From Candidatus Kerfeldbacteria bacterium (GTDB taxonomy: Bacteria > Patescibacteriota > Patescibacteriia > UBA10025 > JAHIVO01): a stretch of 64,000 nt of DNA. Positions 1-64,000 of this stretch are shown here, one piece after another; the first letter of the stretch is position 1; the number at the start of each line of letters is the position of its first letter. The notes beneath the pieces were generated by a model. That model was not told the DNA's origin. It worked only from the letters and a program-made list of their open reading frames with translations, and did no database searches. The position numbers and the translations under genes are program-made. The DNA lies in NCBI GenBank assembly GCA_016214565.1, contig JACROE010000002.1, positions 472,007-536,006 on the forward strand, in the 5' to 3' direction.

Positions 1-9845: not shown

Positions 9846-10225
9846 TTTTTTTGAAAATCAAGCGCGAGTGAATTAATACAATACCGCTGGCCGGTTGGTT
9901 TTGGTCCATCGGGAAAGACGTGTCCCAGATGGGCGCCGCATTTTGAGCACAGTACTTCGATACGCCGTGTGCCCAGCGAATCGTCAGCTTCCGTCCTGAT
10001 GTGCGCCTGATGCGCCGGATCCCAGAATGACGGCCAGCCAGTGCCGGAATCGAATTTCGTAGCCGATGAAAAAAGTTCTTGGCCACAATTAACACAGACA
10101 TAGATGCCGTGCGCTTTATTATTGAGCCACTTACCTGACCCGGGCGGTTCGGTGCCTTTGAGAAAACACACGTTGTATTGTTCTGGCGTTAGGTTGTTAT
10201 TGGTGTTCGGGTGAGGTTGGTTCAT
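9842..10225 (-). CDS. msrB: Peptide-methionine (R)-S-oxide reductase
   Basis: CxxC...CxxC zinc-site pairs and GTGWPSF...RxExxCxxCxxHLGHVF SelR signature. Confidence 0.85.
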
Positions 10226-10535
10226 TGGATTGAGGTTTATTGTTTAATATGCCTTTTGCCCAGCGACGGTCAATATAGACCATGCGCCACCACATTCGCC
10301 CGAGGCCGTAGCCAGCAAGGGCGCCGAGTGCCAATAACCCGATTTGGATAGCCGGATGGAGAGCGCAGCTGCCATACCACACGATCGTTCGGCCGGAATC
10401 AGTGGCCCAGCTCAGGTAGATCTCTTCAATCACGGCATGGGCCATAATTGAGAGCAGGAGTCCCAGCAAGATGCTGGAGATAATATACAGGCGATGTTTG
10501 AGCGGGGTTGGATTAAGGTTGGCGGTTAAGAACAT
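10197..10535 (-). CDS. Hypothetical small membrane protein
   Basis: 112 aa with 2-3 hydrophobic helices. Overlaps the msrB start by 29 nt. Confidence 0.3.
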
Positions 10536-10561
10536 ACAAAAATGATATGAGTGAATTAATG

Positions 10562-11128
10562 CTAGCGATTTTGTTTTCTAAGGCTTTGCGCCTGGTAGAG
10601 CGTGGCGACTACTTGGACGCTTCCCATCGACCAGAAGAGAACGGGGAAAGAGAATATGGAGACGATGATTCCGCCCACGATGACGCCAATGCCGGTAATG
10701 ATTTGCGCCGTGCCTTCGCTGATGCCCCAGAGCATGCCCATCCGGTTAGCGCTGCCATGTTTATCATAGAGTGCATCCCAGGTGGGAGTGGCCATCGCGG
10801 CAGCAATGCCCAATCCAGCCTGGACGATTAATAAGTGTGTGGGACTTTGGACAAGGAGATAGCCAAACGTGCACAGTGCGTTGAGTGCGTATCCAGCAAC
10901 CATGAGCTGCGCTTTATTTTGAGTGCGGTCCCACAGTTTGCCAAAAATGATCATTAACATCCCGGTCACGATCAAATAGGTGGCCCATGCCCAAGCAATG
11001 TCAAAAACGTCGCCACCGATGTCCTCGGCAAAGACGGCAAAGAGCGGGCCGAGCATGCCCTCGCCAAAATACCAGATATTACCTCCGACGAGGAGTATTC
11101 GTTCTGCAGTGTTGACGATGCGTTTCAT
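10562..11128 (-). CDS. Six-helix membrane protein resembling one half of an MFS transporter
   Basis: 188 aa with six hydrophobic segments and Gly-rich helix packing motifs. No partner half is adjacent. Confidence 0.35.
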   Translation of the reverse strand: MKRIVNTAERILLVGGNIWYFGEGMLGPLFAVFAEDIGGDVFDIAWAWATYLIVTGMLMIIFGKLWDRTQNKAQLMVAGYALNALCTFGYLLVQSPTHLLIVQAGLGIAAAMATPTWDALYDKHGSANRMGMLWGISEGTAQIITGIGVIVGGIIVSIFSFPVLFWSMGSVQVVATLYQAQSLRKQNR

Positions 11129-11649
11129 GAGTGGAATTGCTTATCTATTTGAACATTGTTTTGTGCCACGGCAATCAACCAGTGGCGACTGCGCATGCCG
11201 GGCTCGAATGTTTGCCAGCGGGCATTAAATGAGCGCGGACTGATTTTGAAATGCCGCCCGTGCCAGGGATCATGCAGGGTGATGATTCGCCGATTTATTT
11301 CAACCACTATGGCGTAGTGTCCTTCATTATCCACCGGTTCTCGATAAAGTACAATGACAGGATATTTTTTAGATATTAAGAAAGCAAGTTCGGCCATCGT
11401 CGATGATTCATTAAGGTACACATAGAGCCCGGCACGGCGCAGAAACGTGATGATGGCGCGGGGGTGCGTACCGATGGCGCGGTTCGTTTTGAGCCTTCGT
11501 GACAGCGATGCTTCGCTGATGTTTTTTTTAAAATGCCGCAGGATCATCCGCACAACAGCTGGGCCGCAGGTGTAGTCGGTTTTTTGGTGGAAATAGGGTA
11601 TGCGGAGGGACGTCATAGGCATAGATAGTATAACAGACTTATTGTTCAT
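11125..11649 (-). CDS. Peptidase C39-like (papain-fold cysteine protease, BtrH/C39_2-type) domain protein. The start is assumed at an internal Met, since the ORF extends to 11742.
   Basis: YFHQKTDYTCGPAVVRMIL...EGHYAIVVEI is the C39-like Cys/His arrangement. Divergently oriented to the ABC exporter genes. Confidence 0.5.
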   Translation of the reverse strand: MNNKSVILSMPMTSLRIPYFHQKTDYTCGPAVVRMILRHFKKNISEASLSRRLKTNRAIGTHPRAIITFLRRAGLYVYLNESSTMAELAFLISKKYPVIVLYREPVDNEGHYAIVVEINRRIITLHDPWHGRHFKISPRSFNARWQTFEPGMRSRHWLIAVAQNNVQIDKQFHS

Positions 11650-11709
11650 CTGCCCGCGGAACCTCTCGTTGAGAGAGGGGTGGCTGCTATGATATACTAA
11701 AATTATTGT

Positions 11710-12654
11710 ATGACATCTCAATTGAGCATCGACGTTCAACATCTCGTGAAAAAGTTTCCTTCGCCCGATACAAAGGGTGAGTTAGTCGCGGTTAACAATA
11801 TTTCATTCACGGTGGCGCGTGGGGAGGTATTCGGTCTGCTTGGGCCAAACGGCGCCGGCAAAACGACCACCCTGGAAATTATCGAAGGCCTGCAAGAACC
11901 AACCTCGGGTAAGACGCTGATTAATGGATTGGACACCCATCAGCAGCGCCAAGAGGTTAAACGGATTATTGGTATTCAACTCCAGTCATCCGCCTACTAT
12001 GAGTATTTACAGCTCGGGGAAATATTAGAGCTGTTTGGTCGGTTCTATGGTAAAAAAGTGAACGTCGATCAGTTGCTTGACATTGTTGATTTGAGGGACA
12101 AGAAAAAGGCGCTGGTGAAACAGTTGTCTGGTGGACAAGCGCAGCGGTTTTCCATATGTGCAGCGCTGGTGAATGATCCTGAAATTGTTTTCCTCGATGA
12201 GCCAACCACCGGCCTGGATCCGTATGCGCGTCGTTTGATGTGGGACTTCATAAAGCGCGTAAATCAGCAGGGGAAGACAGTGGTACTTACTACTCATTAT
12301 ATGGAAGAGGCGGAAACATTGTGCCATCGGGTGGGGATCATGGAAGGTGGCATTATTGCTGCGCTGGATACCCCAGCCAATCTAATCCGCCAGTTGCACT
12401 CTTCGTCGCGCATCCAATTTGGGGTCGAGGGTCAGATTGATCTGGATAGCCTGAAGGCCATCAGTGGCGTGCTGGGCGTGAAGCGCAATGATCACGGCGT
12501 GGTGACAATTCAGGTGACGCGCGGAAATGAAGTATTGCCCAGCCTGTACAAGTGGGCGGAGCAGAAACACGTTTTTATGGGTGATCTACAGGTTATCTCA
12601 GCAAATCTCGAAGATGTTTTTATAGAATTTACTGGTAAAAAATTACAGGAATAA
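11710..12654 (+). CDS. ABC transporter ATP-binding protein
   Basis: Walker A GPNGAGKTT, ABC signature LSGGQAQR, Walker B VFLDEPTTGLD, H-loop. Confidence 0.85.
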   Translation: MTSQLSIDVQHLVKKFPSPDTKGELVAVNNISFTVARGEVFGLLGPNGAGKTTTLEIIEGLQEPTSGKTLINGLDTHQQRQEVKRIIGIQLQSSAYYEYLQLGEILELFGRFYGKKVNVDQLLDIVDLRDKKKALVKQLSGGQAQRFSICAALVNDPEIVFLDEPTTGLDPYARRLMWDFIKRVNQQGKTVVLTTHYMEEAETLCHRVGIMEGGIIAALDTPANLIRQLHSSSRIQFGVEGQIDLDSLKAISGVLGVKRNDHGVVTIQVTRGNEVLPSLYKWAEQKHVFMGDLQVISANLEDVFIEFTGKKLQE

Positions 12655-12656
12655 GT

Positions 12657-13763
12657 ATGTTGTGGAAATTACTCTGGTATAACATCAAAATGACGTACCG
12701 CGACAAGCAGGCGATTTTTTGGTCGCTGGTGTTTCCGCTCATGTTCATTATTATTTTTGGGCTATTTGATTTTGAGCGGATGGGTGATGCGAAGTATATT
12801 GCTATCGATAATGCTCAGTCACCAATTGCCACACAATTTTTGGATGGGTTTAATCAGATCGAATTTTTGAAACGGCAGGAATTTTCGGGAACATTAGACG
12901 AAGCGCGCGTCCAGCTCACTGAGGGTGAGATTGATTTCGTTTTACTCATTCCCCGTGGTTTTGCCTTGCCTGATCCGGGCGATCCCGCTGCAACCGCGCC
13001 GGTACAACCCACGCCGTTGCAGGTGTATTATGACGAGGGGAATATGCTCTCAAATCAGGTAGCACTCAGTGTCGTGGATAAATTTGTGGATAGTATGAAT
13101 ATGCAGATTGGCCAGACGCAGCAATTATTCACCTATACTGCAGAGAGTGTCCAGACAAAGGATGTGCGCTATATTGATATGATTATGCCTGGCATCCTGG
13201 GAATGTCGCTGATGAACTCTGCTGTAATTGGCATTGCGACTGGGATTTCTCGGTATCGTGAACGCAAACTATTGAAGCGGCTTTCTGCCACCCCATTGAA
13301 AGTTCGTGATTTTTTGATTGCTGAGGTCTTGAGTTATCTGGCCATGACGCTGGTTCAGATTGCCTTGATCATTATTCTGGCTCGGCTCGCTTTTGGCGTG
13401 CAGGTGTACGGCAATTATTTATATTTATTCATTTTGGCGTTACTCGGGAGCATTATATTCCTCAATATTGGTTTTGCGGTGGCCGGGTATTCAAAGAACA
13501 CCAAAACAGCTGAAGCCATGTCGCAGATCGTGACTATGCCGATGATGTTTTTTTCAGGTGTATTCTTCTCAACCGAGACATTGCCAAAAGTGGTGGCTAA
13601 AGTGGTCGGGTTTCTCCCTTTAACGCCACTGATAGACGCCTTGCGGGCGGTTTCGATCAACGCTGAAAATCTGTCCGCGCTCGGTACTGAGCTCGGCTTT
13701 ATGGCTGCCTGGGTCGTCGCCTCCTTTCTTTTAGCCTGGAAGACGTTTCGGTTTAAGGACTAG
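12657..13763 (+). CDS. ABC-2 type transporter permease
   Basis: 368 aa. N-terminal TM helix, large extracytoplasmic loop, then five C-terminal TM helices. Its ATG lies 3 nt after the ATPase stop. Confidence 0.7.
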   Translation: MLWKLLWYNIKMTYRDKQAIFWSLVFPLMFIIIFGLFDFERMGDAKYIAIDNAQSPIATQFLDGFNQIEFLKRQEFSGTLDEARVQLTEGEIDFVLLIPRGFALPDPGDPAATAPVQPTPLQVYYDEGNMLSNQVALSVVDKFVDSMNMQIGQTQQLFTYTAESVQTKDVRYIDMIMPGILGMSLMNSAVIGIATGISRYRERKLLKRLSATPLKVRDFLIAEVLSYLAMTLVQIALIIILARLAFGVQVYGNYLYLFILALLGSIIFLNIGFAVAGYSKNTKTAEAMSQIVTMPMMFFSGVFFSTETLPKVVAKVVGFLPLTPLIDALRAVSINAENLSALGTELGFMAAWVVASFLLAWKTFRFKD

Positions 13764-13789
13764 CAATAGCTAAGTTTCAATAGCTTTGA

Positions 13790-15082
13790 TTACACCTCCC
13801 GCAAGTACCCCCAGGAGTGCAATTTATCAGAGTCATCATTCCACCGGTCGCCGATATCGGTGCGATAGTACATATTGGGGATGAGGATGTTTTTAATGCG
13901 ATTATAGGCCTGATCCTTGGCCTGGCGCATGGTCGGGCCGGAGCCGACCACAATGAGCGCCACGCCGGTTGAGCCAGTCACAATCCATTCACCGTTTACC
14001 AGCTTTACATCCTCGATATGCACGCCGTCAGTATTTTTGCCCGTGAATACAATCACGGCGCCTTTTGAATTTGCGTCAAACGTTCGCTTATCACGGTAGG
14101 GATAGGGCGGCACCACCACGCGTACGCCGACGTGGAATCCGCTTTTTACTTTCAGTTTTGATTCCGTTCCTGCTGCCAGCGTGTAGAGAAATTCACCGAT
14201 TGGCGTGATCATGCTTTCTTGCTGAATGGAAATAGTAGGGTAGCCAAAACGGGCGGTGAATTCTAGTGGGTAGATCCCGTTACCGTTTACAATGCAATTC
14301 AGATCAATGTAGCCGACATACCGTTCGCGCGCCAGCGTGGCTTCAAGTTTGCGCAGGGTTTGATTGAATAGGCGATTCGGTTCTGACCAGAACATGCTCG
14401 TCCCCATTTCACCCGTCGCCGGGCCGATATTGCCGGGAAATAATTTTTTGTGTTCAAAATTTATGTTCACCGGCGTGATAAATTGAGAGCCGTTAAAAAA
14501 AGTTCCCACTGCCACTTCGACGCCAGTCATTTTGCGTTGCAGCTGAAATACTTTTATTTTATGTGACCAGACATGTCGATAGGCCTGGAGAATTCTAATC
14601 ACGTCCGCGCCATCTTTTTCCATGCCGACAAAAAGCAAGCGCTTGATGTTTTGCGCCTCACCCGACGGTTTGATGACATATTCATCGGGGTGCATTTTTA
14701 CGTATTCTATGGCTTTGTCGAAATCGGTGAATTCCTGGTAGGGAATGATGCTGACGCCGTGTCGTTTTAGTTCTTCCTGGCCGAAGGTTCGGTCTTCCTC
14801 GAGTCGGTCGGTGTAGGGCGTACCGCCAATAACCAGCTTTCCGGCGCTGCGGAGTTTCTGGGCGGTATCCCCAAATCCCATCACGTCATCGAAGACTATA
14901 ACATCCGCCCAGTCCGTGTGTTCTCTCCAGTTTTGTACTTTGTTAACAAAACCGTCAGCACTGTCCCGATCGTCTTCTTCGGCGATCCAGTATTTCACCT
15001 CATGACCCTCTTGGGCCACCCGCCAAGCGATGTCTGAAATCAGGGCGGTGTCAGAGACAAACAGGAATTTTTTGAAATCCAT
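13790..15082 (-). CDS. Phosphoribosylamine--glycine ligase (PurD)-like ATP-grasp enzyme, divergent
   Basis: GPATGEMG (compare PurD GPNTGGMG), EFTARFGYP (compare EFNCRFGDPE) and C-terminal RTDIGDRW (compare RKDIGWRA). No other pur genes are nearby. Confidence 0.55.
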   Translation of the reverse strand: MDFKKFLFVSDTALISDIAWRVAQEGHEVKYWIAEEDDRDSADGFVNKVQNWREHTDWADVIVFDDVMGFGDTAQKLRSAGKLVIGGTPYTDRLEEDRTFGQEELKRHGVSIIPYQEFTDFDKAIEYVKMHPDEYVIKPSGEAQNIKRLLFVGMEKDGADVIRILQAYRHVWSHKIKVFQLQRKMTGVEVAVGTFFNGSQFITPVNINFEHKKLFPGNIGPATGEMGTSMFWSEPNRLFNQTLRKLEATLARERYVGYIDLNCIVNGNGIYPLEFTARFGYPTISIQQESMITPIGEFLYTLAAGTESKLKVKSGFHVGVRVVVPPYPYRDKRTFDANSKGAVIVFTGKNTDGVHIEDVKLVNGEWIVTGSTGVALIVVGSGPTMRQAKDQAYNRIKNILIPNMYYRTDIGDRWNDDSDKLHSWGYLREV

Positions 15083-15152
15083 GGGCGTCGAGTTTGATTA
15101 AGTGTGGTCTACACCTCTAGAGTATACTCTTTTCTACGTGTCTGAGGAGTGG

Positions 15153-16070
15153 CTAATTGGCAGCGTTGCCATTTATCCCATTCGTATTCTGATTGTCATT
15201 CGTAGTGCCATTTGTATTGGCCGTATTAACATTTTCCGCCTCATCTGCATCCTCTCCTTCACTATTAATAGGATTTATTGAGCCGACGCCGTTAATATTT
15301 TCCTTAACCGTTGGGGGATTTCCTGCGTACTCAATTGATCCAGCACCGTTCAGGGTGGCGGTAAGTGATTCAGTCGCGTGTACTTCGGCGCTCCCAGCAC
15401 CATTCAGGGTGGCTTCAACATCTTTCCCCCGCAATGCTTGCGCATCGATCTCACCTGCGCCATCAATCGTCACCAGCTGACTGTCAGCAGTTCCACTTAA
15501 TTGCATCTCACCTGCACCATTCAGGGTGGCTTCGAGACGCAACAGTTGAAGCTCGAGCTTCGCATCAGTCGCTCCATTGAATACGATACGCAGCGAATCC
15601 TGTGTCAGAGTACCCTCGGTTCGCATATCCATCAGCCCGTCAATGGTTAGATCGCTTAGCTCTGTAACGGTCAGGGTGTAGATGATTGATTCTTTCTTAG
15701 GGCCGACGAAAAAAAGTCGTTGGAACCAGGGGAGATCCGCATCAATGATCAGCTCTCCATTGCGGACTTCAGTCGAGACCCACTGGTGGTATTCTTCGGG
15801 AGCGGCCAGCGTGAGCGAAACCGTTTCACCTTGTTTGAGCACGAGTTGGCCGACGCCGGCTTGGAGGTATATTTTGGTGAATGGTTCAATAGTGATGTTT
15901 GCGGTTTTGGCGTCACCATAACGGTCTTGGCCAAAAAGCATGACCACGATGATAATGAGCGCGATGGTGACCAATAGCCAATTGAGATTAGTTCCTGATT
16001 TGTGCGTTGCTTCATGTTGCTTTGGCTGCTCGACTGGTTGTGAGGGAGAGGGCTTAATTGACTCGTCCAT
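15153..16070 (-). CDS. DUF2807 (GIN-domain, putative auto-adhesin head) protein with an N-terminal TM anchor and an Asn/Thr-rich tail
   Basis: Repeated ATLNGAGS / IDGAGE segments characteristic of DUF2807 beta-helical heads. Confidence 0.45.
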   Translation of the reverse strand: MDESIKPSPSQPVEQPKQHEATHKSGTNLNWLLVTIALIIIVVMLFGQDRYGDAKTANITIEPFTKIYLQAGVGQLVLKQGETVSLTLAAPEEYHQWVSTEVRNGELIIDADLPWFQRLFFVGPKKESIIYTLTVTELSDLTIDGLMDMRTEGTLTQDSLRIVFNGATDAKLELQLLRLEATLNGAGEMQLSGTADSQLVTIDGAGEIDAQALRGKDVEATLNGAGSAEVHATESLTATLNGAGSIEYAGNPPTVKENINGVGSINPINSEGEDADEAENVNTANTNGTTNDNQNTNGINGNAAN

Positions 16071-16144
16071 ATTATTTTTTCAATAATAAATATTACCGTA
16101 TCATATCATGAACGGTGCCAAATGAACACGCATTACTCGGGTGC

Positions 16145-16684
16145 CTAGACTAACCATTTTTGGAATGACTTCCGTAGCTGGGAAATTTTTGGGTCAATAA
16201 CCACCTGGCAATATGGTGCGTCTGGATTTGTTTCATAATAATTATGATGGTATGGTTCCGCTTCAAAGAATTTTCCAGCTGGTTGGATCTCGGTAACGAT
16301 TGGGGCAGAAAAAGTTTCCGCCTCATTAAGCTCATCCCGCACTCGTTCGGCGACCGTCCGCTGCGCACCATCATGGTAAAAAATAGCCGATCGGTATTGG
16401 CTACCAACGTCGTGTCCCTGTCGATTGAGTTGAGTGGGGTCATGGGTGCCAAAAAATATTCTCACCAACTGTTCATACGGAATGATTGCTGGATCGTAGG
16501 TCATTTGGATTGCTTCTGCGTGGCCCGTGTCGCCACCGGAGACGTCGTCATAGTGAGGTGCGTCTATGGTACCCCCGGTATATCCAGGGACGACACGGCT
16601 TACTCCGCGCACCCGTTTGAATACCGCCTCAGTGCACCAGAAACAACCACTAGCGAATGTAGCATAGGTATCGGAGGTAGGCAT
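16145..16684 (-). CDS. msrA: Peptide-methionine (S)-S-oxide reductase
   Basis: Active site GCFWC near the N-terminus, plus the HDPTQ and YHQ(N)Y motifs. Confidence 0.85.
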   Translation of the reverse strand: MPTSDTYATFASGCFWCTEAVFKRVRGVSRVVPGYTGGTIDAPHYDDVSGGDTGHAEAIQMTYDPAIIPYEQLVRIFFGTHDPTQLNRQGHDVGSQYRSAIFYHDGAQRTVAERVRDELNEAETFSAPIVTEIQPAGKFFEAEPYHHNYYETNPDAPYCQVVIDPKISQLRKSFQKWLV

Positions 16685-16823
16685 ATATTTATGTAATTAG
16701 TGTGTTTAATAATATTTAAATGTATTCGGTCTATCCTCTCGATCCTCAGTAGCTTCTGTATCATTGCGATCGCAACAAATAACCAATTAGCGCATTGGTT
16801 CTAGCGTATGCTTAGAGTGGCTA

Positions 16824-17126
16824 TTATAGTGTTTCGTCCGAAGAATTGGCAGGCGGCTGACGGCGTCTACGCCAAGCGGCCAGCGATGGGTATACATACA
16901 TCCAGAGCCCAGTAAGTGCCATCAGAAATAGCGCAATACTAAAGATAGGGCTGAGTTTATTGTGAAGATTGCGGACTTGGCCCAGATTAATTGACCCTAA
17001 AATATTATGTGCAATGTCAGGATATTTCATGATAATGCCGGTGATGGCCATGATGAGTCCGAGGGTGCTAATGATTAACACGAGCAATCGATGAATTTTC
17101 TTCGTAATAATATAGGTATTGGTCAT
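16824..17126 (-). CDS. Hypothetical small membrane protein, co-directional and abutting the cytochrome-b5 gene
   Basis: 100 aa, two hydrophobic helices. Its start lies 3 nt downstream of the stop of the 17129-17980 gene. Confidence 0.3.
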   Translation of the reverse strand: MTNTYIITKKIHRLLVLIISTLGLIMAITGIIMKYPDIAHNILGSINLGQVRNLHNKLSPIFSIALFLMALTGLWMYVYPSLAAWRRRRQPPANSSDETL

Positions 17127-17128
17127 AC

Positions 17129-17980
17129 TTAGTCGTCCTCGTATTCATATCCCCCGTCATCATTTCCCGAACTGGCGGGTGGAGTCTGGGAATTAATTTG
17201 TTGTTCGGTTGTCTGAATTGTTTCCGTGGTTGTTGTGCTATTAAGTGTGCCGATCGCATAATTGGCTAGCTGAGATCGAGCGTTTGAGGAATGACTGCCT
17301 TGGCCGGCTTTCGTCGAAAATGCGCTCGTGGCATCTCTTCCGCAATAGGGAATGATGATAGCCCGCCCACCGGGATGGGCGTTCAGGTAATTTGTTACAG
17401 CGTATACGGTATTACTTATAATAATCCAGCAATCCCCGGCGCTATTGTGGCGCGCAACAGTGGCAGTGTCGAGTGTTACGGAAGTACCTGTGGTGGTTGG
17501 CGTTGCAGCGCTTGGTTGGGCGGCGGTGTTTGTGGCTGGCGTTTCCGTATTGACGTTATTATTTTGTGTGGTGGTGGGCGTTATACTTTCGAGTGTGCCG
17601 AGATAAAATCGGGCTAGCTCAGAAACGGCGAATGAAGAATGAGTAGTACCGCGCCCATCTTTAGTACTGAATGCCGTAGTTGCGTCTTTGCCGCAATATG
17701 GAGCGATAACGTCACGTCCGCCGGGATGGGTCGCCAGATAGCTGGATACACCATATATTTTCCCACTAATAAGCAGCCAACAATCCTCAATTGTATTGTG
17801 CTGCGCGAGAATCTCCATGCCCGAGGGAGTTTGTGTTGTTTTGTTCGTTAACGCACCATTGGTTGTGGTGTTCGTGGTTGGTGTCCCAATCTGCAGGTAC
17901 GGGTATCCAGTCCAAATTGCGATAGAAATAATGATAATAATGAGCACGCCAATAGTGCCAAAAAGCAGTTCTGATTTCAT
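17129..17980 (-). CDS. Membrane-anchored protein with two tandem cytochrome b5-like heme-binding domains
   Basis: Two copies of HNxxxDCWxxISxxxYxVxxYLxxHPGG...CGxDATxAFSTK...H. These are the HPGG motif plus the second His ligand. An N-terminal TM helix and Thr-rich linkers separate them. Confidence 0.55.
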   Translation of the reverse strand: MKSELLFGTIGVLIIIIISIAIWTGYPYLQIGTPTTNTTTNGALTNKTTQTPSGMEILAQHNTIEDCWLLISGKIYGVSSYLATHPGGRDVIAPYCGKDATTAFSTKDGRGTTHSSFAVSELARFYLGTLESITPTTTQNNNVNTETPATNTAAQPSAATPTTTGTSVTLDTATVARHNSAGDCWIIISNTVYAVTNYLNAHPGGRAIIIPYCGRDATSAFSTKAGQGSHSSNARSQLANYAIGTLNSTTTTETIQTTEQQINSQTPPASSGNDDGGYEYEDD

Positions 17981-18285
17981 AAGGTATCGTTGTATTGTTT
18001 GATACGCGTCATGTCTAGACTTTTTTCAAGCTGATTCATGATTGTTTACTATGGTGCCTCAGTGGCTTCAAGCTTCTTTCTTTACTTTTGTGCTTGTGAC
18101 GGTGTACCGCTAATTTCTATAGTATACGGGAGAATCAAAGCTCCGACCAGCCCCGTCAACACTCCAATGTATAAATAATATCGGTTATTATTAAAATGTG
18201 TTACAGAAATTTTGAAATTTTTTTGTAGATAAAATAATACAACCATACAAACGTATAGTGGCCGATGTTTATTTTCGAGCGCGTA

Positions 18286-18912
18286 TTATGGGGTTGGTGG
18301 CGCAATGCGGCGTTGGCGCCACAGTTCTCGGCCGTAATATATGATGACACCGAGAATGATGGCAACTACCACGATATCAATTTTTGATCCGTAGACATGA
18401 ATGCGCTCCCAATTTTCTCCCAGTTTCACCCCTACCCAGGCGAGGAAGCTGTTCCATAATCCCGCACCAATAGTGGTGAAGAGAACAAACCGCCCGAGGG
18501 GCATCCGACTGATGCCGGCCGGTATTGAGATAAAATGCCGCACCACCGGAATGAACCGGCTGACAAAAATTGCTACGCTGCCCCGTCGCTGGAAGAATTT
18601 TTCCGATGCCTCGAGATGATGTTCATTGAGCAGCAGATATTTCCCAAATTTGAGGACGAGTGGCCGGCCGCCATACGCGCCGATCCAATATGAGATGAGT
18701 GAACCGATTATACTACCGAGGGTGCTGGCAAACACAACCCATAGCCATGTCATGGTGCCCTGATGGATGAGGAATCCCGCAAACGGCATGACGGCCTCGC
18801 TGGGGATGGGTGCAATCATGCTTTCTAAGATCATTAAAAGTAGAATGCCGGGGTATCCTGCAGCATCGATAAAATGGGTGGCGAATTCAATGATTGTTTC
18901 AGTGATGGCCAT
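18286..18912 (-). CDS. DedA/SNARE-associated family membrane protein
   Basis: Characteristic FVSRFIPVVRHFISIPAGISRMPLGRF re-entrant loop motif. Confidence 0.7.
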   Translation of the reverse strand: MAITETIIEFATHFIDAAGYPGILLLMILESMIAPIPSEAVMPFAGFLIHQGTMTWLWVVFASTLGSIIGSLISYWIGAYGGRPLVLKFGKYLLLNEHHLEASEKFFQRRGSVAIFVSRFIPVVRHFISIPAGISRMPLGRFVLFTTIGAGLWNSFLAWVGVKLGENWERIHVYGSKIDIVVVAIILGVIIYYGRELWRQRRIAPPTP

Positions 18913-18982
18913 AGGTGCGTGTATGACAATTCAATCAGTATAGCATGTGTGCTCACTATTCCAAACGTATAATAGCATTGTT

Positions 18983-19879
18983 TTATCGCTCGCTGACCAC
19001 GGCCAGTACTACTGCCGCAATAAGGGTAATAGCAATGCCGATATATTGGTGCCGCTGCAGCTTTTCTTTATTAATGAGTATGCCAAGTAATGCTGCCAGG
19101 GCAATATAGCTTTCGGTAATCGCTATGGTAATTGAGATGGGCAGTACTTGTACCGCGGCGGCAAAGCCAACCCAGGCGGCGTTGTCCAGTACGCCCTGGA
19201 GGGCGATTGGCCGCCAATACGTTTTGGCATGACGAAAGGCAGCGGACATTTCCCGGCGGGCGAGCATCCAGATCAGGCACAGTACGGTATAGATAGCATT
19301 GACGCCCCAGATGGCGAGCAATGGTTTTGAATCCTGGCTCAATACGCCCGTCAGAACATTGGCGCCCGCTGAGAGCAGGACAGCGATGCCAGCGAGTATC
19401 ACGCCTTGTTCGAGGCGCGACCGCTGGCGAAAAAAGATGTTCCACCAGTGCCGGGGCTCTCGGCGCACCACGGTAAAAATGAGCCCAGCAAAGACAGTGA
19501 GGGCAAATACGAATTGCAGCAGGCTGAGGCGTTCGCCTATGATGATCACTCCAATGGCGATGGTCATGGGCAGCTCAAAACTCATGACGGGCTCTACCAC
19601 CGAAATTTTGCCGCGCCCGAGGGATTCAAAAAAGAATATCGCGTAGGCAAATGTCACAATCCCGGTCGCGAGCAGCAAGAGGCCGAGATTCTCCTGGTTA
19701 AAGAAAAGATGCAGGTCATTCCAGACAAAAGGGAGTAATCCAACTAACCCAAAGATGCCGATAAAAAATAATGCCGGGACTGCGCCTACGCCGCGTACTG
19801 ATCGCTGGATGGCAAAGTCGCCAAACCCCCAGGCGAGAAAGGCGATGAAGGCGGCAAAGATGCCAGCTTCTATAGACAT
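18983..19879 (-). CDS. DMT-superfamily (EamA-like) transporter, 10 TM
   Basis: 298 aa with two internally repeated 5-helix halves. Confidence 0.55.
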   Translation of the reverse strand: MSIEAGIFAAFIAFLAWGFGDFAIQRSVRGVGAVPALFFIGIFGLVGLLPFVWNDLHLFFNQENLGLLLLATGIVTFAYAIFFFESLGRGKISVVEPVMSFELPMTIAIGVIIIGERLSLLQFVFALTVFAGLIFTVVRREPRHWWNIFFRQRSRLEQGVILAGIAVLLSAGANVLTGVLSQDSKPLLAIWGVNAIYTVLCLIWMLARREMSAAFRHAKTYWRPIALQGVLDNAAWVGFAAAVQVLPISITIAITESYIALAALLGILINKEKLQRHQYIGIAITLIAAVVLAVVSER

Positions 19880-19980
19880 ATATAGTTAGAAGGATTTTTT
19901 ATTTATTCGGAGGGCGGGAGCCCTGAACTCCTCGTTACACTCGAGTTCAGGGTCTTCGAGATTCTCACGGGTCTCTCAGA

Positions 19981-20012
19981 GCGGAGGCGGGAGGATTCGA
20001 ACCTCCGAGACC
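19981..20012 (-). other. Partial duplicate (pseudo-tRNA fragment) of the tRNA-Ser 3' end (T-arm plus 3' acceptor strand)
   Basis: On the minus strand, TCGGAGGTTCGAATCCTCCCGCCTCCG matches the 3' end of the adjacent tRNA-Ser with a single mismatch. No convincing 5' half, D-arm or anticodon arm could be folded. Confidence 0.4.
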
Positions 20013-20089
20013 CTTGCGGGCCTACCGCTATGTCCACCGGAGGCGGACCCGCCTTTGGCGGGCGAGATATGTTAATTATGCATCCACTC

Positions 20090-20176
20090 CGGAGACGGGA
20101 GGATTCGAACCTCCGAAGCCCGTGAGGGCTTACTGGTTTTCGAAACCAGCGCGTTCAACCACTCTGCCACGTCTCC
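20090..20176 (-). tRNA. tRNA-Ser (anticodon CGA), type II with long variable arm. CCA is not encoded.
   Basis: GGAGACG acceptor, D-loop AGTGGTTGAA, anticodon stem-loop CTGGT-TTCGAAA-ACCAG, variable arm hairpin, T-arm GGAGGTTCGAATCCTCC, acceptor CGTCTCC plus discriminator G. Confidence 0.8.
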
Positions 20177-20202
20177 GGAGTGGGCACAATTCACTTATTG
20201 CA

Positions 20203-20745
20203 TTATCGTTTGTAAATGTAGATTTTACTCGCTTTTGGGTCGTTTTGTCTAGTTGGGATAGTTTTTGTAGGGATCCATTGAGGAATCGAGAAACCATAGC
20301 AGACCACCGTGGTGCCTGGTTTCAGCTGTTTTTCTAGTTGCGCGCCGACTTTTGGCATGACGGCTACGATGAGAAACGCAAAGACAACGGTAGCTTCGGA
20401 CAAGTCAGCTTTATAGAAATCTTGATATCGTATTTCAGCTTTTGATTTATTGTTCTTCACGTTCATTCGCGCTAAGAAATATGCCCAGGGAGACAATTCA
20501 TAGCCGACGACGCGCGCTCCAGTTGCGCGCTCAATGTCTAGTAATACTCGAGCATTGCCACAGCCAAGATCATAGACTACATCATGATTCGTAATATGTA
20601 CTTCATGGACGATTGTTTCAATGACGGAAAACGGCGTGCGGACAAACGGCACCTTTGTTTTAAGCAAAATGATAAAAATATATACAGCCAAAATGGCAAA
20701 GAGTATGGTGATGACGAGTAGACTGAGCGCAATGATTAGTCCCAT
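20203..20745 (-). CDS. Class I SAM-dependent methyltransferase with an N-terminal TM anchor. The start is assumed at an internal Met, since the ORF extends to 20940.
   Basis: Motif I VYDLGCGNARVLL and post-I acidic residue. The start at MGLIIAL lies 2 nt after the upstream PHP gene stop. Confidence 0.55.
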   Translation of the reverse strand: MGLIIALSLLVITILFAILAVYIFIILLKTKVPFVRTPFSVIETIVHEVHITNHDVVYDLGCGNARVLLDIERATGARVVGYELSPWAYFLARMNVKNNKSKAEIRYQDFYKADLSEATVVFAFLIVAVMPKVGAQLEKQLKPGTTVVCYGFSIPQWIPTKTIPTRQNDPKASKIYIYKR

Positions 20746-20746
20746 A

Positions 20747-22009
20747 TTAGAATAATGCTTTCTGTTTAATTTTTGCAGCGGTCCGCTCAGCGTCAGTAAA
20801 TACTTTGACCGTGCCAAATTCACCGTCAAAGCCTGGAAGAATATGTAGTTTTCCCGCGCGGACGCGTTTGATGCCCTCCACGACGATTGGCTGGGCAGTT
20901 GAGGAAATTTTTTCCAGGTCGGTATGGAGCAGCACCTCAAATTCAGGAGCGCAATGTTCTACGATTGTATCAAATTCCGTTTGTACCCGTTTGCTATTCA
21001 CCCCGACGCCAAAGGCATCAGCAATGATTTCCTGGAGCGGGACTATTGATTTGAATGGTGGGCGATTAGTTGGCGTGTAGTTTTCTGGTCGGTCAGCCAG
21101 GGCATCGACGCGATGCATTACCCCGATGGTCAACGGTTTTTTGCATTTGGGGCAAATATTTTTTACTCGTTTCGTTTCCGACGGTGAGAGACGAACGCCA
21201 CAATCGCGATGCCCGTCAAAATGGTATTTACCTTCCTCGGGGAAAAATTCAATGGTATAGCTGATATGATTTTTTGCCGTCGGGTGCTCGAGGGATTGGC
21301 GAATATTTGTGTACGAAATTTCAGTGAGGTCGAGCACGGTCGCCTCGCGCGCCATTTTTTTTGCTGAGTGTGCGTCAGAAAAAGAAACGATTTGAATCTG
21401 ATCAAGTTGTGAGAGCCGCCAATTCATGGCCGGGTCGGAGGACAATCCCGTTTCTACTGCATGAATGTGCGGCGCTTGTTTGCCAAAACATTGCGCGACG
21501 CTATCAAAACCCGACATAGACCCAAACATAGAGAACCAGGGCGTCCAAATGTGCGCGGGAATAATGATAGATTCCGCGCTGGCTGTTTTAGCCAGTTCAA
21601 CAATTCGTTCTGCGCTCATACCCAGGATCGGGCGTCCGTCGGCGCGGAGATTTGCGCCTTCTTTTTGGAGGGCGCTATTAAAAATTTCCACTGCTGATAG
21701 AGTCGGGAAGATAATTAAGATATGGATGCGCCGCACTTTCCCGTCCTGGGAATAAATACAGGACAATTCGGTACTTAATACAAACTGTGTTGGTTCCATT
21801 GCTGATCGTAGGGTATAGAGGCCATTTTCTTGGAGCTTCAGTTTATTTTTCAATTCTGCATACCAGGCAGGGTGAGTAAAGTCAGCGGTCGCCAAAACAT
21901 GGATGCCTTTTCGTTGGCCCCAGCGGGACATTTCTTCGAGATTCATGTCGCGCGAAACAGCTCGGGAGTATTTTGAGTGCAGGTGAAGGTCAATAATAGT
22001 TTCTGCCAT
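20747..22009 (-). CDS. PHP-domain protein with a C-terminal Cys4 zinc ribbon, TIGR00375 / endonuclease Q (EndoQ)-like
   Basis: N-terminal IIDLHLHSKYSRA PHP signature with further His/Asp ligands, about 420 aa, and C-terminal C..CPKCKK. The architecture matches EndoQ-type nucleases. Confidence 0.5.
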   Translation of the reverse strand: MAETIIDLHLHSKYSRAVSRDMNLEEMSRWGQRKGIHVLATADFTHPAWYAELKNKLKLQENGLYTLRSAMEPTQFVLSTELSCIYSQDGKVRRIHILIIFPTLSAVEIFNSALQKEGANLRADGRPILGMSAERIVELAKTASAESIIIPAHIWTPWFSMFGSMSGFDSVAQCFGKQAPHIHAVETGLSSDPAMNWRLSQLDQIQIVSFSDAHSAKKMAREATVLDLTEISYTNIRQSLEHPTAKNHISYTIEFFPEEGKYHFDGHRDCGVRLSPSETKRVKNICPKCKKPLTIGVMHRVDALADRPENYTPTNRPPFKSIVPLQEIIADAFGVGVNSKRVQTEFDTIVEHCAPEFEVLLHTDLEKISSTAQPIVVEGIKRVRAGKLHILPGFDGEFGTVKVFTDAERTAAKIKQKALF

Positions 22010-22074
22010 ATGATTGGCTCATTGTACCATTCACGGGCTGCCCGGAGCAATTACTCTGTGGTAGACTATATGAT

Positions 22075-23040
22075 ATGCACATCACGTCTGGAACTAAACA
22101 GATTCTTTGTATCCTTGCTCTCTATTTTTTTCTGGCTTGGTCCTTAACGGGCGTTTATTTTTTTACTCATACCCAGCAGATCCCCGATGATTGGGAGCAC
22201 TGGCATGAGCAGATTGGTGCAGGCACGGCGCCTGATTCCAGCCAATTTCGGCTTATATCCTATTGGCTCGCGGATGGGGCGAGCAAGCCTTTTGGGCAAC
22301 CAGTTTTTATCGGGTACTTAAGCGTTCGATTTGTCTTTACTTTTATCACGCTGTGCCTATTTCATTTGTTTCTGTTGAAATGGATGCGGCCGGTTATGGC
22401 GACATTTTCGGTAGTGCTGTTTGCCGCACTGACGCCCATTTCATTCATTCCATTTTTACAAGAGGCGGACATCGTTTTGTATCCATTTTTTCTAGGCGGG
22501 CTTTGGTTTATCCGCGAACAAAAATTTTGGTGGTTAGCCGGCATCATTGCCGCAGGCACCTTTGCAAAAGAAACAATCATTTTTTTGTTGCCAATGTTTG
22601 CGCTGTATCAGTGGCGTCGGGGGCGAACGTGGCGAACGATTGTCGAGACTGCGCTCCTTGCCATAATCTGGGCGGCGGCATTTTATGTCACACGCCACGT
22701 GTTTTTTGAGGGCAATAATTCTCCGCTGTGGCAATTACCCGCCAACATCAGTTTTTTAAGTCAGTCGCTGGCACTTCATCCTTTGATTAATGTGTATTTA
22801 TTTTTTATTCCCGTTTTTGGTGTCTTTTGGATCCTACCGTTTATGCGCTTGTCTACCAAGCCTATGTTTTTGCAGCGGGCAGCGCCGTATATTGTAATTT
22901 TTACCACCCTCCATTTTTTAATGGGTTGGCCCCATGAGACGCGGATAATGTTACCATTGGCGTTTCTCATCATCCCTTCAGGACTTATGACGCTATTTCC
23001 CGACGGATGGGAAAAAAATGAAGTCGCACCACAAGGGTAG
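22075..23040 (+). CDS. Hypothetical polytopic membrane protein
   Basis: 321 aa, about 9 hydrophobic helices. No recognisable catalytic motif. Confidence 0.35.
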   Translation: MHITSGTKQILCILALYFFLAWSLTGVYFFTHTQQIPDDWEHWHEQIGAGTAPDSSQFRLISYWLADGASKPFGQPVFIGYLSVRFVFTFITLCLFHLFLLKWMRPVMATFSVVLFAALTPISFIPFLQEADIVLYPFFLGGLWFIREQKFWWLAGIIAAGTFAKETIIFLLPMFALYQWRRGRTWRTIVETALLAIIWAAAFYVTRHVFFEGNNSPLWQLPANISFLSQSLALHPLINVYLFFIPVFGVFWILPFMRLSTKPMFLQRAAPYIVIFTTLHFLMGWPHETRIMLPLAFLIIPSGLMTLFPDGWEKNEVAPQG

Positions 23041-23084
23041 ATGCGACTTCAGGTTTGGGTTGAACGTTTATGATCTGTAAGAAA

Positions 23085-24074
23085 TTACAGAGCGTTTTTG
23101 AAATCTTCCAGCGACGGAACGTTTGATCCTCCTTCACGGAGCACCTTCAGCCCCGCGCAGGTAGCACCCCAGCGAAGCATCTCGTCGGGATTCTTACCGT
23201 TAAAGATGGCGGCAATACATCCGGAGAGAAACGAGTCGCCAGCACCCGTTTTGTCAATTGGGGTACCGAATCGGCGTGCATCCTGGGTGTGCCAGTAGTC
23301 CTGTGAGCGTATGCTCATGACTGCGCCTGATTCGTTGCAGGTGACAATGACTGCGTCCGCGCCGAGCTCGTGAAGTCGGTCAATGTGTTCGCGGCGCACC
23401 CCATCTTCAGGGAGTGTGCAATCGATCGCTTTGCCAAGCTCTTCATGGTTGATAAAAACTAACGGGCTCAGTTTCAACAACCGCGTAAAGTATGCGTTAG
23501 CTTCGATCAGCTCCATGCGAGGATTGAGTACCCGCGGTGCGGTGCCGGCAGCGGTAAACATAGCTTCTGCCATTTCGGTTTCTTCTGGCATGAGGCCTGT
23601 CGCAACGACCATGGCAGGCTGGAGTGCCTTTGTTTCCTGCTCGACCGCAGTGGTAGCCGATCGGATATATTTGAACTTGGATGAGAGAATAATCGGATCA
23701 AACTCTCCCTCTATGATGATGTTTCCCACGGATGTGTGGGATTTCACCGTCAATGGATGAAATGAAAGACCCATATTCTCAATCTCACCGATGATGAATT
23801 GGCGCTCCAGTTCCTTAGTGTCTTCTGATACCGAAGCCATCAGGTGAGGTTTGAGTCCAAACATCTTGCTTGCGACCGCAACGTCAAAAGAGGTACCGCC
23901 TGGATATCGATGCCGTGAGGTCACCGGAATTTTCGATCGCAACGGACGGCCACGACCATCGCGCTGAACGAATTCATATCTGCTGACGATTTCGTAGCAG
24001 ATGGAGAATCCGACAATCAGATCAATGCCGTTGGCATGGTCTGAGGTGTGACTGATTTCGTACAACGGTTTCAT
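23085..24074 (-). CDS. PfkB-family carbohydrate/nucleoside kinase
   Basis: C-terminal DKTGAGDSF (PfkB signature 2) and an N-terminal Gly-rich lid region. Confidence 0.65.
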   Translation of the reverse strand: MKPLYEISHTSDHANGIDLIVGFSICYEIVSRYEFVQRDGRGRPLRSKIPVTSRHRYPGGTSFDVAVASKMFGLKPHLMASVSEDTKELERQFIIGEIENMGLSFHPLTVKSHTSVGNIIIEGEFDPIILSSKFKYIRSATTAVEQETKALQPAMVVATGLMPEETEMAEAMFTAAGTAPRVLNPRMELIEANAYFTRLLKLSPLVFINHEELGKAIDCTLPEDGVRREHIDRLHELGADAVIVTCNESGAVMSIRSQDYWHTQDARRFGTPIDKTGAGDSFLSGCIAAIFNGKNPDEMLRWGATCAGLKVLREGGSNVPSLEDFKNAL

Positions 24075-24204
24075 TATATGCCCTCCTTTCGAAGGCGTTT
24101 TTAAAATGTGAATGACCTATATTAATTCGCTAGTGTACCGAGTTACCTGGCTTCTGTCAAGCTGTCCAGTGGAGGGAAAATTTGATACAATTGAGGCTAA
24201 TCAT

Positions 24205-25368
24205 ATGGATAAAAAAACTGTATTAGTATTTACCGGTGGCGGTTTAGCTCCAGCGCTGAACCCAACCTTAGCCGGCGTTATCACAACCGCGCAACGTCAT
24301 GGTATGCGCGTACTTGGTGGGCTCTATGGCTGGGCGTGTTTGGGTGCCCACGGTAAGGTGATTGACCTGACAACGTTTGATGCCGCACCGTTGCGGCATG
24401 TCGGTGGGACATTTTTGCGTTCGAGTCGAACCAATCCCTTTGCCGTGGATGACGGCATTACAATACTTCAGGAGAAAATAAAAGAGTATGGTGTAGATTA
24501 TATTATCGCTATCGGCGGTGATGATACACTGGGAGCGGCTAGCCGATTATTTCGCGAATACAATATCCCAGTCATCGGCATCCCGAAAACGATTGATAAT
24601 GATTTGCAGGGTACCTATTGGTCGCCTGGCTATCCGTCAGCAGCGCACTACACGGCTCAGTACGCCTATGAAATAAAGGTAGACGCAGCCTATGCACTAT
24701 CCCGTGTATTTGTGATTGAGGTGCTCGGCCGACAGTCTGGCTGGCTGACGGCAGCGGCTGCGTATGGTTTAGCTGATATTATCCTTCCGCCTGAACGAGA
24801 GTATAAACTTGATGCTGTTCTCCAAGCGGTGCAGCAGCGATATGAAAAAAATGGTAACTATGTCACGGTCGTTTTGTCCGAGGAGGCGCGGTTTGATCGG
24901 GAAGTACAGGGTATGCTCCAGGATGCCAATAAAGCTGATTCCTATCAAGTGCAGCGGAAGGCATTTGTGGCAATGGGGCTGTGTAAGAAAATAACGGAGG
25001 AACTCGGGATCAGTGGCAAACCCCTGTTCCCGGGAAACTTTATGCAGACGGGGAATCCCATTGATATAGATGCCCAGATAGCGCTTCAGCTTGGTGAACA
25101 TGCAGTTGATCTTGCGCTGAATGGTTCGCTTGGTCAGATGGCATGTGTACGTCGGAGCGATCTGGGCGGCAGCCGAATTGATGTATCTGACATACCGCTG
25201 GCGGAGGCAGTGGGGAAGGTGCGGTTTATCGATGATTCGTATTTTGATTTTGATCAATTTCAGGTGACGGATGCGTTTATTAAGTATGCCGAGCCATTTC
25301 TTGGCCCCTTAGCTCAGCGGCAGACAGACCCATATCTTCATTTGATCACCGATATATCTCACCAATAA
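24205..25368 (+). CDS. pfkA: 6-phosphofructokinase (PfkA family, possibly PPi-dependent type)
   Basis: VLVFTGGGLAPALN, IGGDDTLGAA, PKTIDNDL and GRQSGWL motifs. The start was trimmed to ATG 24205. Confidence 0.7.
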   Translation: MDKKTVLVFTGGGLAPALNPTLAGVITTAQRHGMRVLGGLYGWACLGAHGKVIDLTTFDAAPLRHVGGTFLRSSRTNPFAVDDGITILQEKIKEYGVDYIIAIGGDDTLGAASRLFREYNIPVIGIPKTIDNDLQGTYWSPGYPSAAHYTAQYAYEIKVDAAYALSRVFVIEVLGRQSGWLTAAAAYGLADIILPPEREYKLDAVLQAVQQRYEKNGNYVTVVLSEEARFDREVQGMLQDANKADSYQVQRKAFVAMGLCKKITEELGISGKPLFPGNFMQTGNPIDIDAQIALQLGEHAVDLALNGSLGQMACVRRSDLGGSRIDVSDIPLAEAVGKVRFIDDSYFDFDQFQVTDAFIKYAEPFLGPLAQRQTDPYLHLITDISHQ

Positions 25369-25429
25369 GAAAAGCGACAGACACAATGGTCATCTGTCGC
25401 TTTGTTTGTCGTGGGAAAGTGTGTAATTG

Positions 25430-26542
25430 CTACACACGTGGAGTGGGACATGTGGTCCCGATGTACGAATTGAGGAAGGTTTGAGTTTCCTCGAGGGTGG
25501 GGGGATTTGAGGCGCCGAGGCGTCTCACCGAAAGAGCTGCCGCGGCTGCGGCAAACTGCATGGCCGACGGGACGTCTGCTCCACGCACGCGCTGGGCAAT
25601 GAAATTACCCAGAAAACAATCGCCAGCACCGGTCGCGTCGACGACGTCAGGGACGTAGCAGGCGGGGATTGAGCAATCCTCAGCATCACCGTGGTTACGG
25701 TAGATCGCGCCGTGCTGATCGCGCGTGACGATCATTTCCAATTCTTGGTTTCCAGACCAATGGCGCAGTTCGATAATCGAACTAATGCCGAGAGACTGGT
25801 AGAGCTCTGCTTCCTCAAATTGGTTGAGCACCAAAAGGTTGGTTTTCTGCAGGAGCTTTTTTAGTTCCCGCTGACGGTGTGATTCTGCCTCGGAGGAGGT
25901 CGAATCAGGGCTGAGTAGGGAAACTCCAGGATTCAACACATTTGTGCTGCAGATGAGTTTCCCGTCATCATCAGTGACACTCCCGAATAGGGTATCAATG
26001 ATGCTGACATCCATCAGCTGGACGCCGGTACCGACGCGGAAGCGTGGATTGGTTTTCCGTACTTCCGTCGTGATTCTAGCGTGCTCGTGGCCGAGCCGGT
26101 CGGGCAAATAGCTGCCTTTCCGGTTGTGGCTGCGAGTAAATACCCCGTTGCCATTATGATCATTGACGACCACGTTGACCGATACATTACTGGAGTCCCT
26201 CCAGTGCAGGGGGAAGACGTCAATTTCTTCCATGGCTAACTCATTGGCAATGAGCCGGCCGATTGCGTCATCACCGATAGTGGCGATGAGCTTAACTGAT
26301 TCGATTCCCGCGCGTTTGATGGTGCGGGCAACATTGCAGCTTGATCCTGCGATTGAGAAAGAAAATTCCTCAGGTCGCAAGATGCGCTTGAGCGGTGAGG
26401 GGTTGTGAAAAAGTTCACCATCCTTAACCGCCATCTCAATGTTAACTGAGGCAGCAACAAGGATATTATTCAAAAGATCCTCCTTCACACGAATCCGTGT
26501 GCTTAGGCAGATTATTAATTTGTCAGTGAGCGGGTATACCAA
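25430..26542 (-). CDS. PfkB-family sugar kinase (ribokinase-like), second copy
   Basis: N-terminal ILVAASVNIEM (ribokinase-like beta-strand) and C-terminal DATGAGDCFLGNFIA. Confidence 0.6.
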   Translation of the reverse strand: MVYPLTDKLIICLSTRIRVKEDLLNNILVAASVNIEMAVKDGELFHNPSPLKRILRPEEFSFSIAGSSCNVARTIKRAGIESVKLIATIGDDAIGRLIANELAMEEIDVFPLHWRDSSNVSVNVVVNDHNGNGVFTRSHNRKGSYLPDRLGHEHARITTEVRKTNPRFRVGTGVQLMDVSIIDTLFGSVTDDDGKLICSTNVLNPGVSLLSPDSTSSEAESHRQRELKKLLQKTNLLVLNQFEEAELYQSLGISSIIELRHWSGNQELEMIVTRDQHGAIYRNHGDAEDCSIPACYVPDVVDATGAGDCFLGNFIAQRVRGADVPSAMQFAAAAAALSVRRLGASNPPTLEETQTFLNSYIGTTCPTPRV

Positions 26543-26572
26543 TCACGCTGATGTGCTTGGTATGCTGACTCA

Positions 26573-27442
26573 CTAAGCTTTTTTCCAGTCGCGGAGCGCT
26601 TCTTCGTAAATTTCAGGTGTCCCAACGTCGAACCAGGCGCCCTCAAAAGGATATCCAATCAATTTTCCTTCGGTAACCAGTTTCGGGAAGACGTCCTTTT
26701 CGAGCATAGAATATCCTGAACGGGGAGTATATTTAAATATTTCGGGATTGAGGAAGAATAATCCGGCATTGACGAAGTGTCCCATGCGTTTGCCCTGCTC
26801 TGGCTTTTCTGTAAATTTCACAATCTTATTACCATGTAGTCTAACGACACCGAATTCATAGGGCTTGTCACTTGAGGTAATTGCCATGGTAGCGGTGCCG
26901 CCGTGCGTACGGTGAAATTCCACAAAGTCTTTTATTGAAATATCAATGAGCACGTCGCCATAGAGCATCAGGAAGGGTGATCGCTGGAGGTATTGTTCTG
27001 CCTGGCGGAGCGCAGCGCCGGTGCCGAGTTCTTTGCGCTCTTTCATATAGGTTATTTTTACCCCGAAGCGAGATCCATCGCCGAAGTGTGCCACGATTTT
27101 ATCACCTAAGTGACCGACCATAATATATAAATCCGTAAATCCGGCGTCACGAAGCATTTCGATAGAGTATTCAAGGATCGGCTTTCCCTGGACGGGGATC
27201 AATGTCTTTGGAATTTCATAGGTGAATGGTCGCATGTTTACTCCACGACCAGCTGCTAAGATCAACGCCTTATTTGTTCGCGGTCGCAACGACTGGCTCA
27301 AGAGGTACTCAATCGCATGCGAGCGATTCCGAATCCGGGTGCCGTCGATCACCCCATCTACCAGGGGGAGTAGGTCTTTTTTGAGGGTAATAGTAAGTCT
27401 GGCTCTATCCATAATATGGTCAAAATTGTCATACACCATCAT
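26573..27442 (-). CDS. Sugar-phosphate nucleotidyltransferase (G1P thymidylyl/uridylyl/guanylyl-transferase family) with an approx. 55 aa N-terminal ribbon-helix-helix-like extension
   Basis: ALILAAGRGVNMRPFTYEIPKTLIPV...LYGDVL NTP-transferase motifs. The N-terminal TITLKKDLLPLVD...RNRSHAIEYLL resembles a CopG/RHH module. Confidence 0.6.
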   Translation of the reverse strand: MMVYDNFDHIMDRARLTITLKKDLLPLVDGVIDGTRIRNRSHAIEYLLSQSLRPRTNKALILAAGRGVNMRPFTYEIPKTLIPVQGKPILEYSIEMLRDAGFTDLYIMVGHLGDKIVAHFGDGSRFGVKITYMKERKELGTGAALRQAEQYLQRSPFLMLYGDVLIDISIKDFVEFHRTHGGTATMAITSSDKPYEFGVVRLHGNKIVKFTEKPEQGKRMGHFVNAGLFFLNPEIFKYTPRSGYSMLEKDVFPKLVTEGKLIGYPFEGAWFDVGTPEIYEEALRDWKKA

Positions 27443-27538
27443 ACAGTATATGCAAAATAAATCAAGCGTTTTGATATTTTTGAGCTAATATTAGCAAAAA
27501 GAAAAACACCCTTCTTTTGGAAAGATGTTTTTCATTAA

Positions 27539-27662
27539 ACTGGCAATGGCCTACTGTTCCGCCCCGGCTTGCGGGGAGTATCATCGGCGCGGCCAGGCTT
27601 AACGACTGAGTTCGAGATGGGATCAGGTGTGGCCCCGGCGCTTGAATCACCAGAGGCCAGGA
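27539..27662 (-). rRNA. rrf: 5S ribosomal RNA
   Basis: Minus-strand sequence CCTGGCCTCTGGTGATTCAAGCGCCGGGG...CCGATGATACTCCCCGCAAGCCGGGG...GGCCATTGCCAG matches the 5S helix I-V consensus. About 122 nt. Confidence 0.8.
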
Positions 27663-27775
27663 AATAAATACATTATTCCCTGCGCCCTTAGCGATCAAAT
27701 ACTTGCTTGATCTAGGGAGCAATTAACAAACTAACACGTTACCTTCATCAGTGATGTGTTAGCACATCAGTGATT

Positions 27776-30835
<3,060 letters not shown>

Positions 30836-31316
30836 TGTGCCGCCTATTAGATAGGCACATAGTGAGTTCTTACTTCTTTGTGAAGATTGCGTGTTAGTTG
30901 TTTGTTATGCCCCGAATTGTCAACGTTCGCGCAAATACCTGATCTGGAATCATTCTATAGATAGTAGAGTGATCGGCAGTTCGTGTATTTGGTTTCAAAA
31001 ATGTGCTGGTAGCTGGTAACGAGGGGACCCTTCGATTCGCCTTCGGCTCACTCAGGGTTGTTACCCCGCGGCGGGGTAACAAAAATCCCGCGGAGGGCGG
31101 GACTAAATCAGTACTCAAATATTGGGGTGATTTAGCCGCCTTTTGAGGTTAATGATAAGGTTTTTTGCATATTTCTGGGGATATTGTGTGTATTACTTTT
31201 CCGTATTTGGCATTATATCGAATGTTGGGAGGGGTGTCAACCCCACCTGCAATTGCATTTCGAATAGGGTTATTGTGGTGCTGCGGTGGAGATGCTGAAT
31301 CCAAGGCGTTTTACCT

Positions 31317-31528
31317 TTAGTGCTGAATGGGAGATTGCCACGTCGTCGTTTCACTCCTCCTCGCAATGACAAACGATTTTTCCTTATGAGTCCGAGGACG
31401 CCCGCTTGTCATCCTGAGGGAGTCGAGCTGAACTCGACGACCGAAGGATATAATTATATCCTTCGCTACGCTCAGGATGACAAAAGGGGGTTGGGATGAC
31501 AAAAGGGGTTGGGATGACAAAAGAAGAA
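31317..31528. repeat. Structured repeat region: tandem GGGATGACAAAAG units (3 copies) plus nested inverted repeats
   Basis: gtcatcctgag...ctcaggatgac inverted repeat enclosing gtcgag-ctgaa-ctcgac and the ggatataattatatcc palindrome. These are followed by gatgacaaaaggggg-ttgggatgacaaaagggg-ttgggatgacaaaag. Confidence 0.4.
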
Positions 31529-31837
31529 TTAGACTAACATTTCCTCCTTACTATACCAGCCATCACTAATATCTTTCCACCTAGGATTCATACTAGCGAT
31601 CAATTCATCCTTTTTCCTGCGCAACCAGCCCTTCAATTGCTTTTCCCGTTCTATTGCATCATACACATACTGAAATTCCTCATAATAGATTAGTTTAGTG
31701 ACATGATATCGCTGGGTAAAACCAGATACTTCCCGACGCTTGTGTTGTAGAACGCGGCTTGATAGATCATTCGTGACGCCCGTATATAAGACAGTATTCC
31801 AGTCATTCGTCATGATGTAGACGTAAAAAGTCCTCAT
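31529..31837 (-). CDS. GIY-YIG domain nuclease-superfamily protein (small, stand-alone)
   Basis: FYVYIMTNDWNTVLYTGVTNDLSSRVLQHK...REKQLKGW is the canonical GIY-YIG arrangement. 102 aa. Confidence 0.7.
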   Translation of the reverse strand: MRTFYVYIMTNDWNTVLYTGVTNDLSSRVLQHKRREVSGFTQRYHVTKLIYYEEFQYVYDAIEREKQLKGWLRRKKDELIASMNPRWKDISDGWYSKEEMLV

Positions 31838-31893
31838 ACAAAAAGATCCCGTTTGTTATGGGGAGGCATTTGTAGTTTAGCTAAAAGTATTTT

Positions 31894-32562
31894 TTATTTC
31901 AAATCAGCTCCAATCCACTCTCTATGGAACTCCTTGAGAAATTGCTCAATGATTTTTCGGCGGCGGAGGGAGAGCCGTTTGCCGGTTTTGGTATTCATCA
32001 GTTCGGGGATGTGCAGCAATTTTTCATAGAAGTGGTGGAGAGAAGAAGCACCGCGATTAGCCGCAGCTACCGACATCTGTTTAAACGGTTTGACGCGAGG
32101 GTTATAGATGGGTCGCTGCCGGCCGCCGCCATAGTGGAAGGTGCGGGCAATGGCAATGGCACCAGCCGCGTCTAGGCGATCGGCATCTTGCACGACTTTA
32201 CCCTCCAGGGTTTTCATGGTTTTTTTGCGACCGGCTTTCCCAAATGACACATTGCCCACGATATACGCGACATGGTCGATCGTTTTCTCATCAAGATGGT
32301 ATGTGGCAAGTAATTTTCGAGCTTCGCGCGGTCCGACGGTATGGTCATTGTTATGAAATTTATGGTCAGCTATGTCATGCAGTAGAGCGCCTAATTCAAC
32401 AATAAACATGTCTGCCTTTTCTTGCTTGCCAATGTATCGGGCATTATCCCAGACACGACGAAAGTGCTGCCAGTCGTGGCCGGACGCCTCGCCTCCGAAC
32501 CGACGCCGCATTTCCCGAGCAACGCGATTAATAATGGTGCGTTGGGTTTTATTGATATGCAT
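31894..32562 (-). CDS. HD-domain phosphohydrolase. The start is assumed at an internal Met, since the ORF extends to 32655.
   Basis: H...HD (LGALLHDIADHKF)...D metal-ligand pattern. Confidence 0.55.
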   Translation of the reverse strand: MHINKTQRTIINRVAREMRRRFGGEASGHDWQHFRRVWDNARYIGKQEKADMFIVELGALLHDIADHKFHNNDHTVGPREARKLLATYHLDEKTIDHVAYIVGNVSFGKAGRKKTMKTLEGKVVQDADRLDAAGAIAIARTFHYGGGRQRPIYNPRVKPFKQMSVAAANRGASSLHHFYEKLLHIPELMNTKTGKRLSLRRRKIIEQFLKEFHREWIGADLK

Positions 32563-32659
32563 ACGTATAGTGTAGCACTGTGGTCTATCATTTGGCGAGA
32601 AAAAAAGAAAGGATCGCCGGGGGCACGATCCTTGTTTTGGCTGGAGAATTTGCACGCGA

Positions 32660-32926
32660 TTATTTCGTCGCGCGCTCGAGCAGATAGTCGGTCATCTGAC
32701 CGAAGGTGTGAAGCTTTTGAGCATCTTCTTCCGGGATTTCTATCCCGAATTCTTCCTCAATTGCCATGACCATTTCTACCAGGTCAAGCGAATCGAGTTC
32801 GAGATCTGCCGAAAAATTCGATGTCTCAGTCACATTCTTGATTGCCTCATCGGAGGCGTGATCCTTCAGCGCTTTTTTCATTCGCGCCTGGATTCCCTCG
32901 CGGGTCAGCGGTTCAGTGGTGCTCAT
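32660..32926 (-). CDS. acpP: Acyl carrier protein
   Basis: DLELDSLDLVEMVMAIEEEFGIEIPEEDAQK with a phosphopantetheine Ser in DSL. A strong RBS GGAAGGAG lies 8 nt upstream of ATG 32926. Confidence 0.75.
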   Translation of the reverse strand: MSTTEPLTREGIQARMKKALKDHASDEAIKNVTETSNFSADLELDSLDLVEMVMAIEEEFGIEIPEEDAQKLHTFGQMTDYLLERATK

Positions 32927-33101
32927 GGTGGCACTCCTTCCCAGTTCGGGTGTATTGATTGTTAGTTGATTGTGCAATTTTGGAGTTTGAGTGTAGGTAA
33001 TTTTATCAGTAGTGTCAAGGTGATACCGTGAGTGGCGGTAGCTGTATAATAAAAAAAGAAAGGGTCACTCGGCATGACCCTTCTGGTAATCAAGAACGTA
33101 C

Positions 33102-33470
33102 TTATTTGACGGGCGCAGTACCCGAAGCCTGACAAGAATACATTGGCGCGGGTATCAGCGTGACTCGGAATGAGCTCTCAGCCGGGATCAGCGGCTGTAT
33201 CTGGCTAGTGATTTCCTGGGTAGCGCGCCATGTCTCGGCTTCCGAATATACTTTACTGTCGATAAATATCAGAATATCGATTTCATTTGGCACCACGCCG
33301 GCCCGTTCGACATGGGGCAATTTGGACTCCCATATGAAATAGTCATTTGGGTTTTCTCCCATCACTGACCCCACTATTTGTGCGAGCCCATTGAAGAACT
33401 CTAAGAAGGTCTGGTGGTGGACGGCGTCTGTGTAGCCCCGATGATGAACCATGATCAGTGACATAGTCAC
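33102..33470 (-). CDS. Hypothetical protein
   Basis: 122 aa, no recognised motif. Lies between pyrD and acpP. Confidence 0.3.
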   Translation of the reverse strand: MTMSLIMVHHRGYTDAVHHQTFLEFFNGLAQIVGSVMGENPNDYFIWESKLPHVERAGVVPNEIDILIFIDSKVYSEAETWRATQEITSQIQPLIPAESSFRVTLIPAPMYSCQASGTAPVK

Positions 33471-33620
33471 TCCTTTCTGTATGTGTTCGTGATTGTCAAA
33501 GAATTAAGCCAAATTATCATGCCATTCTGATGATGTCAAGAAGAAAACCGTCCACTTGTGTGAACGGTTTTTTTAGTGCCCTAGTATCTGATGTTACCCT
33601 GATTGATTATGGGTAGTGAG

Positions 33621-34523
33621 TTAATCAATCAATCCATCGAGGATGATACTGAACGAACGAAGTCCCTGGTTCATGATGGGTGTGGCGATTTGCACGCACG
33701 AAGCGCCGGCATGGAGAAAGTCGCGGACGTCTGCGCCAGTGGTAATACCGCCGACGCCGATGTAGCTGACCTGCTCACCAAGGATTGTGTGCAGCTGGTG
33801 GATTTGCCCGAGGGCGATTGGTTTGAGTGCAGCGCCTGCTAGACCACCGAGGCCTGAAGCGGGAGTAATCTCTGGCTGGCCGTTGGTTTTCAGTGCCAGG
33901 GCATTCGGGAAGGTGTTGCATACCGTGATCGCTTTGACGATCGGGTACGCGGAGAGGCATGACCCGACTTGCTGGAGCAGGTAGGGGTCGGCGATTGGTG
34001 AGAGCTTCACGGATAGTCGGCAGCTCGTGCCGATTTGCCGCGTGACCGCATCGAGGATCGCCGCAATCATCGTGGGGTCAAAGCTGGCAATACGCTTTTG
34101 TTTCCCGCCATCCCAGATATTGGGGCAACCGAGATTGAGCTCGATCAGATCCACATGCGCTTCAGCCGCCACCTTTGCCATCATCGCGTATTCATCCGGC
34201 GTGAAGCCAGCGATGCTGAAGCCAAGCGGTTTTCCGACACCATGACTGATTTGGTTCATCTCAGGCAGGTTCCGACGGTAGTATTCGATTCCCGGATTGG
34301 CCAGGCCGATTGAATTGAGGGAGAAGTATGTATCGTGATAGTACACGTCGCCGCTATTGCCCAACCGTGACTCAATCGTCGCAGAGCCGACCATAATCAT
34401 TGCGGTGGCAGAACGGGAAAATTGCTGTACACCGAGATCGCCGTCCAGGTGTTTGCAGGTGCCGGCAGCATTCATGACCGGATGCTCCAGCTCCAAACCG
34501 AGACAGGTACAAAATAAATCCAT
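33621..34523 (-). CDS. pyrD: Dihydroorotate dehydrogenase, class 1 catalytic subunit
   Basis: LEHPVMNAAGT, LNLGCPN, GVGGITTGADV FMN-barrel motifs. 300 aa. Confidence 0.8.
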   Translation of the reverse strand: MDLFCTCLGLELEHPVMNAAGTCKHLDGDLGVQQFSRSATAMIMVGSATIESRLGNSGDVYYHDTYFSLNSIGLANPGIEYYRRNLPEMNQISHGVGKPLGFSIAGFTPDEYAMMAKVAAEAHVDLIELNLGCPNIWDGGKQKRIASFDPTMIAAILDAVTRQIGTSCRLSVKLSPIADPYLLQQVGSCLSAYPIVKAITVCNTFPNALALKTNGQPEITPASGLGGLAGAALKPIALGQIHQLHTILGEQVSYIGVGGITTGADVRDFLHAGASCVQIATPIMNQGLRSFSIILDGLID

Positions 34524-34600
34524 GGTATTCCTCCAGGGGTTATAGAATGGTAATGTTCTTTTTTGGCTAAGAAAAAACCATCGAGCTTAGCTCGACGGTT

Positions 34601-35371
34601 TTAGTATCCAGTAAATTTTTCGATGATGATTTGTGTGTCGGGGAGGCCCATTTCTTTGAGTAGTGCCACCATGGCCTCCACCATGCCCGGCGGTCCGACA
34701 ATCATATAGGTCGGCCTCATGTGGTCGGGCACGGTTTTTTTGATCAAGTCTGCATTGATGAATCCGGTCTGTCCCTTCCACTCATGTTCGAGATGTGTCA
34801 GGTCACTCATCGTAGGCAAATAGTGCAGTTTGTCTGATCGCTTGGTGAGCGCTTCAATTTCCGGGAGATAGGATGAATTACTGATACAGCTGTTGCCGTA
34901 GAGTAGATAAAGCTGGCGTGGTGATTTGGTATCAATACTATATTTGATCATGCCGAGGAATGGTGTGATGCCGATACCGCCGGCGAGAAATACTAACGGT
35001 TGATTGACATCATCAGGCATGGTGAAGTGACCAAAGGGTCCCATCAAGTTGATTGCTTCGCCTGGTTTCAGCTTTTCAATCCGCTGTTTGAATGCCGAAG
35101 TCCCCATGCGCATGCCGAACGATATGTTCGATTCAGTAGGCGATGAGGCAATCGACATGCTGCGGCGGTTGCCTTTGGGTACTTTCATATCCAGATCGGG
35201 GAGAATCAAAGTCATGAATTGACCTGGTTTGAAATCAAAACCGGTCGGTTTTTCAAAAACAAATTCTCGCGTCTCATGCGCGATGATTCGTTGGCTCATC
35301 AATTTGGCTGCGTATTCAGGCATAGGTTCGTCAGTCAGTATACATCGGAATCCTAATTGCATAAAGCCCAC
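34601..35371 (-). CDS. PyrK-like FAD/NAD(P)-binding oxidoreductase (ferredoxin-reductase fold) lacking the C-terminal [2Fe-2S] cysteine cluster
   Basis: RxMSIAS (RxYS flavin motif), GGIGITP NAD-binding motif. Only 2 Cys in the whole protein. Lies directly upstream of pyrD. Confidence 0.55.
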   Translation of the reverse strand: MGFMQLGFRCILTDEPMPEYAAKLMSQRIIAHETREFVFEKPTGFDFKPGQFMTLILPDLDMKVPKGNRRSMSIASSPTESNISFGMRMGTSAFKQRIEKLKPGEAINLMGPFGHFTMPDDVNQPLVFLAGGIGITPFLGMIKYSIDTKSPRQLYLLYGNSCISNSSYLPEIEALTKRSDKLHYLPTMSDLTHLEHEWKGQTGFINADLIKKTVPDHMRPTYMIVGPPGMVEAMVALLKEMGLPDTQIIIEKFTGY

Positions 35372-35466
35372 CCCTGCTTACTGACAATGATTGCCAAGTG
35401 GTGGGGCTTTATGGTACAACAATGTGAAAAGCTCTTTACAGTATATTCCCCGAAAGGAACGTAGTC

Positions 35467-36516
35467 ATGTCTGAACCATTGACGATTATTCGACCGGACG
35501 ATTTTCACGTCCACCTGCGGCAGGAAAATGCTCTGCGAGTGGTCGCGCCTTACACGGCGCGGCAATTTGCTCGGGCGCTCATCATGCCCAATTGCACCCC
35601 GCCGATTACCACTACTCAGCAGGCACAGGAGTATCGCCAACAGATTCTCGGATGCGTTGGTGATCATTCTTTCGAACCGCTGATGACGCTGTATCTCACC
35701 GATCAGACGACGTCTGATGAAATTATGCAGGCAAGCGATTCTGGCATCGTTTTTGCAGCAAAGTTGTATCCGCGCGGTGCTACCACAAATTCTGAAACCG
35801 GAGTGACTGATATCCTCGGACTGTATCCGGTATTGGAAACGATGGAAGAATGTGATTTGGTGCTGTCAGTGCATGGCGAGGTCACACTCACCACGCATCC
35901 GAATGCCGATGTATTCGATTTTGAGCGCATCTTCATCGAGCAGGTGCTGCAACCGATTATCAATCGGTTTTCTCATTTGCGAGTGGTACTCGAACATATC
36001 ACGACTCAGGACGCGGTTGATTTCGTCCTCTCCTCCTCCCCGCACGTTGCTGCCACCATCACGCCGCAACACCTCATGTATAATCGGAATGATTTATTGG
36101 TGGGGGGATTGCATCCGCATCGATACTGTCTGCCAATCGTGAAGGCGGCCACTCCGCATCAGTCGGCCTTGCGCAGCGTGATTACTCTGGACAGTCCGAA
36201 ATTTTTTCTCGGGACTGACTCAGCGCCGCATGCACGTACGGCAAAAGAATCAGCCTGCGGTTGCGCGGGATGTTTCTCGGCACCATGCGCGCTGGAATTG
36301 TACGCACAGGTTTTTGAGGAGTGCAACGCACTGCATCTCCTTGAAGCGTTTGCCAGTCGGCGCGGGGCGCATTTTTATGGACTGCCCCTCAACGCTGGCA
36401 CCGTTACCCTGCTCAAAAAGCCGCGGTGCGTGCCACGATCGATTCCCTATGGGGAATCCGGGGAATTGATTCCATTCTGTGCCGGCGAAGAACTCGCCTG
36501 GCGATTGGAATCGTAG
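35467..36516 (+). CDS. pyrC: Dihydroorotase (type II, E. coli-like)
   Basis: N-terminal RPDDFHVHLRQ metal-ligand motif, NCTPPITT, downstream His/Asp ligands. 349 aa. Confidence 0.8.
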   Translation: MSEPLTIIRPDDFHVHLRQENALRVVAPYTARQFARALIMPNCTPPITTTQQAQEYRQQILGCVGDHSFEPLMTLYLTDQTTSDEIMQASDSGIVFAAKLYPRGATTNSETGVTDILGLYPVLETMEECDLVLSVHGEVTLTTHPNADVFDFERIFIEQVLQPIINRFSHLRVVLEHITTQDAVDFVLSSSPHVAATITPQHLMYNRNDLLVGGLHPHRYCLPIVKAATPHQSALRSVITLDSPKFFLGTDSAPHARTAKESACGCAGCFSAPCALELYAQVFEECNALHLLEAFASRRGAHFYGLPLNAGTVTLLKKPRCVPRSIPYGESGELIPFCAGEELAWRLES

Positions 36517-36542
36517 CACCTTTGGCCCGCTCGAAACACAAA

Positions 36543-36580
36543 CGCCCGCTCAGTATTTGCTGAACGGGCGCTTTATTTGA
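36543..36580. terminator. Bidirectional rho-independent terminator between pyrC (+) and the 36634 gene (-)
   Basis: cccgctcag-tatttg-ctgaacggg hairpin with one mismatch, followed by CTTTATTTG. Confidence 0.4.
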
Positions 36581-36633
36581 GGAGGAGGAAGCGGATCGGT
36601 CAAGTTAATCAATGGCTCAACATTCAACCTTCT

Positions 36634-37623
36634 CTATTGAGAATATTGGAATGTGTTAATGATATCCCGGATTAAATTCCACCAGTATGTCTCATCATCT
36701 AATGATTCGCCAGTGTTCATTTTATATGCGAAATCATAATTACCATAGGTGTTAATTAATACTGTGTCATCAGGCCTGATCGATCCTTGAGCAAATCGCA
36801 ATACAGTAAAGCTTGCCTCGTCTGCGTCACCCTCGTTATTGATTATTTGAGGGCGGGTGAATACTACCGATGTTGCACTCGCGTTATTGACCGTGTATCC
36901 ATCCCAGCTGGCTGGAAATTTTAGAGTGAAACCGAGGTCCGTATTTGTGTATGTGTCCCAGCTCGCGATCTCATCATAGGTACTTTTGCGGACAAATCGT
37001 GCGGTTGGCCCATTACCAGAAAGGGTATCGAAGTACTCATCAATCACCACTACCACTCGATTATTAGCTGGCGCATATGGATCAAAAGGCTCAAAAGCAG
37101 CCACCGCTTCGGCAGTGTTGGTGAAGCAAATACTCTCTGGCTGCCCAACATTTTTTTCTCTCGGAAGCACCTCTCCTGATGTGGCAGATATATACATATT
37201 TACGCCATCGCACGTCGCTCCGATTTGCTCTGGATCATATGATACGTACCCCGTCATTGTCGCCTCGCCAGTAAATTGTGCGGTAAAATTCCCCGACGCA
37301 TCAGTGCCGATAGTTTGTGCAGTCATAACACCAACTTTATCACCCGTTTTTATCGTATTCATATCATATGCATTCAGTGCAATATCCACGCCCTCATAGG
37401 GATTTTCAGTAGTCGTTTGATTTGAGTTGGTGGTCGTATTGATATTTTCATTCGCATTGGCCGTATTTACATTCTCATTTCTTCCGACCGCCGTGTTTGT
37501 ATTAAGAGCATTATTATCCGTCTTGTCTTGGGTCAATACCCACGCCCCGACAGCGATCAATATCAACACAATAAGGCCGATCATGATGAGGGGTGCTTTC
37601 GCAACTCCTTTTTGATTTTTCAT
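36634..37623 (-). CDS. Hypothetical membrane-anchored secreted protein with an Asn/Thr-rich low-complexity linker
   Basis: N-terminal TM helix, NTNTAVGRNENVNTANANENINTTTNSNQTT linker, about 250 aa globular domain. Confidence 0.35.
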   Translation of the reverse strand: MKNQKGVAKAPLIMIGLIVLILIAVGAWVLTQDKTDNNALNTNTAVGRNENVNTANANENINTTTNSNQTTTENPYEGVDIALNAYDMNTIKTGDKVGVMTAQTIGTDASGNFTAQFTGEATMTGYVSYDPEQIGATCDGVNMYISATSGEVLPREKNVGQPESICFTNTAEAVAAFEPFDPYAPANNRVVVVIDEYFDTLSGNGPTARFVRKSTYDEIASWDTYTNTDLGFTLKFPASWDGYTVNNASATSVVFTRPQIINNEGDADEASFTVLRFAQGSIRPDDTVLINTYGNYDFAYKMNTGESLDDETYWWNLIRDIINTFQYSQ

Positions 37624-37698
37624 AAGCGTTAATTTTTATTGCTTAATAAGTAGCTATAAATAAAATCTTGTACAAAAAATAATATTGATTATCCGAAT

Positions 37699-38244
37699 TT
37701 ATTGATTTATGTTTTGCACGATACCTCGGACTTCATTGAATAAGCTATTTACCCATGTCCCTGAATAATCAGTACTATGCGTCCATCGGTCATCAATGGC
37801 AAAATAGATGCGTGAAGTTTGCTGGAACGTGTCGGTCGGCTCAAAAACTAAACGGTTGTAGTCTAGGTCTAATGCATTGGTGATTGAAAAGAGTTCATTT
37901 TGCAGGCTGCCGTAGGCAACCTCGATTGCTTCACCATTTTTTGCTCGCGTAATGTCATCATTGGTGGTTGCGAATCCATTAAAACTATCTACATCCCTGA
38001 CAGCGCTCACAATATACGATTTGATGGATTCATATGTCGCTGAATCTGCCGGTATTGATGTCTTCACCCCGGCTCGGTAATAATCAATAGTGACGACGTT
38101 TGCGTTAGGATTCACTGGCGCGTCTTTGCTGGTCATGAAAAAAATTATCGGCACGCCGATAAAGATAGCGCCGAGGATGACCCAGGTAATTATTTTTGCT
38201 TTCGATGACGACGGCTTGGGCGTCTCGAGTGGTGGGGTGGGCAT
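37699..38244 (-). CDS. Hypothetical membrane-anchored protein
   Basis: 181 aa, a single N-terminal TM helix. Confidence 0.3.
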   Translation of the reverse strand: MPTPPLETPKPSSSKAKIITWVILGAIFIGVPIIFFMTSKDAPVNPNANVVTIDYYRAGVKTSIPADSATYESIKSYIVSAVRDVDSFNGFATTNDDITRAKNGEAIEVAYGSLQNELFSITNALDLDYNRLVFEPTDTFQQTSRIYFAIDDRWTHSTDYSGTWVNSLFNEVRGIVQNINQ

Positions 38245-38308
38245 AGTGAATAAATTATTGATTTAATACCATCAGTATAGCATAACCCGGGCAAGTTTTT
38301 TTCAGCCG

Positions 38309-38956
38309 TTATTTTTGTGTCTCAGCAATGTGGCGTCGATCAAGTTTTTCAAATTCAGCTTGAGTAGGAATGCCAATGCCCTGGCTGGCATTCTCTGGGT
38401 ACGTGCTGCCAGTAAAGAGGGTGATGTGGGTGGGCGGCGGTTCTAGGTGGGTGCCAAGCAACGCATTGATATCGTTGTATAGTTTGGTTAATCCAGGCAC
38501 TGATACCATTTGAATGTATGATTCTCGATGTTCGGGTTCGCGGTCAGGATGCTGGGGATCCAAGGGATAATCCTTAGCAATATGTGATCGTGTCGGTTCC
38601 AGTCGGTAGCTGAAATCGGCAGTTTCAATAAGCTGCTTGATCTGGGTGAATAGTTTGGGATTGCCGCTTGCCTTAACGGCCTTTTTTATTTCCGATCCGG
38701 TTTTGAATCCAAAGGCAGTGATATGGAATTCGGGTTTTTTGGTCATATGGTGAGACGCAGCGGATTCCGTGAGCTCATCTGTTTGTATTGTCTCTGCTGA
38801 AAGGTTAATCAACAGGGAGAAATTTTTCTCGTCGAAGGTAATTTTTTCTGGCTGTAGGACAGCAAGTTCATTTTCCACGCTAGATGTGTCGTCATTCGTG
38901 GCACGGAATGATTGGTGGTCAGATGAAGGTAGTTCTTCGGTGTTCATATTCTTCAA
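38309..38956 (-). CDS. Possible 2H phosphoesterase-fold protein (LigT/cyclic phosphodiesterase-like)
   Basis: Two H-x-T-x motifs with hydrophobic x (FHITAF and THITLF) spaced about 100 aa apart, as in the 2H superfamily. Immediately upstream of tRNA-Leu on the same strand. Confidence 0.35.
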   Translation of the reverse strand: MKNMNTEELPSSDHQSFRATNDDTSSVENELAVLQPEKITFDEKNFSLLINLSAETIQTDELTESAASHHMTKKPEFHITAFGFKTGSEIKKAVKASGNPKLFTQIKQLIETADFSYRLEPTRSHIAKDYPLDPQHPDREPEHRESYIQMVSVPGLTKLYNDINALLGTHLEPPPTHITLFTGSTYPENASQGIGIPTQAEFEKLDRRHIAETQK

Positions 38957-38964
38957 TTGTATAT

Positions 38965-39050
38965 GGTGCCGAGGAGAGGACTCGAACCTCCAACCCCTTG
39001 CGGGGACTAGCTCCTAAGGCTAGCGCGTATACCAGTTCCGCCACCTCGGC
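38965..39050 (-). tRNA. tRNA-Leu (anticodon TAG), type II, CCA encoded
   Basis: GCCGAGGTGGCGGAACTGGTA...CTAGC-CTTAGGA-GCTAG...GGAGGTTCGAGTCCTCTCCTCGGCACCA. Confidence 0.85.
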
Positions 39051-39143
39051 ATATAAATGATTCTACCTATTATAGGCATTACCAGCAAACAAGCAAATAG
39101 GTAAAAAGGCGACCCCACCGGTTGATGGGGTCGAAAATGGTTT

Positions 39144-39284
39144 GGAGCGAGAACTAGGTTGATTTGTTGGTTTTTGGTGGTGCCGGTGGAGGGCTGTCCT
39201 TTTCTTTTTGTGGGCCGTGAACGCCCAGTGTTGTGCGCCGATGTGACGCTTGTACTAATAGCTGGATGCGACGAGCGGTATTCA
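39144..39284 (-). CDS. Possible small basic Pro-rich protein (about 45 aa)
   Basis: ATG preceded by GGAGGTG at 8 nt. On the minus strand the ORF is followed by a GACCCCA-loop-TGGGGTC hairpin plus a CTTTTTAC terminator at 39105-39130. Confidence 0.25.
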
Positions 39285-39716
39285 TGACTCACTCACCTCC
39301 GTTGAGTTTGGGTGTGCTTTCAACATACATCATTTTAGTTAGATATACAACACTGTTTGAGTGGTTATTTTTTTGCTATAATTACAGTAGAAATGAACAT
39401 TGTCATACGAAAAAACAGACGGCGGTAGATCACAAAAGCTGAAGCGCGTCGCGCCATGGCTGATGAAAAATATTCACTGATTGAATGCATCAATTTCGCG
39501 CCAGCCTCGCCGAGTCTAGGCGGGCCGTCCTCGATAATCGCCGTCGCAAAAAAATGTGGGTAACCGTACCTAACAAGTCCAAAACGCACTTTGAAAGTGA
39601 GAAAGGAGGTCGGCAACGACTGAAAAACAGTAGGAAGATAACGTGGGTCTCTTCTTACATTTGTTTTTTGACACAAGTACTCGCGGTTTCTCGATGTACT
39701 ACAAGAGGTAGTTATC

Positions 39717-40436
39717 ATGTTGAACTGGAAGAAATTTACGATCCGGGCCTTGACGGTCACGATCGTAGTCATCGCTGGTTGTTCAAAGACCAGCGACAAA
39801 GCATCAAGTGTTGTCGTTAATCCCGAGATTACGGTAAATGCCGCTGATCTCGTGAAAAATGGCAACCTGTATTTCCCGGATGATTTTTCACAAGTGATCG
39901 GAACGACCGATACGACGATCATCGATAACCTAAAGGAGGTTACTGCCAGCGCTGTTGATGAAGATGTCATCAGGACCATTGTCCTTCTCGATGGCACTGA
40001 ATATCGACTTATCCATCCAGTGATTGATCTTGGCAATACCGGCACTATCTCGCCAGAGGATGAAAAAAACCTACGGCAACTAGCTCCGAGTGCTATCGCC
40101 CTCGGCGGTAATATCACCAATTATTATCTTAAAGATAATGAGTGGGTATATGCTGTTATCATGGGTAGCAGCGATCAAGCCTGGGTGTACTATAATCCGC
40201 GCAAAGCCGGGTATAAGACCTTGAAGTTCAAGAACAACATCGTCTGGAACTACGAGGTCCTCATGTTACCGTCGTGGAGGAATGCGAGTTCTGGGTGGAA
40301 TCAGTGGACCGCCTGGTGGTGCGCTCCATGGTATACCTTTAAGACACTATACAGTGGAAGCGCAGATATTGCTTATCTCTTCGTCGTTGTGCAGAACAAT
40401 GATAAATCTGCTTCGGTCATGATGACGGCTTACTAG
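39717..40436 (+). CDS. Putative lipoprotein (Trp/Tyr-rich secreted protein)
   Basis: Signal peptide with lipobox-like VIAGCS. GAGGTAG RBS 9 nt upstream. The overlapping antisense ORF 39365-40120 has a junk-like composition. Confidence 0.5.
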   Translation: MLNWKKFTIRALTVTIVVIAGCSKTSDKASSVVVNPEITVNAADLVKNGNLYFPDDFSQVIGTTDTTIIDNLKEVTASAVDEDVIRTIVLLDGTEYRLIHPVIDLGNTGTISPEDEKNLRQLAPSAIALGGNITNYYLKDNEWVYAVIMGSSDQAWVYYNPRKAGYKTLKFKNNIVWNYEVLMLPSWRNASSGWNQWTAWWCAPWYTFKTLYSGSADIAYLFVVVQNNDKSASVMMTAY

Positions 40437-40555
40437 TGGGTGACAACCCAGCCGAAAGCCAAGCCCTATTCTGGCAATCGTTGATAGAGTAGGGTAGGGA
40501 TCCGTTCGTTTCTCTACCCTACAAAATATTATATGCATACTCTTGACATTAATAT

Positions 40556-40858
40556 ATGGAAATTGGAACACCACAGTTGCAAATAAAGCCTTCTCGAAAT
40601 ACGTTTCTTTGGATGGCTGCGATATGTATATTTTTTGCAATTTTTTCGTTTTTTGACTTGGGACCATTTTCCCGAGGTGTTGGCGAGATAGTTTATTCAA
40701 CTTTTTTGCCAGCCACGATATTGACTGAATTACTTGTCAGAGGAACCGAGAGTCCATTAAGTTACATAGCGCTACCCATTTTCGTTGTTATTGAGAGCTT
40801 TATCATTAGTTATTTGTTAACAATTATTGCTCGAGTGCTCAAATTACTAAAAAAATAG
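40556..40858 (+). CDS. Hypothetical small membrane protein (low-GC islet)
   Basis: 100 aa, 3 hydrophobic helices. Local GC about 33-35%. Confidence 0.3.
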   Translation: MEIGTPQLQIKPSRNTFLWMAAICIFFAIFSFFDLGPFSRGVGEIVYSTFLPATILTELLVRGTESPLSYIALPIFVVIESFIISYLLTIIARVLKLLKK

Positions 40859-40880
40859 ATTTCAAACTAATTTACTTATT

Positions 40881-41156
40881 ATGTATTTTGAACTGTACAT
40901 TGCAGGAGGGGCATTACTGATACTAGTTGCGAGTTTCGTGATGTATCAGTCAAAAGCCAAGTTTCAGAATATTACCGCTGCTCGTTTGGTATTGTTACGT
41001 TCTTGCTTCGCTTTAGTCTACGTCACTCTTATCTATTATTTTGTGTTTATTTGGGAATCATTTTCGTTGCAATATCTATTAGTTTTACTTGGTGCAGCGA
41101 TCATCTTCATTTTATTTGACCGTCAAATAAAAAAAACTCAGAGTCCTAGTAAATAA
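40881..41156 (+). CDS. Hypothetical small membrane protein (low-GC islet)
   Basis: 91 aa, 3 hydrophobic helices. Confidence 0.3.
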   Translation: MYFELYIAGGALLILVASFVMYQSKAKFQNITAARLVLLRSCFALVYVTLIYYFVFIWESFSLQYLLVLLGAAIIFILFDRQIKKTQSPSK

Positions 41157-41161
41157 TCAGT

Positions 41162-41452
41162 ATGTTGATTGGACGCCAACCATTTTTCAAAAAAGAAAGC
41201 ACACGAGGTTTTATTTTTGCTTTTGTACCATTGTCTGTTCTGAGGGTGGTGGAGGAACTTATTAACACAGAAAAATCCTGGTACGCGGTCGAGATATCTT
41301 CAATTTTTGGAGCAGTTACTTTATTTGCTGCGTAGTTCTTTCTTAATGATTTGAAGTACAAAAAGTATGCGCAAGGGGCGTTGTTAGGGTGGTTGGTATT
41401 TGTAGTAGTATTTCTTAGTATGAAAGTATTAGTAACAACAATTAATCAATAA
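41162..41452 (+). pseudogene. Small membrane-protein reading frame interrupted by an in-frame TAG at 41333. Either a pseudogene or two mini-cistrons.
   Basis: A frame of 96 codons in which both halves are hydrophobic and helix-like (…SIFGAVTLFAA*FFLNDLKYKKYAQGALLGWLVFVVVFLS…). Confidence 0.25.
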
Positions 41453-41662
41453 TGAAGTTAAGTTAGGAAATCCAAAATAAACAAACCGCTCATTCTGAGC
41501 AGAAAGCGAGGTAAGTCAATTTACACTGCCAGTCAGTTCGTAGGGAGAAGGTTAGTTTCCGTGGGTCTCTCCTTCACGAATAGCATGTTCATTACAATTT
41601 AGTGCACGGAATGCATGACGATAAATTGAAATTCTGATTTTTCGTGAAAGGAAGGTGTCACT

Positions 41663-42337
41663 ATGACACGCACGTTATTCTTTAAACTGTTGATGGCCGG
41701 TTCGGCTATTACTTTTCTCGGCATCGCCTGCGATCGGCCGATTCAGTCGCCAACGCAGTCTGGCTCTCCGCCGATGGATTCATCCGCCACCCATGATTCC
41801 ACCCGTAAGGGTGAGATTGAGCCAACCGCGGCCAGCATCGGAGGCCGGTTATCGGTCAAATGGCCACTCGGTGTCAGCCCCAGTGGATGGACGGGTGTTG
41901 ATGGTGATCGGACCGGCACATCGTCCTATCACCGCGGCGCTGAGTATTATGCTCGCGACCTGGCACACCCGTCATATACCAGAGTTTCCATTCATGCCGG
42001 TATCAGTGGACAGGTTGTGAAAGTGTACAAAACATGCGCCAACATCAATAGTGCCTGCAATGGTGGTTATGGTAACGAAGTTGTTGTGTACGACTGGAGT
42101 CGTCATGTGGCTGTACGCTATGCGCATCTGTCATTTGTGGCTCTTGATGTAAACTTGGGAACCTGGGTAAGCGTTGGGAGGTATCTTGGCGCCATGGGTA
42201 CGTCCGGTCGTTCATCGGGGCCGCATCTGCATATCGTATCATTTGAGAATATTGACCACTTCTCAGGTGGTTGGCCGATTATCCCGACCCCCAATGATGA
42301 TATGTATTACGCCTGCATCACCGCTTTTTACTTCTAG
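41663..42337 (+). CDS. Peptidase M23 (LytM-type) lipoprotein
   Basis: Lipobox LGIAC. HxxxD...GYGNEVVV...YAHL...G...SGPHLHIV M23 metallopeptidase motifs. Confidence 0.7.
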   Translation: MTRTLFFKLLMAGSAITFLGIACDRPIQSPTQSGSPPMDSSATHDSTRKGEIEPTAASIGGRLSVKWPLGVSPSGWTGVDGDRTGTSSYHRGAEYYARDLAHPSYTRVSIHAGISGQVVKVYKTCANINSACNGGYGNEVVVYDWSRHVAVRYAHLSFVALDVNLGTWVSVGRYLGAMGTSGRSSGPHLHIVSFENIDHFSGGWPIIPTPNDDMYYACITAFYF

Positions 42338-42421
42338 TAAAGAGATATCATCAAACCAATATTGTAGAGAGGTTCCTCGGCCTCTCTACAATAATCCATT
42401 TAAGTAATTAATACATAATAT

Positions 42422-42973
42422 ATGAAGAAAAATGTTTTACTCAGTGCCATCGTTCTCGCAGCAATCATCATTGTAGTGTCATTGATTCTTATATCGAAAA
42501 ACAATAATGAAGAAAATTCGACTAACGGTAACACTCAGATTTCCAATAGTTCTAGTTCTGAGAATATCCTCTATATTGCTAGTTATCATATATATGTGTT
42601 ACTCGAAAGCGATCAGCGAGCAGACACTTCTTCACTCACGCTAGTTGATTCATCGTCAGGTGAGATTAGGAAAACTTTTTCTACTCACGCCCCATCACAG
42701 TTACATAGTTTCATATGGGATGAAAAAAGCAGTCGAATTTATTTCTCGGCGACGTCTGTTTCCAAAGAGATTACCACATTCTTTTACATTGATCTCAATG
42801 ATCCGGATCCCAATGCGATTACCGAAATTGTATATGACCCCCAAAGCAAAATCTCCGGAACACTGAAACTTATAGGATCCAATAATGATACGATTTACTT
42901 TAATGACGGGGGCCAAGTGTATTCACTCAATGTTGCAAACGGTCTCAGCGCAGTTCCGACTGAGTTAGAATAG
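42422..42973 (+). CDS. Hypothetical secreted or membrane-anchored protein
   Basis: N-terminal TM/signal helix, about 160 aa beta-rich domain, low GC. Confidence 0.3.
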   Translation: MKKNVLLSAIVLAAIIIVVSLILISKNNNEENSTNGNTQISNSSSSENILYIASYHIYVLLESDQRADTSSLTLVDSSSGEIRKTFSTHAPSQLHSFIWDEKSSRIYFSATSVSKEITTFFYIDLNDPDPNAITEIVYDPQSKISGTLKLIGSNNDTIYFNDGGQVYSLNVANGLSAVPTELE

Positions 42974-43256
42974 TTTTTTCATTATGGATCTTTGATTATT
43001 CTCAACCCCAAAAACACGACCTTAGTATTTGGGATAGGTCGGTCGGGTTTTTGGCGCTCTAGGTAAGAATCGAAAACATTTCATTGCTCTCTCATCCATA
43101 GCTACCGCGGAAACGGTGTGGTCGGATGAAAGTGCGGTAGTGCTGAAACGCTTTTAGATTTCTTGAGCTTGCTTATATTCTAAGTTTTATTCCTAAACTG
43201 TCAAGCGCGCATGACAGATGGAAAGCATTAATTAACTAAGTATGCACAGATCTATG

Positions 43257-43679
43257 AATCTGAACAAAACGCAGATCATCGGAAACCTGGCGGTCAATCC
43301 GGAAGTCCGGACATTGCCTTCGGGTCAGTCGACCGCTTTCTTCCGCGTGGCCACCAGCCACCGCTGGGTGGACGTGAAGACAAAGAAGCGTCAGGAAGCC
43401 ACGGAATTTTTACCGGTGGTTGCCTGGGGGCGTTTAGGTGAGGTAGTGGGAAAGTACCTGAAGAAGGGCGATCGGGTATATCTCGACGGCCGGCTGCACA
43501 ATCGCAGCTGGGAAGGCCGAGATAAGCAGAAACATTTTCGTACGGAAATCGTACTGGAGAATCTCATCATGCTCGGCGGAGCTAAAAAGAAAGCCGGGGA
43601 TGCGACGACAAAGGTCAATGATGAGGTTGTCGTCGAGGAAATCGACGTTAATAAAGTGCCGGTTTCAGAAAAGGAGTAA
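43257..43679 (+). CDS. ssb: Single-stranded DNA-binding protein
   Basis: OB-fold SSB N-terminus (MNLNKTQIIGNLAVNPEVRTLPSGQSTAFFRVA...WHRVV-type...FLPVVAWGRLGEVV...KGDRVYLDGRLHNRSWE). Confidence 0.8.
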   Translation, partial: NLNKTQIIGNLAVNPEVRTLPSGQSTAFFRVATSHRWVDVKTKKRQEATEFLPVVAWGRLGEVVGKYLKKGDRVYLDGRLHNRSWEGRDKQKHFRTEIVLENLIMLGGAKKKAGDATTKVNDEVVVEEIDVNKVPVSEKE

Positions 43680-43754
43680 TCCTCCTTTTCTCCCGGGTCG
43701 TATCGTTCTTGGGGAAGGTCTCGATACGGTCCGGAAGAAAGAGGGTATTAATCT

Positions 43755-45869
43755 ATGCAACTACTATACATTTTTATCATTTTTATAATGATGGTTCCGT
43801 CTGGATTTGCCGCGGCAGAAGCTGGCCACGTTGTCATTAATGAAATTAAGGTTAGCGGTATCAGTGGCCAGAGTACTGATGAATATATTGAGCTATTTAA
43901 TCCGACTGGCAATTCTATTTCACTTACTGGTTGGCAACTGGTGAAACGAACGAGCACAGGTACTGAGTCGGTATTGGTAAGTAATTTTGGTGCTATGACC
44001 GTATTACCCCAGCGCTCTCTACTCATTACTCATCCGACGGGATATCTCGGTAAACCGACGGCAGATCTAGTGTATACGACCAGTAGTTCAATTGCTGACA
44101 ATAACACGGTTGTATTAAAAGACGCTGGTGGTCAAACCGTTGATATGGTTGGCTATGGCAGTGCGCAGACATTTGAGGGCGCGCCAGCGAGCAATCCGGG
44201 AAGTACGAAGAGTATTGAGCGATTGATGGTTGGTGGCGATAGTGATCATAATGCGAACGACTTTGTTATTCGTGATACGCCTACTCCGTCGAATAGCGCC
44301 TCCATAATACCGGACGAAGAACCAGCACCGGTAGTCTACTCCGATGCGATCCGATTAGCTGAATTATTTCCCAATCCGATAGGGACGGATGACGGTGAGT
44401 TCATAGAGGTGATCAACATGAGTGGAGAGAGCGTTGTGGTTACCGGCTGGCAATTAGGTGACACCAGTACCCGCCGGTATACTATTCCCGAATTATCTAT
44501 TCCGGGTCATGGGTATTATGCATTTCAAAAGTCAGCGACGGGCATTTCTCTGAATAACACCGGCGATACGGCGCAGCTGTATTGGCCTGATGGCACTTTG
44601 GTTGATGAACGTGAGTATGCGACTGCCAATGAAGGTCAGTCTTTTGCTTTGGTTGATGGAACGTGGCAATGGACCGATGCGGTCACCCCTGGTTTGGCTA
44701 ATGAGTTTCTGATTGCGAACGAACCGCCCGTGGCAGATTTTACGACTGATACTGAAAGCGTGCGCTTGTGGCAGACAGTGAGATTTGACGCGCGGTCAAG
44801 CGATGATCCGGATGCGGATCCGATTGAATATCGTTGGGATTTTAGTGATGGCACGACGGCATCCGGTGAAACGGCTGAACATGCCTATGATCGCACAGGG
44901 GTATTCATCGTTCGATTAACCGTCACTGATAGTCATGGCGCCGCCACTGATGAAACTCAAATGATTGAAGTTCGTGATTATGATTATTCTAAGGGCGTGA
45001 GGTTATTTGAACTATTGCCTAGCTGTTCACCAGCTGATAGTACGTGTGAATATATTGAATTGTGCAATGAGACTGATCAATCCGTTGATTTAGCAGGCTG
45101 GCAACTCACCGATCAATCAAAGTATTATACATTTTCCGAGGGCAGCTTTATTGGAGCGCAGTCGTGCCTGTCTGCCGATCGTCCAACTACCGGCATCGCC
45201 CTCAATAATAGTGGTGATACAGTTTACCTCTTGGATCCGTCGCGCGCGATTATTGACGGCGTGACCTACGGCAAAGCAAGTAAGGATTATTCTTTTGCTC
45301 GGGCCGATGGTCGATGGTTTTGGACGGAAGCGATGACGCCCGGCGCGCCGAATAAAATTGTTGAGTTAGACGTTGAAGATGAGACCAATGCAGATACCAA
45401 AAATACACTCGTTGATTTAGGCTTGGTGGCAATCAGTGATGTGAATGAGGAGATGGTTGGTTCGCGACTGACTATTACCGGTGAGGTGGAGCGGGTGAAC
45501 AGCCGGGGGATTTATGTCATGGATGAGCAGGGAACTATTGTGCGAGTATTTATCCAAAAAGCTACTGGCATCGAACCGCCCAAGCTTGAGCCAGGCAACC
45601 GTATTACTGTCAGCGGAATGCTGGATAAAACTAGCGCCGGTTTGCGGTTACTGCCTCAGACCGCTGATGATATTATTGTTCAGTCGGAGAGCGCTGGGGA
45701 AACTGGTCAGGTGCTGGGCGCAAGTACGGATCAATCGGTGGTGATACCGATTGAATCAAGCGGTGCTAATCACGCCACCACTCGATATTTAATAGTGGCG
45801 GGAGTGGTGGTGATTGCTGGAGTGGCCGCTTACATTATTAGAGAATATCGAGCTCGGCATCAGTCATAG
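43755..45869 (+). CDS. Surface protein with three lamin-tail domains (LTD), one PKD domain, a C-terminal OB-like domain and a C-terminal TM anchor
   Basis: LTD signatures VVINEI...EYIELFNPTG...LTGWQL (x3: 43.83, 44.35, 45.0 kb). PKD: RFDARSSDDPDADPIEYRWDFSDGTT...HAYDRTGVFIVRLTVTDSHG. C-terminal hydrophobic helix plus REYRARHQS. Confidence 0.6.
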   Translation: MQLLYIFIIFIMMVPSGFAAAEAGHVVINEIKVSGISGQSTDEYIELFNPTGNSISLTGWQLVKRTSTGTESVLVSNFGAMTVLPQRSLLITHPTGYLGKPTADLVYTTSSSIADNNTVVLKDAGGQTVDMVGYGSAQTFEGAPASNPGSTKSIERLMVGGDSDHNANDFVIRDTPTPSNSASIIPDEEPAPVVYSDAIRLAELFPNPIGTDDGEFIEVINMSGESVVVTGWQLGDTSTRRYTIPELSIPGHGYYAFQKSATGISLNNTGDTAQLYWPDGTLVDEREYATANEGQSFALVDGTWQWTDAVTPGLANEFLIANEPPVADFTTDTESVRLWQTVRFDARSSDDPDADPIEYRWDFSDGTTASGETAEHAYDRTGVFIVRLTVTDSHGAATDETQMIEVRDYDYSKGVRLFELLPSCSPADSTCEYIELCNETDQSVDLAGWQLTDQSKYYTFSEGSFIGAQSCLSADRPTTGIALNNSGDTVYLLDPSRAIIDGVTYGKASKDYSFARADGRWFWTEAMTPGAPNKIVELDVEDETNADTKNTLVDLGLVAISDVNEEMVGSRLTITGEVERVNSRGIYVMDEQGTIVRVFIQKATGIEPPKLEPGNRITVSGMLDKTSAGLRLLPQTADDIIVQSESAGETGQVLGASTDQSVVIPIESSGANHATTRYLIVAGVVVIAGVAAYIIREYRARHQS

Positions 45870-45964
45870 TTAAAGGGGAAAAGAACCGTCTTGCCTGAAG
45901 TTGGCTTCTTTTTTTTACCTAAAAAAGCTATACTATATATGTATTACTAATACTTATACCCCTT

Positions 45965-48379
45965 ATGACAACCAATGACATCAGCCAGTGGATTATTCAG
46001 TCTCGGGCAGCCGGGAAAACCGATCAGCAGATTCGAGAAGATTTGCGTTCACACGGCTGGCTAGCAAGTCAAATTGATATTGCCATGAATGAGTCAGCGG
46101 TAGCACCAGTGCGCCAGGCGCTGCATGCTCAGCAGCCGGTAGCGCGGGAAAGCATAGGGTCGGCACGTCGCGCCTGGGTGACCATGGGCTCGGTGTTGGC
46201 AGTGGTCGTGGTTGCGGCTGCGCTTTACTTCGTCAATGATCGATTTGATCTGATTGGAGGCCTCACGAGTTCCGGTGATCCCGTGACCAACGCGACGCTC
46301 GTGCCAATTCGAGATCAGTTAGCCGCCCAGAGCACACTGAAGCAATTTAATGATGCCGATGAACTTGTAGCGTATCTTCAAGCGAATTATTCCGCGGGAA
46401 GTTATTATGGCTTGAGCGGTTCAATGGCTCGATCTATAGATGCCGTTGGTGAGGCAATGCCCGCGCCGACCAGCGCCGTGGATGATATAGGCACTTCATT
46501 TGGTCTAGGGACCACGGATTTAACGGACACGAAACAATCTTTTGATTACTCTGGCACTAATCTTCAGGTAGCGGGCGTGGATGAGGCGGATATCGTCAAA
46601 ACTGACGGGGAGTATATTTATGCGGTGGTGCAACAAAAATTATACATTGTTGATGCACAGCCGGGAGCGGAAGCGGCAGTGGTGGCAACGATTACATTTG
46701 ATGATACGCCTCAGGATATGTTTATTAATGGCGATCGATTGGTTGTGTTTGGCGCTGATTACTCAATCAGCGAAAAGGCCGCAACTGATCTAGTGCGTTC
46801 ATCAAGCTATACCTTCCTGAAGATTTTTGATGTGACTGACGTTAAAAATCCCGTGCAGTTACGAGATTTAGACTTTGAGGGATATTATCTCCAGTCCCGT
46901 ATGATTGAGAATCATCTCTACTTGGTGACTACCCAACCGGCGAATATCGCCTATGATAATCCGATTCCCCTTATCTTAGAAGAGGGTAAAGAGATGTCTA
47001 CTGGCACTCAGCCAGGTCTCTATTATATTGATGCGCCATATCAAGCGCAGACCTTTACGGTGGTATCGGCAGTTGATATCCAATCAGCCGAGGCAGATGT
47101 GGCGAGCGAGGTGATTCTCTCTAGCGGAGCAGAGCAAGTGTACGTTTCGCCAACTAATTTGTATTTGGCCTCGACGAAATATGTAAATGAACTTCAGCTG
47201 ACCATGGATATATATCGGGAAGTGCTGAACCCACGTTTGAACGCTGAACAGCGGCAGCAGATCAAAGATATTGAATCGGCGCCAAATCACGTGCTCTCGG
47301 TTGATGAAAAAGCTCAGAAAATAATGAATATCCTAACGCTCATGGTTGAGGCGCTTTCCGATAACGATCAGGAAACGCTGCAGAAAGAAGTCGAGCAGGC
47401 CGTGACGGCGGCCTATGAGCGGATTGCGCCTGAGCTAGAGAAAACGGTTATACATCGTTTATCAATCAATAAGGGATCGGTGACTTATGATGCGAGCGGC
47501 GAGGTGACGGGGCATCTTCTCAACCAGTTCTCTATGGATGAGTCAGGCGGGTATTTCCGCATTGCCACGACGAAGAGCCAAACCTGGTTACAATTTTCTT
47601 CAGAGGAAATGGAATCATATAGTAATGTGTATGTGCTTGATAAAGATTTGGAGGTAGTTGGACGCCTCGAACAGCTGGCTAAAGGGGAGCAGATCTATTC
47701 AGTGCGGTTTATGCAGAATCGCGCCTATTTGGTGACGTTCCAGCAAACTGACCCGCTCTTTGCTATTGATCTGTCTGATCCGCGGAATCCAAAAGTTCTA
47801 GGCGAATTGAAAGTGCCTGGCTTCTCCTCATATCTTCATCCCTACGACGACAATCTGTTAATTGGCTTTGGCAAGCAAGCGACGGATGATGGCCAGGTAA
47901 CGGGTTTGAAATTATCCCTCTTCGATGTGTCTGACGTGACCAATCTGAAAGAAGTAGACACCTATGAATTCGGTGATGCGGGCAGTGATTCTATCGCTCT
48001 TACTGACCACAAAGCATTTCTCTTTGATAAGGAGAAAAATTTGCTTGTCATCCCCGTTTCCCTCCGTACGGTGACGGACGATGTGTTTGGTTCATATTCG
48101 ACGCATGGAGCGATGGTATTTAGCATTTCACCGAGCGGTTTTGAATTCCGCGATCGGATCGACCATTCTGATGGAACCGCCGATGACAATACTATTGACT
48201 ATTTCTACTCCTATCAATATTATGACACGATGGTGAAACGAAGCCTGTATATTGATGACCTATTGTATACTGTTTCCAATAAATACTTGAAGGCGCACAC
48301 CTTAAGCGATCTGAAGGAGGTTCGCACGGTTCCCCTGGGCACCTCGGCTGACGATATCACCATAGACGTTGTTCGATAA
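45965..48379 (+). CDS. Membrane-anchored protein with a large extracytoplasmic beta-propeller-like domain (N-terminal cytoplasmic helix-rich segment, one TM)
   Basis: 804 aa. A TM helix sits at about residues 70-90. The C-terminal half has repeated beta-strand-rich segments (YLVT, LYIDDLLY, etc.) suggestive of a propeller. Assignment is by composition only. Confidence 0.35.
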   Translation: MTTNDISQWIIQSRAAGKTDQQIREDLRSHGWLASQIDIAMNESAVAPVRQALHAQQPVARESIGSARRAWVTMGSVLAVVVVAAALYFVNDRFDLIGGLTSSGDPVTNATLVPIRDQLAAQSTLKQFNDADELVAYLQANYSAGSYYGLSGSMARSIDAVGEAMPAPTSAVDDIGTSFGLGTTDLTDTKQSFDYSGTNLQVAGVDEADIVKTDGEYIYAVVQQKLYIVDAQPGAEAAVVATITFDDTPQDMFINGDRLVVFGADYSISEKAATDLVRSSSYTFLKIFDVTDVKNPVQLRDLDFEGYYLQSRMIENHLYLVTTQPANIAYDNPIPLILEEGKEMSTGTQPGLYYIDAPYQAQTFTVVSAVDIQSAEADVASEVILSSGAEQVYVSPTNLYLASTKYVNELQLTMDIYREVLNPRLNAEQRQQIKDIESAPNHVLSVDEKAQKIMNILTLMVEALSDNDQETLQKEVEQAVTAAYERIAPELEKTVIHRLSINKGSVTYDASGEVTGHLLNQFSMDESGGYFRIATTKSQTWLQFSSEEMESYSNVYVLDKDLEVVGRLEQLAKGEQIYSVRFMQNRAYLVTFQQTDPLFAIDLSDPRNPKVLGELKVPGFSSYLHPYDDNLLIGFGKQATDDGQVTGLKLSLFDVSDVTNLKEVDTYEFGDAGSDSIALTDHKAFLFDKEKNLLVIPVSLRTVTDDVFGSYSTHGAMVFSISPSGFEFRDRIDHSDGTADDNTIDYFYSYQYYDTMVKRSLYIDDLLYTVSNKYLKAHTLSDLKEVRTVPLGTSADDITIDVVR

Positions 48380-48402
48380 ACAGATATTAATACGTTGTAT
48401 CC

Positions 48403-49506
48403 ATGAAACGGACGGTTATTGCGCTTCTCACCATTGTGGCGGTTACGATTTTGACTGCGGCGCATGTTTGGCTTTGGCAGAGTATTATTTTTCTCTTTGC
48501 CATCGATAGCCTCAGCGTGAAATGGGTTCTCGGCGTGCTGTTTGGCTTGCTAGCAATTGGTTTTCTCCCCACCACCTACCTGGTGCATGTTAAGGAAAAT
48601 AATTTCACCAGTGCACTGTATTTAGGTGCAGCTGTCTGGCTGGGCAGTGCGCTCTATATCGCCATTGCCAGTGCTATTGCACTCGTGAGTGTGTGGGTGT
48701 TTGATGTTGATGAATATCGCACGGTTATTGCCGGCATTTTTATGACACTTGGGTTGGCCTACGCGGGATATGGCGTGTGGAATGCTCAGTTCCCCCGGCT
48801 GAAACGGATTACTCTGAGCGCACAAAAGTTTCCTGCTTCCTGGCGCGGCCGGACTATTGTGCAGTTGTCTGATGTACACCTGGGCGCGGTTCATCATATC
48901 CGATTTATGCGCCGTGTGGTTAACGAGGTGAAGCGGGCTCAACCTGACCTCATTGTTATTACTGGCGACTTGTATGACGGCGTGGGTCGTGAATTGGGGT
49001 TGATGGCGCAACCGTTGGCAGAGTTGCGGCCGCCTTTGGGCATGTATTACATCATTGGCAATCATGAGACCTATGTTGGGCTTGATCGGGTTTTCGATGC
49101 GCTCAAGGATTTGCCGATGCGGACACTGCGCGATGAAGTCGTAGAGATTGACGGAGTGCAGCTGCTCGGGGCAGATTATCATCTGCCGGGTCATCAGCAT
49201 GACCCGCGTCCGGTGATTGATAGGCTTGATCACGCTCGACCCGCTATTGTCTTGTATCATGAGCCTGTACCAGAAATCGTCGAGCACGCCGCCGAGAAAA
49301 ATGTCACCCTGATGTTATGTGGCCATACGCACGTGGGGCAGCTCTGGCCATTTAGCTATATCACGAAGAAAATGTATCATCGCTATCACTATGGCCGTTC
49401 TGAAGTGAAAGGCATGACACTATATACGTCACCTGGCGTCGGTACTTGGGGGCCGCCATTGCGCACGGGTAACCGTCCGGAAATTGTCACTATGACGATT
49501 GAATAA
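48403..49506 (+). CDS. Membrane-bound calcineurin-like metallophosphoesterase
   Basis: Four N-terminal TM helices, then QLSDVHLG, ITGDLYDG, GNHE, GHTH(V)GQ phosphoesterase motifs. Confidence 0.75.
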   Translation: MKRTVIALLTIVAVTILTAAHVWLWQSIIFLFAIDSLSVKWVLGVLFGLLAIGFLPTTYLVHVKENNFTSALYLGAAVWLGSALYIAIASAIALVSVWVFDVDEYRTVIAGIFMTLGLAYAGYGVWNAQFPRLKRITLSAQKFPASWRGRTIVQLSDVHLGAVHHIRFMRRVVNEVKRAQPDLIVITGDLYDGVGRELGLMAQPLAELRPPLGMYYIIGNHETYVGLDRVFDALKDLPMRTLRDEVVEIDGVQLLGADYHLPGHQHDPRPVIDRLDHARPAIVLYHEPVPEIVEHAAEKNVTLMLCGHTHVGQLWPFSYITKKMYHRYHYGRSEVKGMTLYTSPGVGTWGPPLRTGNRPEIVTMTIE

Positions 49507-49768
49507 AAAAATACCGGGAGCTCTATTATGTCGATACTCCCGGTAATAATATGCGCCGTAAGAAACTACGGCCGCGAAGAAAAAAACCGCCACGGCTTGC
49601 ATAACAAGTAATACAGAAAGCCAGGCTGAAGGAATATAGCAAATAACGTCTGAACGGTCAATAGGTAGGCCCTTGACAGCTTGCCGGTTTTGTTGTAGCC
49701 TGGTATGTTTGATGACAAATAAACAATAGTTCTTATTACAACCCCCAAACAAGAGAAGGAGTCATAGG

Positions 49769-50272
49769 ATGACACCGAATCCAGACCGCCAAGTAGGCAT
49801 CGCTACAAGTTTCGCTGATGAATGCATACCGCTGCTTCATTCCGCCCGTGGCCATATGGTCAGGGCCAAGATGATTGAGCTTGATCAGGCTTTAGCCGAC
49901 GGTCAGCCTGTCACTGAAATTCTGTGCGATCTCAGTGGAATGCATCAGCCGGAATCAGTCGTTCAGGAATCGTTTTTGGCCGGATATCAGCTGGATCTGA
50001 TCAGAGTCGGTGCGACGACAAGAAAGTTCTGGCATACTAAATTGACCGCGCTGGGCATTTCTCAGGATCGGATTAATCGCGCCGAAGTGATTGTTAAGCA
50101 GGTCAAAGAGGCTCATCCCGATCAGCCGCGTCAGATTGAGGCAATTCATGGGCTTTGTGGCGAGGAATATTTCTTGCCACCGAGCGACGAGATTGTCGAT
50201 TTGCTCGGTGATTCACCGGAGGAGATTAATCCGGATACGGATATGACGGCGGGTTCCTCCAGGGGACGCTAG
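49769..50272 (+). CDS. Hypothetical cytoplasmic protein
   Basis: 167 aa. RBS AGAAGGAG 7 nt upstream. Terminator hairpin downstream at 50303-50338. Confidence 0.35.
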   Translation: MTPNPDRQVGIATSFADECIPLLHSARGHMVRAKMIELDQALADGQPVTEILCDLSGMHQPESVVQESFLAGYQLDLIRVGATTRKFWHTKLTALGISQDRINRAEVIVKQVKEAHPDQPRQIEAIHGLCGEEYFLPPSDEIVDLLGDSPEEINPDTDMTAGSSRGR

Positions 50273-50302
50273 TCAACTTATTTTTCAGACTGTTCATCAT
50301 AG

Positions 50303-50338
50303 GCGTACGATATTCCACTCGTGCGCCTTATTTTTTTG
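50303..50338 (+). terminator. Rho-independent terminator
   Basis: GGCGTACG-atattccactc-GTGCGCC followed by TTATTTTTTT. Confidence 0.5.
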
Positions 50339-50577
50339 GTGAAATAAAAAAACCGGGGACAATCGCTACCATGAACCCGCGAGCAAATACTCACGAAATC
50401 GTGTAAGCGATTGTCCCCTAGAAAATTGGAATGAGCTCCTTTTTCTTTTTGTTTTTAATTTTCTACCCTTATTATAGCGCAAAAAAAGGCTTTTGTCAAG
50501 CATTTTTACCTGTTCATGATCTGTGCATGAGGTTGTCATGGAACGGGCGAGGTAAAGCTGGTACAATACATGAATCT

Positions 50578-53364
50578 ATGGCACGCCATGCATCACACCA
50601 GACTAGTCTCATTATCGACGCCAATGCCTTGCTGCATCGGAGTTTTCACGCGCTCCCGCCGACCCTCACCACCGCGGATGGCCAGATGGTGAACGCCGTC
50701 TACGGGTTCACCACCGTTCTCTTGAAAGTGCTGAAAGAGTTCAAACCCACCCATATCGCAGTGGCATTTGATAAGGCGAAAAAAACGTTCCGCCATGAGC
50801 AATTTACCGAGTACAAGGCTGGCCGTGCGGAAACGCCCGACGAATTTTATTCCCAGATCCCGATTGTCAAAGAGATGTTGGCGGTTTTTGGCATTCCGGT
50901 TTTCGAATTGGATGGCTATGAGGCAGACGATGTGATTGGCACGATTGTCACCCTGAATACGAAGGAGGGCATCCGCAATATCATTGTGACCGGAGATAAG
51001 GACGCCTTCCAGCTGATTGATGACAACACCTCGGTGTACACCATGCGCAAAGGCATGTCTGATACGGTGCTGTTTGATACTGACGCATTTAAGGAGAAGT
51101 ACGGGCTGGCGCCTAAACAGATGATTGATTTTAAGGCGATTGCCGGTGATCCATCAGATAATATTCCGGGAGTACGTGGTATTGGTGAAAAAGGAGCCAC
51201 GGAATTACTGAAAGCATTTCCTACGCTGGAGGCAATCTATGAGGCGGTGAAGCAGGGTGAGCAATCCGGGATTAAGCCCCGCTATCTTAAGTTGCTGACT
51301 GAGCACGAAAAGGATGCGCGCATGAGTAAAGAATTGGCTACTATTGTTTGTGACACGCCGATCAAGTATCAGAGTGATGCGGCAAAACTTAAAACATACG
51401 ACAAGCAAGCTGCCTACGCGTTATTCAAGCATTTGGAATTCAAAAGCCTGGTGACTCGATTACCTGAATTTGGCGAGACGCCCGCTGCGGTTGTTGCCCC
51501 TGCCCCACAAAAGAAACAGAAGGACGTTTCTGTTCAACCCACTGCGCCGGTTATCAAGCCGCATCGGGAAACACAGGCGCAGTACACGTTGATCAATACT
51601 GATGCGGACTTTGCGGATCTGCTGGCGCAATTAGAAAAGCAAAAATGCATTGCCGTGGACACCGAGTCAACCAGCGTTGATCCATTTCGTGCCACACTGC
51701 TTGGTATTAGTGTATGTTGGAAACCAGGAGTGGCATATTATCTGAACGTCAAAGACCACCCGCAATGGATAAAAAAATTGAAGACCGTGCTTGAAGACGA
51801 GAGCATCAAAAAAGTTGGCCATAACATAAAGTATGATTTGGCCATGCTCTGGCAGGTGGGTATCAATCTACAGCCGATCGTGTTTGATAGCATGGTTGCG
51901 TCGTATTTATTGAATCCCGGCTCGCGCGGACACAGCCTGGATGATTTGGCGTATAGCATTTTCGGATATGAAATGCAGCCCATTACCGATTTGATCGGTA
52001 AAGGCAAAGGAGCGATTACCATGGACCTGGTGCCGCTTGATCATGTGTCATGGTACGCCGCTGAAGATGCTGATTATACGTGGCAACTGTATGAACATTT
52101 CCAAACTGAGCTGAAGGAAAAAGAATTAGACGGATTGATGAAAGATATGGAGGTACCGCTGATACCGGTGTTGGCACGATTGGAGCAGAATGGTGTGCAG
52201 ATTGATGCTGACTTTTTAGAAAAATTATCCCGCGAAACTGGTAAAAAAATTGAGAAATTAGAACGGGGGATTTACGAGTTGGCTGGCGTAGAATTTAACA
52301 TCAATTCACCCGCCCAGCTGAAAGAAGTATTGTTTGAGCGATTGAAGATCAGCACTGAGGGCATTGGCAAGACAAAGACAGGTCTGTCCACGGCTGCCGC
52401 CGAGCTGGAGAAATTGCATGATCGGCATCCACTGATCCCGTTAATTCAGGAATATCGTGAGTTGGCCAAGCTCAAATCAACCTATTTAGATGCTTTGCCG
52501 CTTCTGGTAAATCCAAAAACAGGCCGAATTCACACCAGCTTCAATCAAACCGTGGCTGCGACGGGCCGGCTGTCATCCTCGGACCCGAATTTTCAAAATA
52601 TTCCCATTCGTACTGAAGAAGGCCGTCGTATCCGTGAGGCATTCATTGCCAGCCCGGGGTTTTCCATCGTGGCGGCTGATTATTCTCAGATAGAGCTGCG
52701 CATCGTCGCCTCGATCGCGGGTGACGAAAAAATGATTGCGTCATTCCGCAATGGCGAGGATATTCATAGCCGTACCGCCGCCGACGTGAACCAAATTCCC
52801 CTGGAACAGGTGACCAAGCAACAGCGCTATGAAGCAAAAGAAGTAAACTTCGGCATTCTCTATGGCATGGGCGCCTGGGGATTAGCCGCACGCCAAGGCA
52901 TGTCCCGCGAACGGGCTCGTGCTTTTATTGAAAAATATTTCATGGTGCATCCCGAAATTCAGGAGTATATGGCCACCACCATAGCCCTGGCGCATGAACA
53001 AGGATATGTCGAGACGTTATTTGGCCGCCGACGGTATTTACCTGATATCAATGCATCAATGCAACAGGTGCGAGCAGCGGCAGAGCGTATGGCTATCAAT
53101 ATGCCGATCCAGGGAACCGCCGCAGATTTATTGAAAGTCGCGATGATTCGTATTGACGCGGAATTGCCGCAGTTGAGCCCGAAAGCAAAAATGATTTTAC
53201 AGGTACACGATGAATTGGTTTTTGAGGTGCCCACGGCTGATGTGGAAAAGGTTGGAAAATTTATTGCGGAAAAAATGAACACTGCCTACACACTGAACGT
53301 ACCTATCGTCACCGAAGTCGAAGCCGGCCCGAATTGGGGGGCATTAACACCACTCGACGTATGA
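50578..53364 (+). CDS. polA: DNA polymerase I (5'-3' exonuclease plus 3'-5' exo-like plus polymerase domains)
   Basis: LIIDANALLHRSFHA (FEN), GDKDAFQL, DTESTSVDP (exo I), pol motifs A (DYSQIELR), B (RxxAKxxNFGxxYG) and C (QVHDEL). The start was trimmed to ATG 50578. Confidence 0.9.
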   Translation: MARHASHQTSLIIDANALLHRSFHALPPTLTTADGQMVNAVYGFTTVLLKVLKEFKPTHIAVAFDKAKKTFRHEQFTEYKAGRAETPDEFYSQIPIVKEMLAVFGIPVFELDGYEADDVIGTIVTLNTKEGIRNIIVTGDKDAFQLIDDNTSVYTMRKGMSDTVLFDTDAFKEKYGLAPKQMIDFKAIAGDPSDNIPGVRGIGEKGATELLKAFPTLEAIYEAVKQGEQSGIKPRYLKLLTEHEKDARMSKELATIVCDTPIKYQSDAAKLKTYDKQAAYALFKHLEFKSLVTRLPEFGETPAAVVAPAPQKKQKDVSVQPTAPVIKPHRETQAQYTLINTDADFADLLAQLEKQKCIAVDTESTSVDPFRATLLGISVCWKPGVAYYLNVKDHPQWIKKLKTVLEDESIKKVGHNIKYDLAMLWQVGINLQPIVFDSMVASYLLNPGSRGHSLDDLAYSIFGYEMQPITDLIGKGKGAITMDLVPLDHVSWYAAEDADYTWQLYEHFQTELKEKELDGLMKDMEVPLIPVLARLEQNGVQIDADFLEKLSRETGKKIEKLERGIYELAGVEFNINSPAQLKEVLFERLKISTEGIGKTKTGLSTAAAELEKLHDRHPLIPLIQEYRELAKLKSTYLDALPLLVNPKTGRIHTSFNQTVAATGRLSSSDPNFQNIPIRTEEGRRIREAFIASPGFSIVAADYSQIELRIVASIAGDEKMIASFRNGEDIHSRTAADVNQIPLEQVTKQQRYEAKEVNFGILYGMGAWGLAARQGMSRERARAFIEKYFMVHPEIQEYMATTIALAHEQGYVETLFGRRRYLPDINASMQQVRAAAERMAINMPIQGTAADLLKVAMIRIDAELPQLSPKAKMILQVHDELVFEVPTADVEKVGKFIAEKMNTAYTLNVPIVTEVEAGPNWGALTPLDV

Positions 53365-54344
53365 TATTCCTCCTGCATGGACCGGACACCTATCGATTGC
53401 GCCAGCGACTCTCTTTTTATCGTGAGGGGTTTAAGAAAAAATATGATCCAGCTGGCTATCATGTCACGTCGCTCTTAGGCGAATCATTAACCCTGGAAAA
53501 ATTCCGCGAGGCAGTTGGCCAGGGGGGCTTGTTGGCAGCCAAGCGATTTATCGTGATCGAACAGTTGCTCTCAATCAAGAAAACCACGGTGGTTGAGGCC
53601 ATTGCGAGCTATTTGTCTGAGTCAAAACATGACGACAACGTACTGATTTTTGTGGAAGAAGAGACTGCCGACGCGCCGCGCCCTAAAGGCCGTACGAAAG
53701 CTAATCCGTTGCGCGCTTTTCTGGATGAACATGCCACGGCAGAATCATTTTCGTTGTTAACGGGCACCCAGCTGATCAGTTGGATACAACAGGAAGTAAA
53801 GCGTCGCGGGGGTAGTATAGCCCCTGCCGCCGCTGCGGATCTCGCTACTCGATTGGGGGGCGATTTATGGGCCGTCTCGGCGGAAATTGAGAAACTGATT
53901 AATTTTACAGCGGGTAAATCAATTACCGAAACGCACGTGGCGGAAATGGTGCACAGCGGTTTTGATGAAAATATTTTCCACTTGACCGATGCTTTAGCTG
54001 CGCGTGACGGTAAGCTGGCAACTCGATTATTGCACGATCAGTTTGCGGCCGGCGCCGCACCTTTGTATCTCCTGACGATGCTGATTCGCCAGATGCGCAT
54101 TTTACTCCAGGTTCATTCGCTGGCCCAAAGCGAGCCGCATCCAGCCACCATCGCTCATCGTTTGGGTATTCATCCGTTTGTCGCCCAAAAGGCAGTCCGG
54201 GATGTGCGGAAGTTCCAGATGGAGGAGTTAGTGGATGTGTACCGTCAGTTGCTCGATACGGATATTGCGCTCAAAACCACCTCGCGTGATCCGCGGGTGC
54301 TCTTGGACATGGTGATTGCGCGTCTGTGTAGCGTGAAAAACTAG
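53361..54344 (+). CDS. holA: DNA polymerase III delta subunit
   Basis: MIFLLHGPDTY start overlapping the polA stop (ATGA). Clamp-loader delta N-domain, and C-terminal helical domain with LLxxL patterns. Confidence 0.65.
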   Translation: MIFLLHGPDTYRLRQRLSFYREGFKKKYDPAGYHVTSLLGESLTLEKFREAVGQGGLLAAKRFIVIEQLLSIKKTTVVEAIASYLSESKHDDNVLIFVEEETADAPRPKGRTKANPLRAFLDEHATAESFSLLTGTQLISWIQQEVKRRGGSIAPAAAADLATRLGGDLWAVSAEIEKLINFTAGKSITETHVAEMVHSGFDENIFHLTDALAARDGKLATRLLHDQFAAGAAPLYLLTMLIRQMRILLQVHSLAQSEPHPATIAHRLGIHPFVAQKAVRDVRKFQMEELVDVYRQLLDTDIALKTTSRDPRVLLDMVIARLCSVKN

Positions 54345-54601
54345 ATTTTGTTCAGCGCCGTCATCAAGCGGGATTTGTATCGGCTGGCGGTGTTTTTTGG
54401 CACCACCTTATTCTGAGCGGCCTTATCCAATACTTTGACGGCGGCCTTCACCAGTTCGGCGGCTTTTGCCTTGTCCTTGGCCGTGATGGCAGCGCGCGCA
54501 TCTTTCATGGCAGAACGCAGTCGTCCTTTGACCGATTTATTCTGAGCCGTCCGTTTCTTAGTTTGGCGAAGATGCTTGAAAGCAGCGTGTTTAATAGGCA
54601 T
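54341..54601 (-). CDS. rpsT: 30S ribosomal protein S20
   Basis: 86 aa, all-alpha, Lys/Ala-rich (KHAAFKHLRQTKKRTAQNK...KAAVKVLDKAAQN). Confidence 0.85.
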   Translation of the reverse strand: MPIKHAAFKHLRQTKKRTAQNKSVKGRLRSAMKDARAAITAKDKAKAAELVKAAVKVLDKAAQNKVVPKNTASRYKSRLMTALNKI

Positions 54602-54678
54602 ACGAGTGAGAGAAAAATAGTTACTGAATAATAAGTAGGCTTGAGTGTAGCAAAGCTTTTTCAGTATGGCAAGCGTGG

Positions 54679-55611
54679 TTAGATGGCGATATCAAGTACG
54701 GGGTATTTTTTCCAATGTGGGTCAGAAAAATGCCACCATTCCGTGGGCAACGCTTCAAAACCAGCTCGGATCATGGCTTTTTCTAGAATCAGTGCATGCC
54801 GCTCCCTGGGGGTGGGATGCGCGGGGTGTTGGCGATGTGCGCGATCCGAAAATTCGTCATAGTGCGTCGGCATGGGGAGTTCTCGCCCGTTTCTGTCCAC
54901 CAGCGTACAATCCACGCCGGTACCGCGCGTATGCACCGGTCCTTTTTTAGGATTTCCGACGTACCGCTCATCCGGAAGATGGCGCCATAATATTTTTTGT
55001 GCTGAGAGTGGCCGGTAGCAATCCCAGATTTTGAGACCATAACCTTGGCGTTGCAGTATTGCTTGCGCTTTTTTGACCATGGTGGCGACGTGGGATCGCC
55101 CCAGGATGATCCGGTTTTGGTACAGTTGCTTGCCAGTAAAATTGCGGGCGGTCGCATAGCGTGGTTCTATCTTGATACTTGGATTGAGGCGGTGCAGTGC
55201 CACTAAACCAGCGGCATGCAGGCCACCGGTGCGGAATCCGCCAGCCGAAAATCTACGAGCACGGGTTATCCGTGGGTGGAGTCCTCGTGTTGCCAATTTT
55301 TTCTTTAGATCATCTGTAAATGCAAATTGATCATACCCGAGGCAGATGATATCAGGCCGCTCGGATTCGATAACCGACAATTTATCACCACTCCCGCCGG
55401 GTATGATCCGGTCGGCCAGGCGGAGGGCGCGCATGTTTTTCACACGTTCCGCTTGGGTGAAGTAGGGGGCATAGCCTTTGACCCGGCGAACGGTTACATC
55501 ACGAGCAATCACTACAGTTAAAAAATCCCCCTTCAGTCGTGCGTCGTGGAGTAGTCTTCGATGACCTGAATGGATCAAGTCGAATGTACCGGTGACTAAT
55601 ACTTTTTTCAT
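54679..55611 (-). CDS. Fusion protein: N-terminal cytidylyltransferase-like (HxGH) nucleotidyltransferase domain plus C-terminal VanX-type D-Ala-D-Ala dipeptidase (peptidase M15D)
   Basis: N-terminus: VLVTGTFDLIHSGHRRLL. C-terminus: HTRGTGVDCTLVD (SxHxxGxAxD-type zinc site) and EWWHFSD (VanX EWWH motif). Confidence 0.55.
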   Translation of the reverse strand: MKKVLVTGTFDLIHSGHRRLLHDARLKGDFLTVVIARDVTVRRVKGYAPYFTQAERVKNMRALRLADRIIPGGSGDKLSVIESERPDIICLGYDQFAFTDDLKKKLATRGLHPRITRARRFSAGGFRTGGLHAAGLVALHRLNPSIKIEPRYATARNFTGKQLYQNRIILGRSHVATMVKKAQAILQRQGYGLKIWDCYRPLSAQKILWRHLPDERYVGNPKKGPVHTRGTGVDCTLVDRNGRELPMPTHYDEFSDRAHRQHPAHPTPRERHALILEKAMIRAGFEALPTEWWHFSDPHWKKYPVLDIAI

Positions 55612-55787
55612 AGTGCAGTCAGTATAGCAGACCCTAACACCTTGTCATTTAATCGGGTGGGGTACCACTAGCCTGTAGGCGAGTTGCGATTGCCGTGTCA
55701 GTCGCTCATGCTCCATCCTCGCGTAAAGCGACGTGGGCACCACGCGGCTTTACGTCGCAATGACAATGCTTGGGCGGGGGGAGCAAT

Positions 55788-55816
55788 TTGACAAAAGGTA
55801 TAAAATGAGTTATAAT
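55788..55816 (+). promoter_or_regulatory. Consensus sigma70-type promoter (TTGACA-17 nt-TATAAT) upstream of the giant gene
   Basis: ttgaca at 55788-55793, exact 17-nt spacer, tataat at 55811-55816. Confidence 0.5.
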
Positions 55817-55943
55817 AGCATTGTACTTAAGGAAATTAATAGAGGGAAAACCTCAAATTTCCTTAGGATTTTTGTTGTTTTTGGAAAGCCCGATGTGTCG
55901 TAAAAAGCATCGGGGGGAAGAAAAAACCAAAATAAAAATTATC

Positions 55944-58900
55944 ATGTTTTTCTTGTTTAAGAACATATCGTTTTGGCTAATACGACCCCTCAAGCTGCTG
56001 GGTGGTAAATTTTTGGCGTCCCAAGAAATACATCAAACGCGCATCACCATAAATTTTGTAGAAGAGCAGATTCGGCAAACGTATTTTCAAATTCACCGCC
56101 TTGGTATTATTCGGGTGGTTGGATCGGTGATTGGCATAATAATTTTACAAGCAATTCCCGTCACAAGCTTGATGGCGATTGAAGCGGCGAGTAATACCAA
56201 TGCAGTGATCGAGACGTCAATGCTCTCTGCAGAAGTGTTCCACCTGGCGCAATCAGATTTTGCAGCAGGCGAAGACGTGCCATTTTCGATTGAGGTAGCG
56301 CAAAAACCGATTCTACCAATTTTTAATTTTGGGAAAGTTGAACGTGTCATTGATGGTATGACATTAATGACGCCAAGCGATGATATTGAGCTAACATTAG
56401 CCGCAAATTCAACCCAGGCGAACGGGAGGAGCGCCTATGAGCAGTACACCATACCGCACGAGTATGCTACGGCACCGGGGAAATATCAGTTGCTCGTCAC
56501 CACAACCGAGGACGGGGAACAAGTAACTACTGAACGAGATTTTTATTGGGGCGTCTTGGTGTTGAATACAGATCAAGACACCTATCGTCCGGGCGATACC
56601 GCAGTATTTCAGATGGGCGCAGTGGATGACGTCGGGGTGACGGTTTGTGATGCGGATATGCGGCTGGTAGTGACTGCACCCGATGGACAAGAAACGACTC
56701 TCACTTCAGCGGCGGGTACGATCGAACGATCCGCAGAATGCGGACCGACGACTGTCACTCACGCTCCTGACTACCGTGCGGTAGCCCCGCTGACCCTCAC
56801 GGGCACCTATCAGATGGCACTCACCGCCGAGTATGACGGGGTTACCCATACGTGGGATGGCACGGTGGATGTCACTGAAACAGCGCCCTTCACCATCCGG
56901 CGTGTCGGTCCATCGCGTATTTGGCCGCAGGCTGCCTATCATATGACCCTGACAGTTACCCCGGAGGCGGATTATCAGGGTATGATTCGAGAGCAGGTAC
57001 CCGGCGACTTCATTATTACCGAGGTAGGTGAGGATGGGGCGTATTTAGAAGATGAAGTCACCACATCGGTTGAGTGGCAGGCAGACTGGCGGGCGGGTGA
57101 GACATATCATCTGAGCTATACCTTTGACGCGCCTGATATCAGCCCGGCGTTATTTACTCTGGGGCCGCTGGCGATCGGTAATTATCAGGAGACGCGCGTT
57201 TGGCAGATCGCGTCTGATGCGCTGGCTGGTACGGGCATATTAGTCTATGGCGAAGATGGCGCGAACAGCCCCAGTCCTCGCTATCGGACCTGGTCTGGTA
57301 CGGATTTGGGTAATGAGGCCAGCGCCCAGGCGGACGAAACCGTGACGGTTGATGTGAACCACAGTATCATCGAGTGCGGCACGACGCGCAATGAGTGTAT
57401 TCGCGGGGACCTAAATGATGCCGGGCACCTTGATGTTCAGGTATGGAACGGAAATACATCTGCCTGGGGCAATGGTGGCAGTGCGCCAACCAACGGTGAT
57501 TTTACTACGGGCATCGGAACGACGAATGACGTGTACCGCGCCTTTGATATCGCTTATGAAGATACATCTGGTGATGGCATGGTGGTGTATGAGTCCTCGA
57601 GCACTGCCAATGGCACAATTATGTACCGCACTTGGGACGGCACCAACTGGTCAGCTGAACAAACGCTTACGTATTCTGGCGTTAGTGGGTATGTCGCGGG
57701 GGTGGCTTTTTGGGTAGAGCTTGAAGCGGATTACGGATCAAATAATATTTTATTGGCGTTTAAGGATGGTACGAATAATGATGTGTACGCCATGCGCTGG
57801 GATGGAACTGCCTGGGTGAATAGTGGGAGCGATTTGTATACCCTCATAACCGCTGCTGGGTCGATTACCACCAAGCAAGATTTTGATATTGCTTGGGAGG
57901 GCACATCAGGTAAGGGGAAGATTGTGTATGCGACTGGTACGACAACGGGCGCTTCGACATACACTGCTGGCTCGGGTTGGGCAGCGGATTCAAGTCCTTT
58001 CAATCCAGCACTTGCCGTGCAGTGGATTCGTATCGCGGGCAGCCCGAATAACAACTACATCGCCTCAATGTACAATGCAGTGGTGAGCACCACTTCTGCT
58101 GACATGTATGTTGATATGTGGAACGGGACAGATTGGACATCCGTGACTACACCTGCGGGCGATACAGACATTAACAATAATGGGTATGCTCAACCGATGG
58201 ATGTTGCTTGGGAATACGGGTCGAGTTCGGATCGAGCGCTCTTTGTCTGGCGTGATGGTACGACCAGCGAACTTTACGTTCGGTACATGGTGTTTGACAT
58301 TGCTGGGCATGCACTCGGAAGCAATGTATTTATTGCACCTGATGATGATGGCGCCGGCACGGCAACATGCAATCTTACTGGTACGGCCAGTGATGATAAT
58401 GTGGCTACGGGTGGATTGTCGGCTGCAGAAAATTCTAACGGCCCCTGTTCAGCCGACGTAGGGATGTCATGGGAAAATGAAGTCTCTGGTATTGATTTGA
58501 ATGCAGATCCCAGCTCGCGAAAAATCATTTTACTTGGCGAAGATTTGACGCTCGATCTCAAACCTGAAGTGCAGCTGTGGAATGGCACTGATGCGGGAAC
58601 CTGGCTTACTCAAACAGCTAACATGAGTTATGAACTTGACCTGTCTACTGGTGCTACGTTGTCGACTTCATTACCGACCAAAGCGTATGATTTTGCCTTT
58701 CGTCGAGATGACACTGTCATAATCTCAGGCACGGCTTATACCAGTCATACCGAGGGTGCCACGCTCAATAGTAGCGGAGGCGCAATTAAACTAGTGAATT
58801 CCGCAACCGGCGCTACAAATTCTGATACCGACGGCACGGATGGGTCGGGTGTCTGGTCTATCCCTAATGTCCCCACCCCTACCAATGGGAATGATTTGAT

Positions 58901-61900
58901 TATTTATATTGACGGCGCGGCTACCGACGGCACGCTAGTACTCCAATACGGCGCATCATGTACTGGCACCCCGAGCTGTACGGGGTTAAAGTTATATCAA
59001 GACGCTGTAGTTGTTCGTAATGAGCACACGGGTTTGGTGACCAATCAAGATTTATCTGGTTGCGATAACGATTCCGGTACGAATTGTGCCGATACGGAAA
59101 TCGGATATACGTCCAATCTGAGCGGTACGTATAATCTGACGACATCAAGCGGTCGGGAATTACATATTTGGACTGGCGATGCGCTGGATCCGGGCGGCAC
59201 TATCACGACTGATGCCACGGGCGGTGACGTGCATGTAGATGACAGCGCCACGCTTGATTTCGATACCGCCACCAGTACGGTCGGAGCCAATTTAGTCATT
59301 GACGCCAGTGCGACTGCTAACGTCATAGCAAGTACAACCGTGACGGGCGCGGCAGCAGGCGGTGTGACCGTGGCTGGTACGCTCAATCAGACATCAGGTA
59401 CGCCCACCTTTACCATAGGTAATGGCACTGATGAAGACTTAACCACGAATACAGGTGCGAGCGTCACACTGTCGAGCGGCACGACGGTCATCAAAGATGA
59501 TTTAGTAATGAATGCGGGAACCGTGGCAGTGAGCGATACCATGGATCATAACGACAATACAACGGGCAATATTATTGATTTGAATGGTGGCGCTTTAACG
59601 ATCAGCGGCGGGACATACACGCTTGGAGGAGATTTAGAACAAGATGGCGGAACGGCAACCATTTCAACTACGTTTACGCTCGGTGGTGATCTCGATGTAA
59701 ATACCGGAACGCTCGATATTGACCCGAGTGCAAATGTAGATTTTGCCGGTGTGTTTTGTACCCAAGTGGGGGCAATTGTTAATCTGGACGGTGGGACGAC
59801 TGATGGGACAACCGCCAGCTCATCACATTTTCGATTTAATGGTGGCACGATTAACTTAACTGGTGGGACTCATCAAACAGCGTCAGATGCTATTGTTGAA
59901 TTCGCTCGAAATTCAGGGGGCGTAGATTGCAATTCTGATGGTACGCTCGGTAACACGACTTTCAATATGTCGGGCGGGGTAATGAAATCACGCGCGTATT
60001 TGGTGTACGGGTCTTATACATTGACAACGACCACCGTATCAGGAGGTACGCTGCAGCTGGGATATGGAGGCACTCAGGCATCAAATATTTTGTACAATGC
60101 GAATTCCGGTTCGTTCCAGTTTTATGATGTGACCGTTGTCGCCAGTAGTTCTATTAGCAGTTCGCAGACTTATGCATTTCCTATTAAAAATAAGTTTACT
60201 ATAAATAGCGCTCAGGATTTTAATTTGAATGGTGAAGACCTGACCGTTGACGGCGGCTGGGTGAACAACGGCACCATGACTACGCCATCGGCTGGCACGG
60301 TTACCCTGCGTGGCGGGCAGTTTACCGGAAGTGCGGACAGTAAATTTTATAATCTGACCATTGATCCATCTTCACCGGCGACCGTTACTATTGATACCGA
60401 TGTTGGCGCGGATGATCCGACGGTATACGCTGCATTGACGGTAGCGGCTAGTGATGAGCTCGCCATCGAAGTGAATAGGACTTTATTAGTCGATAGAACT
60501 TCAGGCTCAGTGTCTCTCTCCGGAACCATCAGCGGGGCGGGGCGGCTCACTTATCAGCCGGCCGCGGCCTTCCCAACTGGCGGCACGATTACTTCGATTC
60601 TGCGATTTGATTCAGAATACAACAGTCAAATTATGGGAGCTCGTACGTATGGAGGCAACGTCGAATCATATAATAATAGTGTCTCTACGAGAACGTTGAC
60701 CATGGGAACCGCAGGCGGGCAAACGATCAATGTGACTGGGGCGTTTACTGTGTTTGATAATTTTGGGGGCATGACGGTTACCGCGGCTACGCACGACCCG
60801 ACGGTGAACATAACCGGAACTTTTGGTCCTTGCACTATGGTAGATGGTAACCCTGGATTTATTGCTGATGCGGGTACCTGGACAGCAAGCGGTGATGTAA
60901 ATATGACACTGTGCTGGGGCTCATCCTTTACTGGTTCTCATACACTACTCATGGATGGTTCCTCAAAAACGTTAACGTCAAGCCTCACCTCATGGCAAAA
61001 CTTCACTGCGACCGGGACGATTACGTTGGCAAATGCCAATCATACGATAAAAGGTAATGTTGTTTTGACTGGCAGCACTATTACCGCTGGCACTTCGACT
61101 ATTAATATGACCGGTACCGCTCACGCGATTACTGGAGCCGGGCAGACACTGAATAATTTGACGATCAATCCTTCGTCGGCGGGTACAATCACCGCTCAAA
61201 CGTCAGACTTCACCGTGGGAGGGACATTAAATGTAGCAGTTGGCGACCAGTTCACTATCAATTCCGGCATTACGGTCACCCATACTGGCGCGACATTGAC
61301 GCTGTCTGGGACCATGAACGGGCCTGGACGCTTAACGTACAGAAGTGCTACGGCATTCCCCACGACCGGTACATTAGCTTCCAGTCTTATTCTCAAAATG
61401 GATAGTACGAGCACCAACCAAAGTATGGGGCAGCGGACTGATTACCAGAAAGTTGAAATTGATAATAGCGGCACGACTGCTGGACGGACGGTAACCGTCG
61501 GGACGGCTGGTTCTCAAACTATTACCATCAACTCAACGCTCGATCTGATGAACACCGGGGCAGATCCAAGTACTACTGTCTTCCAGGTAAATACGTGGGA
61601 CCCGGCGTTCACCGTGACGGGCAGCGTAACGATTGCTGCTAATACCACGTTTGAGGCGAGCTCGGCGACAACGACGAATTTTGGTGATGATTTTTCCAAT
61701 TCAGGAACTTTCACTCATAATTCCGGAGCGATTGCATTAACGACGACTACTGCAGCAACAATAGCTGGCAACACAACATTTAATAACTTCTCAGTTACGA
61801 GCATCGGCGCAGCCAAAACAATCAATTTTACGAATGGCTCTACAACAACAGTTTCTGGAACATGGACCGTAACTGGCGCTGTGGGTCAGCTCGTGACGTT

Positions 61901-64000
61901 ACAATCGACAAGTTTAGGCAATCAGTGGACTATTAATCCGACATCAGCTTCAATTTCATACGTCGACGTGAACGATTCTAATAACACTGGGGCGGCGATT
62001 TGCGCCACGTTTTCGCAATCGACTAGTGATAACAATACAAATTGGGGCGTTTCCGCGGGAGCGACCTGTGGTATCGATATTGCCGGTACTTCCAACAGTT
62101 CCGGCGGCACGGTGCGGGTTGCAGTCAATACGTCATTACAAGCGCAAACTACGACGTTAGCCGCAAGCTGGACGATCACAGGCGTGACGGTTAATAATAC
62201 CGATATTGTCACAGTTTTTGTGGAAGGTGTGGATACCGCGGAAACGACTGGCGTGGCGCAATACGACGGTACGGGCAATATCGGCGGCATGGTGCTCAAT
62301 ACCAACGTGTTGAGTATTGGCAGCGATGATAACCAAACCATCGACCTGGCCGATCTTGATTTATTCAGCTGTTCGGACAACGAAAATGTGATGCATAGTG
62401 TGGCTGCGGGCGTGCTCGATATTGAGGGGACGGACGCCGGATGCGGCGCTAACCCGGCCAACAGCTATTCCGATGAAACGTTAAAAGCGACCGCATCAGA
62501 CCCGTTATCTATTGGCAACAGCCAGACTTTGAATTCGCATAACGTTACCATTGATGCCAGCGGATCAATTACGTCGGGGACCAGCGGTGTATTTGATGTG
62601 TCAGGAACATGGGATAACAACGGAACGTTTACCGCAAGCACGTCAACCGTCACGTTTAGTTCGGGTTCTACGGAAACAGTTGAAGCTGGCTCCTCCAGTT
62701 TTAATAACGTTGTGTTTGCAAATGCTTCGGGCAATTGGACGGTTCAAACAAACAATATGACAACCAACAACCTGACACTGACGTCGGGAACGTTCACTTT
62801 GGAATCCGGGCGCACGCTGGAGGTGCAGGGAAATTATTCCCAGGCAATTGTCGCGGCTAATACTACCTGGACTGGATCGACGCTCTACCTCAATGGCAGT
62901 GGGGGAATGTATGACATCAATACTAAGACGCACGGCGGTGATACCTATGCCACGCTGCGAGTGGGTGGTAGTGAAGACATTGCCATGTGGGATTCCAGCG
63001 CGGCGACGGCCTACACCATTGATGCGGGTGGCTGTCTTTTCTCCGAAGACCATAGTGGTTCAGCCGGGCGCTTGAATATCTATGGCACCTGCAATTCACG
63101 CGCTAACGAGTATTGGAGCTACACCACTGATTTTGATGGCGCAGCGGTGACGCGGCAAACTGACGTGCGTTTCGCCCCGAGCGCCACACTAACCGTAGAT
63201 AACGGTGATACGCTGGAAATTCTTGGGCAGAGCGCCGGCGCTAACCGATCGCTGGTCACGCGTGAGAGCACGGGCAACTATGGATTGACCGTCAGCGGTA
63301 CCATCAATGCGCAGTATTATGATTTTGATTATCTCAATGCCAGCGGGCTGAATCTGACCAGCACTGCCACGGTTACCGAATTATCCGATGGGTCATTTGA
63401 TAATAATGCCAGCGGTGCGTCATCAAGCTATTTGACCTTGACCAGTCTCACTTCGTCAAAGAGTTTATTCCGAATTGTTTTTGATGAGAGTGGCGACGGC
63501 ACTGACAGTAATGTCGTTTACAATATTAATGCCGATGGCAGTGGTATTGATTGGACAATGTTGCAATGGAGCGGTGGCAAAGGCGGTGAAGCCAATGATA
63601 ATGAGGTAAATAGCGCTTCGGTCAAATGGTTTTCTGATTTAACCTTAGCGGTGAGTGCTAATAGCATTGATCTCGGTGTGGTAAATCCATTGATAACCGG
63701 TAGTGGTAGCCACACTATTACGGTCACGTCTAATGCTCCGAGCGGCTACACCTGTCGCGCGGCGGAAGATGGCAATTTACGCAATGGCGCCAGCGACATT
63801 GATGATGTGATTGATGGCGCGGTGACGACGGGCAGCGAGGAGTATGGGATTAGCTGTACTGGCGCTGATTGTCAGTTGTCGGGGGACAACGCCTTGTCTG
63901 GTTCGCCATTAACGATTGCTACCTACAATACTACCGCGGTCGCTCGAGTGACCACGCTCTACTATAAGGCGGCGATTTCTTCAGCAACAGCGGGGTTATC
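55944..64000 (+). CDS. Giant Thr/Gly/Asn-rich surface protein (beta-helix/adhesin-like), 3' end beyond the window. At least 2,685 codons are open. Alternative in-frame starts are ATG 55893 or a GTG near 56130.
   Basis: An uninterrupted plus-strand frame from 55893 to the window end, judged from a continuous by-eye translation of the whole 8 kb that met no stop. The short minus-strand ORFs over this span are antisense shadow ORFs. N-terminal hydrophobic signal/anchor LGIIRVVGSVIGIIILQAIPVTSLMA, then W-x-G-T-x-W modules, then long T/G/S/N-rich repeats with internal duplications. Confidence 0.7.
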   Translation, partial: MFFLFKNISFWLIRPLKLLGGKFLASQEIHQTRITINFVEEQIRQTYFQIHRLGIIRVVGSVIGIIILQAIPVTSLMAIEAASNTNAVIETSMLSAEVFHLAQSDFAAGEDVPFSIEVAQKPILPIFNFGKVERVIDGMTLMTPSDDIELTLAANSTQANGRSAYEQYTIPHEYATAPGKYQLLVTTTEDGEQVTTERDFYWGVLVLNTDQDTYRPGDTAVFQMGAVDDVGVTVCDADMRLVVTAPDGQETTLTSAAGTIERSAECGPTTVTHAPDYRAVAPLTLTGTYQMALTAEYDGVTHTWDGTVDVTETAPFTIRRVGPSRIWPQAAYHMTLTVTPEADYQGMIREQVPGDFIITEVGEDGAYLEDEVTTSVEWQADWRAGETYHLSYTFDAPDISPALFTLGPLAIGNYQETRVWQIASDALAGTGILVYGEDGANSPSPRYRTWSGTDLGNEASAQADETVTVDVNHSIIECGTTRNECIRGDLNDAGHLDVQVWNGNTSAWGNGGSAPTNGDFTTGIGTTNDVYRAFDIAYEDTSGDGMVVYESSSTANGTIMYRTWDGTNWSAEQTLTYSGVSGYVAGVAFWVELEADYGSNNILLAFKDGTNNDVYAMRWDGTAWVNSGSDLYTLITAAGSITTKQDFDIAWEGTSGKGKIVYATGTTTGASTYTAGSGWAADSSPFNPALAVQWIRIAGSPNNNYIASMYNAVVSTTSADMYVDMWNGTDWTSVTTPAGDTDINNNGYAQPMDVAWEYGSSSDRALFVWRDGTTSELYVRYMVFDIAGHALGSNVFIAPDDDGAGTATCNLTGTASDDNVATGGLSAAENSNGPCSADVGMSWENEVSGIDLNADPSSRKIILLGEDLTLDLKPEVQLWNGTDAGTWLTQTANMSYELDLSTGATLSTSLPTKAYDFAFRRDDTVIISGTAYTSHTEGATLNSSGGAIKLVNSATGATNSDTDGTDGSGVWSIPNVPTPTNGNDLIIYIDGAATDGTLVLQYGASCTGTPSCTGLKLYQDAVVVRNEHTGLVTNQDLSGCDNDSGTNCADTEIGYTSNLSGTYNLTTSSGRELHIWTGDALDPGGTITTDATGGDVHVDDSATLDFDTATSTVGANLVIDASATANVIASTTVTGAAAGGVTVAGTLNQTSGTPTFTIGNGTDEDLTTNTGASVTLSSGTTVIKDDLVMNAGTVAVSDTMDHNDNTTGNIIDLNGGALTISGGTYTLGGDLEQDGGTATISTTFTLGGDLDVNTGTLDIDPSANVDFAGVFCTQVGAIVNLDGGTTDGTTASSSHFRFNGGTINLTGGTHQTASDAIVEFARNSGGVDCNSDGTLGNTTFNMSGGVMKSRAYLVYGSYTLTTTTVSGGTLQLGYGGTQASNILYNANSGSFQFYDVTVVASSSISSSQTYAFPIKNKFTINSAQDFNLNGEDLTVDGGWVNNGTMTTPSAGTVTLRGGQFTGSADSKFYNLTIDPSSPATVTIDTDVGADDPTVYAALTVAASDELAIEVNRTLLVDRTSGSVSLSGTISGAGRLTYQPAAAFPTGGTITSILRFDSEYNSQIMGARTYGGNVESYNNSVSTRTLTMGTAGGQTINVTGAFTVFDNFGGMTVTAATHDPTVNITGTFGPCTMVDGNPGFIADAGTWTASGDVNMTLCWGSSFTGSHTLLMDGSSKTLTSSLTSWQNFTATGTITLANANHTIKGNVVLTGSTITAGTSTINMTGTAHAITGAGQTLNNLTINPSSAGTITAQTSDFTVGGTLNVAVGDQFTINSGITVTHTGATLTLSGTMNGPGRLTYRSATAFPTTGTLASSLILKMDSTSTNQSMGQRTDYQKVEIDNSGTTAGRTVTVGTAGSQTITINSTLDLMNTGADPSTTVFQVNTWDPAFTVTGSVTIAANTTFEASSATTTNFGDDFSNSGTFTHNSGAIALTTTTAATIAGNTTFNNFSVTSIGAAKTINFTNGSTTTVSGTWTVTGAVGQLVTLQSTSLGNQWTINPTSASISYVDVNDSNNTGAAICATFSQSTSDNNTNWGVSAGATCGIDIAGTSNSSGGTVRVAVNTSLQAQTTTLAASWTITGVTVNNTDIVTVFVEGVDTAETTGVAQYDGTGNIGGMVLNTNVLSIGSDDNQTIDLADLDLFSCSDNENVMHSVAAGVLDIEGTDAGCGANPANSYSDETLKATASDPLSIGNSQTLNSHNVTIDASGSITSGTSGVFDVSGTWDNNGTFTASTSTVTFSSGSTETVEAGSSSFNNVVFANASGNWTVQTNNMTTNNLTLTSGTFTLESGRTLEVQGNYSQAIVAANTTWTGSTLYLNGSGGMYDINTKTHGGDTYATLRVGGSEDIAMWDSSAATAYTIDAGGCLFSEDHSGSAGRLNIYGTCNSRANEYWSYTTDFDGAAVTRQTDVRFAPSATLTVDNGDTLEILGQSAGANRSLVTRESTGNYGLTVSGTINAQYYDFDYLNASGLNLTSTATVTELSDGSFDNNASGASSSYLTLTSLTSSKSLFRIVFDESGDGTDSNVVYNINADGSGIDWTMLQWSGGKGGEANDNEVNSASVKWFSDLTLAVSANSIDLGVVNPLITGSGSHTITVTSNAPSGYTCRAAEDGNLRNGASDIDDVIDGAVTTGSEEYGISCTGADCQLSGDNALSGSPLTIATYNTTAVARVTTLYYKAAISSATAGL

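Follow-up and report, generated by a model that had tools for sequence, protein, structure and literature searches.

Organization of the Cytochrome b5 Locus

The DNA analyzed here, referred to as the window, is a stretch of 64 kb on a 1.1 Mb contig of Candidatus Kerfeldbacteria, a member of the CPR; this source agrees with a sequence-only reading of the same DNA, which had placed the locus in a reduced genome. An ATG-to-stop open reading frame on the minus strand (positions 17129 to 17980, stop codon at 17129-17131) encodes a 283-aa protein composed of an N-terminal anchor, two b5 domains, Thr/Asn-rich linkers, and an acidic tail. The protein was 100% identical to P0001, named by NCBI as a cytochrome b5 domain-containing protein of Candidatus Kerfeldbacteria, and the Pfam family Cyt-b5 (PF00173) matched it in two stretches, scoring 133.4 bits (gathering threshold 23.7; E 2.8e-39). 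Domain 1 (aa 53-131; 17588 to 17824, minus strand), defined by conservation, alignment with 1CXY, and AlphaFold2, carries the motif H61-N-x3-D66-C67-W68 ... H85-P-G-G ... H114, with H85/H114 as axial residues and C67/C96 as a Cys pair. Domain 2 (aa 169-248; 17237 to 17476, minus strand), defined by Pfam, the alignment, 1CXY, and AlphaFold2, carries H178-N-x3-D183-C184-W185 ... H202-P-G-G ... H230, with the axial pair H202/H230 and the Cys pair C184/C213. The sequence-only reading had described HNxxxDCW...HPGG and a second His about 25 residues later in both domains; the motif was recovered, but the real spacing was 29 and 28 residues. Among 42 homologues, H61, C67, W68, H85, C96, H114, H178, C184, W185, H202, C213, and H230 were invariant. 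Each b5 domain contains exactly two Cys, and both axial His pairs aligned with the ligands of 1CXY and housefly b5.

In the AlphaFold2 model, both domains were mostly predicted with pLDDT >85-90, and a helix was predicted at residues 4-25. Foldseek returned 53 PDB matches to this model at E <= 0.001, and the matches listed were of the b5 fold, with 1CXY (cytochrome b558 of Ectothiorhodospira vacuolata) as the best (TM-score 0.91 on the target, 40% identity); 1CXY was also the best sequence match (E 1e-16). The predicted helix forms the N-terminal membrane anchor (17906 to 17971, minus strand; hydropathy peak at residues 5-23) and is preceded by a K-x-E-L signature. At the other end, the alignment and a listing of family tails delimited the acidic C-terminal tail GNDDGGYEYEDD (17132 to 17173, minus strand), whose final DD is common to most family members. 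The Pfam score above the gathering threshold, the conserved His residues in the alignment, the helix at residues 4-25, and the 1CXY fold thus all agreed with the earlier description of two tandem, membrane-anchored b5 domains. As judged from its sequence, the protein is a complete double bis-His cytochrome b5 of the bacterial periplasmic b558 type, with predicted heme binding.

The b5 domains are probably extracytoplasmic. Both Cys of 1CXY aligned with C67/C96 and C184/C213, from which disulfides are predicted for the b5 protein. Big_7 Ig domains (E 1e-20) or InlB B-repeats occur in some family members, and lipobox signal peptides in others (L055, L073, and L075); because of these Ig-like domains and lipoprotein signals, we infer that the b5 domains lie on the outer side of the membrane, where disulfides and flexible linkers rich in Thr/Asn would hold them. 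Genes adjoining b5 loci include those for membrane-anchored cyclophilin and DsbA-like proteins. The predicted export route of the b5 protein is its uncleaved N-terminal anchor (residues 4-25), around which the charge bias was only mild.

The b5 gene is followed on the same strand by an open reading frame for a 100-aa membrane protein, here called SMALL (16824 to 17126), whose ATG lies 2 nt past the b5 stop codon, with a GAGGA sequence within the 3' end of the b5 gene. The intergenic region upstream of the pair (17981 to 18285, minus strand) may hold the promoter of this two-gene unit, as a consensus scan found weak matches to sigma-70-like hexamer pairs at 18216-18187 and 18204-18175. The other neighbors of the pair in the window encode DedA, EamA, MsrA, and DUF2807 proteins. 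A search of NCBIfam gave no match for either the b5 protein or SMALL.

A Two-Helix Membrane Protein as the Partner of the Cytochrome b5

On the basis of its reading frame, AlphaFold2 model, conservation, and near-threshold Pfam matches, SMALL is a candidate transmembrane heme-b conduit. The model is an antiparallel two-helix hairpin (pLDDT 89.5). In 58 sequences, the key residues were H12, R13, M26, and G30 in helix 1 and R52, H55, M69, and G73 in helix 2, of which H12, M26, G30, H55, and G73 were invariant and M69 nearly so (>=90%). Each helix therefore reads H-x13-M-x3-G; the residue at H+14 was Met in 53/53 sequences for helix 1 (M26) and in 52/53 for helix 2 (M69), and that at H+18 was Gly in 53/53 for both. 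The two helices form an internal repeat (hhalign P 1.5e-6), and the alignment and the model together place candidate heme-ligand residues near both membrane faces.

Profile comparisons brought SMALL close to known heme-binding membrane families, at scores just under their thresholds: 28.5 bits against a gathering score of 28.8 for PepSY_TM, and 24.6 against 26.7 for DUF4405. At E < 0.1, relatives of SMALL matched DUF4405 (18/18), PepSY_TM (15/18), and Ni_hydr_CYTB (14/18), and some family members bear PepSY_TM or DUF4405 labels in a precomputed table. The family is small, with 215 representative clusters among 1.84 billion. Foldseek found no PDB match to the hairpin at E <= 0.001 and returned only generic helical hairpins; a SMALL profile searched against PDB sequences reached E ~4 at best (estrogen receptor and E. 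coli HyaC), and FoxB was not found. When SMALL was compared by hhalign with 45 NOX-like membrane domains, the match fell short of significance (P 0.07, probability 0.8%). In that non-significant alignment, H12 falls on a heme-ligand His of NOX-like helix 5.

One metagenomic protein, P0347, has the C-terminus of SMALL fused to an FNR-like NAD(P)H/FAD domain; it is a single fusion, on one 3.5 kb contig and with no b5 gene beside it. Since the FNR domain is joined to the C-terminus, this fusion would fix the topology of SMALL as N-in/C-in and recreate the NOX architecture. Two other long relatives were set aside: P0332 (PEMT/ICMT plus SMALL), which may be a gene-call fusion, and P0340, whose end is a translated Nextera adapter. 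Taken together, the sequence features suggest that SMALL probably carries electrons across the membrane.

Distribution and Gene Neighborhood of the Cytochrome b5 Family

The b5 clade was found in at least 219 species genomes, nearly all from Patescibacteria, and its members contain 1-8 b5 domains. Among 79 related loci, the gene next to b5 was NOX-like in 43 and SMALL in 19, and never both, so that at the level of the locus SMALL and the NOX-like protein are mutually exclusive occupants of the same position. The NOX-like protein, whose gene lies directly upstream of b5 in these 43/79 loci, combines Ferric_reduct (a di-heme membrane domain), FAD_binding_8, and NAD_binding_1, and its gene overlaps the b5 gene by 4 nt in at least 14 of the 43. 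SMALL lies directly 3' of b5 in the 19/79 loci and in the window, which together with the 2-nt gap upholds the suggestion that the b5 gene is co-transcribed with a small membrane protein; look-ups that started from SMALL found a b5 gene directly 5' in 5/6 cases, in contexts that were otherwise unrelated. The anchor signature of the b5 protein covaries with the partner, being K-x-E-L-I-I-G with SMALL and MKK(L/Y)xTISLFIFWAVV with the NOX-like protein. In other relatives, b5 arrays are fused to Ferric_reduct, DoxX, or DUF2231 membrane domains, and metal transporter genes (ZIP, FTR1, CDF, or ABC-3) adjoin several of the b5-SMALL pairs. Neither a conserved heme ABC importer beside the b5 pair among the related loci nor a conserved desaturase or hydroxylase near the b5 gene was found.

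When two NOX-like proteins were searched by tblastn against the whole 64 kb window, the only match was to their FNR-like part, at 34.6-35.2 kb. The ferric-reductase membrane domain was not found in the window by tblastn, and hence not within 10 kb of the b5 gene. The association of NOX-like and b5 genes has already been published, and the b5 and SMALL pairing is a variant without the Ferric_reduct domain. Given also the at least 219 species genomes and the NCBI name, which is already that of a b5 protein, calling the b5 protein unexpected in this genome was an overstatement.

Candidate Redox Partners within the Window

The sequence-only reading had offered MsrA/MsrB and a PyrK-like flavoprotein as partners of the b5 protein. 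MsrA follows the b5-SMALL pair only in the window and two close relatives (L002 and L013), and a promoter/terminator consensus scan found no terminator between SMALL and MsrA. A partnership with the Msr enzymes fits poorly, as MsrA has no export signal while the b5 domains appear to be extracytoplasmic, and MsrB is 7 kb away; MsrA is probably a bystander.

The flavoprotein gene (34601 to 35371, minus strand), 17 kb from the b5-SMALL pair, encodes a free-standing FNR-like FAD/NAD(P)H oxidoreductase with FAD_binding_6 and NAD_binding_1 matches in Pfam; the NCBI start gives a 240-aa protein beginning at about 35323. Its identity as PyrK was rejected: the best PyrK model scored 38 bits against a cutoff of 224, with generic FNR-type reductases scoring higher; the protein lacks the C-terminal [2Fe-2S] cysteine motif and has only two scattered Cys; and adjacency to PyrD is not kept in relatives. 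A conserved operon of ADH and FNR genes was likewise dismissed, as the neighbor at 35467-36516 is divergent and shows no relationship to the Zn-ADH found ahead of the FNR gene in L086 and L087. The protein shares 33% identity (E 1e-45) with the FNR part of P0347, and both have a C-terminal FTGY; because of this similarity to the SMALL-FNR fusion, it could feed the system through SMALL. Orthologues occur in three other SMALL-linked genomes. The family as a whole is very widespread (2725 homologues), and its co-occurrence with SMALL is limited to one clade. Thus, part of the earlier suggestion survives: the FNR-like protein is not a canonical PyrK and is unlikely to reduce b5 directly, but it may donate electrons to SMALL from the cytoplasmic side.

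Comparison with Known Systems

Cytochrome b558 carries a signal peptide and contains a disulfide (PMC8877833). The b5 protein resembles it in the HPG and HS heme ligands, in the Cys pair, and in a loop ahead of the second His that is longer by 4 residues; however, b558 is a single soluble periplasmic domain whose signal peptide is cleaved, whereas the b5 protein has tandem domains joined to an uncleaved anchor, linkers rich in Thr/Asn, an acidic tail, and a membrane partner of its own. Gene clusters of a CPR-specific putative ferric reductase (pFre) and cytochrome b5 have been described (Hehenberger, Cahill et al., bioRxiv 10.1101/2021.11.17.468889), in a study focused on the tyrosine-ligated MAPR-like b5 class and not on bis-His tandem proteins, with no mention of PepSY or DUF4405. 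These clusters share both b5 clade and phyla with the loci analyzed here, and their arrangement was recovered in the 43/79 loci; unlike them, the window has the two-helix SMALL instead of a Ferric_reduct domain. A literature search found no relevant work on cytochrome b5 with PepSY, or on Patescibacteria ferric reductase with cytochrome b.

DUF4405 and FezC, the latter small and modeled as a homodimer, bind heme b (PMC11334425). Like the PepSY_TM/DUF4405/FezC cytochromes (FoxB structure 7ABW), SMALL has conserved His residues at both membrane faces, and its scores for PepSY_TM and DUF4405 lie near the thresholds, but it has two helices, no PepSY domain, and Met where the second His is expected; its partner is a cytochrome b5, whereas theirs are flavinylated or PepSY domains, and in profile searches the homology was below significance.

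In E. coli, the molybdoenzyme MsrP is served by MsrQ, a membrane di-heme protein with a six-helix Ferric_reduct domain that works together with Fre, a soluble flavin reductase. The system proposed here would be similar in having a membrane heme protein without a dehydrogenase domain, a separate FNR-family reductase, and an extracytoplasmic redox acceptor, and both the P0347 fusion and the free FNR-like gene fit this pattern; it differs in its two-helix membrane part, its cytochrome b5 acceptor, and its inferred donor. Eukaryotic microsomal b5 and its NADH-cytochrome b5 reductase offer a further parallel in the b5 fold, the bis-His ligation, and an ultimate donor of the FNR family, and eukaryotic b5 is a C-terminally tail-anchored, cytosol-facing, single-domain protein without a disulfide that serves desaturases and P450s.

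Proposed Electron Route and Alternative Explanations

We proposed, with a confidence somewhat above even, that the b5 protein and SMALL form a split, minimal NOX-like module through which cytoplasmic electrons reach the cell exterior. SMALL would have both termini in the cytoplasm and two pseudo-symmetric antiparallel helices. Because H-x13-M-x3-G recurs on both antiparallel helices, H12 and M69 would share one membrane level, close to the inner face, and M26 and H55 another, close to the outer face, the two levels being separated by about 21 A. A SMALL homodimer could then form a four-helix bundle with two b hemes, like the FoxB/PepSY_TM, DUF4405, and FezC cytochromes. As the monomer supplies only two helices, a core of four or more helices around two hemes would need such a homodimer, like the one modeled for FezC. 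A cytoplasmic FNR-like flavoprotein, possibly that encoded at 34601-35371, would reduce the inner heme with NAD(P)H, and electrons would move by way of the outer heme and then the b5 domains to an acceptor outside the cell. This acceptor would most likely be Fe(III), for iron uptake; O2 is less likely, as is a general role in disposing of a fermenter's electrons, and iron reduction is the likeliest purpose of the module. CPR bacteria are not known to synthesize heme, and the heme would have to be scavenged.

SMALL might instead be only a docking or assembly subunit, an anchor partner or a heme-loading factor that carries no electrons, with the b5 protein reduced by other means or acting as a sensor. 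Its scores below threshold for every heme-cytochrome Pfam family are in keeping with this, as is the lack of a significant structural or profile link to FoxB or the ferric-reductase domain, and an anchor signature that covaries with the partner speaks of contact and not of electron flow. We nevertheless consider this explanation unlikely: the position of SMALL is held elsewhere, in a mutually exclusive manner, by a complete NOX-like electron transporter, the fusion of one family member to an NAD(P)H/FAD reductase would make no sense for a passive subunit, and His and Met are invariant at a cytochrome-like spacing in both helices. The reductase character of the commonest b5 partner, with its NAD(P)H, FAD, and di-heme parts, similarly argues against the idea that the b5 arrays capture and relay extracellular heme for a heme auxotroph, as analogues of the NEAT-domain Isd proteins with SMALL as the membrane receiver. 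That idea draws on the general view that CPR cannot make heme and on the 1-8 predicted heme-binding domains displayed on flexible linkers at the surface; but bis-His six-coordinate b5 sites grip heme tightly and are classic electron carriers, and the pair has no conserved heme ABC importer next to it, which makes heme capture a decidedly improbable function.

In a variant of the sequence-only reading, a cytoplasm-facing b5 would be reduced directly by the FNR-like flavoprotein, after the manner of eukaryotic b5 and its reductase, and would serve MsrA/MsrB or a lipid-modifying enzyme. Cytochrome b5 reductases are indeed members of the FNR family, to which the product of 34601-35371 also belongs, MsrA lies immediately downstream of the pair in the window, L002, and L013, and the weak charge bias at the anchor leaves room for such an orientation. 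However, the conserved Cys pair corresponds to that of the periplasmic, disulfide-bonded b558, relatives carry Ig-like domains and lipoprotein signals, adjacency to MsrA is confined to three close relatives, and no desaturase or hydroxylase is conserved nearby; we therefore regard a cytoplasmic b5 as quite improbable.

Beyond the outward electron route through SMALL and b5, a wider reading is possible, which we put forward only tentatively: the ultra-small symbiotic CPR bacteria, and possibly DPANN archaea, might perform heme-b extracellular electron transfer without c-type cytochromes, in which 1-8 b5 domains would serve as a wire through the envelope with interchangeable inputs. The inputs would then be, just as tentatively, the NOX-like protein, a ferric-reductase domain alone, DoxX, DUF2231, or SMALL with a soluble FNR-like reductase.

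Implications for the Biology of CPR Bacteria

CPR bacteria have been described as fermenters without electron-transport chains, in which a few orphan electron carriers are unexplained (PMC8080830). With few exceptions, the b5 family is linked to a membrane redox module, which points to a real, conserved path for exporting electrons. This path might serve to restore NAD(P)+, to reduce iron before it is taken up, or to trade electrons with a host. It takes its simplest form in the b5 and SMALL cassette, which is also tractable, consisting of two small proteins with clear point mutants and a simple spectroscopic read-out. If SMALL is indeed a dimer of hairpins that holds two hemes, it would offer a naturally occurring minimal model for the passage of electrons across a membrane. 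A further question is how organisms that cannot make heme acquire this cofactor and load it. The proposed module would give a supposedly non-respiring cell a means of sending electrons outside. If the wider reading of heme-b extracellular electron transfer is true, SMALL would be the smallest known transmembrane di-heme cytochrome, and these fermenters would have an external electron sink, or a means of iron reduction, built from scavenged heme.

A Membrane-Anchored Tandem Cytochrome b5 Protein in a CPR-Wide Clade

The ORF at 17129–17980 (minus strand) runs from ATG to stop with exactly these bounds and encodes a 283-aa protein that is 100% identical to an NCBI "cytochrome b5 domain-containing protein" of Candidatus Kerfeldbacteria on a 1,116,013-bp contig. 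A short N-terminus (MKSE) and a single hydrophobic helix (aa 4–25) are followed by a Thr/Asn-rich linker, a first b5 domain (about aa 53–131), a linker rich in Thr, Asn, Pro, and Ala, a second b5 domain (about aa 169–248), and a Thr/Gln-rich C-terminal part that ends in the acidic tail GNDDGGYEYEDD (17132–17173, minus strand). Pfam Cyt-b5 (PF00173) matched in two stretches with 133 bits (gathering score 23.7; E = 2.8e-39). The AlphaFold2 model gave pLDDT values mostly above 85–90 for both domains and below 50 for the linkers, and Foldseek returned b5-fold proteins, led by cytochrome b558 of Ectothiorhodospira vacuolata (1CXY; target TM-score 0.91, rmsd 2.2 Å, 40% identity), which also ranked first by sequence (E = 1e-16). 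Homologue alignments (16 and 42 sequences) showed no variation at the two axial His residues of either domain, at the Trp of DCW, or at one Cys pair per domain. These results confirmed the sequence-only reading of a membrane-anchored protein with two b5 domains, each with a pair of axial His, in a reduced genome, here that of a CPR (Patescibacteria) member. The motifs it named (HN-x3-DCW, HPGG, and a second His) were found in both domains, but the second His lies at +29 in domain 1 and +28 in domain 2, not at about 25 residues.

The same reading had considered a tandem, anchored version in such a genome unexpected, which the wider clade shows to be overstated. A word-indexed search of 5.8 billion proteins recovered 84 relatives, all with a precomputed Cyt-b5 domain, and a scan of one genome per species placed relatives in 219 stretches, from which 79 loci (a subset of L001–L090, our compared loci from other genomes) were fetched. 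Most relatives belong to Patescibacteria, with a small number of records filed under Chloroflexi or DPANN archaea; we judged the taxonomic names on several TPA records (e.g., "Gammaproteobacteria") untrustworthy. Among 81 proteins at the sampled loci, 32 have one b5 domain, 35 two, 9 three, 3 four, 1 five, and 1 eight; thus, tandem architecture is normal for the clade. The domain tree separates domain 1 from domain 2 among the relatives closest to the window, a sign of an old duplication; many other tandems have both of their domains grouped together, a sign of repeated duplication. The b5 protein is an ordinary member of a CPR-wide clade, already annotated and present in the literature alongside ferric-reductase-like genes.

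Several features of the clade were observed in passing. An acidic run ending in DD (e.g., YEYEDD or EEEEDD) closes most family members with either of the partner types described below (L001–L079), and C-x17-C is the C-terminal motif of a subgroup that has three domains and a linked cyclophilin gene. The DPANN labels, taken from the records, are Woesearchaeota, Pacearchaeota, and Aenigmatarchaeota (L011, L028, L043, and L059). P0081 and P0082, two distant matches from GC-rich genomes, combine a signal peptide with a single b5 domain (same Cys pair) and a C-terminal region of ~200 aa whose end resembles that of an outer-membrane beta-barrel (FQLGR); here b5 may be tethered to a protein of the outer membrane.

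Location of the b5 Domains

Several independent lines make it very probable that the b5 domains lie outside the cytoplasmic membrane. NOX-type proteins, the usual membrane partners, deliver electrons outward. Family members contain exactly two Cys per b5 domain, and this pair aligns with the two Cys of 1CXY, which differs from eukaryotic b5 by its disulfide and signal peptide (PMC8877833). In long relatives, b5 arrays occur together with Big_7 Ig domains (E = 1e-20), an HYR domain, or an InlB B-repeat; the N-terminal signal peptides of three single-domain relatives are of the lipoprotein type, with FGC or LGC at their end; and neighboring genes encode a membrane-anchored cyclophilin in seven loci and DsbA-like thioredoxins in several. 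Charges around the anchor favor N-in only slightly, with 1.5 K+R in an N-tail of 4.6 residues vs. 1.2 in the 15 residues past the helix.

Two Alternative Membrane Partners

Clustering of all ORFs at the 79 loci revealed two recurrent neighbors. In 43 loci, the gene immediately upstream of b5 encodes a bacterial NOX-like protein of ~430 aa, with a Ferric_reduct membrane domain followed by FAD_binding_8 and NAD_binding_1 in Pfam; its stop overlaps the b5 start by 4 nt in at least 14 of these, and a divergent orientation, with a cyclophilin gene separating the two, occurs in 7 loci. The other neighbor lies immediately downstream in 19 loci and in the window, where the sequence-only reading had correctly noticed a small membrane protein beside b5: the gene at 16824–17126 (minus strand), which starts 2 nt past the b5 stop, with GAGGA within the b5 3' end, encodes 100 aa (hereafter SMALL). 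No locus among the 79 contained both partners within 4 kb. Fourteen loci had neither; two were cut by contig ends, and in three a membrane redox domain is fused to the b5 array. These are L037 (3119–5650; 843 aa), in which a Ferric_reduct domain without FAD/NAD domains, probably with an extra seventh helix after it, precedes five b5 domains, making the protein a natural fusion of di-heme membrane module and b5 array, and L011 (3440–5104) and L028 (3458–4810), in which a DoxX domain precedes two b5 domains. In the library proteins P0061 and P0062, DUF2231 is fused to two b5-like domains.

The linkage also held in the reverse direction: for five of six SMALL homologues on unrelated contigs, a Cyt-b5 gene (388, 131, 128, 174, and 153 aa) lay directly upstream. 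In the exception, L088 (648–4261), the position expected for b5 is taken by a tRNA-like stretch, a serine recombinase gene, and an uncharacterized 445-aa ORF, suggesting that a mobile element displaced b5; ZIP and DsbA-like genes follow the SMALL gene there. Moreover, the b5 anchor tracks the partner type, starting with K-x-E-L-I-I-G beside SMALL and MKK(L/Y)xTISLFIFWAVV beside NOX-like proteins, which suggests that anchor and partner touch through their helices. An earlier report described the NOX-like/b5 association as specific to CPR, with no known function, and counted 185 of 1427 CPR genomes with a ferric-reductase domain (bioRxiv 10.1101/2021.11.17.468889); it mentions neither PepSY nor DUF4405, and our literature searches returned nothing on the b5–SMALL pair.

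SMALL as a Putative Heme-b Membrane Protein

SMALL is a tight family: searched exhaustively with its profile, 1.84 billion representative proteins yielded only 215 matches, and nearly all of the 150 matches listed are 60–147 aa. AlphaFold2 predicted a helical hairpin (pLDDT 89.5; helix 4–34, short helix 36–43, helix 48–89), and K and R are concentrated at both termini, which fits an N-in/C-in topology. In 58 sequences, H12, R13, M26, G30, R52, H55, S59, F62, and G73 are invariant and M69, M76, Y77, and P80 nearly so. Helices 1 and 2 form an internal repeat: their profiles align in register (P = 1.5e-6), and both contain H-x13-M-x3-G, with Met at His+14 in 53/53 and 52/53 sequences and Gly at His+18 in 53/53 for each helix. 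Because the helices are antiparallel, H12 is expected at the height of M69 close to the inner face, and M26 at that of H55 close to the outer face; judging by the sequence and the predicted secondary structure, the two levels would be about 14 residues, or roughly 21 Å, apart. Ligands are spaced in this way in two-heme membrane cytochromes; in the NOX-like proteins of these loci, two helices carry His-x13/14-His.

In Pfam, SMALL fell just below threshold for PepSY_TM (28.5 vs. 28.8 bits) and DUF4405 (24.6 vs. 26.7), with weaker matches to cytochrome b561 and Ni_hydr_CYTB; over 18 relatives, DUF4405 matched in 18, PepSY_TM in 15, and Ni_hydr_CYTB in 14. All of these families are heme-b membrane cytochromes. 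Heme b binding has been shown for DUF4405 and the small ferrosome protein FezC, whose heme sites were modelled as formed by homodimerization, and both were related to FoxB (PepSY-like) and MsrQ (PMC11334425). The SMALL profile matched nothing significantly in PDB, hhalign against the NOX-like membrane domain was not significant (P = 0.07), and a fold search with the hairpin returned generic helical hairpins only. One public homologue, P0340, contains SYTHLDVYKRQ in its C-terminal half, which we take to be a translated Illumina Nextera adapter; this protein would then be an assembly artefact past about residue 67.

Electron Donor and Acceptor

A candidate donor was suggested by P0347 (333 aa), in which a SMALL unit (residues 4–85) is fused to a C-terminal FNR-like domain (Pfam NAD_binding_1; NCBIfam parts of flavohemoprotein-, BenC-, and Fre-type reductases). 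The fusion places the SMALL C-terminus in the cytoplasm and recreates the NOX plan, with a membrane redox part ahead of an NAD(P)H/FAD domain. It is one protein on one 3.5-kb contig, without an adjoining b5 gene. Its FNR part is 33% identical over 238 aa (E = 1e-45), with the same C-terminal FTGY, to the product of the window gene at 34601–35371 (minus strand), whereas its similarity to the NOX-like dehydrogenase domain is lower (30%, E = 1e-24). The sequence-only reading had suggested this product as a possible PyrK-like reductase partner; the partner role gains indirectly from the similarity, though not as a direct b5 reductase, and a canonical PyrK was rejected, as the Fe–S cysteine motif is absent and PyrK models scored 38 bits against a cutoff of 224 (generic FNR-type reductases, 60–97 bits). 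The gene lies 77 nt upstream of a dihydroorotate dehydrogenase gene (together 33621–35371, minus strand), whose best model, below cutoff, is type 1A (fumarate-dependent "oxidase"); this pairing is not conserved, since in relatives (L086 and L087) the FNR gene follows a Zn-ADH-family gene. Orthologues of the FNR-like gene occur in three other SMALL-type genomes (contigs of 1,147,868 and 379,756 bp, and GW2011_GWA2_48_9). The family is very widespread (2725 homologues), the co-occurrence with SMALL is within one clade, and the gene is 17 kb from the b5–SMALL pair. We regard this protein only tentatively as the donor to SMALL. The window also carries bacterial 23S and 5S rRNA at 27538–30830 (minus strand), the 23S with 3061 nt against a 2925-position model (~135 nt extra). 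Rfam found no 16S rRNA in the whole 64-kb window; 16S is thus not directly upstream of 23S, and in that direction it must be 33 kb or more distant.

As acceptor, our best guess is iron, because the partner families are iron-linked, SMALL relatives are labelled "iron-regulated membrane protein" in some databases, and metal transporters lie nearby. The candidate relatives of the membrane partners (FRE/NOX, PepSY_TM/FoxB, and DUF4405/FezC) are, partly from general knowledge, all linked to iron reduction; a ZIP transporter gene occurs after or near b5–SMALL pairs in L052, L057, and L063 and after the b5-less SMALL in L088, and FTR1 (L090), CDF (L089), and ABC-3 permease (L084) genes occur by other pairs. 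It is possible that the acceptor is instead O2, or that the system is a general electron sink for a fermenter. MsrA and MsrB (9842–10225), which the sequence-only reading had offered as partners, are regarded as bystanders, since MsrA (16145–16684) follows the pair only in the window and two close relatives and has no export signal. The other neighbors (DedA, EamA, DUF2807, a GARS-like protein, an ABC-2 transporter, and peptidase C39) are unrelated; the DUF2807 ("adhesin head GIN domain") protein immediately downstream from MsrA (15153–16070, minus strand), whose N-terminus has a membrane helix and whose C-terminal tail is rich in Asn and Thr, is probably also located at the surface.

Taken together, domain identity, conservation, and gene linkage were observed, and beyond them we infer the following. 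SMALL, which takes the place of the NOX-like partner beside b5, is probably a minimal transmembrane heme-b conduit, which a separate FNR-like reductase would feed. We rate this system as a probable case of the known extracytoplasmic electron transfer through membrane cytochrome b, whose alternative two-gene form, b5 with a 100-aa, internally repeated two-helix protein, appears to be undescribed.

Follow-up and report, generated by a model that had tools for sequence, protein, structure and literature searches.

A single frame stays open at the end of a 64,000-nucleotide stretch of DNA (the window) from Candidatus Kerfeldbacteria, and the question is whether it encodes a real protein and, if so, what such a giant does for the cell. 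The source organism is an ultra-small, reduced-genome bacterium of the Patescibacteria/CPR, and the initial annotation had rightly supposed a reduced genome. It read the frame as the gene of a generic giant adhesin, which agrees in outline with our results, however it missed the C-terminal Pam-pilin acceptor domain and the conserved pilus-type gene cluster described below.

The open frame, its promoter and its start codon

Translation of the window at 55893-64000 on the plus strand gives 2,702 codons with zero stops, so that the >8-kb opening claimed for this strand is real and re-translation of the proposed frame turns up no stop. By our own estimate for DNA of ~50% GC, (61/64)^2702, the probability of such a frame is ~1e-56, and an open frame by chance is therefore excluded. 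The product is 100% identical to a deposited protein, HZC01_02655 in GenBank (P0001; Candidatus Kerfeldbacteria, 2,699 aa, 'hypothetical protein'), the C-terminus of which lies 14 residues beyond the window end (SYSHIVTVTCTGDF). The Logan assembly of run SRR12113407, made independently, agrees base for base with the window from 44679 to 64000 (~19.3 kb, 0 mismatches), and places the stop codon at the window-equivalent 64041-64043, after 40 nt of coding sequence past the window. The gene is real and almost complete in the window, and its upstream part is organised as follows:

55788..55816, plus strand: sigma-70-type promoter, putative in function (TTGACA 55788-55793, 17-nt spacer, TATAAT 55811-55816; exact, 12/12)
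55823..55943, plus strand: 5' leader with alternative in-frame starts (TTG 55875, ATG 55893, ATG 55944)
55944..64000, continuing past the window, plus strand: coding sequence of the giant protein (HZC01_02655; stop-free frame, 100%-identical GenBank protein, identical independent assembly)

The length, the low complexity and the internal duplication of the protein might raise the suspicion of a pseudo-ORF or of a chimeric contig driven by repeats. Such an artefact is hardly credible when two independent assemblies agree over 19.3 kb, collinear homologs are found by the dozen, two regions of the protein are predicted to fold with high confidence and the frame has so small a chance of arising at random. 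The initial annotation was right in calling the gene giant (>2,680 aa) and in placing its C-terminal end and its downstream partners, which are pilin genes directly after it, outside the window; truncated it is hardly, with merely 14 residues outside and the protein already deposited. Its absence from the ORF track is true of that track, whose listing omits ORFs running off the source end, but not of the public annotation. The ORFs over this span were said to be antisense only, while several out-of-frame ORFs of the plus strand overlap it too.

The exact TTGACA-17-TATAAT promoter is present as first described. With one mismatch allowed, the window has 5 promoter-type sites, where shuffles predict 0.38. 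Perfect sites number just 3 in the 64 kb, and one of them precedes the 23S rRNA gene by ~380 nt. This position and the excess over shuffles indicate that the genome uses TTGACA-17-TATAAT for strong promoters. Transcription of the giant gene would start near 55823. Its start codon is ambiguous by sequence among three in-frame candidates, namely TTG 55875, the Logan gene-call start (2,722 aa; AGGA at 55865-55868, 6 nt upstream), ATG 55893, the start of the initial annotation, and ATG 55944, the GenBank start (2,699 aa). The leader is therefore ~50-120 nt according to the start chosen, which is moderate and not long as previously stated; an Rfam search of the leader gave no family match.

From the N-terminus to the stalk

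Before its C-terminal domain, the protein can be divided into four parts:

56100..56192, plus strand: sole hydrophobic segment, probable Sec signal peptide (aa 53-79; IEA|A and AAS|N come next)
56391..57233, plus strand: beta-sandwich module that defines the family (aa ~150-430)
57231..58700, plus strand: beta-propeller of ~7-8 blades with Trp-rich repeats YRTWDGT.W (aa ~430-920)
58821..63617, plus strand: region of ~1,600 aa rich in Thr, Gly, Ser and Asn by composition (aa ~960-2558)

Over the whole protein, T, G, S and N make up 15.1, 11.0, 9.6 and 6.7% respectively, 42.3% altogether, in accordance with the composition first reported. A Kyte-Doolittle scan finds exactly one hydrophobic segment, at residues ~53-79 of the deposited protein, with small-x-small sites after the helix. 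In many homologs the signal peptide is of the canonical cleavable kind, with an AxA-type site at its end. Judging from these peptides and sites, the N-terminus is probably a Sec signal peptide, long in its n-region, that would be cleaved; an uncleaved signal anchor is the alternative. Of the hydrophobic anchor proposed earlier the segment itself is found, though it resembles a Sec signal peptide more.

The beta-sandwich module, with the motifs WGVL.N, TvCDA, CGP..VT..PDY, PTRIYP, FDAPDISP and R.WQIASDA, is common to 43 of 44 giant homologs, in some of which it occurs twice. Its AF2 model is all-beta, with pLDDT mostly 85-98. At aa ~207-257 the module matches Pfam MG2 (PF01835) with E 6.3e-6, scoring 26.9 bits for the module alone and 16.5 bits in the whole protein, both under the gathering score of 32.8 bits, so the domain is MG2-like by sequence and below curated membership; several homologs have a precomputed MG2 match. 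The N-terminal part, with MG2-like sandwiches and a beta-propeller whose structural neighbours are of lectin type, looks adhesin-like.

In the Thr/Gly-rich region a unit of ~260 aa is duplicated in tandem (aa 1394-1680 at 60123-60983, and aa 1652-1935 at 60897-61748), with a score of 302 against a null mean of ~49 from shuffled 120-residue windows, and a block at aa 1450-2050 is common to 12-24 homologs. A Pfam scan of the region, also segment by segment, gave no family match, and we presume it to be a beta-solenoid stalk. Among the domains that the initial annotation suggested looking for, an Ig-like module of MG2 type is present, while neither LamG nor a pectate-lyase family was matched with Pfam/NCBIfam in the whole protein and five segments; LamG is found in some homologs only, and a beta-helix is plausible in the giant. 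Overall, a secreted all-beta protein emerges, which bears out the adhesin-like product in outline.

A C-terminal domain homologous to the Pam pilins

The Pam pilus of CPR, described in Candidatus Mycosynbacter amalyticus, is a chaperone-assisted, usher-less, donor-strand-exchange pilus composed of the tip pilin PamT, the shaft pilins PamA/B/E and the membrane-anchored chaperones PamC/D (Troman et al., bioRxiv 10.64898/2026.03.03.709456). It is relevant here for the last part of the giant protein:

63618..64000, plus strand: Pam-pilin-type Ig-like acceptor domain, or CTD (aa 2559-2699, 141 residues; no donor linker strand upstream)

Residues 2559-2699 match our own CTD HMM with E 1.6e-52, and the same HMM finds 13 small secreted proteins and joins the giant to P0072 (E 4.3e-60), which in turn scores 60.7 bits to NCBIfam NF058581 CPR_Pam_pilin_C, above the curated cut-off of 55 bits. 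All 36 CTD sequences match this model (best E 1.6e-22), the giant's own CTD at E 1.7e-6 with 28.2 bits, which is under the 55-bit cut-off; the downstream gene 2 matches at E 7.2e-5. By these transitive profile links, the homology of the giant's CTD to the Pam pilin domain is solid. The AF2 model of the CTD has a pLDDT of 93.2, its best Foldseek matches being CsuA/B, FocH, PapA, the PapG pilin domain and FimG, and the predicted fold is a truncated Ig-like domain or open beta-barrel of the chaperone-usher pilin type. This fits the Pam CTD, which is described as truncated Ig-like and as taking up the linker strand of its neighbour (bioRxiv 10.64898/2026.03.03.709456).

The predicted fold also effectively refutes an outer-membrane autotransporter-like protein, in which the C-terminal aromatic residue would be a beta-barrel insertion signal. 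Many family members do end in alternating hydrophobics with a terminal Phe or Tyr, and the passenger-like region is Thr/Gly-rich; however, the CTD is modelled as a 141-residue Ig-like sandwich (pLDDT 93) and not as a barrel of at least 250 residues, and its structural neighbours are pilins. Patescibacteria, moreover, are not known to have an outer membrane or BAM machinery.

An exhaustive CTD search returned 4,590 cluster representatives at E<=1e-3. The domain is terminal in all of the top 150 of them, ~30 of which are at least 1,000 aa, and in 114/114 locus ORFs. This constant position argues against a stand-alone adhesin or envelope protein anchored by the N-terminal helix, as the initial annotation pictured it, in which the CTD would be just a further Ig-like module and the adjacent genes would have nothing to do with its function. 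A long charged n-region leading into a single hydrophobic helix would suit such a protein, as would the frequency of giant Thr/Gly-rich proteins in CPR, and in some homologs the helix is preceded by a cytoplasmic HTH_17 domain, arguing for a true anchor there. We nevertheless hold it improbable, with the CTD homologous to the Pam pilins, a pilin gene always next in the loci examined and ordinary cleavable signal peptides in many homologs.

A conserved donor segment, I(I/V).dDQVtVsATV, stands right before the CTD in 83 pilins of 331-480 aa, and is absent in 44 proteins of at least 1,000 aa (P0001 included) and in 132 small PamT-like proteins. Because no donor linker strand precedes its CTD, the giant would accept a strand and could not donate one, and this combination of acceptor domain without donor strand is the defining trait of PamT. 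As a PamT orthologue the giant was rejected: it has 2,699 aa against a single domain of ~240 aa, and reaches E 3.8e-4 and 19.9 bits over 77 residues with the PamT model NF058579, an equivalog model with a cut-off of 240 bits. It would nonetheless take the role of PamT, and in this clade it stands where related loci have a small PamT-like gene; in L013, inspected gene by gene, such a gene heads the CTD cluster.

The CTDs of giant and adjacent pilin share 58-90% identity in one clade and 33-47% in the clade of the source, a pattern that indicates concerted evolution in the former and not in the latter. At the positions where the WxL motifs would be expected, the CTD alignment reads G-Y-x-V and T-Y/V-x-x-T. 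A WxL domain, which by definition is C-terminal and has two conserved WxL motifs (PF13731; Hassan & Williamson 2022), was rejected for the CTD, as the two motifs are missing and none of the 36 CTD sequences matches PF13731 even at E<=10.

Gene neighbourhood and candidate role at a pilus tip

Gene 2 lies 105 nt downstream of the giant, outside the window, and encodes a Pam-type pilin with the architecture and size of PamB (352 aa), made up of a signal peptide, an N-terminal sandwich, the donor strand NDVTVSVNV and a CTD (E 4.2e-24 on the source contig). Gene 3 is a second pilin paralog, inside which the recovered piece of the contig ends. Every locus examined carries a large CTD protein and, after it on the same strand, a CTD pilin of ~345-370 aa; such a pilin partner is present in L001, L002, L004, L005, L017, L022, L026, L082, L084 and the source. 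The polA-holA synteny of the window is found again in 24-28 of 80 loci. In L004, L005, L017, L022, L026 and L082, signal-peptide proteins with a TM helix at the C-terminus are among the genes that come next. Chaperone-like genes are found in L026, L082 and L084, with 68 candidates across the 80 loci, 63 of which have a TM helix. Pfam WxLIP_PGBD/DUF916 is matched by 26/43 members (best 28.0 bits against a cut-off of 27.3), the best tblastn matches are annotated DUF916, and our HMM hits a Streptomyces DUF916 protein at E 5.6e-27, while DUF3324 was not detected in these partners. Their sequences show them to be homologs of DUF916/WxLIP, and match the description of PamC/D, with a signal peptide, a pair of Ig-like domains and a TM helix at the C-terminus. 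The 64-kb window has no chaperone-like gene, and the source contig was recovered as far as gene 3. From the sequence comparisons, the giant belongs to a conserved pilus-type gene cluster with Pam-type pilins, the chaperones being known from related loci. Such a cluster together with the C-terminal acceptor domain points to the tip subunit of a donor-strand-exchange pilus and not to a generic giant adhesin.

We therefore propose, with a probability of roughly 0.6, that the giant is the distal, acceptor-only, PamT-like subunit of a Pam-type pilus, fused to an adhesin of ~2,500 residues. The strong sigma-70 promoter would drive its transcription, and Sec would export it through the N-terminal hydrophobic segment, probably cleaved. 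The last 141 residues would fold, as sequence family and model predict, into the truncated Ig-like CTD, which could receive the strand NDVTVSVNV of gene 2; by analogy, further pilins would polymerise beneath, and membrane-anchored PapD/DUF916-like chaperones, as in related loci, would presumably assist in the source genome. The filament would then carry the MG2-like module, the beta-propeller and the Thr/Gly-rich stalk at its far end, following the logic of FimH and PapG, and analogy with these likewise suggests the tip location. The binding target may be, at a guess, a glycan on the host-cell surface or a component of the envelope. If this is true, the giant is a candidate for how these bacteria recognise their hosts. 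Several points count against the tip. The giant's CTD stays under the curated cut-off, ~1,600 residues are without an assigned fold, giant and pilin CTDs show no concerted evolution in the clade of the source, no chaperone-like gene lies on the source contig as far as gene 3, and Pam pili are reported mainly from other lineages. For a 2,700-aa subunit used once per filament, moreover, a promoter of perfect consensus is a poor fit.

That strong promoter, suggesting many copies per cell, would better suit a surface complex, in which a strand of a membrane-anchored DUF916/WxLIP-like protein holds the CTD and the giant stays on the envelope, never in a filament. Such display has been proposed for the large WxL proteins of Firmicutes, whose WxL/Csc clusters contain a small WxL, a large WxL and a WxLIP (DUF916 + DUF3324 + TM helix), with an AF2-predicted WxLIP strand filling the WxL gap (PMC9772566, PMC10599100). 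The likeness is considerable. The chaperone-like partners are true DUF916 relatives by Pfam, tblastn and HMM, and the cluster grammar is the same, in that secreted proteins, small and large, have one strictly C-terminal domain in common and stand beside a TM-anchored two-Ig signal-peptide protein of ~300-380 aa (a WxL cluster being defined as at least one WxLIP plus two C-terminal-domain proteins within <=4 genes). In both systems a strand is predicted to insert into the C-terminal domain, and A2M/MG, Ig-like and beta-helical adhesin domains occur in large WxL proteins as well. An uncleaved N-terminal helix, if present, would tether the giant to the membrane and favour this complex over a distal tip. 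However, the donor linker that marks polymerising Pam pilins is conserved in the adjoining gene 2, Pam filaments have been seen by cryo-EM in a relative (bioRxiv 10.64898/2026.03.03.709456), and no CTD member matches Pfam WxL. The WxL systems differ further in that DUF3324 was not detected in the partner here, that polymerisation is not known for WxL and that WxL occurs in Firmicutes and not in CPR. We consider the surface complex unlikely, while noting that the chaperone-bound state may be a pilus assembly intermediate and that the two readings are not exclusive.

Compared with the Pam system itself, the tip reading agrees in CTD homology, predicted fold, the missing donor linker, the absence of an usher and the restriction to CPR. 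The differences are that the acceptor domain ends a multi-domain protein here while PamT has a single domain, that the giant scores below the NCBIfam cut-offs, that the neighbourhood is polA-holA-rpsT instead of ATP synthase, and that the lineage is Kerfeldbacteria (Parcubacteria group), whereas Pam pili are reported mainly in Saccharimonadia and Microgenomatia (bioRxiv 10.64898/2026.03.03.709456). The 2026 preprint makes no mention of giant or adhesin-fused tip subunits, and the fused giant is a variant not described there. The two-domain tip adhesins of chaperone-usher pili (FimH, PapG, FocH, CsuE, CfaE) share the logic of an N-terminal binder with an acceptor-only, incomplete Ig-like pilin domain at the C-terminus, and their pilin domains are among the best structural matches to the CTD, although no sequence homology to the giant is detectable. 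Their binding part has ~150-200 aa against ~2,500 aa, and the present system differs from theirs in having no usher, no outer membrane and membrane-anchored chaperones. Other donor-strand fibres, chaperone-free or environmental (TasA, archaeal bundling pili, Pyrodictium cannulae and the Tsinghua Lotus Pond TLP-1 fibrils; PMC11494351), resemble the CTD at fold level only, with 10% identity and no common sequence family; the closest predicted relative of the TLP-1 fibril protein is a Flavobacteriales protein.

Reading frame and promoter of the giant gene

On re-translation, window 55893-64000 (+) gives 2,702 codons with zero stops, in line with the open plus-strand frame of more than 8 kb reported in the initial annotation, and by our estimate the chance of such a run at ~50% G+C is (61/64)^2702, or ~1e-56. 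The gene had been taken as truncated; actually, its GenBank product P0001 is 100% identical and ends 14 residues past the window, with 2,699 residues that start at ATG 55944 and finish with SYSHIVTVTCTGDF. P0001 is named HZC01_02655, 'hypothetical protein', and comes from a Candidatus Kerfeldbacteria MAG with a contig of 1,116,013 bp. The gene was indeed absent from the ORF list, since ORFs running off the source were left unlisted, but it is annotated in GenBank. A separate Logan assembly of run SRR12113407 (L081, a contig of 42,957 bp) has 0 mismatches to window 44679-64000 and extends the gene to a stop codon ending at window-equivalent 64043. This identity argues against a repeat-driven misassembly, a concern raised earlier. 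The gene call on L081 begins at TTG 55875, with AGGA 6 nt 5' of the TTG; because the gene calls differ, three in-frame starts (55875, 55893 and 55944) are possible. The 5' leader, formerly described as long, is ~50-120 nt, and an Rfam search of it returned no match to a riboswitch or leader RNA. By taxonomy the source is Candidatus Kerfeldiibacteriota, within the Parcubacteria group of the Patescibacteria group. On the whole, the initial annotation is partly supported, in that a reduced-genome bacterium has a giant adhesin-like protein with partner genes beyond the window, and it missed both that the gene is complete and annotated and the explanatory feature at the C-terminus.

The exact TTGACA-17-TATAAT claimed upstream is confirmed, with TTGACA at 55788-55793, TATAAT at 55811-55816 and 17 nt in between. 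With one mismatch allowed, the window has 5 such sites vs 0.38 expected from shuffles, and only 3 are perfect. Since the sites exceed the shuffles and one perfect site is located ~380 nt upstream of the 23S rRNA gene, a perfect match is a credible strong promoter in this genome.

Features of the window
27538-27654, minus strand: 5S rRNA, near the 23S rRNA; the 16S gene is not adjacent
27770-30830, minus strand: 23S rRNA, 3,061 nt vs a 2,925-position model
31240->31212, minus strand: perfect consensus promoter upstream of the 23S rRNA
43755-48379, plus strand: a pair of large proteins of secreted type, close upstream of the polA region
49769-50272, plus strand: ORF of 167 aa
50301-50328: hairpin
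50431-53364: polA
50471-50499, minus strand: second perfect TTGACA-17-TATAAT, falling within codons 1-23 of the polA ORF
53334-54344: holA
54341-54601, minus strand: rpsT
55788-55816, plus strand: perfect consensus promoter upstream of the giant gene

The 23S rRNA may contain insertions, because it is longer than the model. The promoter inside polA points leftwards, towards the hairpin and the 167-aa ORF, and no minus-strand gene is called there. An antisense or small RNA could be its product; alternatively, the true polA start could be later than the called one. The two secreted-type proteins, one of 704 aa with three Lamin-tail domains and a PKD domain, the other of 804 aa with PF09826 'Beta_propel', are outside the cluster of Pam-type pilus genes.

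The C-terminal domain and its family

The terminal motif …Y.a.is..T..G.Y…T…F/Y-COOH is shared by ~30 of the 45 giants, and a search with the last 229 residues returned 13 small secreted proteins (198-350 aa) having the same C-terminal Ig-like domain (CTD), which an HMM delimits to P0001 2559-2699 (E 1.6e-52). When 1.84 billion cluster representatives were searched exhaustively with the profile, 4,590 were members at E<=1e-3, of which 2,125 reached E<=1e-10. Among the best 150 of the 4,590, the domain ends exactly at the C-terminus in all, the sizes fall into classes of ~210-260 aa and ~330-375 aa with a tail up to 3,217 aa, and ~30 proteins (about a fifth) have at least 1,000 aa.

Fold neighbours of the CTD, with score
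TLP-1b pond fibril: 8.1
FimH pilin domain: 7.3
CfaE/CfaB: 7.1
CsuA/B: 7.0
Pyrodictium CanX: 6.9
DUF1102 tube: 6.7
Archaeal bundling pilin: 6.4
CupE: 6.3

Foldseek matches of the CTD are CsuA/B, FocH, PapA, the PapG pilin domain, FimG, CfaB and CsuE (best E 2.6e-3). The scores of the predicted structure are modest and their theme is uniform. We rejected the TLP-1 pond fibrils as relatives, the resemblance being at fold level only; an autotransporter or outer-membrane reading is ruled out by the predicted fold. Against PDB sequences, phmmer with whole P0001 and a profile search with the CTD returned nothing. NCBIfam gave no match on whole P0001, and the Pam domain surfaced only on scanning the CTD alone. 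NCBIfam release 20 holds NF058581 ('CPR_Pam_pilin_C, Pam pilus system pilin subunit') and NF058579 ('CPR-type pilus protein PamT'), and the former is matched by all 36 of the 36 aligned CTD sequences (best E 1.6e-22).

Matches to NF058581 (cut-off 55 bits)
Small protein P0072: 60.7 bits, above the cut-off
The giant's own CTD: E 1.7e-6, 28.2 bits, below the cut-off
Gene 2, next to the giant gene: E 7.2e-5

Several further features of the family are observed. In loci L017, L022, L082 and L026, giant and adjacent pilin share 58-90% identity in their CTDs vs ~44% between loci, which suggests gene conversion between giant and pilin CTDs in that clade. Such concerted evolution is rejected for the source's clade (L081, L001, L002, L004, L005), having 33-47% identity between giant and neighbouring pilin; there the giants have one conserved CTD type (…TCTGDF) and the pilins another (…VTWTATANF). 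The small PamT-like proteins P0071-P0083 carry two or three S[ST]NY.L..d..G repeats, without family annotation, between signal peptide and acceptor domain.

A proposed acceptor-only subunit at the head of Pam-type loci

The Pam pilus is a donor-strand-exchange pilus of CPR bacteria, of which PamA and PamB were identified by cryo-EM of Candidatus Mycosynbacter amalyticus filaments (Troman et al. 2026, bioRxiv 10.64898/2026.03.03.709456). [quoted passage not shown] The family is described mainly in Saccharimonadia and Microgenomatia. The preprint leaves open how the filaments recognise the host, and makes no mention of giant or adhesin-fused subunits, WxL or Kerfeldbacteria. We compared the 30 residues on the N-terminal side of the CTD in three protein classes.

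Segment preceding the CTD
Shaft-type pilins, 331-480 aa (n=83): strand of alternating hydrophobic residues, strongly conserved, …I(I/V).dDQVtVsATV
Small PamT-like proteins (n=132): without the shaft-type strand
Proteins of at least 1,000 aa (n=44): without the strand, the preceding domain's end instead (…GNKGGE..D.E….W or …CWDF)

The strand of the 83 shaft-type pilins fits the conserved donated linker of the preprint. P0001 has …GGEANDNEVNSASVKWFSD|LTLAV at the donor-strand position, and gene 2 of the source locus carries a donor strand, …NDVTVSVNV|LPNLTLTID. A subunit that accepts but does not donate a strand is possible only at the distal end of a donor-strand-exchange filament, and because its CTD would accept a strand with none to donate, we call the giant a tip subunit. 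Our main reading, with a probability of about 0.6, is that an adhesin of ~2,500 aa is here fused to the tip subunit of a Pam-type pilus, which like PamT is acceptor-only; by analogy with Pam pilins, the donor strand of gene 2 would fill the giant's CTD. The giant-fused tip would be a new form of this very recently described pilus. For a tip, of which each filament needs a single copy, a perfect promoter is an odd fit.

The gene context was surveyed by scanning one genome per GTDB species for the close CTD subfamily, a set outside which the source genome lies. We found 100 loci and kept 80, essentially all from Patescibacteria MAGs and including a complete Kerfeldbacteria chromosome. Their 114 CTD-bearing ORFs always have the domain C-terminal, 102 being <400 aa and 6 at least 1,500 aa. 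The first member of a locus is an acceptor protein, small (210-320 aa) or giant, often followed by a CTD pilin of ~345-370 aa; then comes a protein of ~290-340 aa with signal peptide, FW.PW motif, C-terminal TM helix and basic tail, and often one of ~1,000-1,400 aa. Among 68 chaperone-like candidates, 63 have the TM helix near the end. A pilin gene follows every large CTD protein examined (L001, L002, L004, L005, L017, L022, L026). Two further giants, both with the conserved N-terminal module, fit this pattern: behind P0013 (L082) come a pilin of 343 aa and a chaperone-like protein of 329 aa, and behind P0018 (L084) two pilins and three chaperone-like genes.

Since large CTD proteins in related loci precede a pilin gene, a pilin of ~350 aa was predicted just past the window, where the initial annotation had placed any downstream partner genes. 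L081 bears this out: gene 2 (window-equivalent 64149-65207, 352 aa) has a signal peptide, an N-terminal domain and a CTD (E 4.2e-24), ending in …VYSHIVTWTATANF, and the start of gene 3 is paralogous to it. Read as far as gene 3, the source genome shows no chaperone gene. The 105-nt spacer between giant and gene 2 (L081:1464-1568, window-equivalent 64044-64148) holds its own near-consensus TTGACA-17-TAAAAT, so that gene 2 is probably transcribed independently of the giant gene. On the upstream side, polA, holA, RmuC and S20 precede the CTD cluster in 19-28 of the 80 loci, which the polA-holA-rpsT of the window matches; in L013, the only polA-holA locus gone through gene by gene, the giant's place is taken by a small PamT-like gene.

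If the tip reading is true, the giants offer tangible and numerous candidates for the part of Pam-type pili that binds the host, which bears on the means by which ultra-small episymbiotic CPR bacteria locate hosts and stay attached to them, and would explain why ~8 kb is spent on one gene in genomes of ~1 Mb. The CTD is then a simple handle for finding such adhesins in metagenomes, and the variable N-terminal parts can be compared with host range.

Two observations concern the loci themselves. Downstream of the Pam-type genes of the P0013 locus (L082:18136-20123) one protein contains a dockerin and another, TM-anchored, has a weak cohesin match, a hint that the cell surface has an additional layer of docking between proteins. 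Many loci, L001, L007, L010 and L012-L014 among them, are on 'binchicken' MAG contigs titled 'uncultured Gammaproteobacteria bacterium'; these titles are probably placeholder mislabels, because the Pam-type cluster and the polA-holA synteny look patescibacterial.

Chaperone-like partners and N-terminal parts of the giants

The chaperone-like proteins have a signal peptide, two Ig-like domains, the FW.PW motif, a C-terminal TM helix and a basic tail. Pfam PF06030 (WxLIP_PGBD) is matched by 26 of 43, the best being from the Kerfeldbacteria locus L026 (28.0 bits vs a 27.3-bit cut-off). A tblastn search of 7.3 Gb of plasmids with a chaperone-like partner returned mostly 'DUF916 domain-containing' proteins (best E 7e-7), and the chaperone-like HMM matches a Streptomyces DUF916 protein (E 5.6e-27), whose neighbouring genes are not CTD-like.

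Entries for Pam chaperone-like and DUF916 proteins
L026:11594-12622
L082:17081-18070
L084:24719-28043
L085:6872-7825
alignment A4

By sequence, the chaperone-like proteins are homologs of the DUF916/WxLIP proteins of Firmicutes, Actinobacteria and Deinococcus. The link is new relative to the Pam preprint, which compares PamC/D with FimC/PapD only (bioRxiv 10.64898/2026.03.03.709456), and suggests a deeper relationship between Pam and WxL. The WxL/Csc surface clusters of Firmicutes encode WxL proteins of two sizes, the large one having adhesin domains at the N-terminus and its WxL domain strictly at the C-terminus, together with WxLIP (DUF916, DUF3324 and a TM helix), of which a strand fills a gap in the WxL sandwich in an AF2 prediction (PMC9772566, PMC10599100). 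This cluster grammar resembles that of the CTD loci of CPR, and the link suggests that WxL clusters of enterococci, listeriae and lactobacilli use a related strand complementation. Speculatively, and with considerable doubt, Pam pili of CPR, WxL/Csc clusters of Firmicutes and DUF916 loci of Actinobacteria and Deinococcus could be branches of one ancient monoderm system, in which a membrane-anchored two-Ig 'chaperone' may complete a strictly C-terminal, strand-deficient Ig-like domain. The acceptor-only first position in CPR would then be a docking site for swapped giant adhesins (MG2-like modules, propellers and solenoids, which may range from 1,400 to >4,000 aa), the main host-range determinants of many uncultivated Patescibacteria.

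The CTD itself is rejected as a WxL domain by sequence, with no match of Pfam WxL to the CTD sequences at E<=10. The main rival to a pilus tip, which we consider unlikely, is a WxL-like cell-surface complex with the giant held by a DUF916-type partner; it would be favoured by an uncleaved N-terminal helix. P0001 has exactly one hydrophobic segment (residues ~53-79), after a charged n-region (1-52) and before the sequences IEA|A and AAS|N. Signal peptides of the ordinary kind, with AxA-type sites such as …LVQA|QSS and …AVWA|AEN, occur in many giant homologs, and for this reason we read the segment, by analogy, as a Sec signal peptide with a long n-region, probably cleaved, rather than the anchor noted earlier. 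Three homologs (P0009, P0012, P0032) have an excisionase-type HTH_17 (PF12728) at the extreme N-terminus, so that a domain of DNA-binding type in the cytoplasm is attached to a giant protein outside the cell. Since HTH_17 precedes the TM helix, this argues that at least these three keep an uncleaved membrane anchor.

For the preferred reading as a Pam-type tip, the parts in front of the CTD would make up the adhesin. The reported richness in Thr/Gly/Ser/Asn is borne out (T 15.1, G 11.0, S 9.6 and N 6.7%, together 42.3%), and P0001 is very acidic (275 D+E vs 92 K+R). A module at ~150-430, present in 43 of 44 giant homologs and sometimes in two copies, has the strongly conserved motifs WGVL.N, TvCDA, CGP..VT..PDY, PTRIYP, FDAPDISP and R.WQIASDA. 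It includes an MG2-like stretch (E 6.3e-6, 26.9 bits, below the 32.8-bit cut-off), and Pfam on whole P0001 gave a weak MG2 match only. Residues ~960-2558 (~1,600 aa) form the Thr/Gly/Ser/Asn-rich region, with no detectable family, also when scanned in five pieces; it is plausibly a beta-solenoid stalk. Self-BLAST of P0001 returned no repeats, and local alignment of tiles found a tandem duplication of a ~260-residue unit (1394-1680 and 1652-1935).

The closest relatives of the N-terminal 900 residues are P0003, of which the C-terminus differs, and P0008; the closest CTD relatives are the giants of L001, L002, L004 and L005 (1,417-2,120 aa), without the MG2-like module or the propeller of P0001. 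As N-terminal and CTD relatives differ, the giants are mosaics of a constant docking domain and swapped N-terminal parts. The fold search on the N-terminal model is dominated by generic propellers and thus gave no specific structural match for the conserved module. A Trp-rich propeller is also found outside CPR (P0050, P0054, P0057), in two tandem copies in a protein of a Nanobdellota (DPANN) archaeon and in single copies in Abyssubacteria and Phycisphaerae proteins, and is a possible shared surface module among episymbionts.
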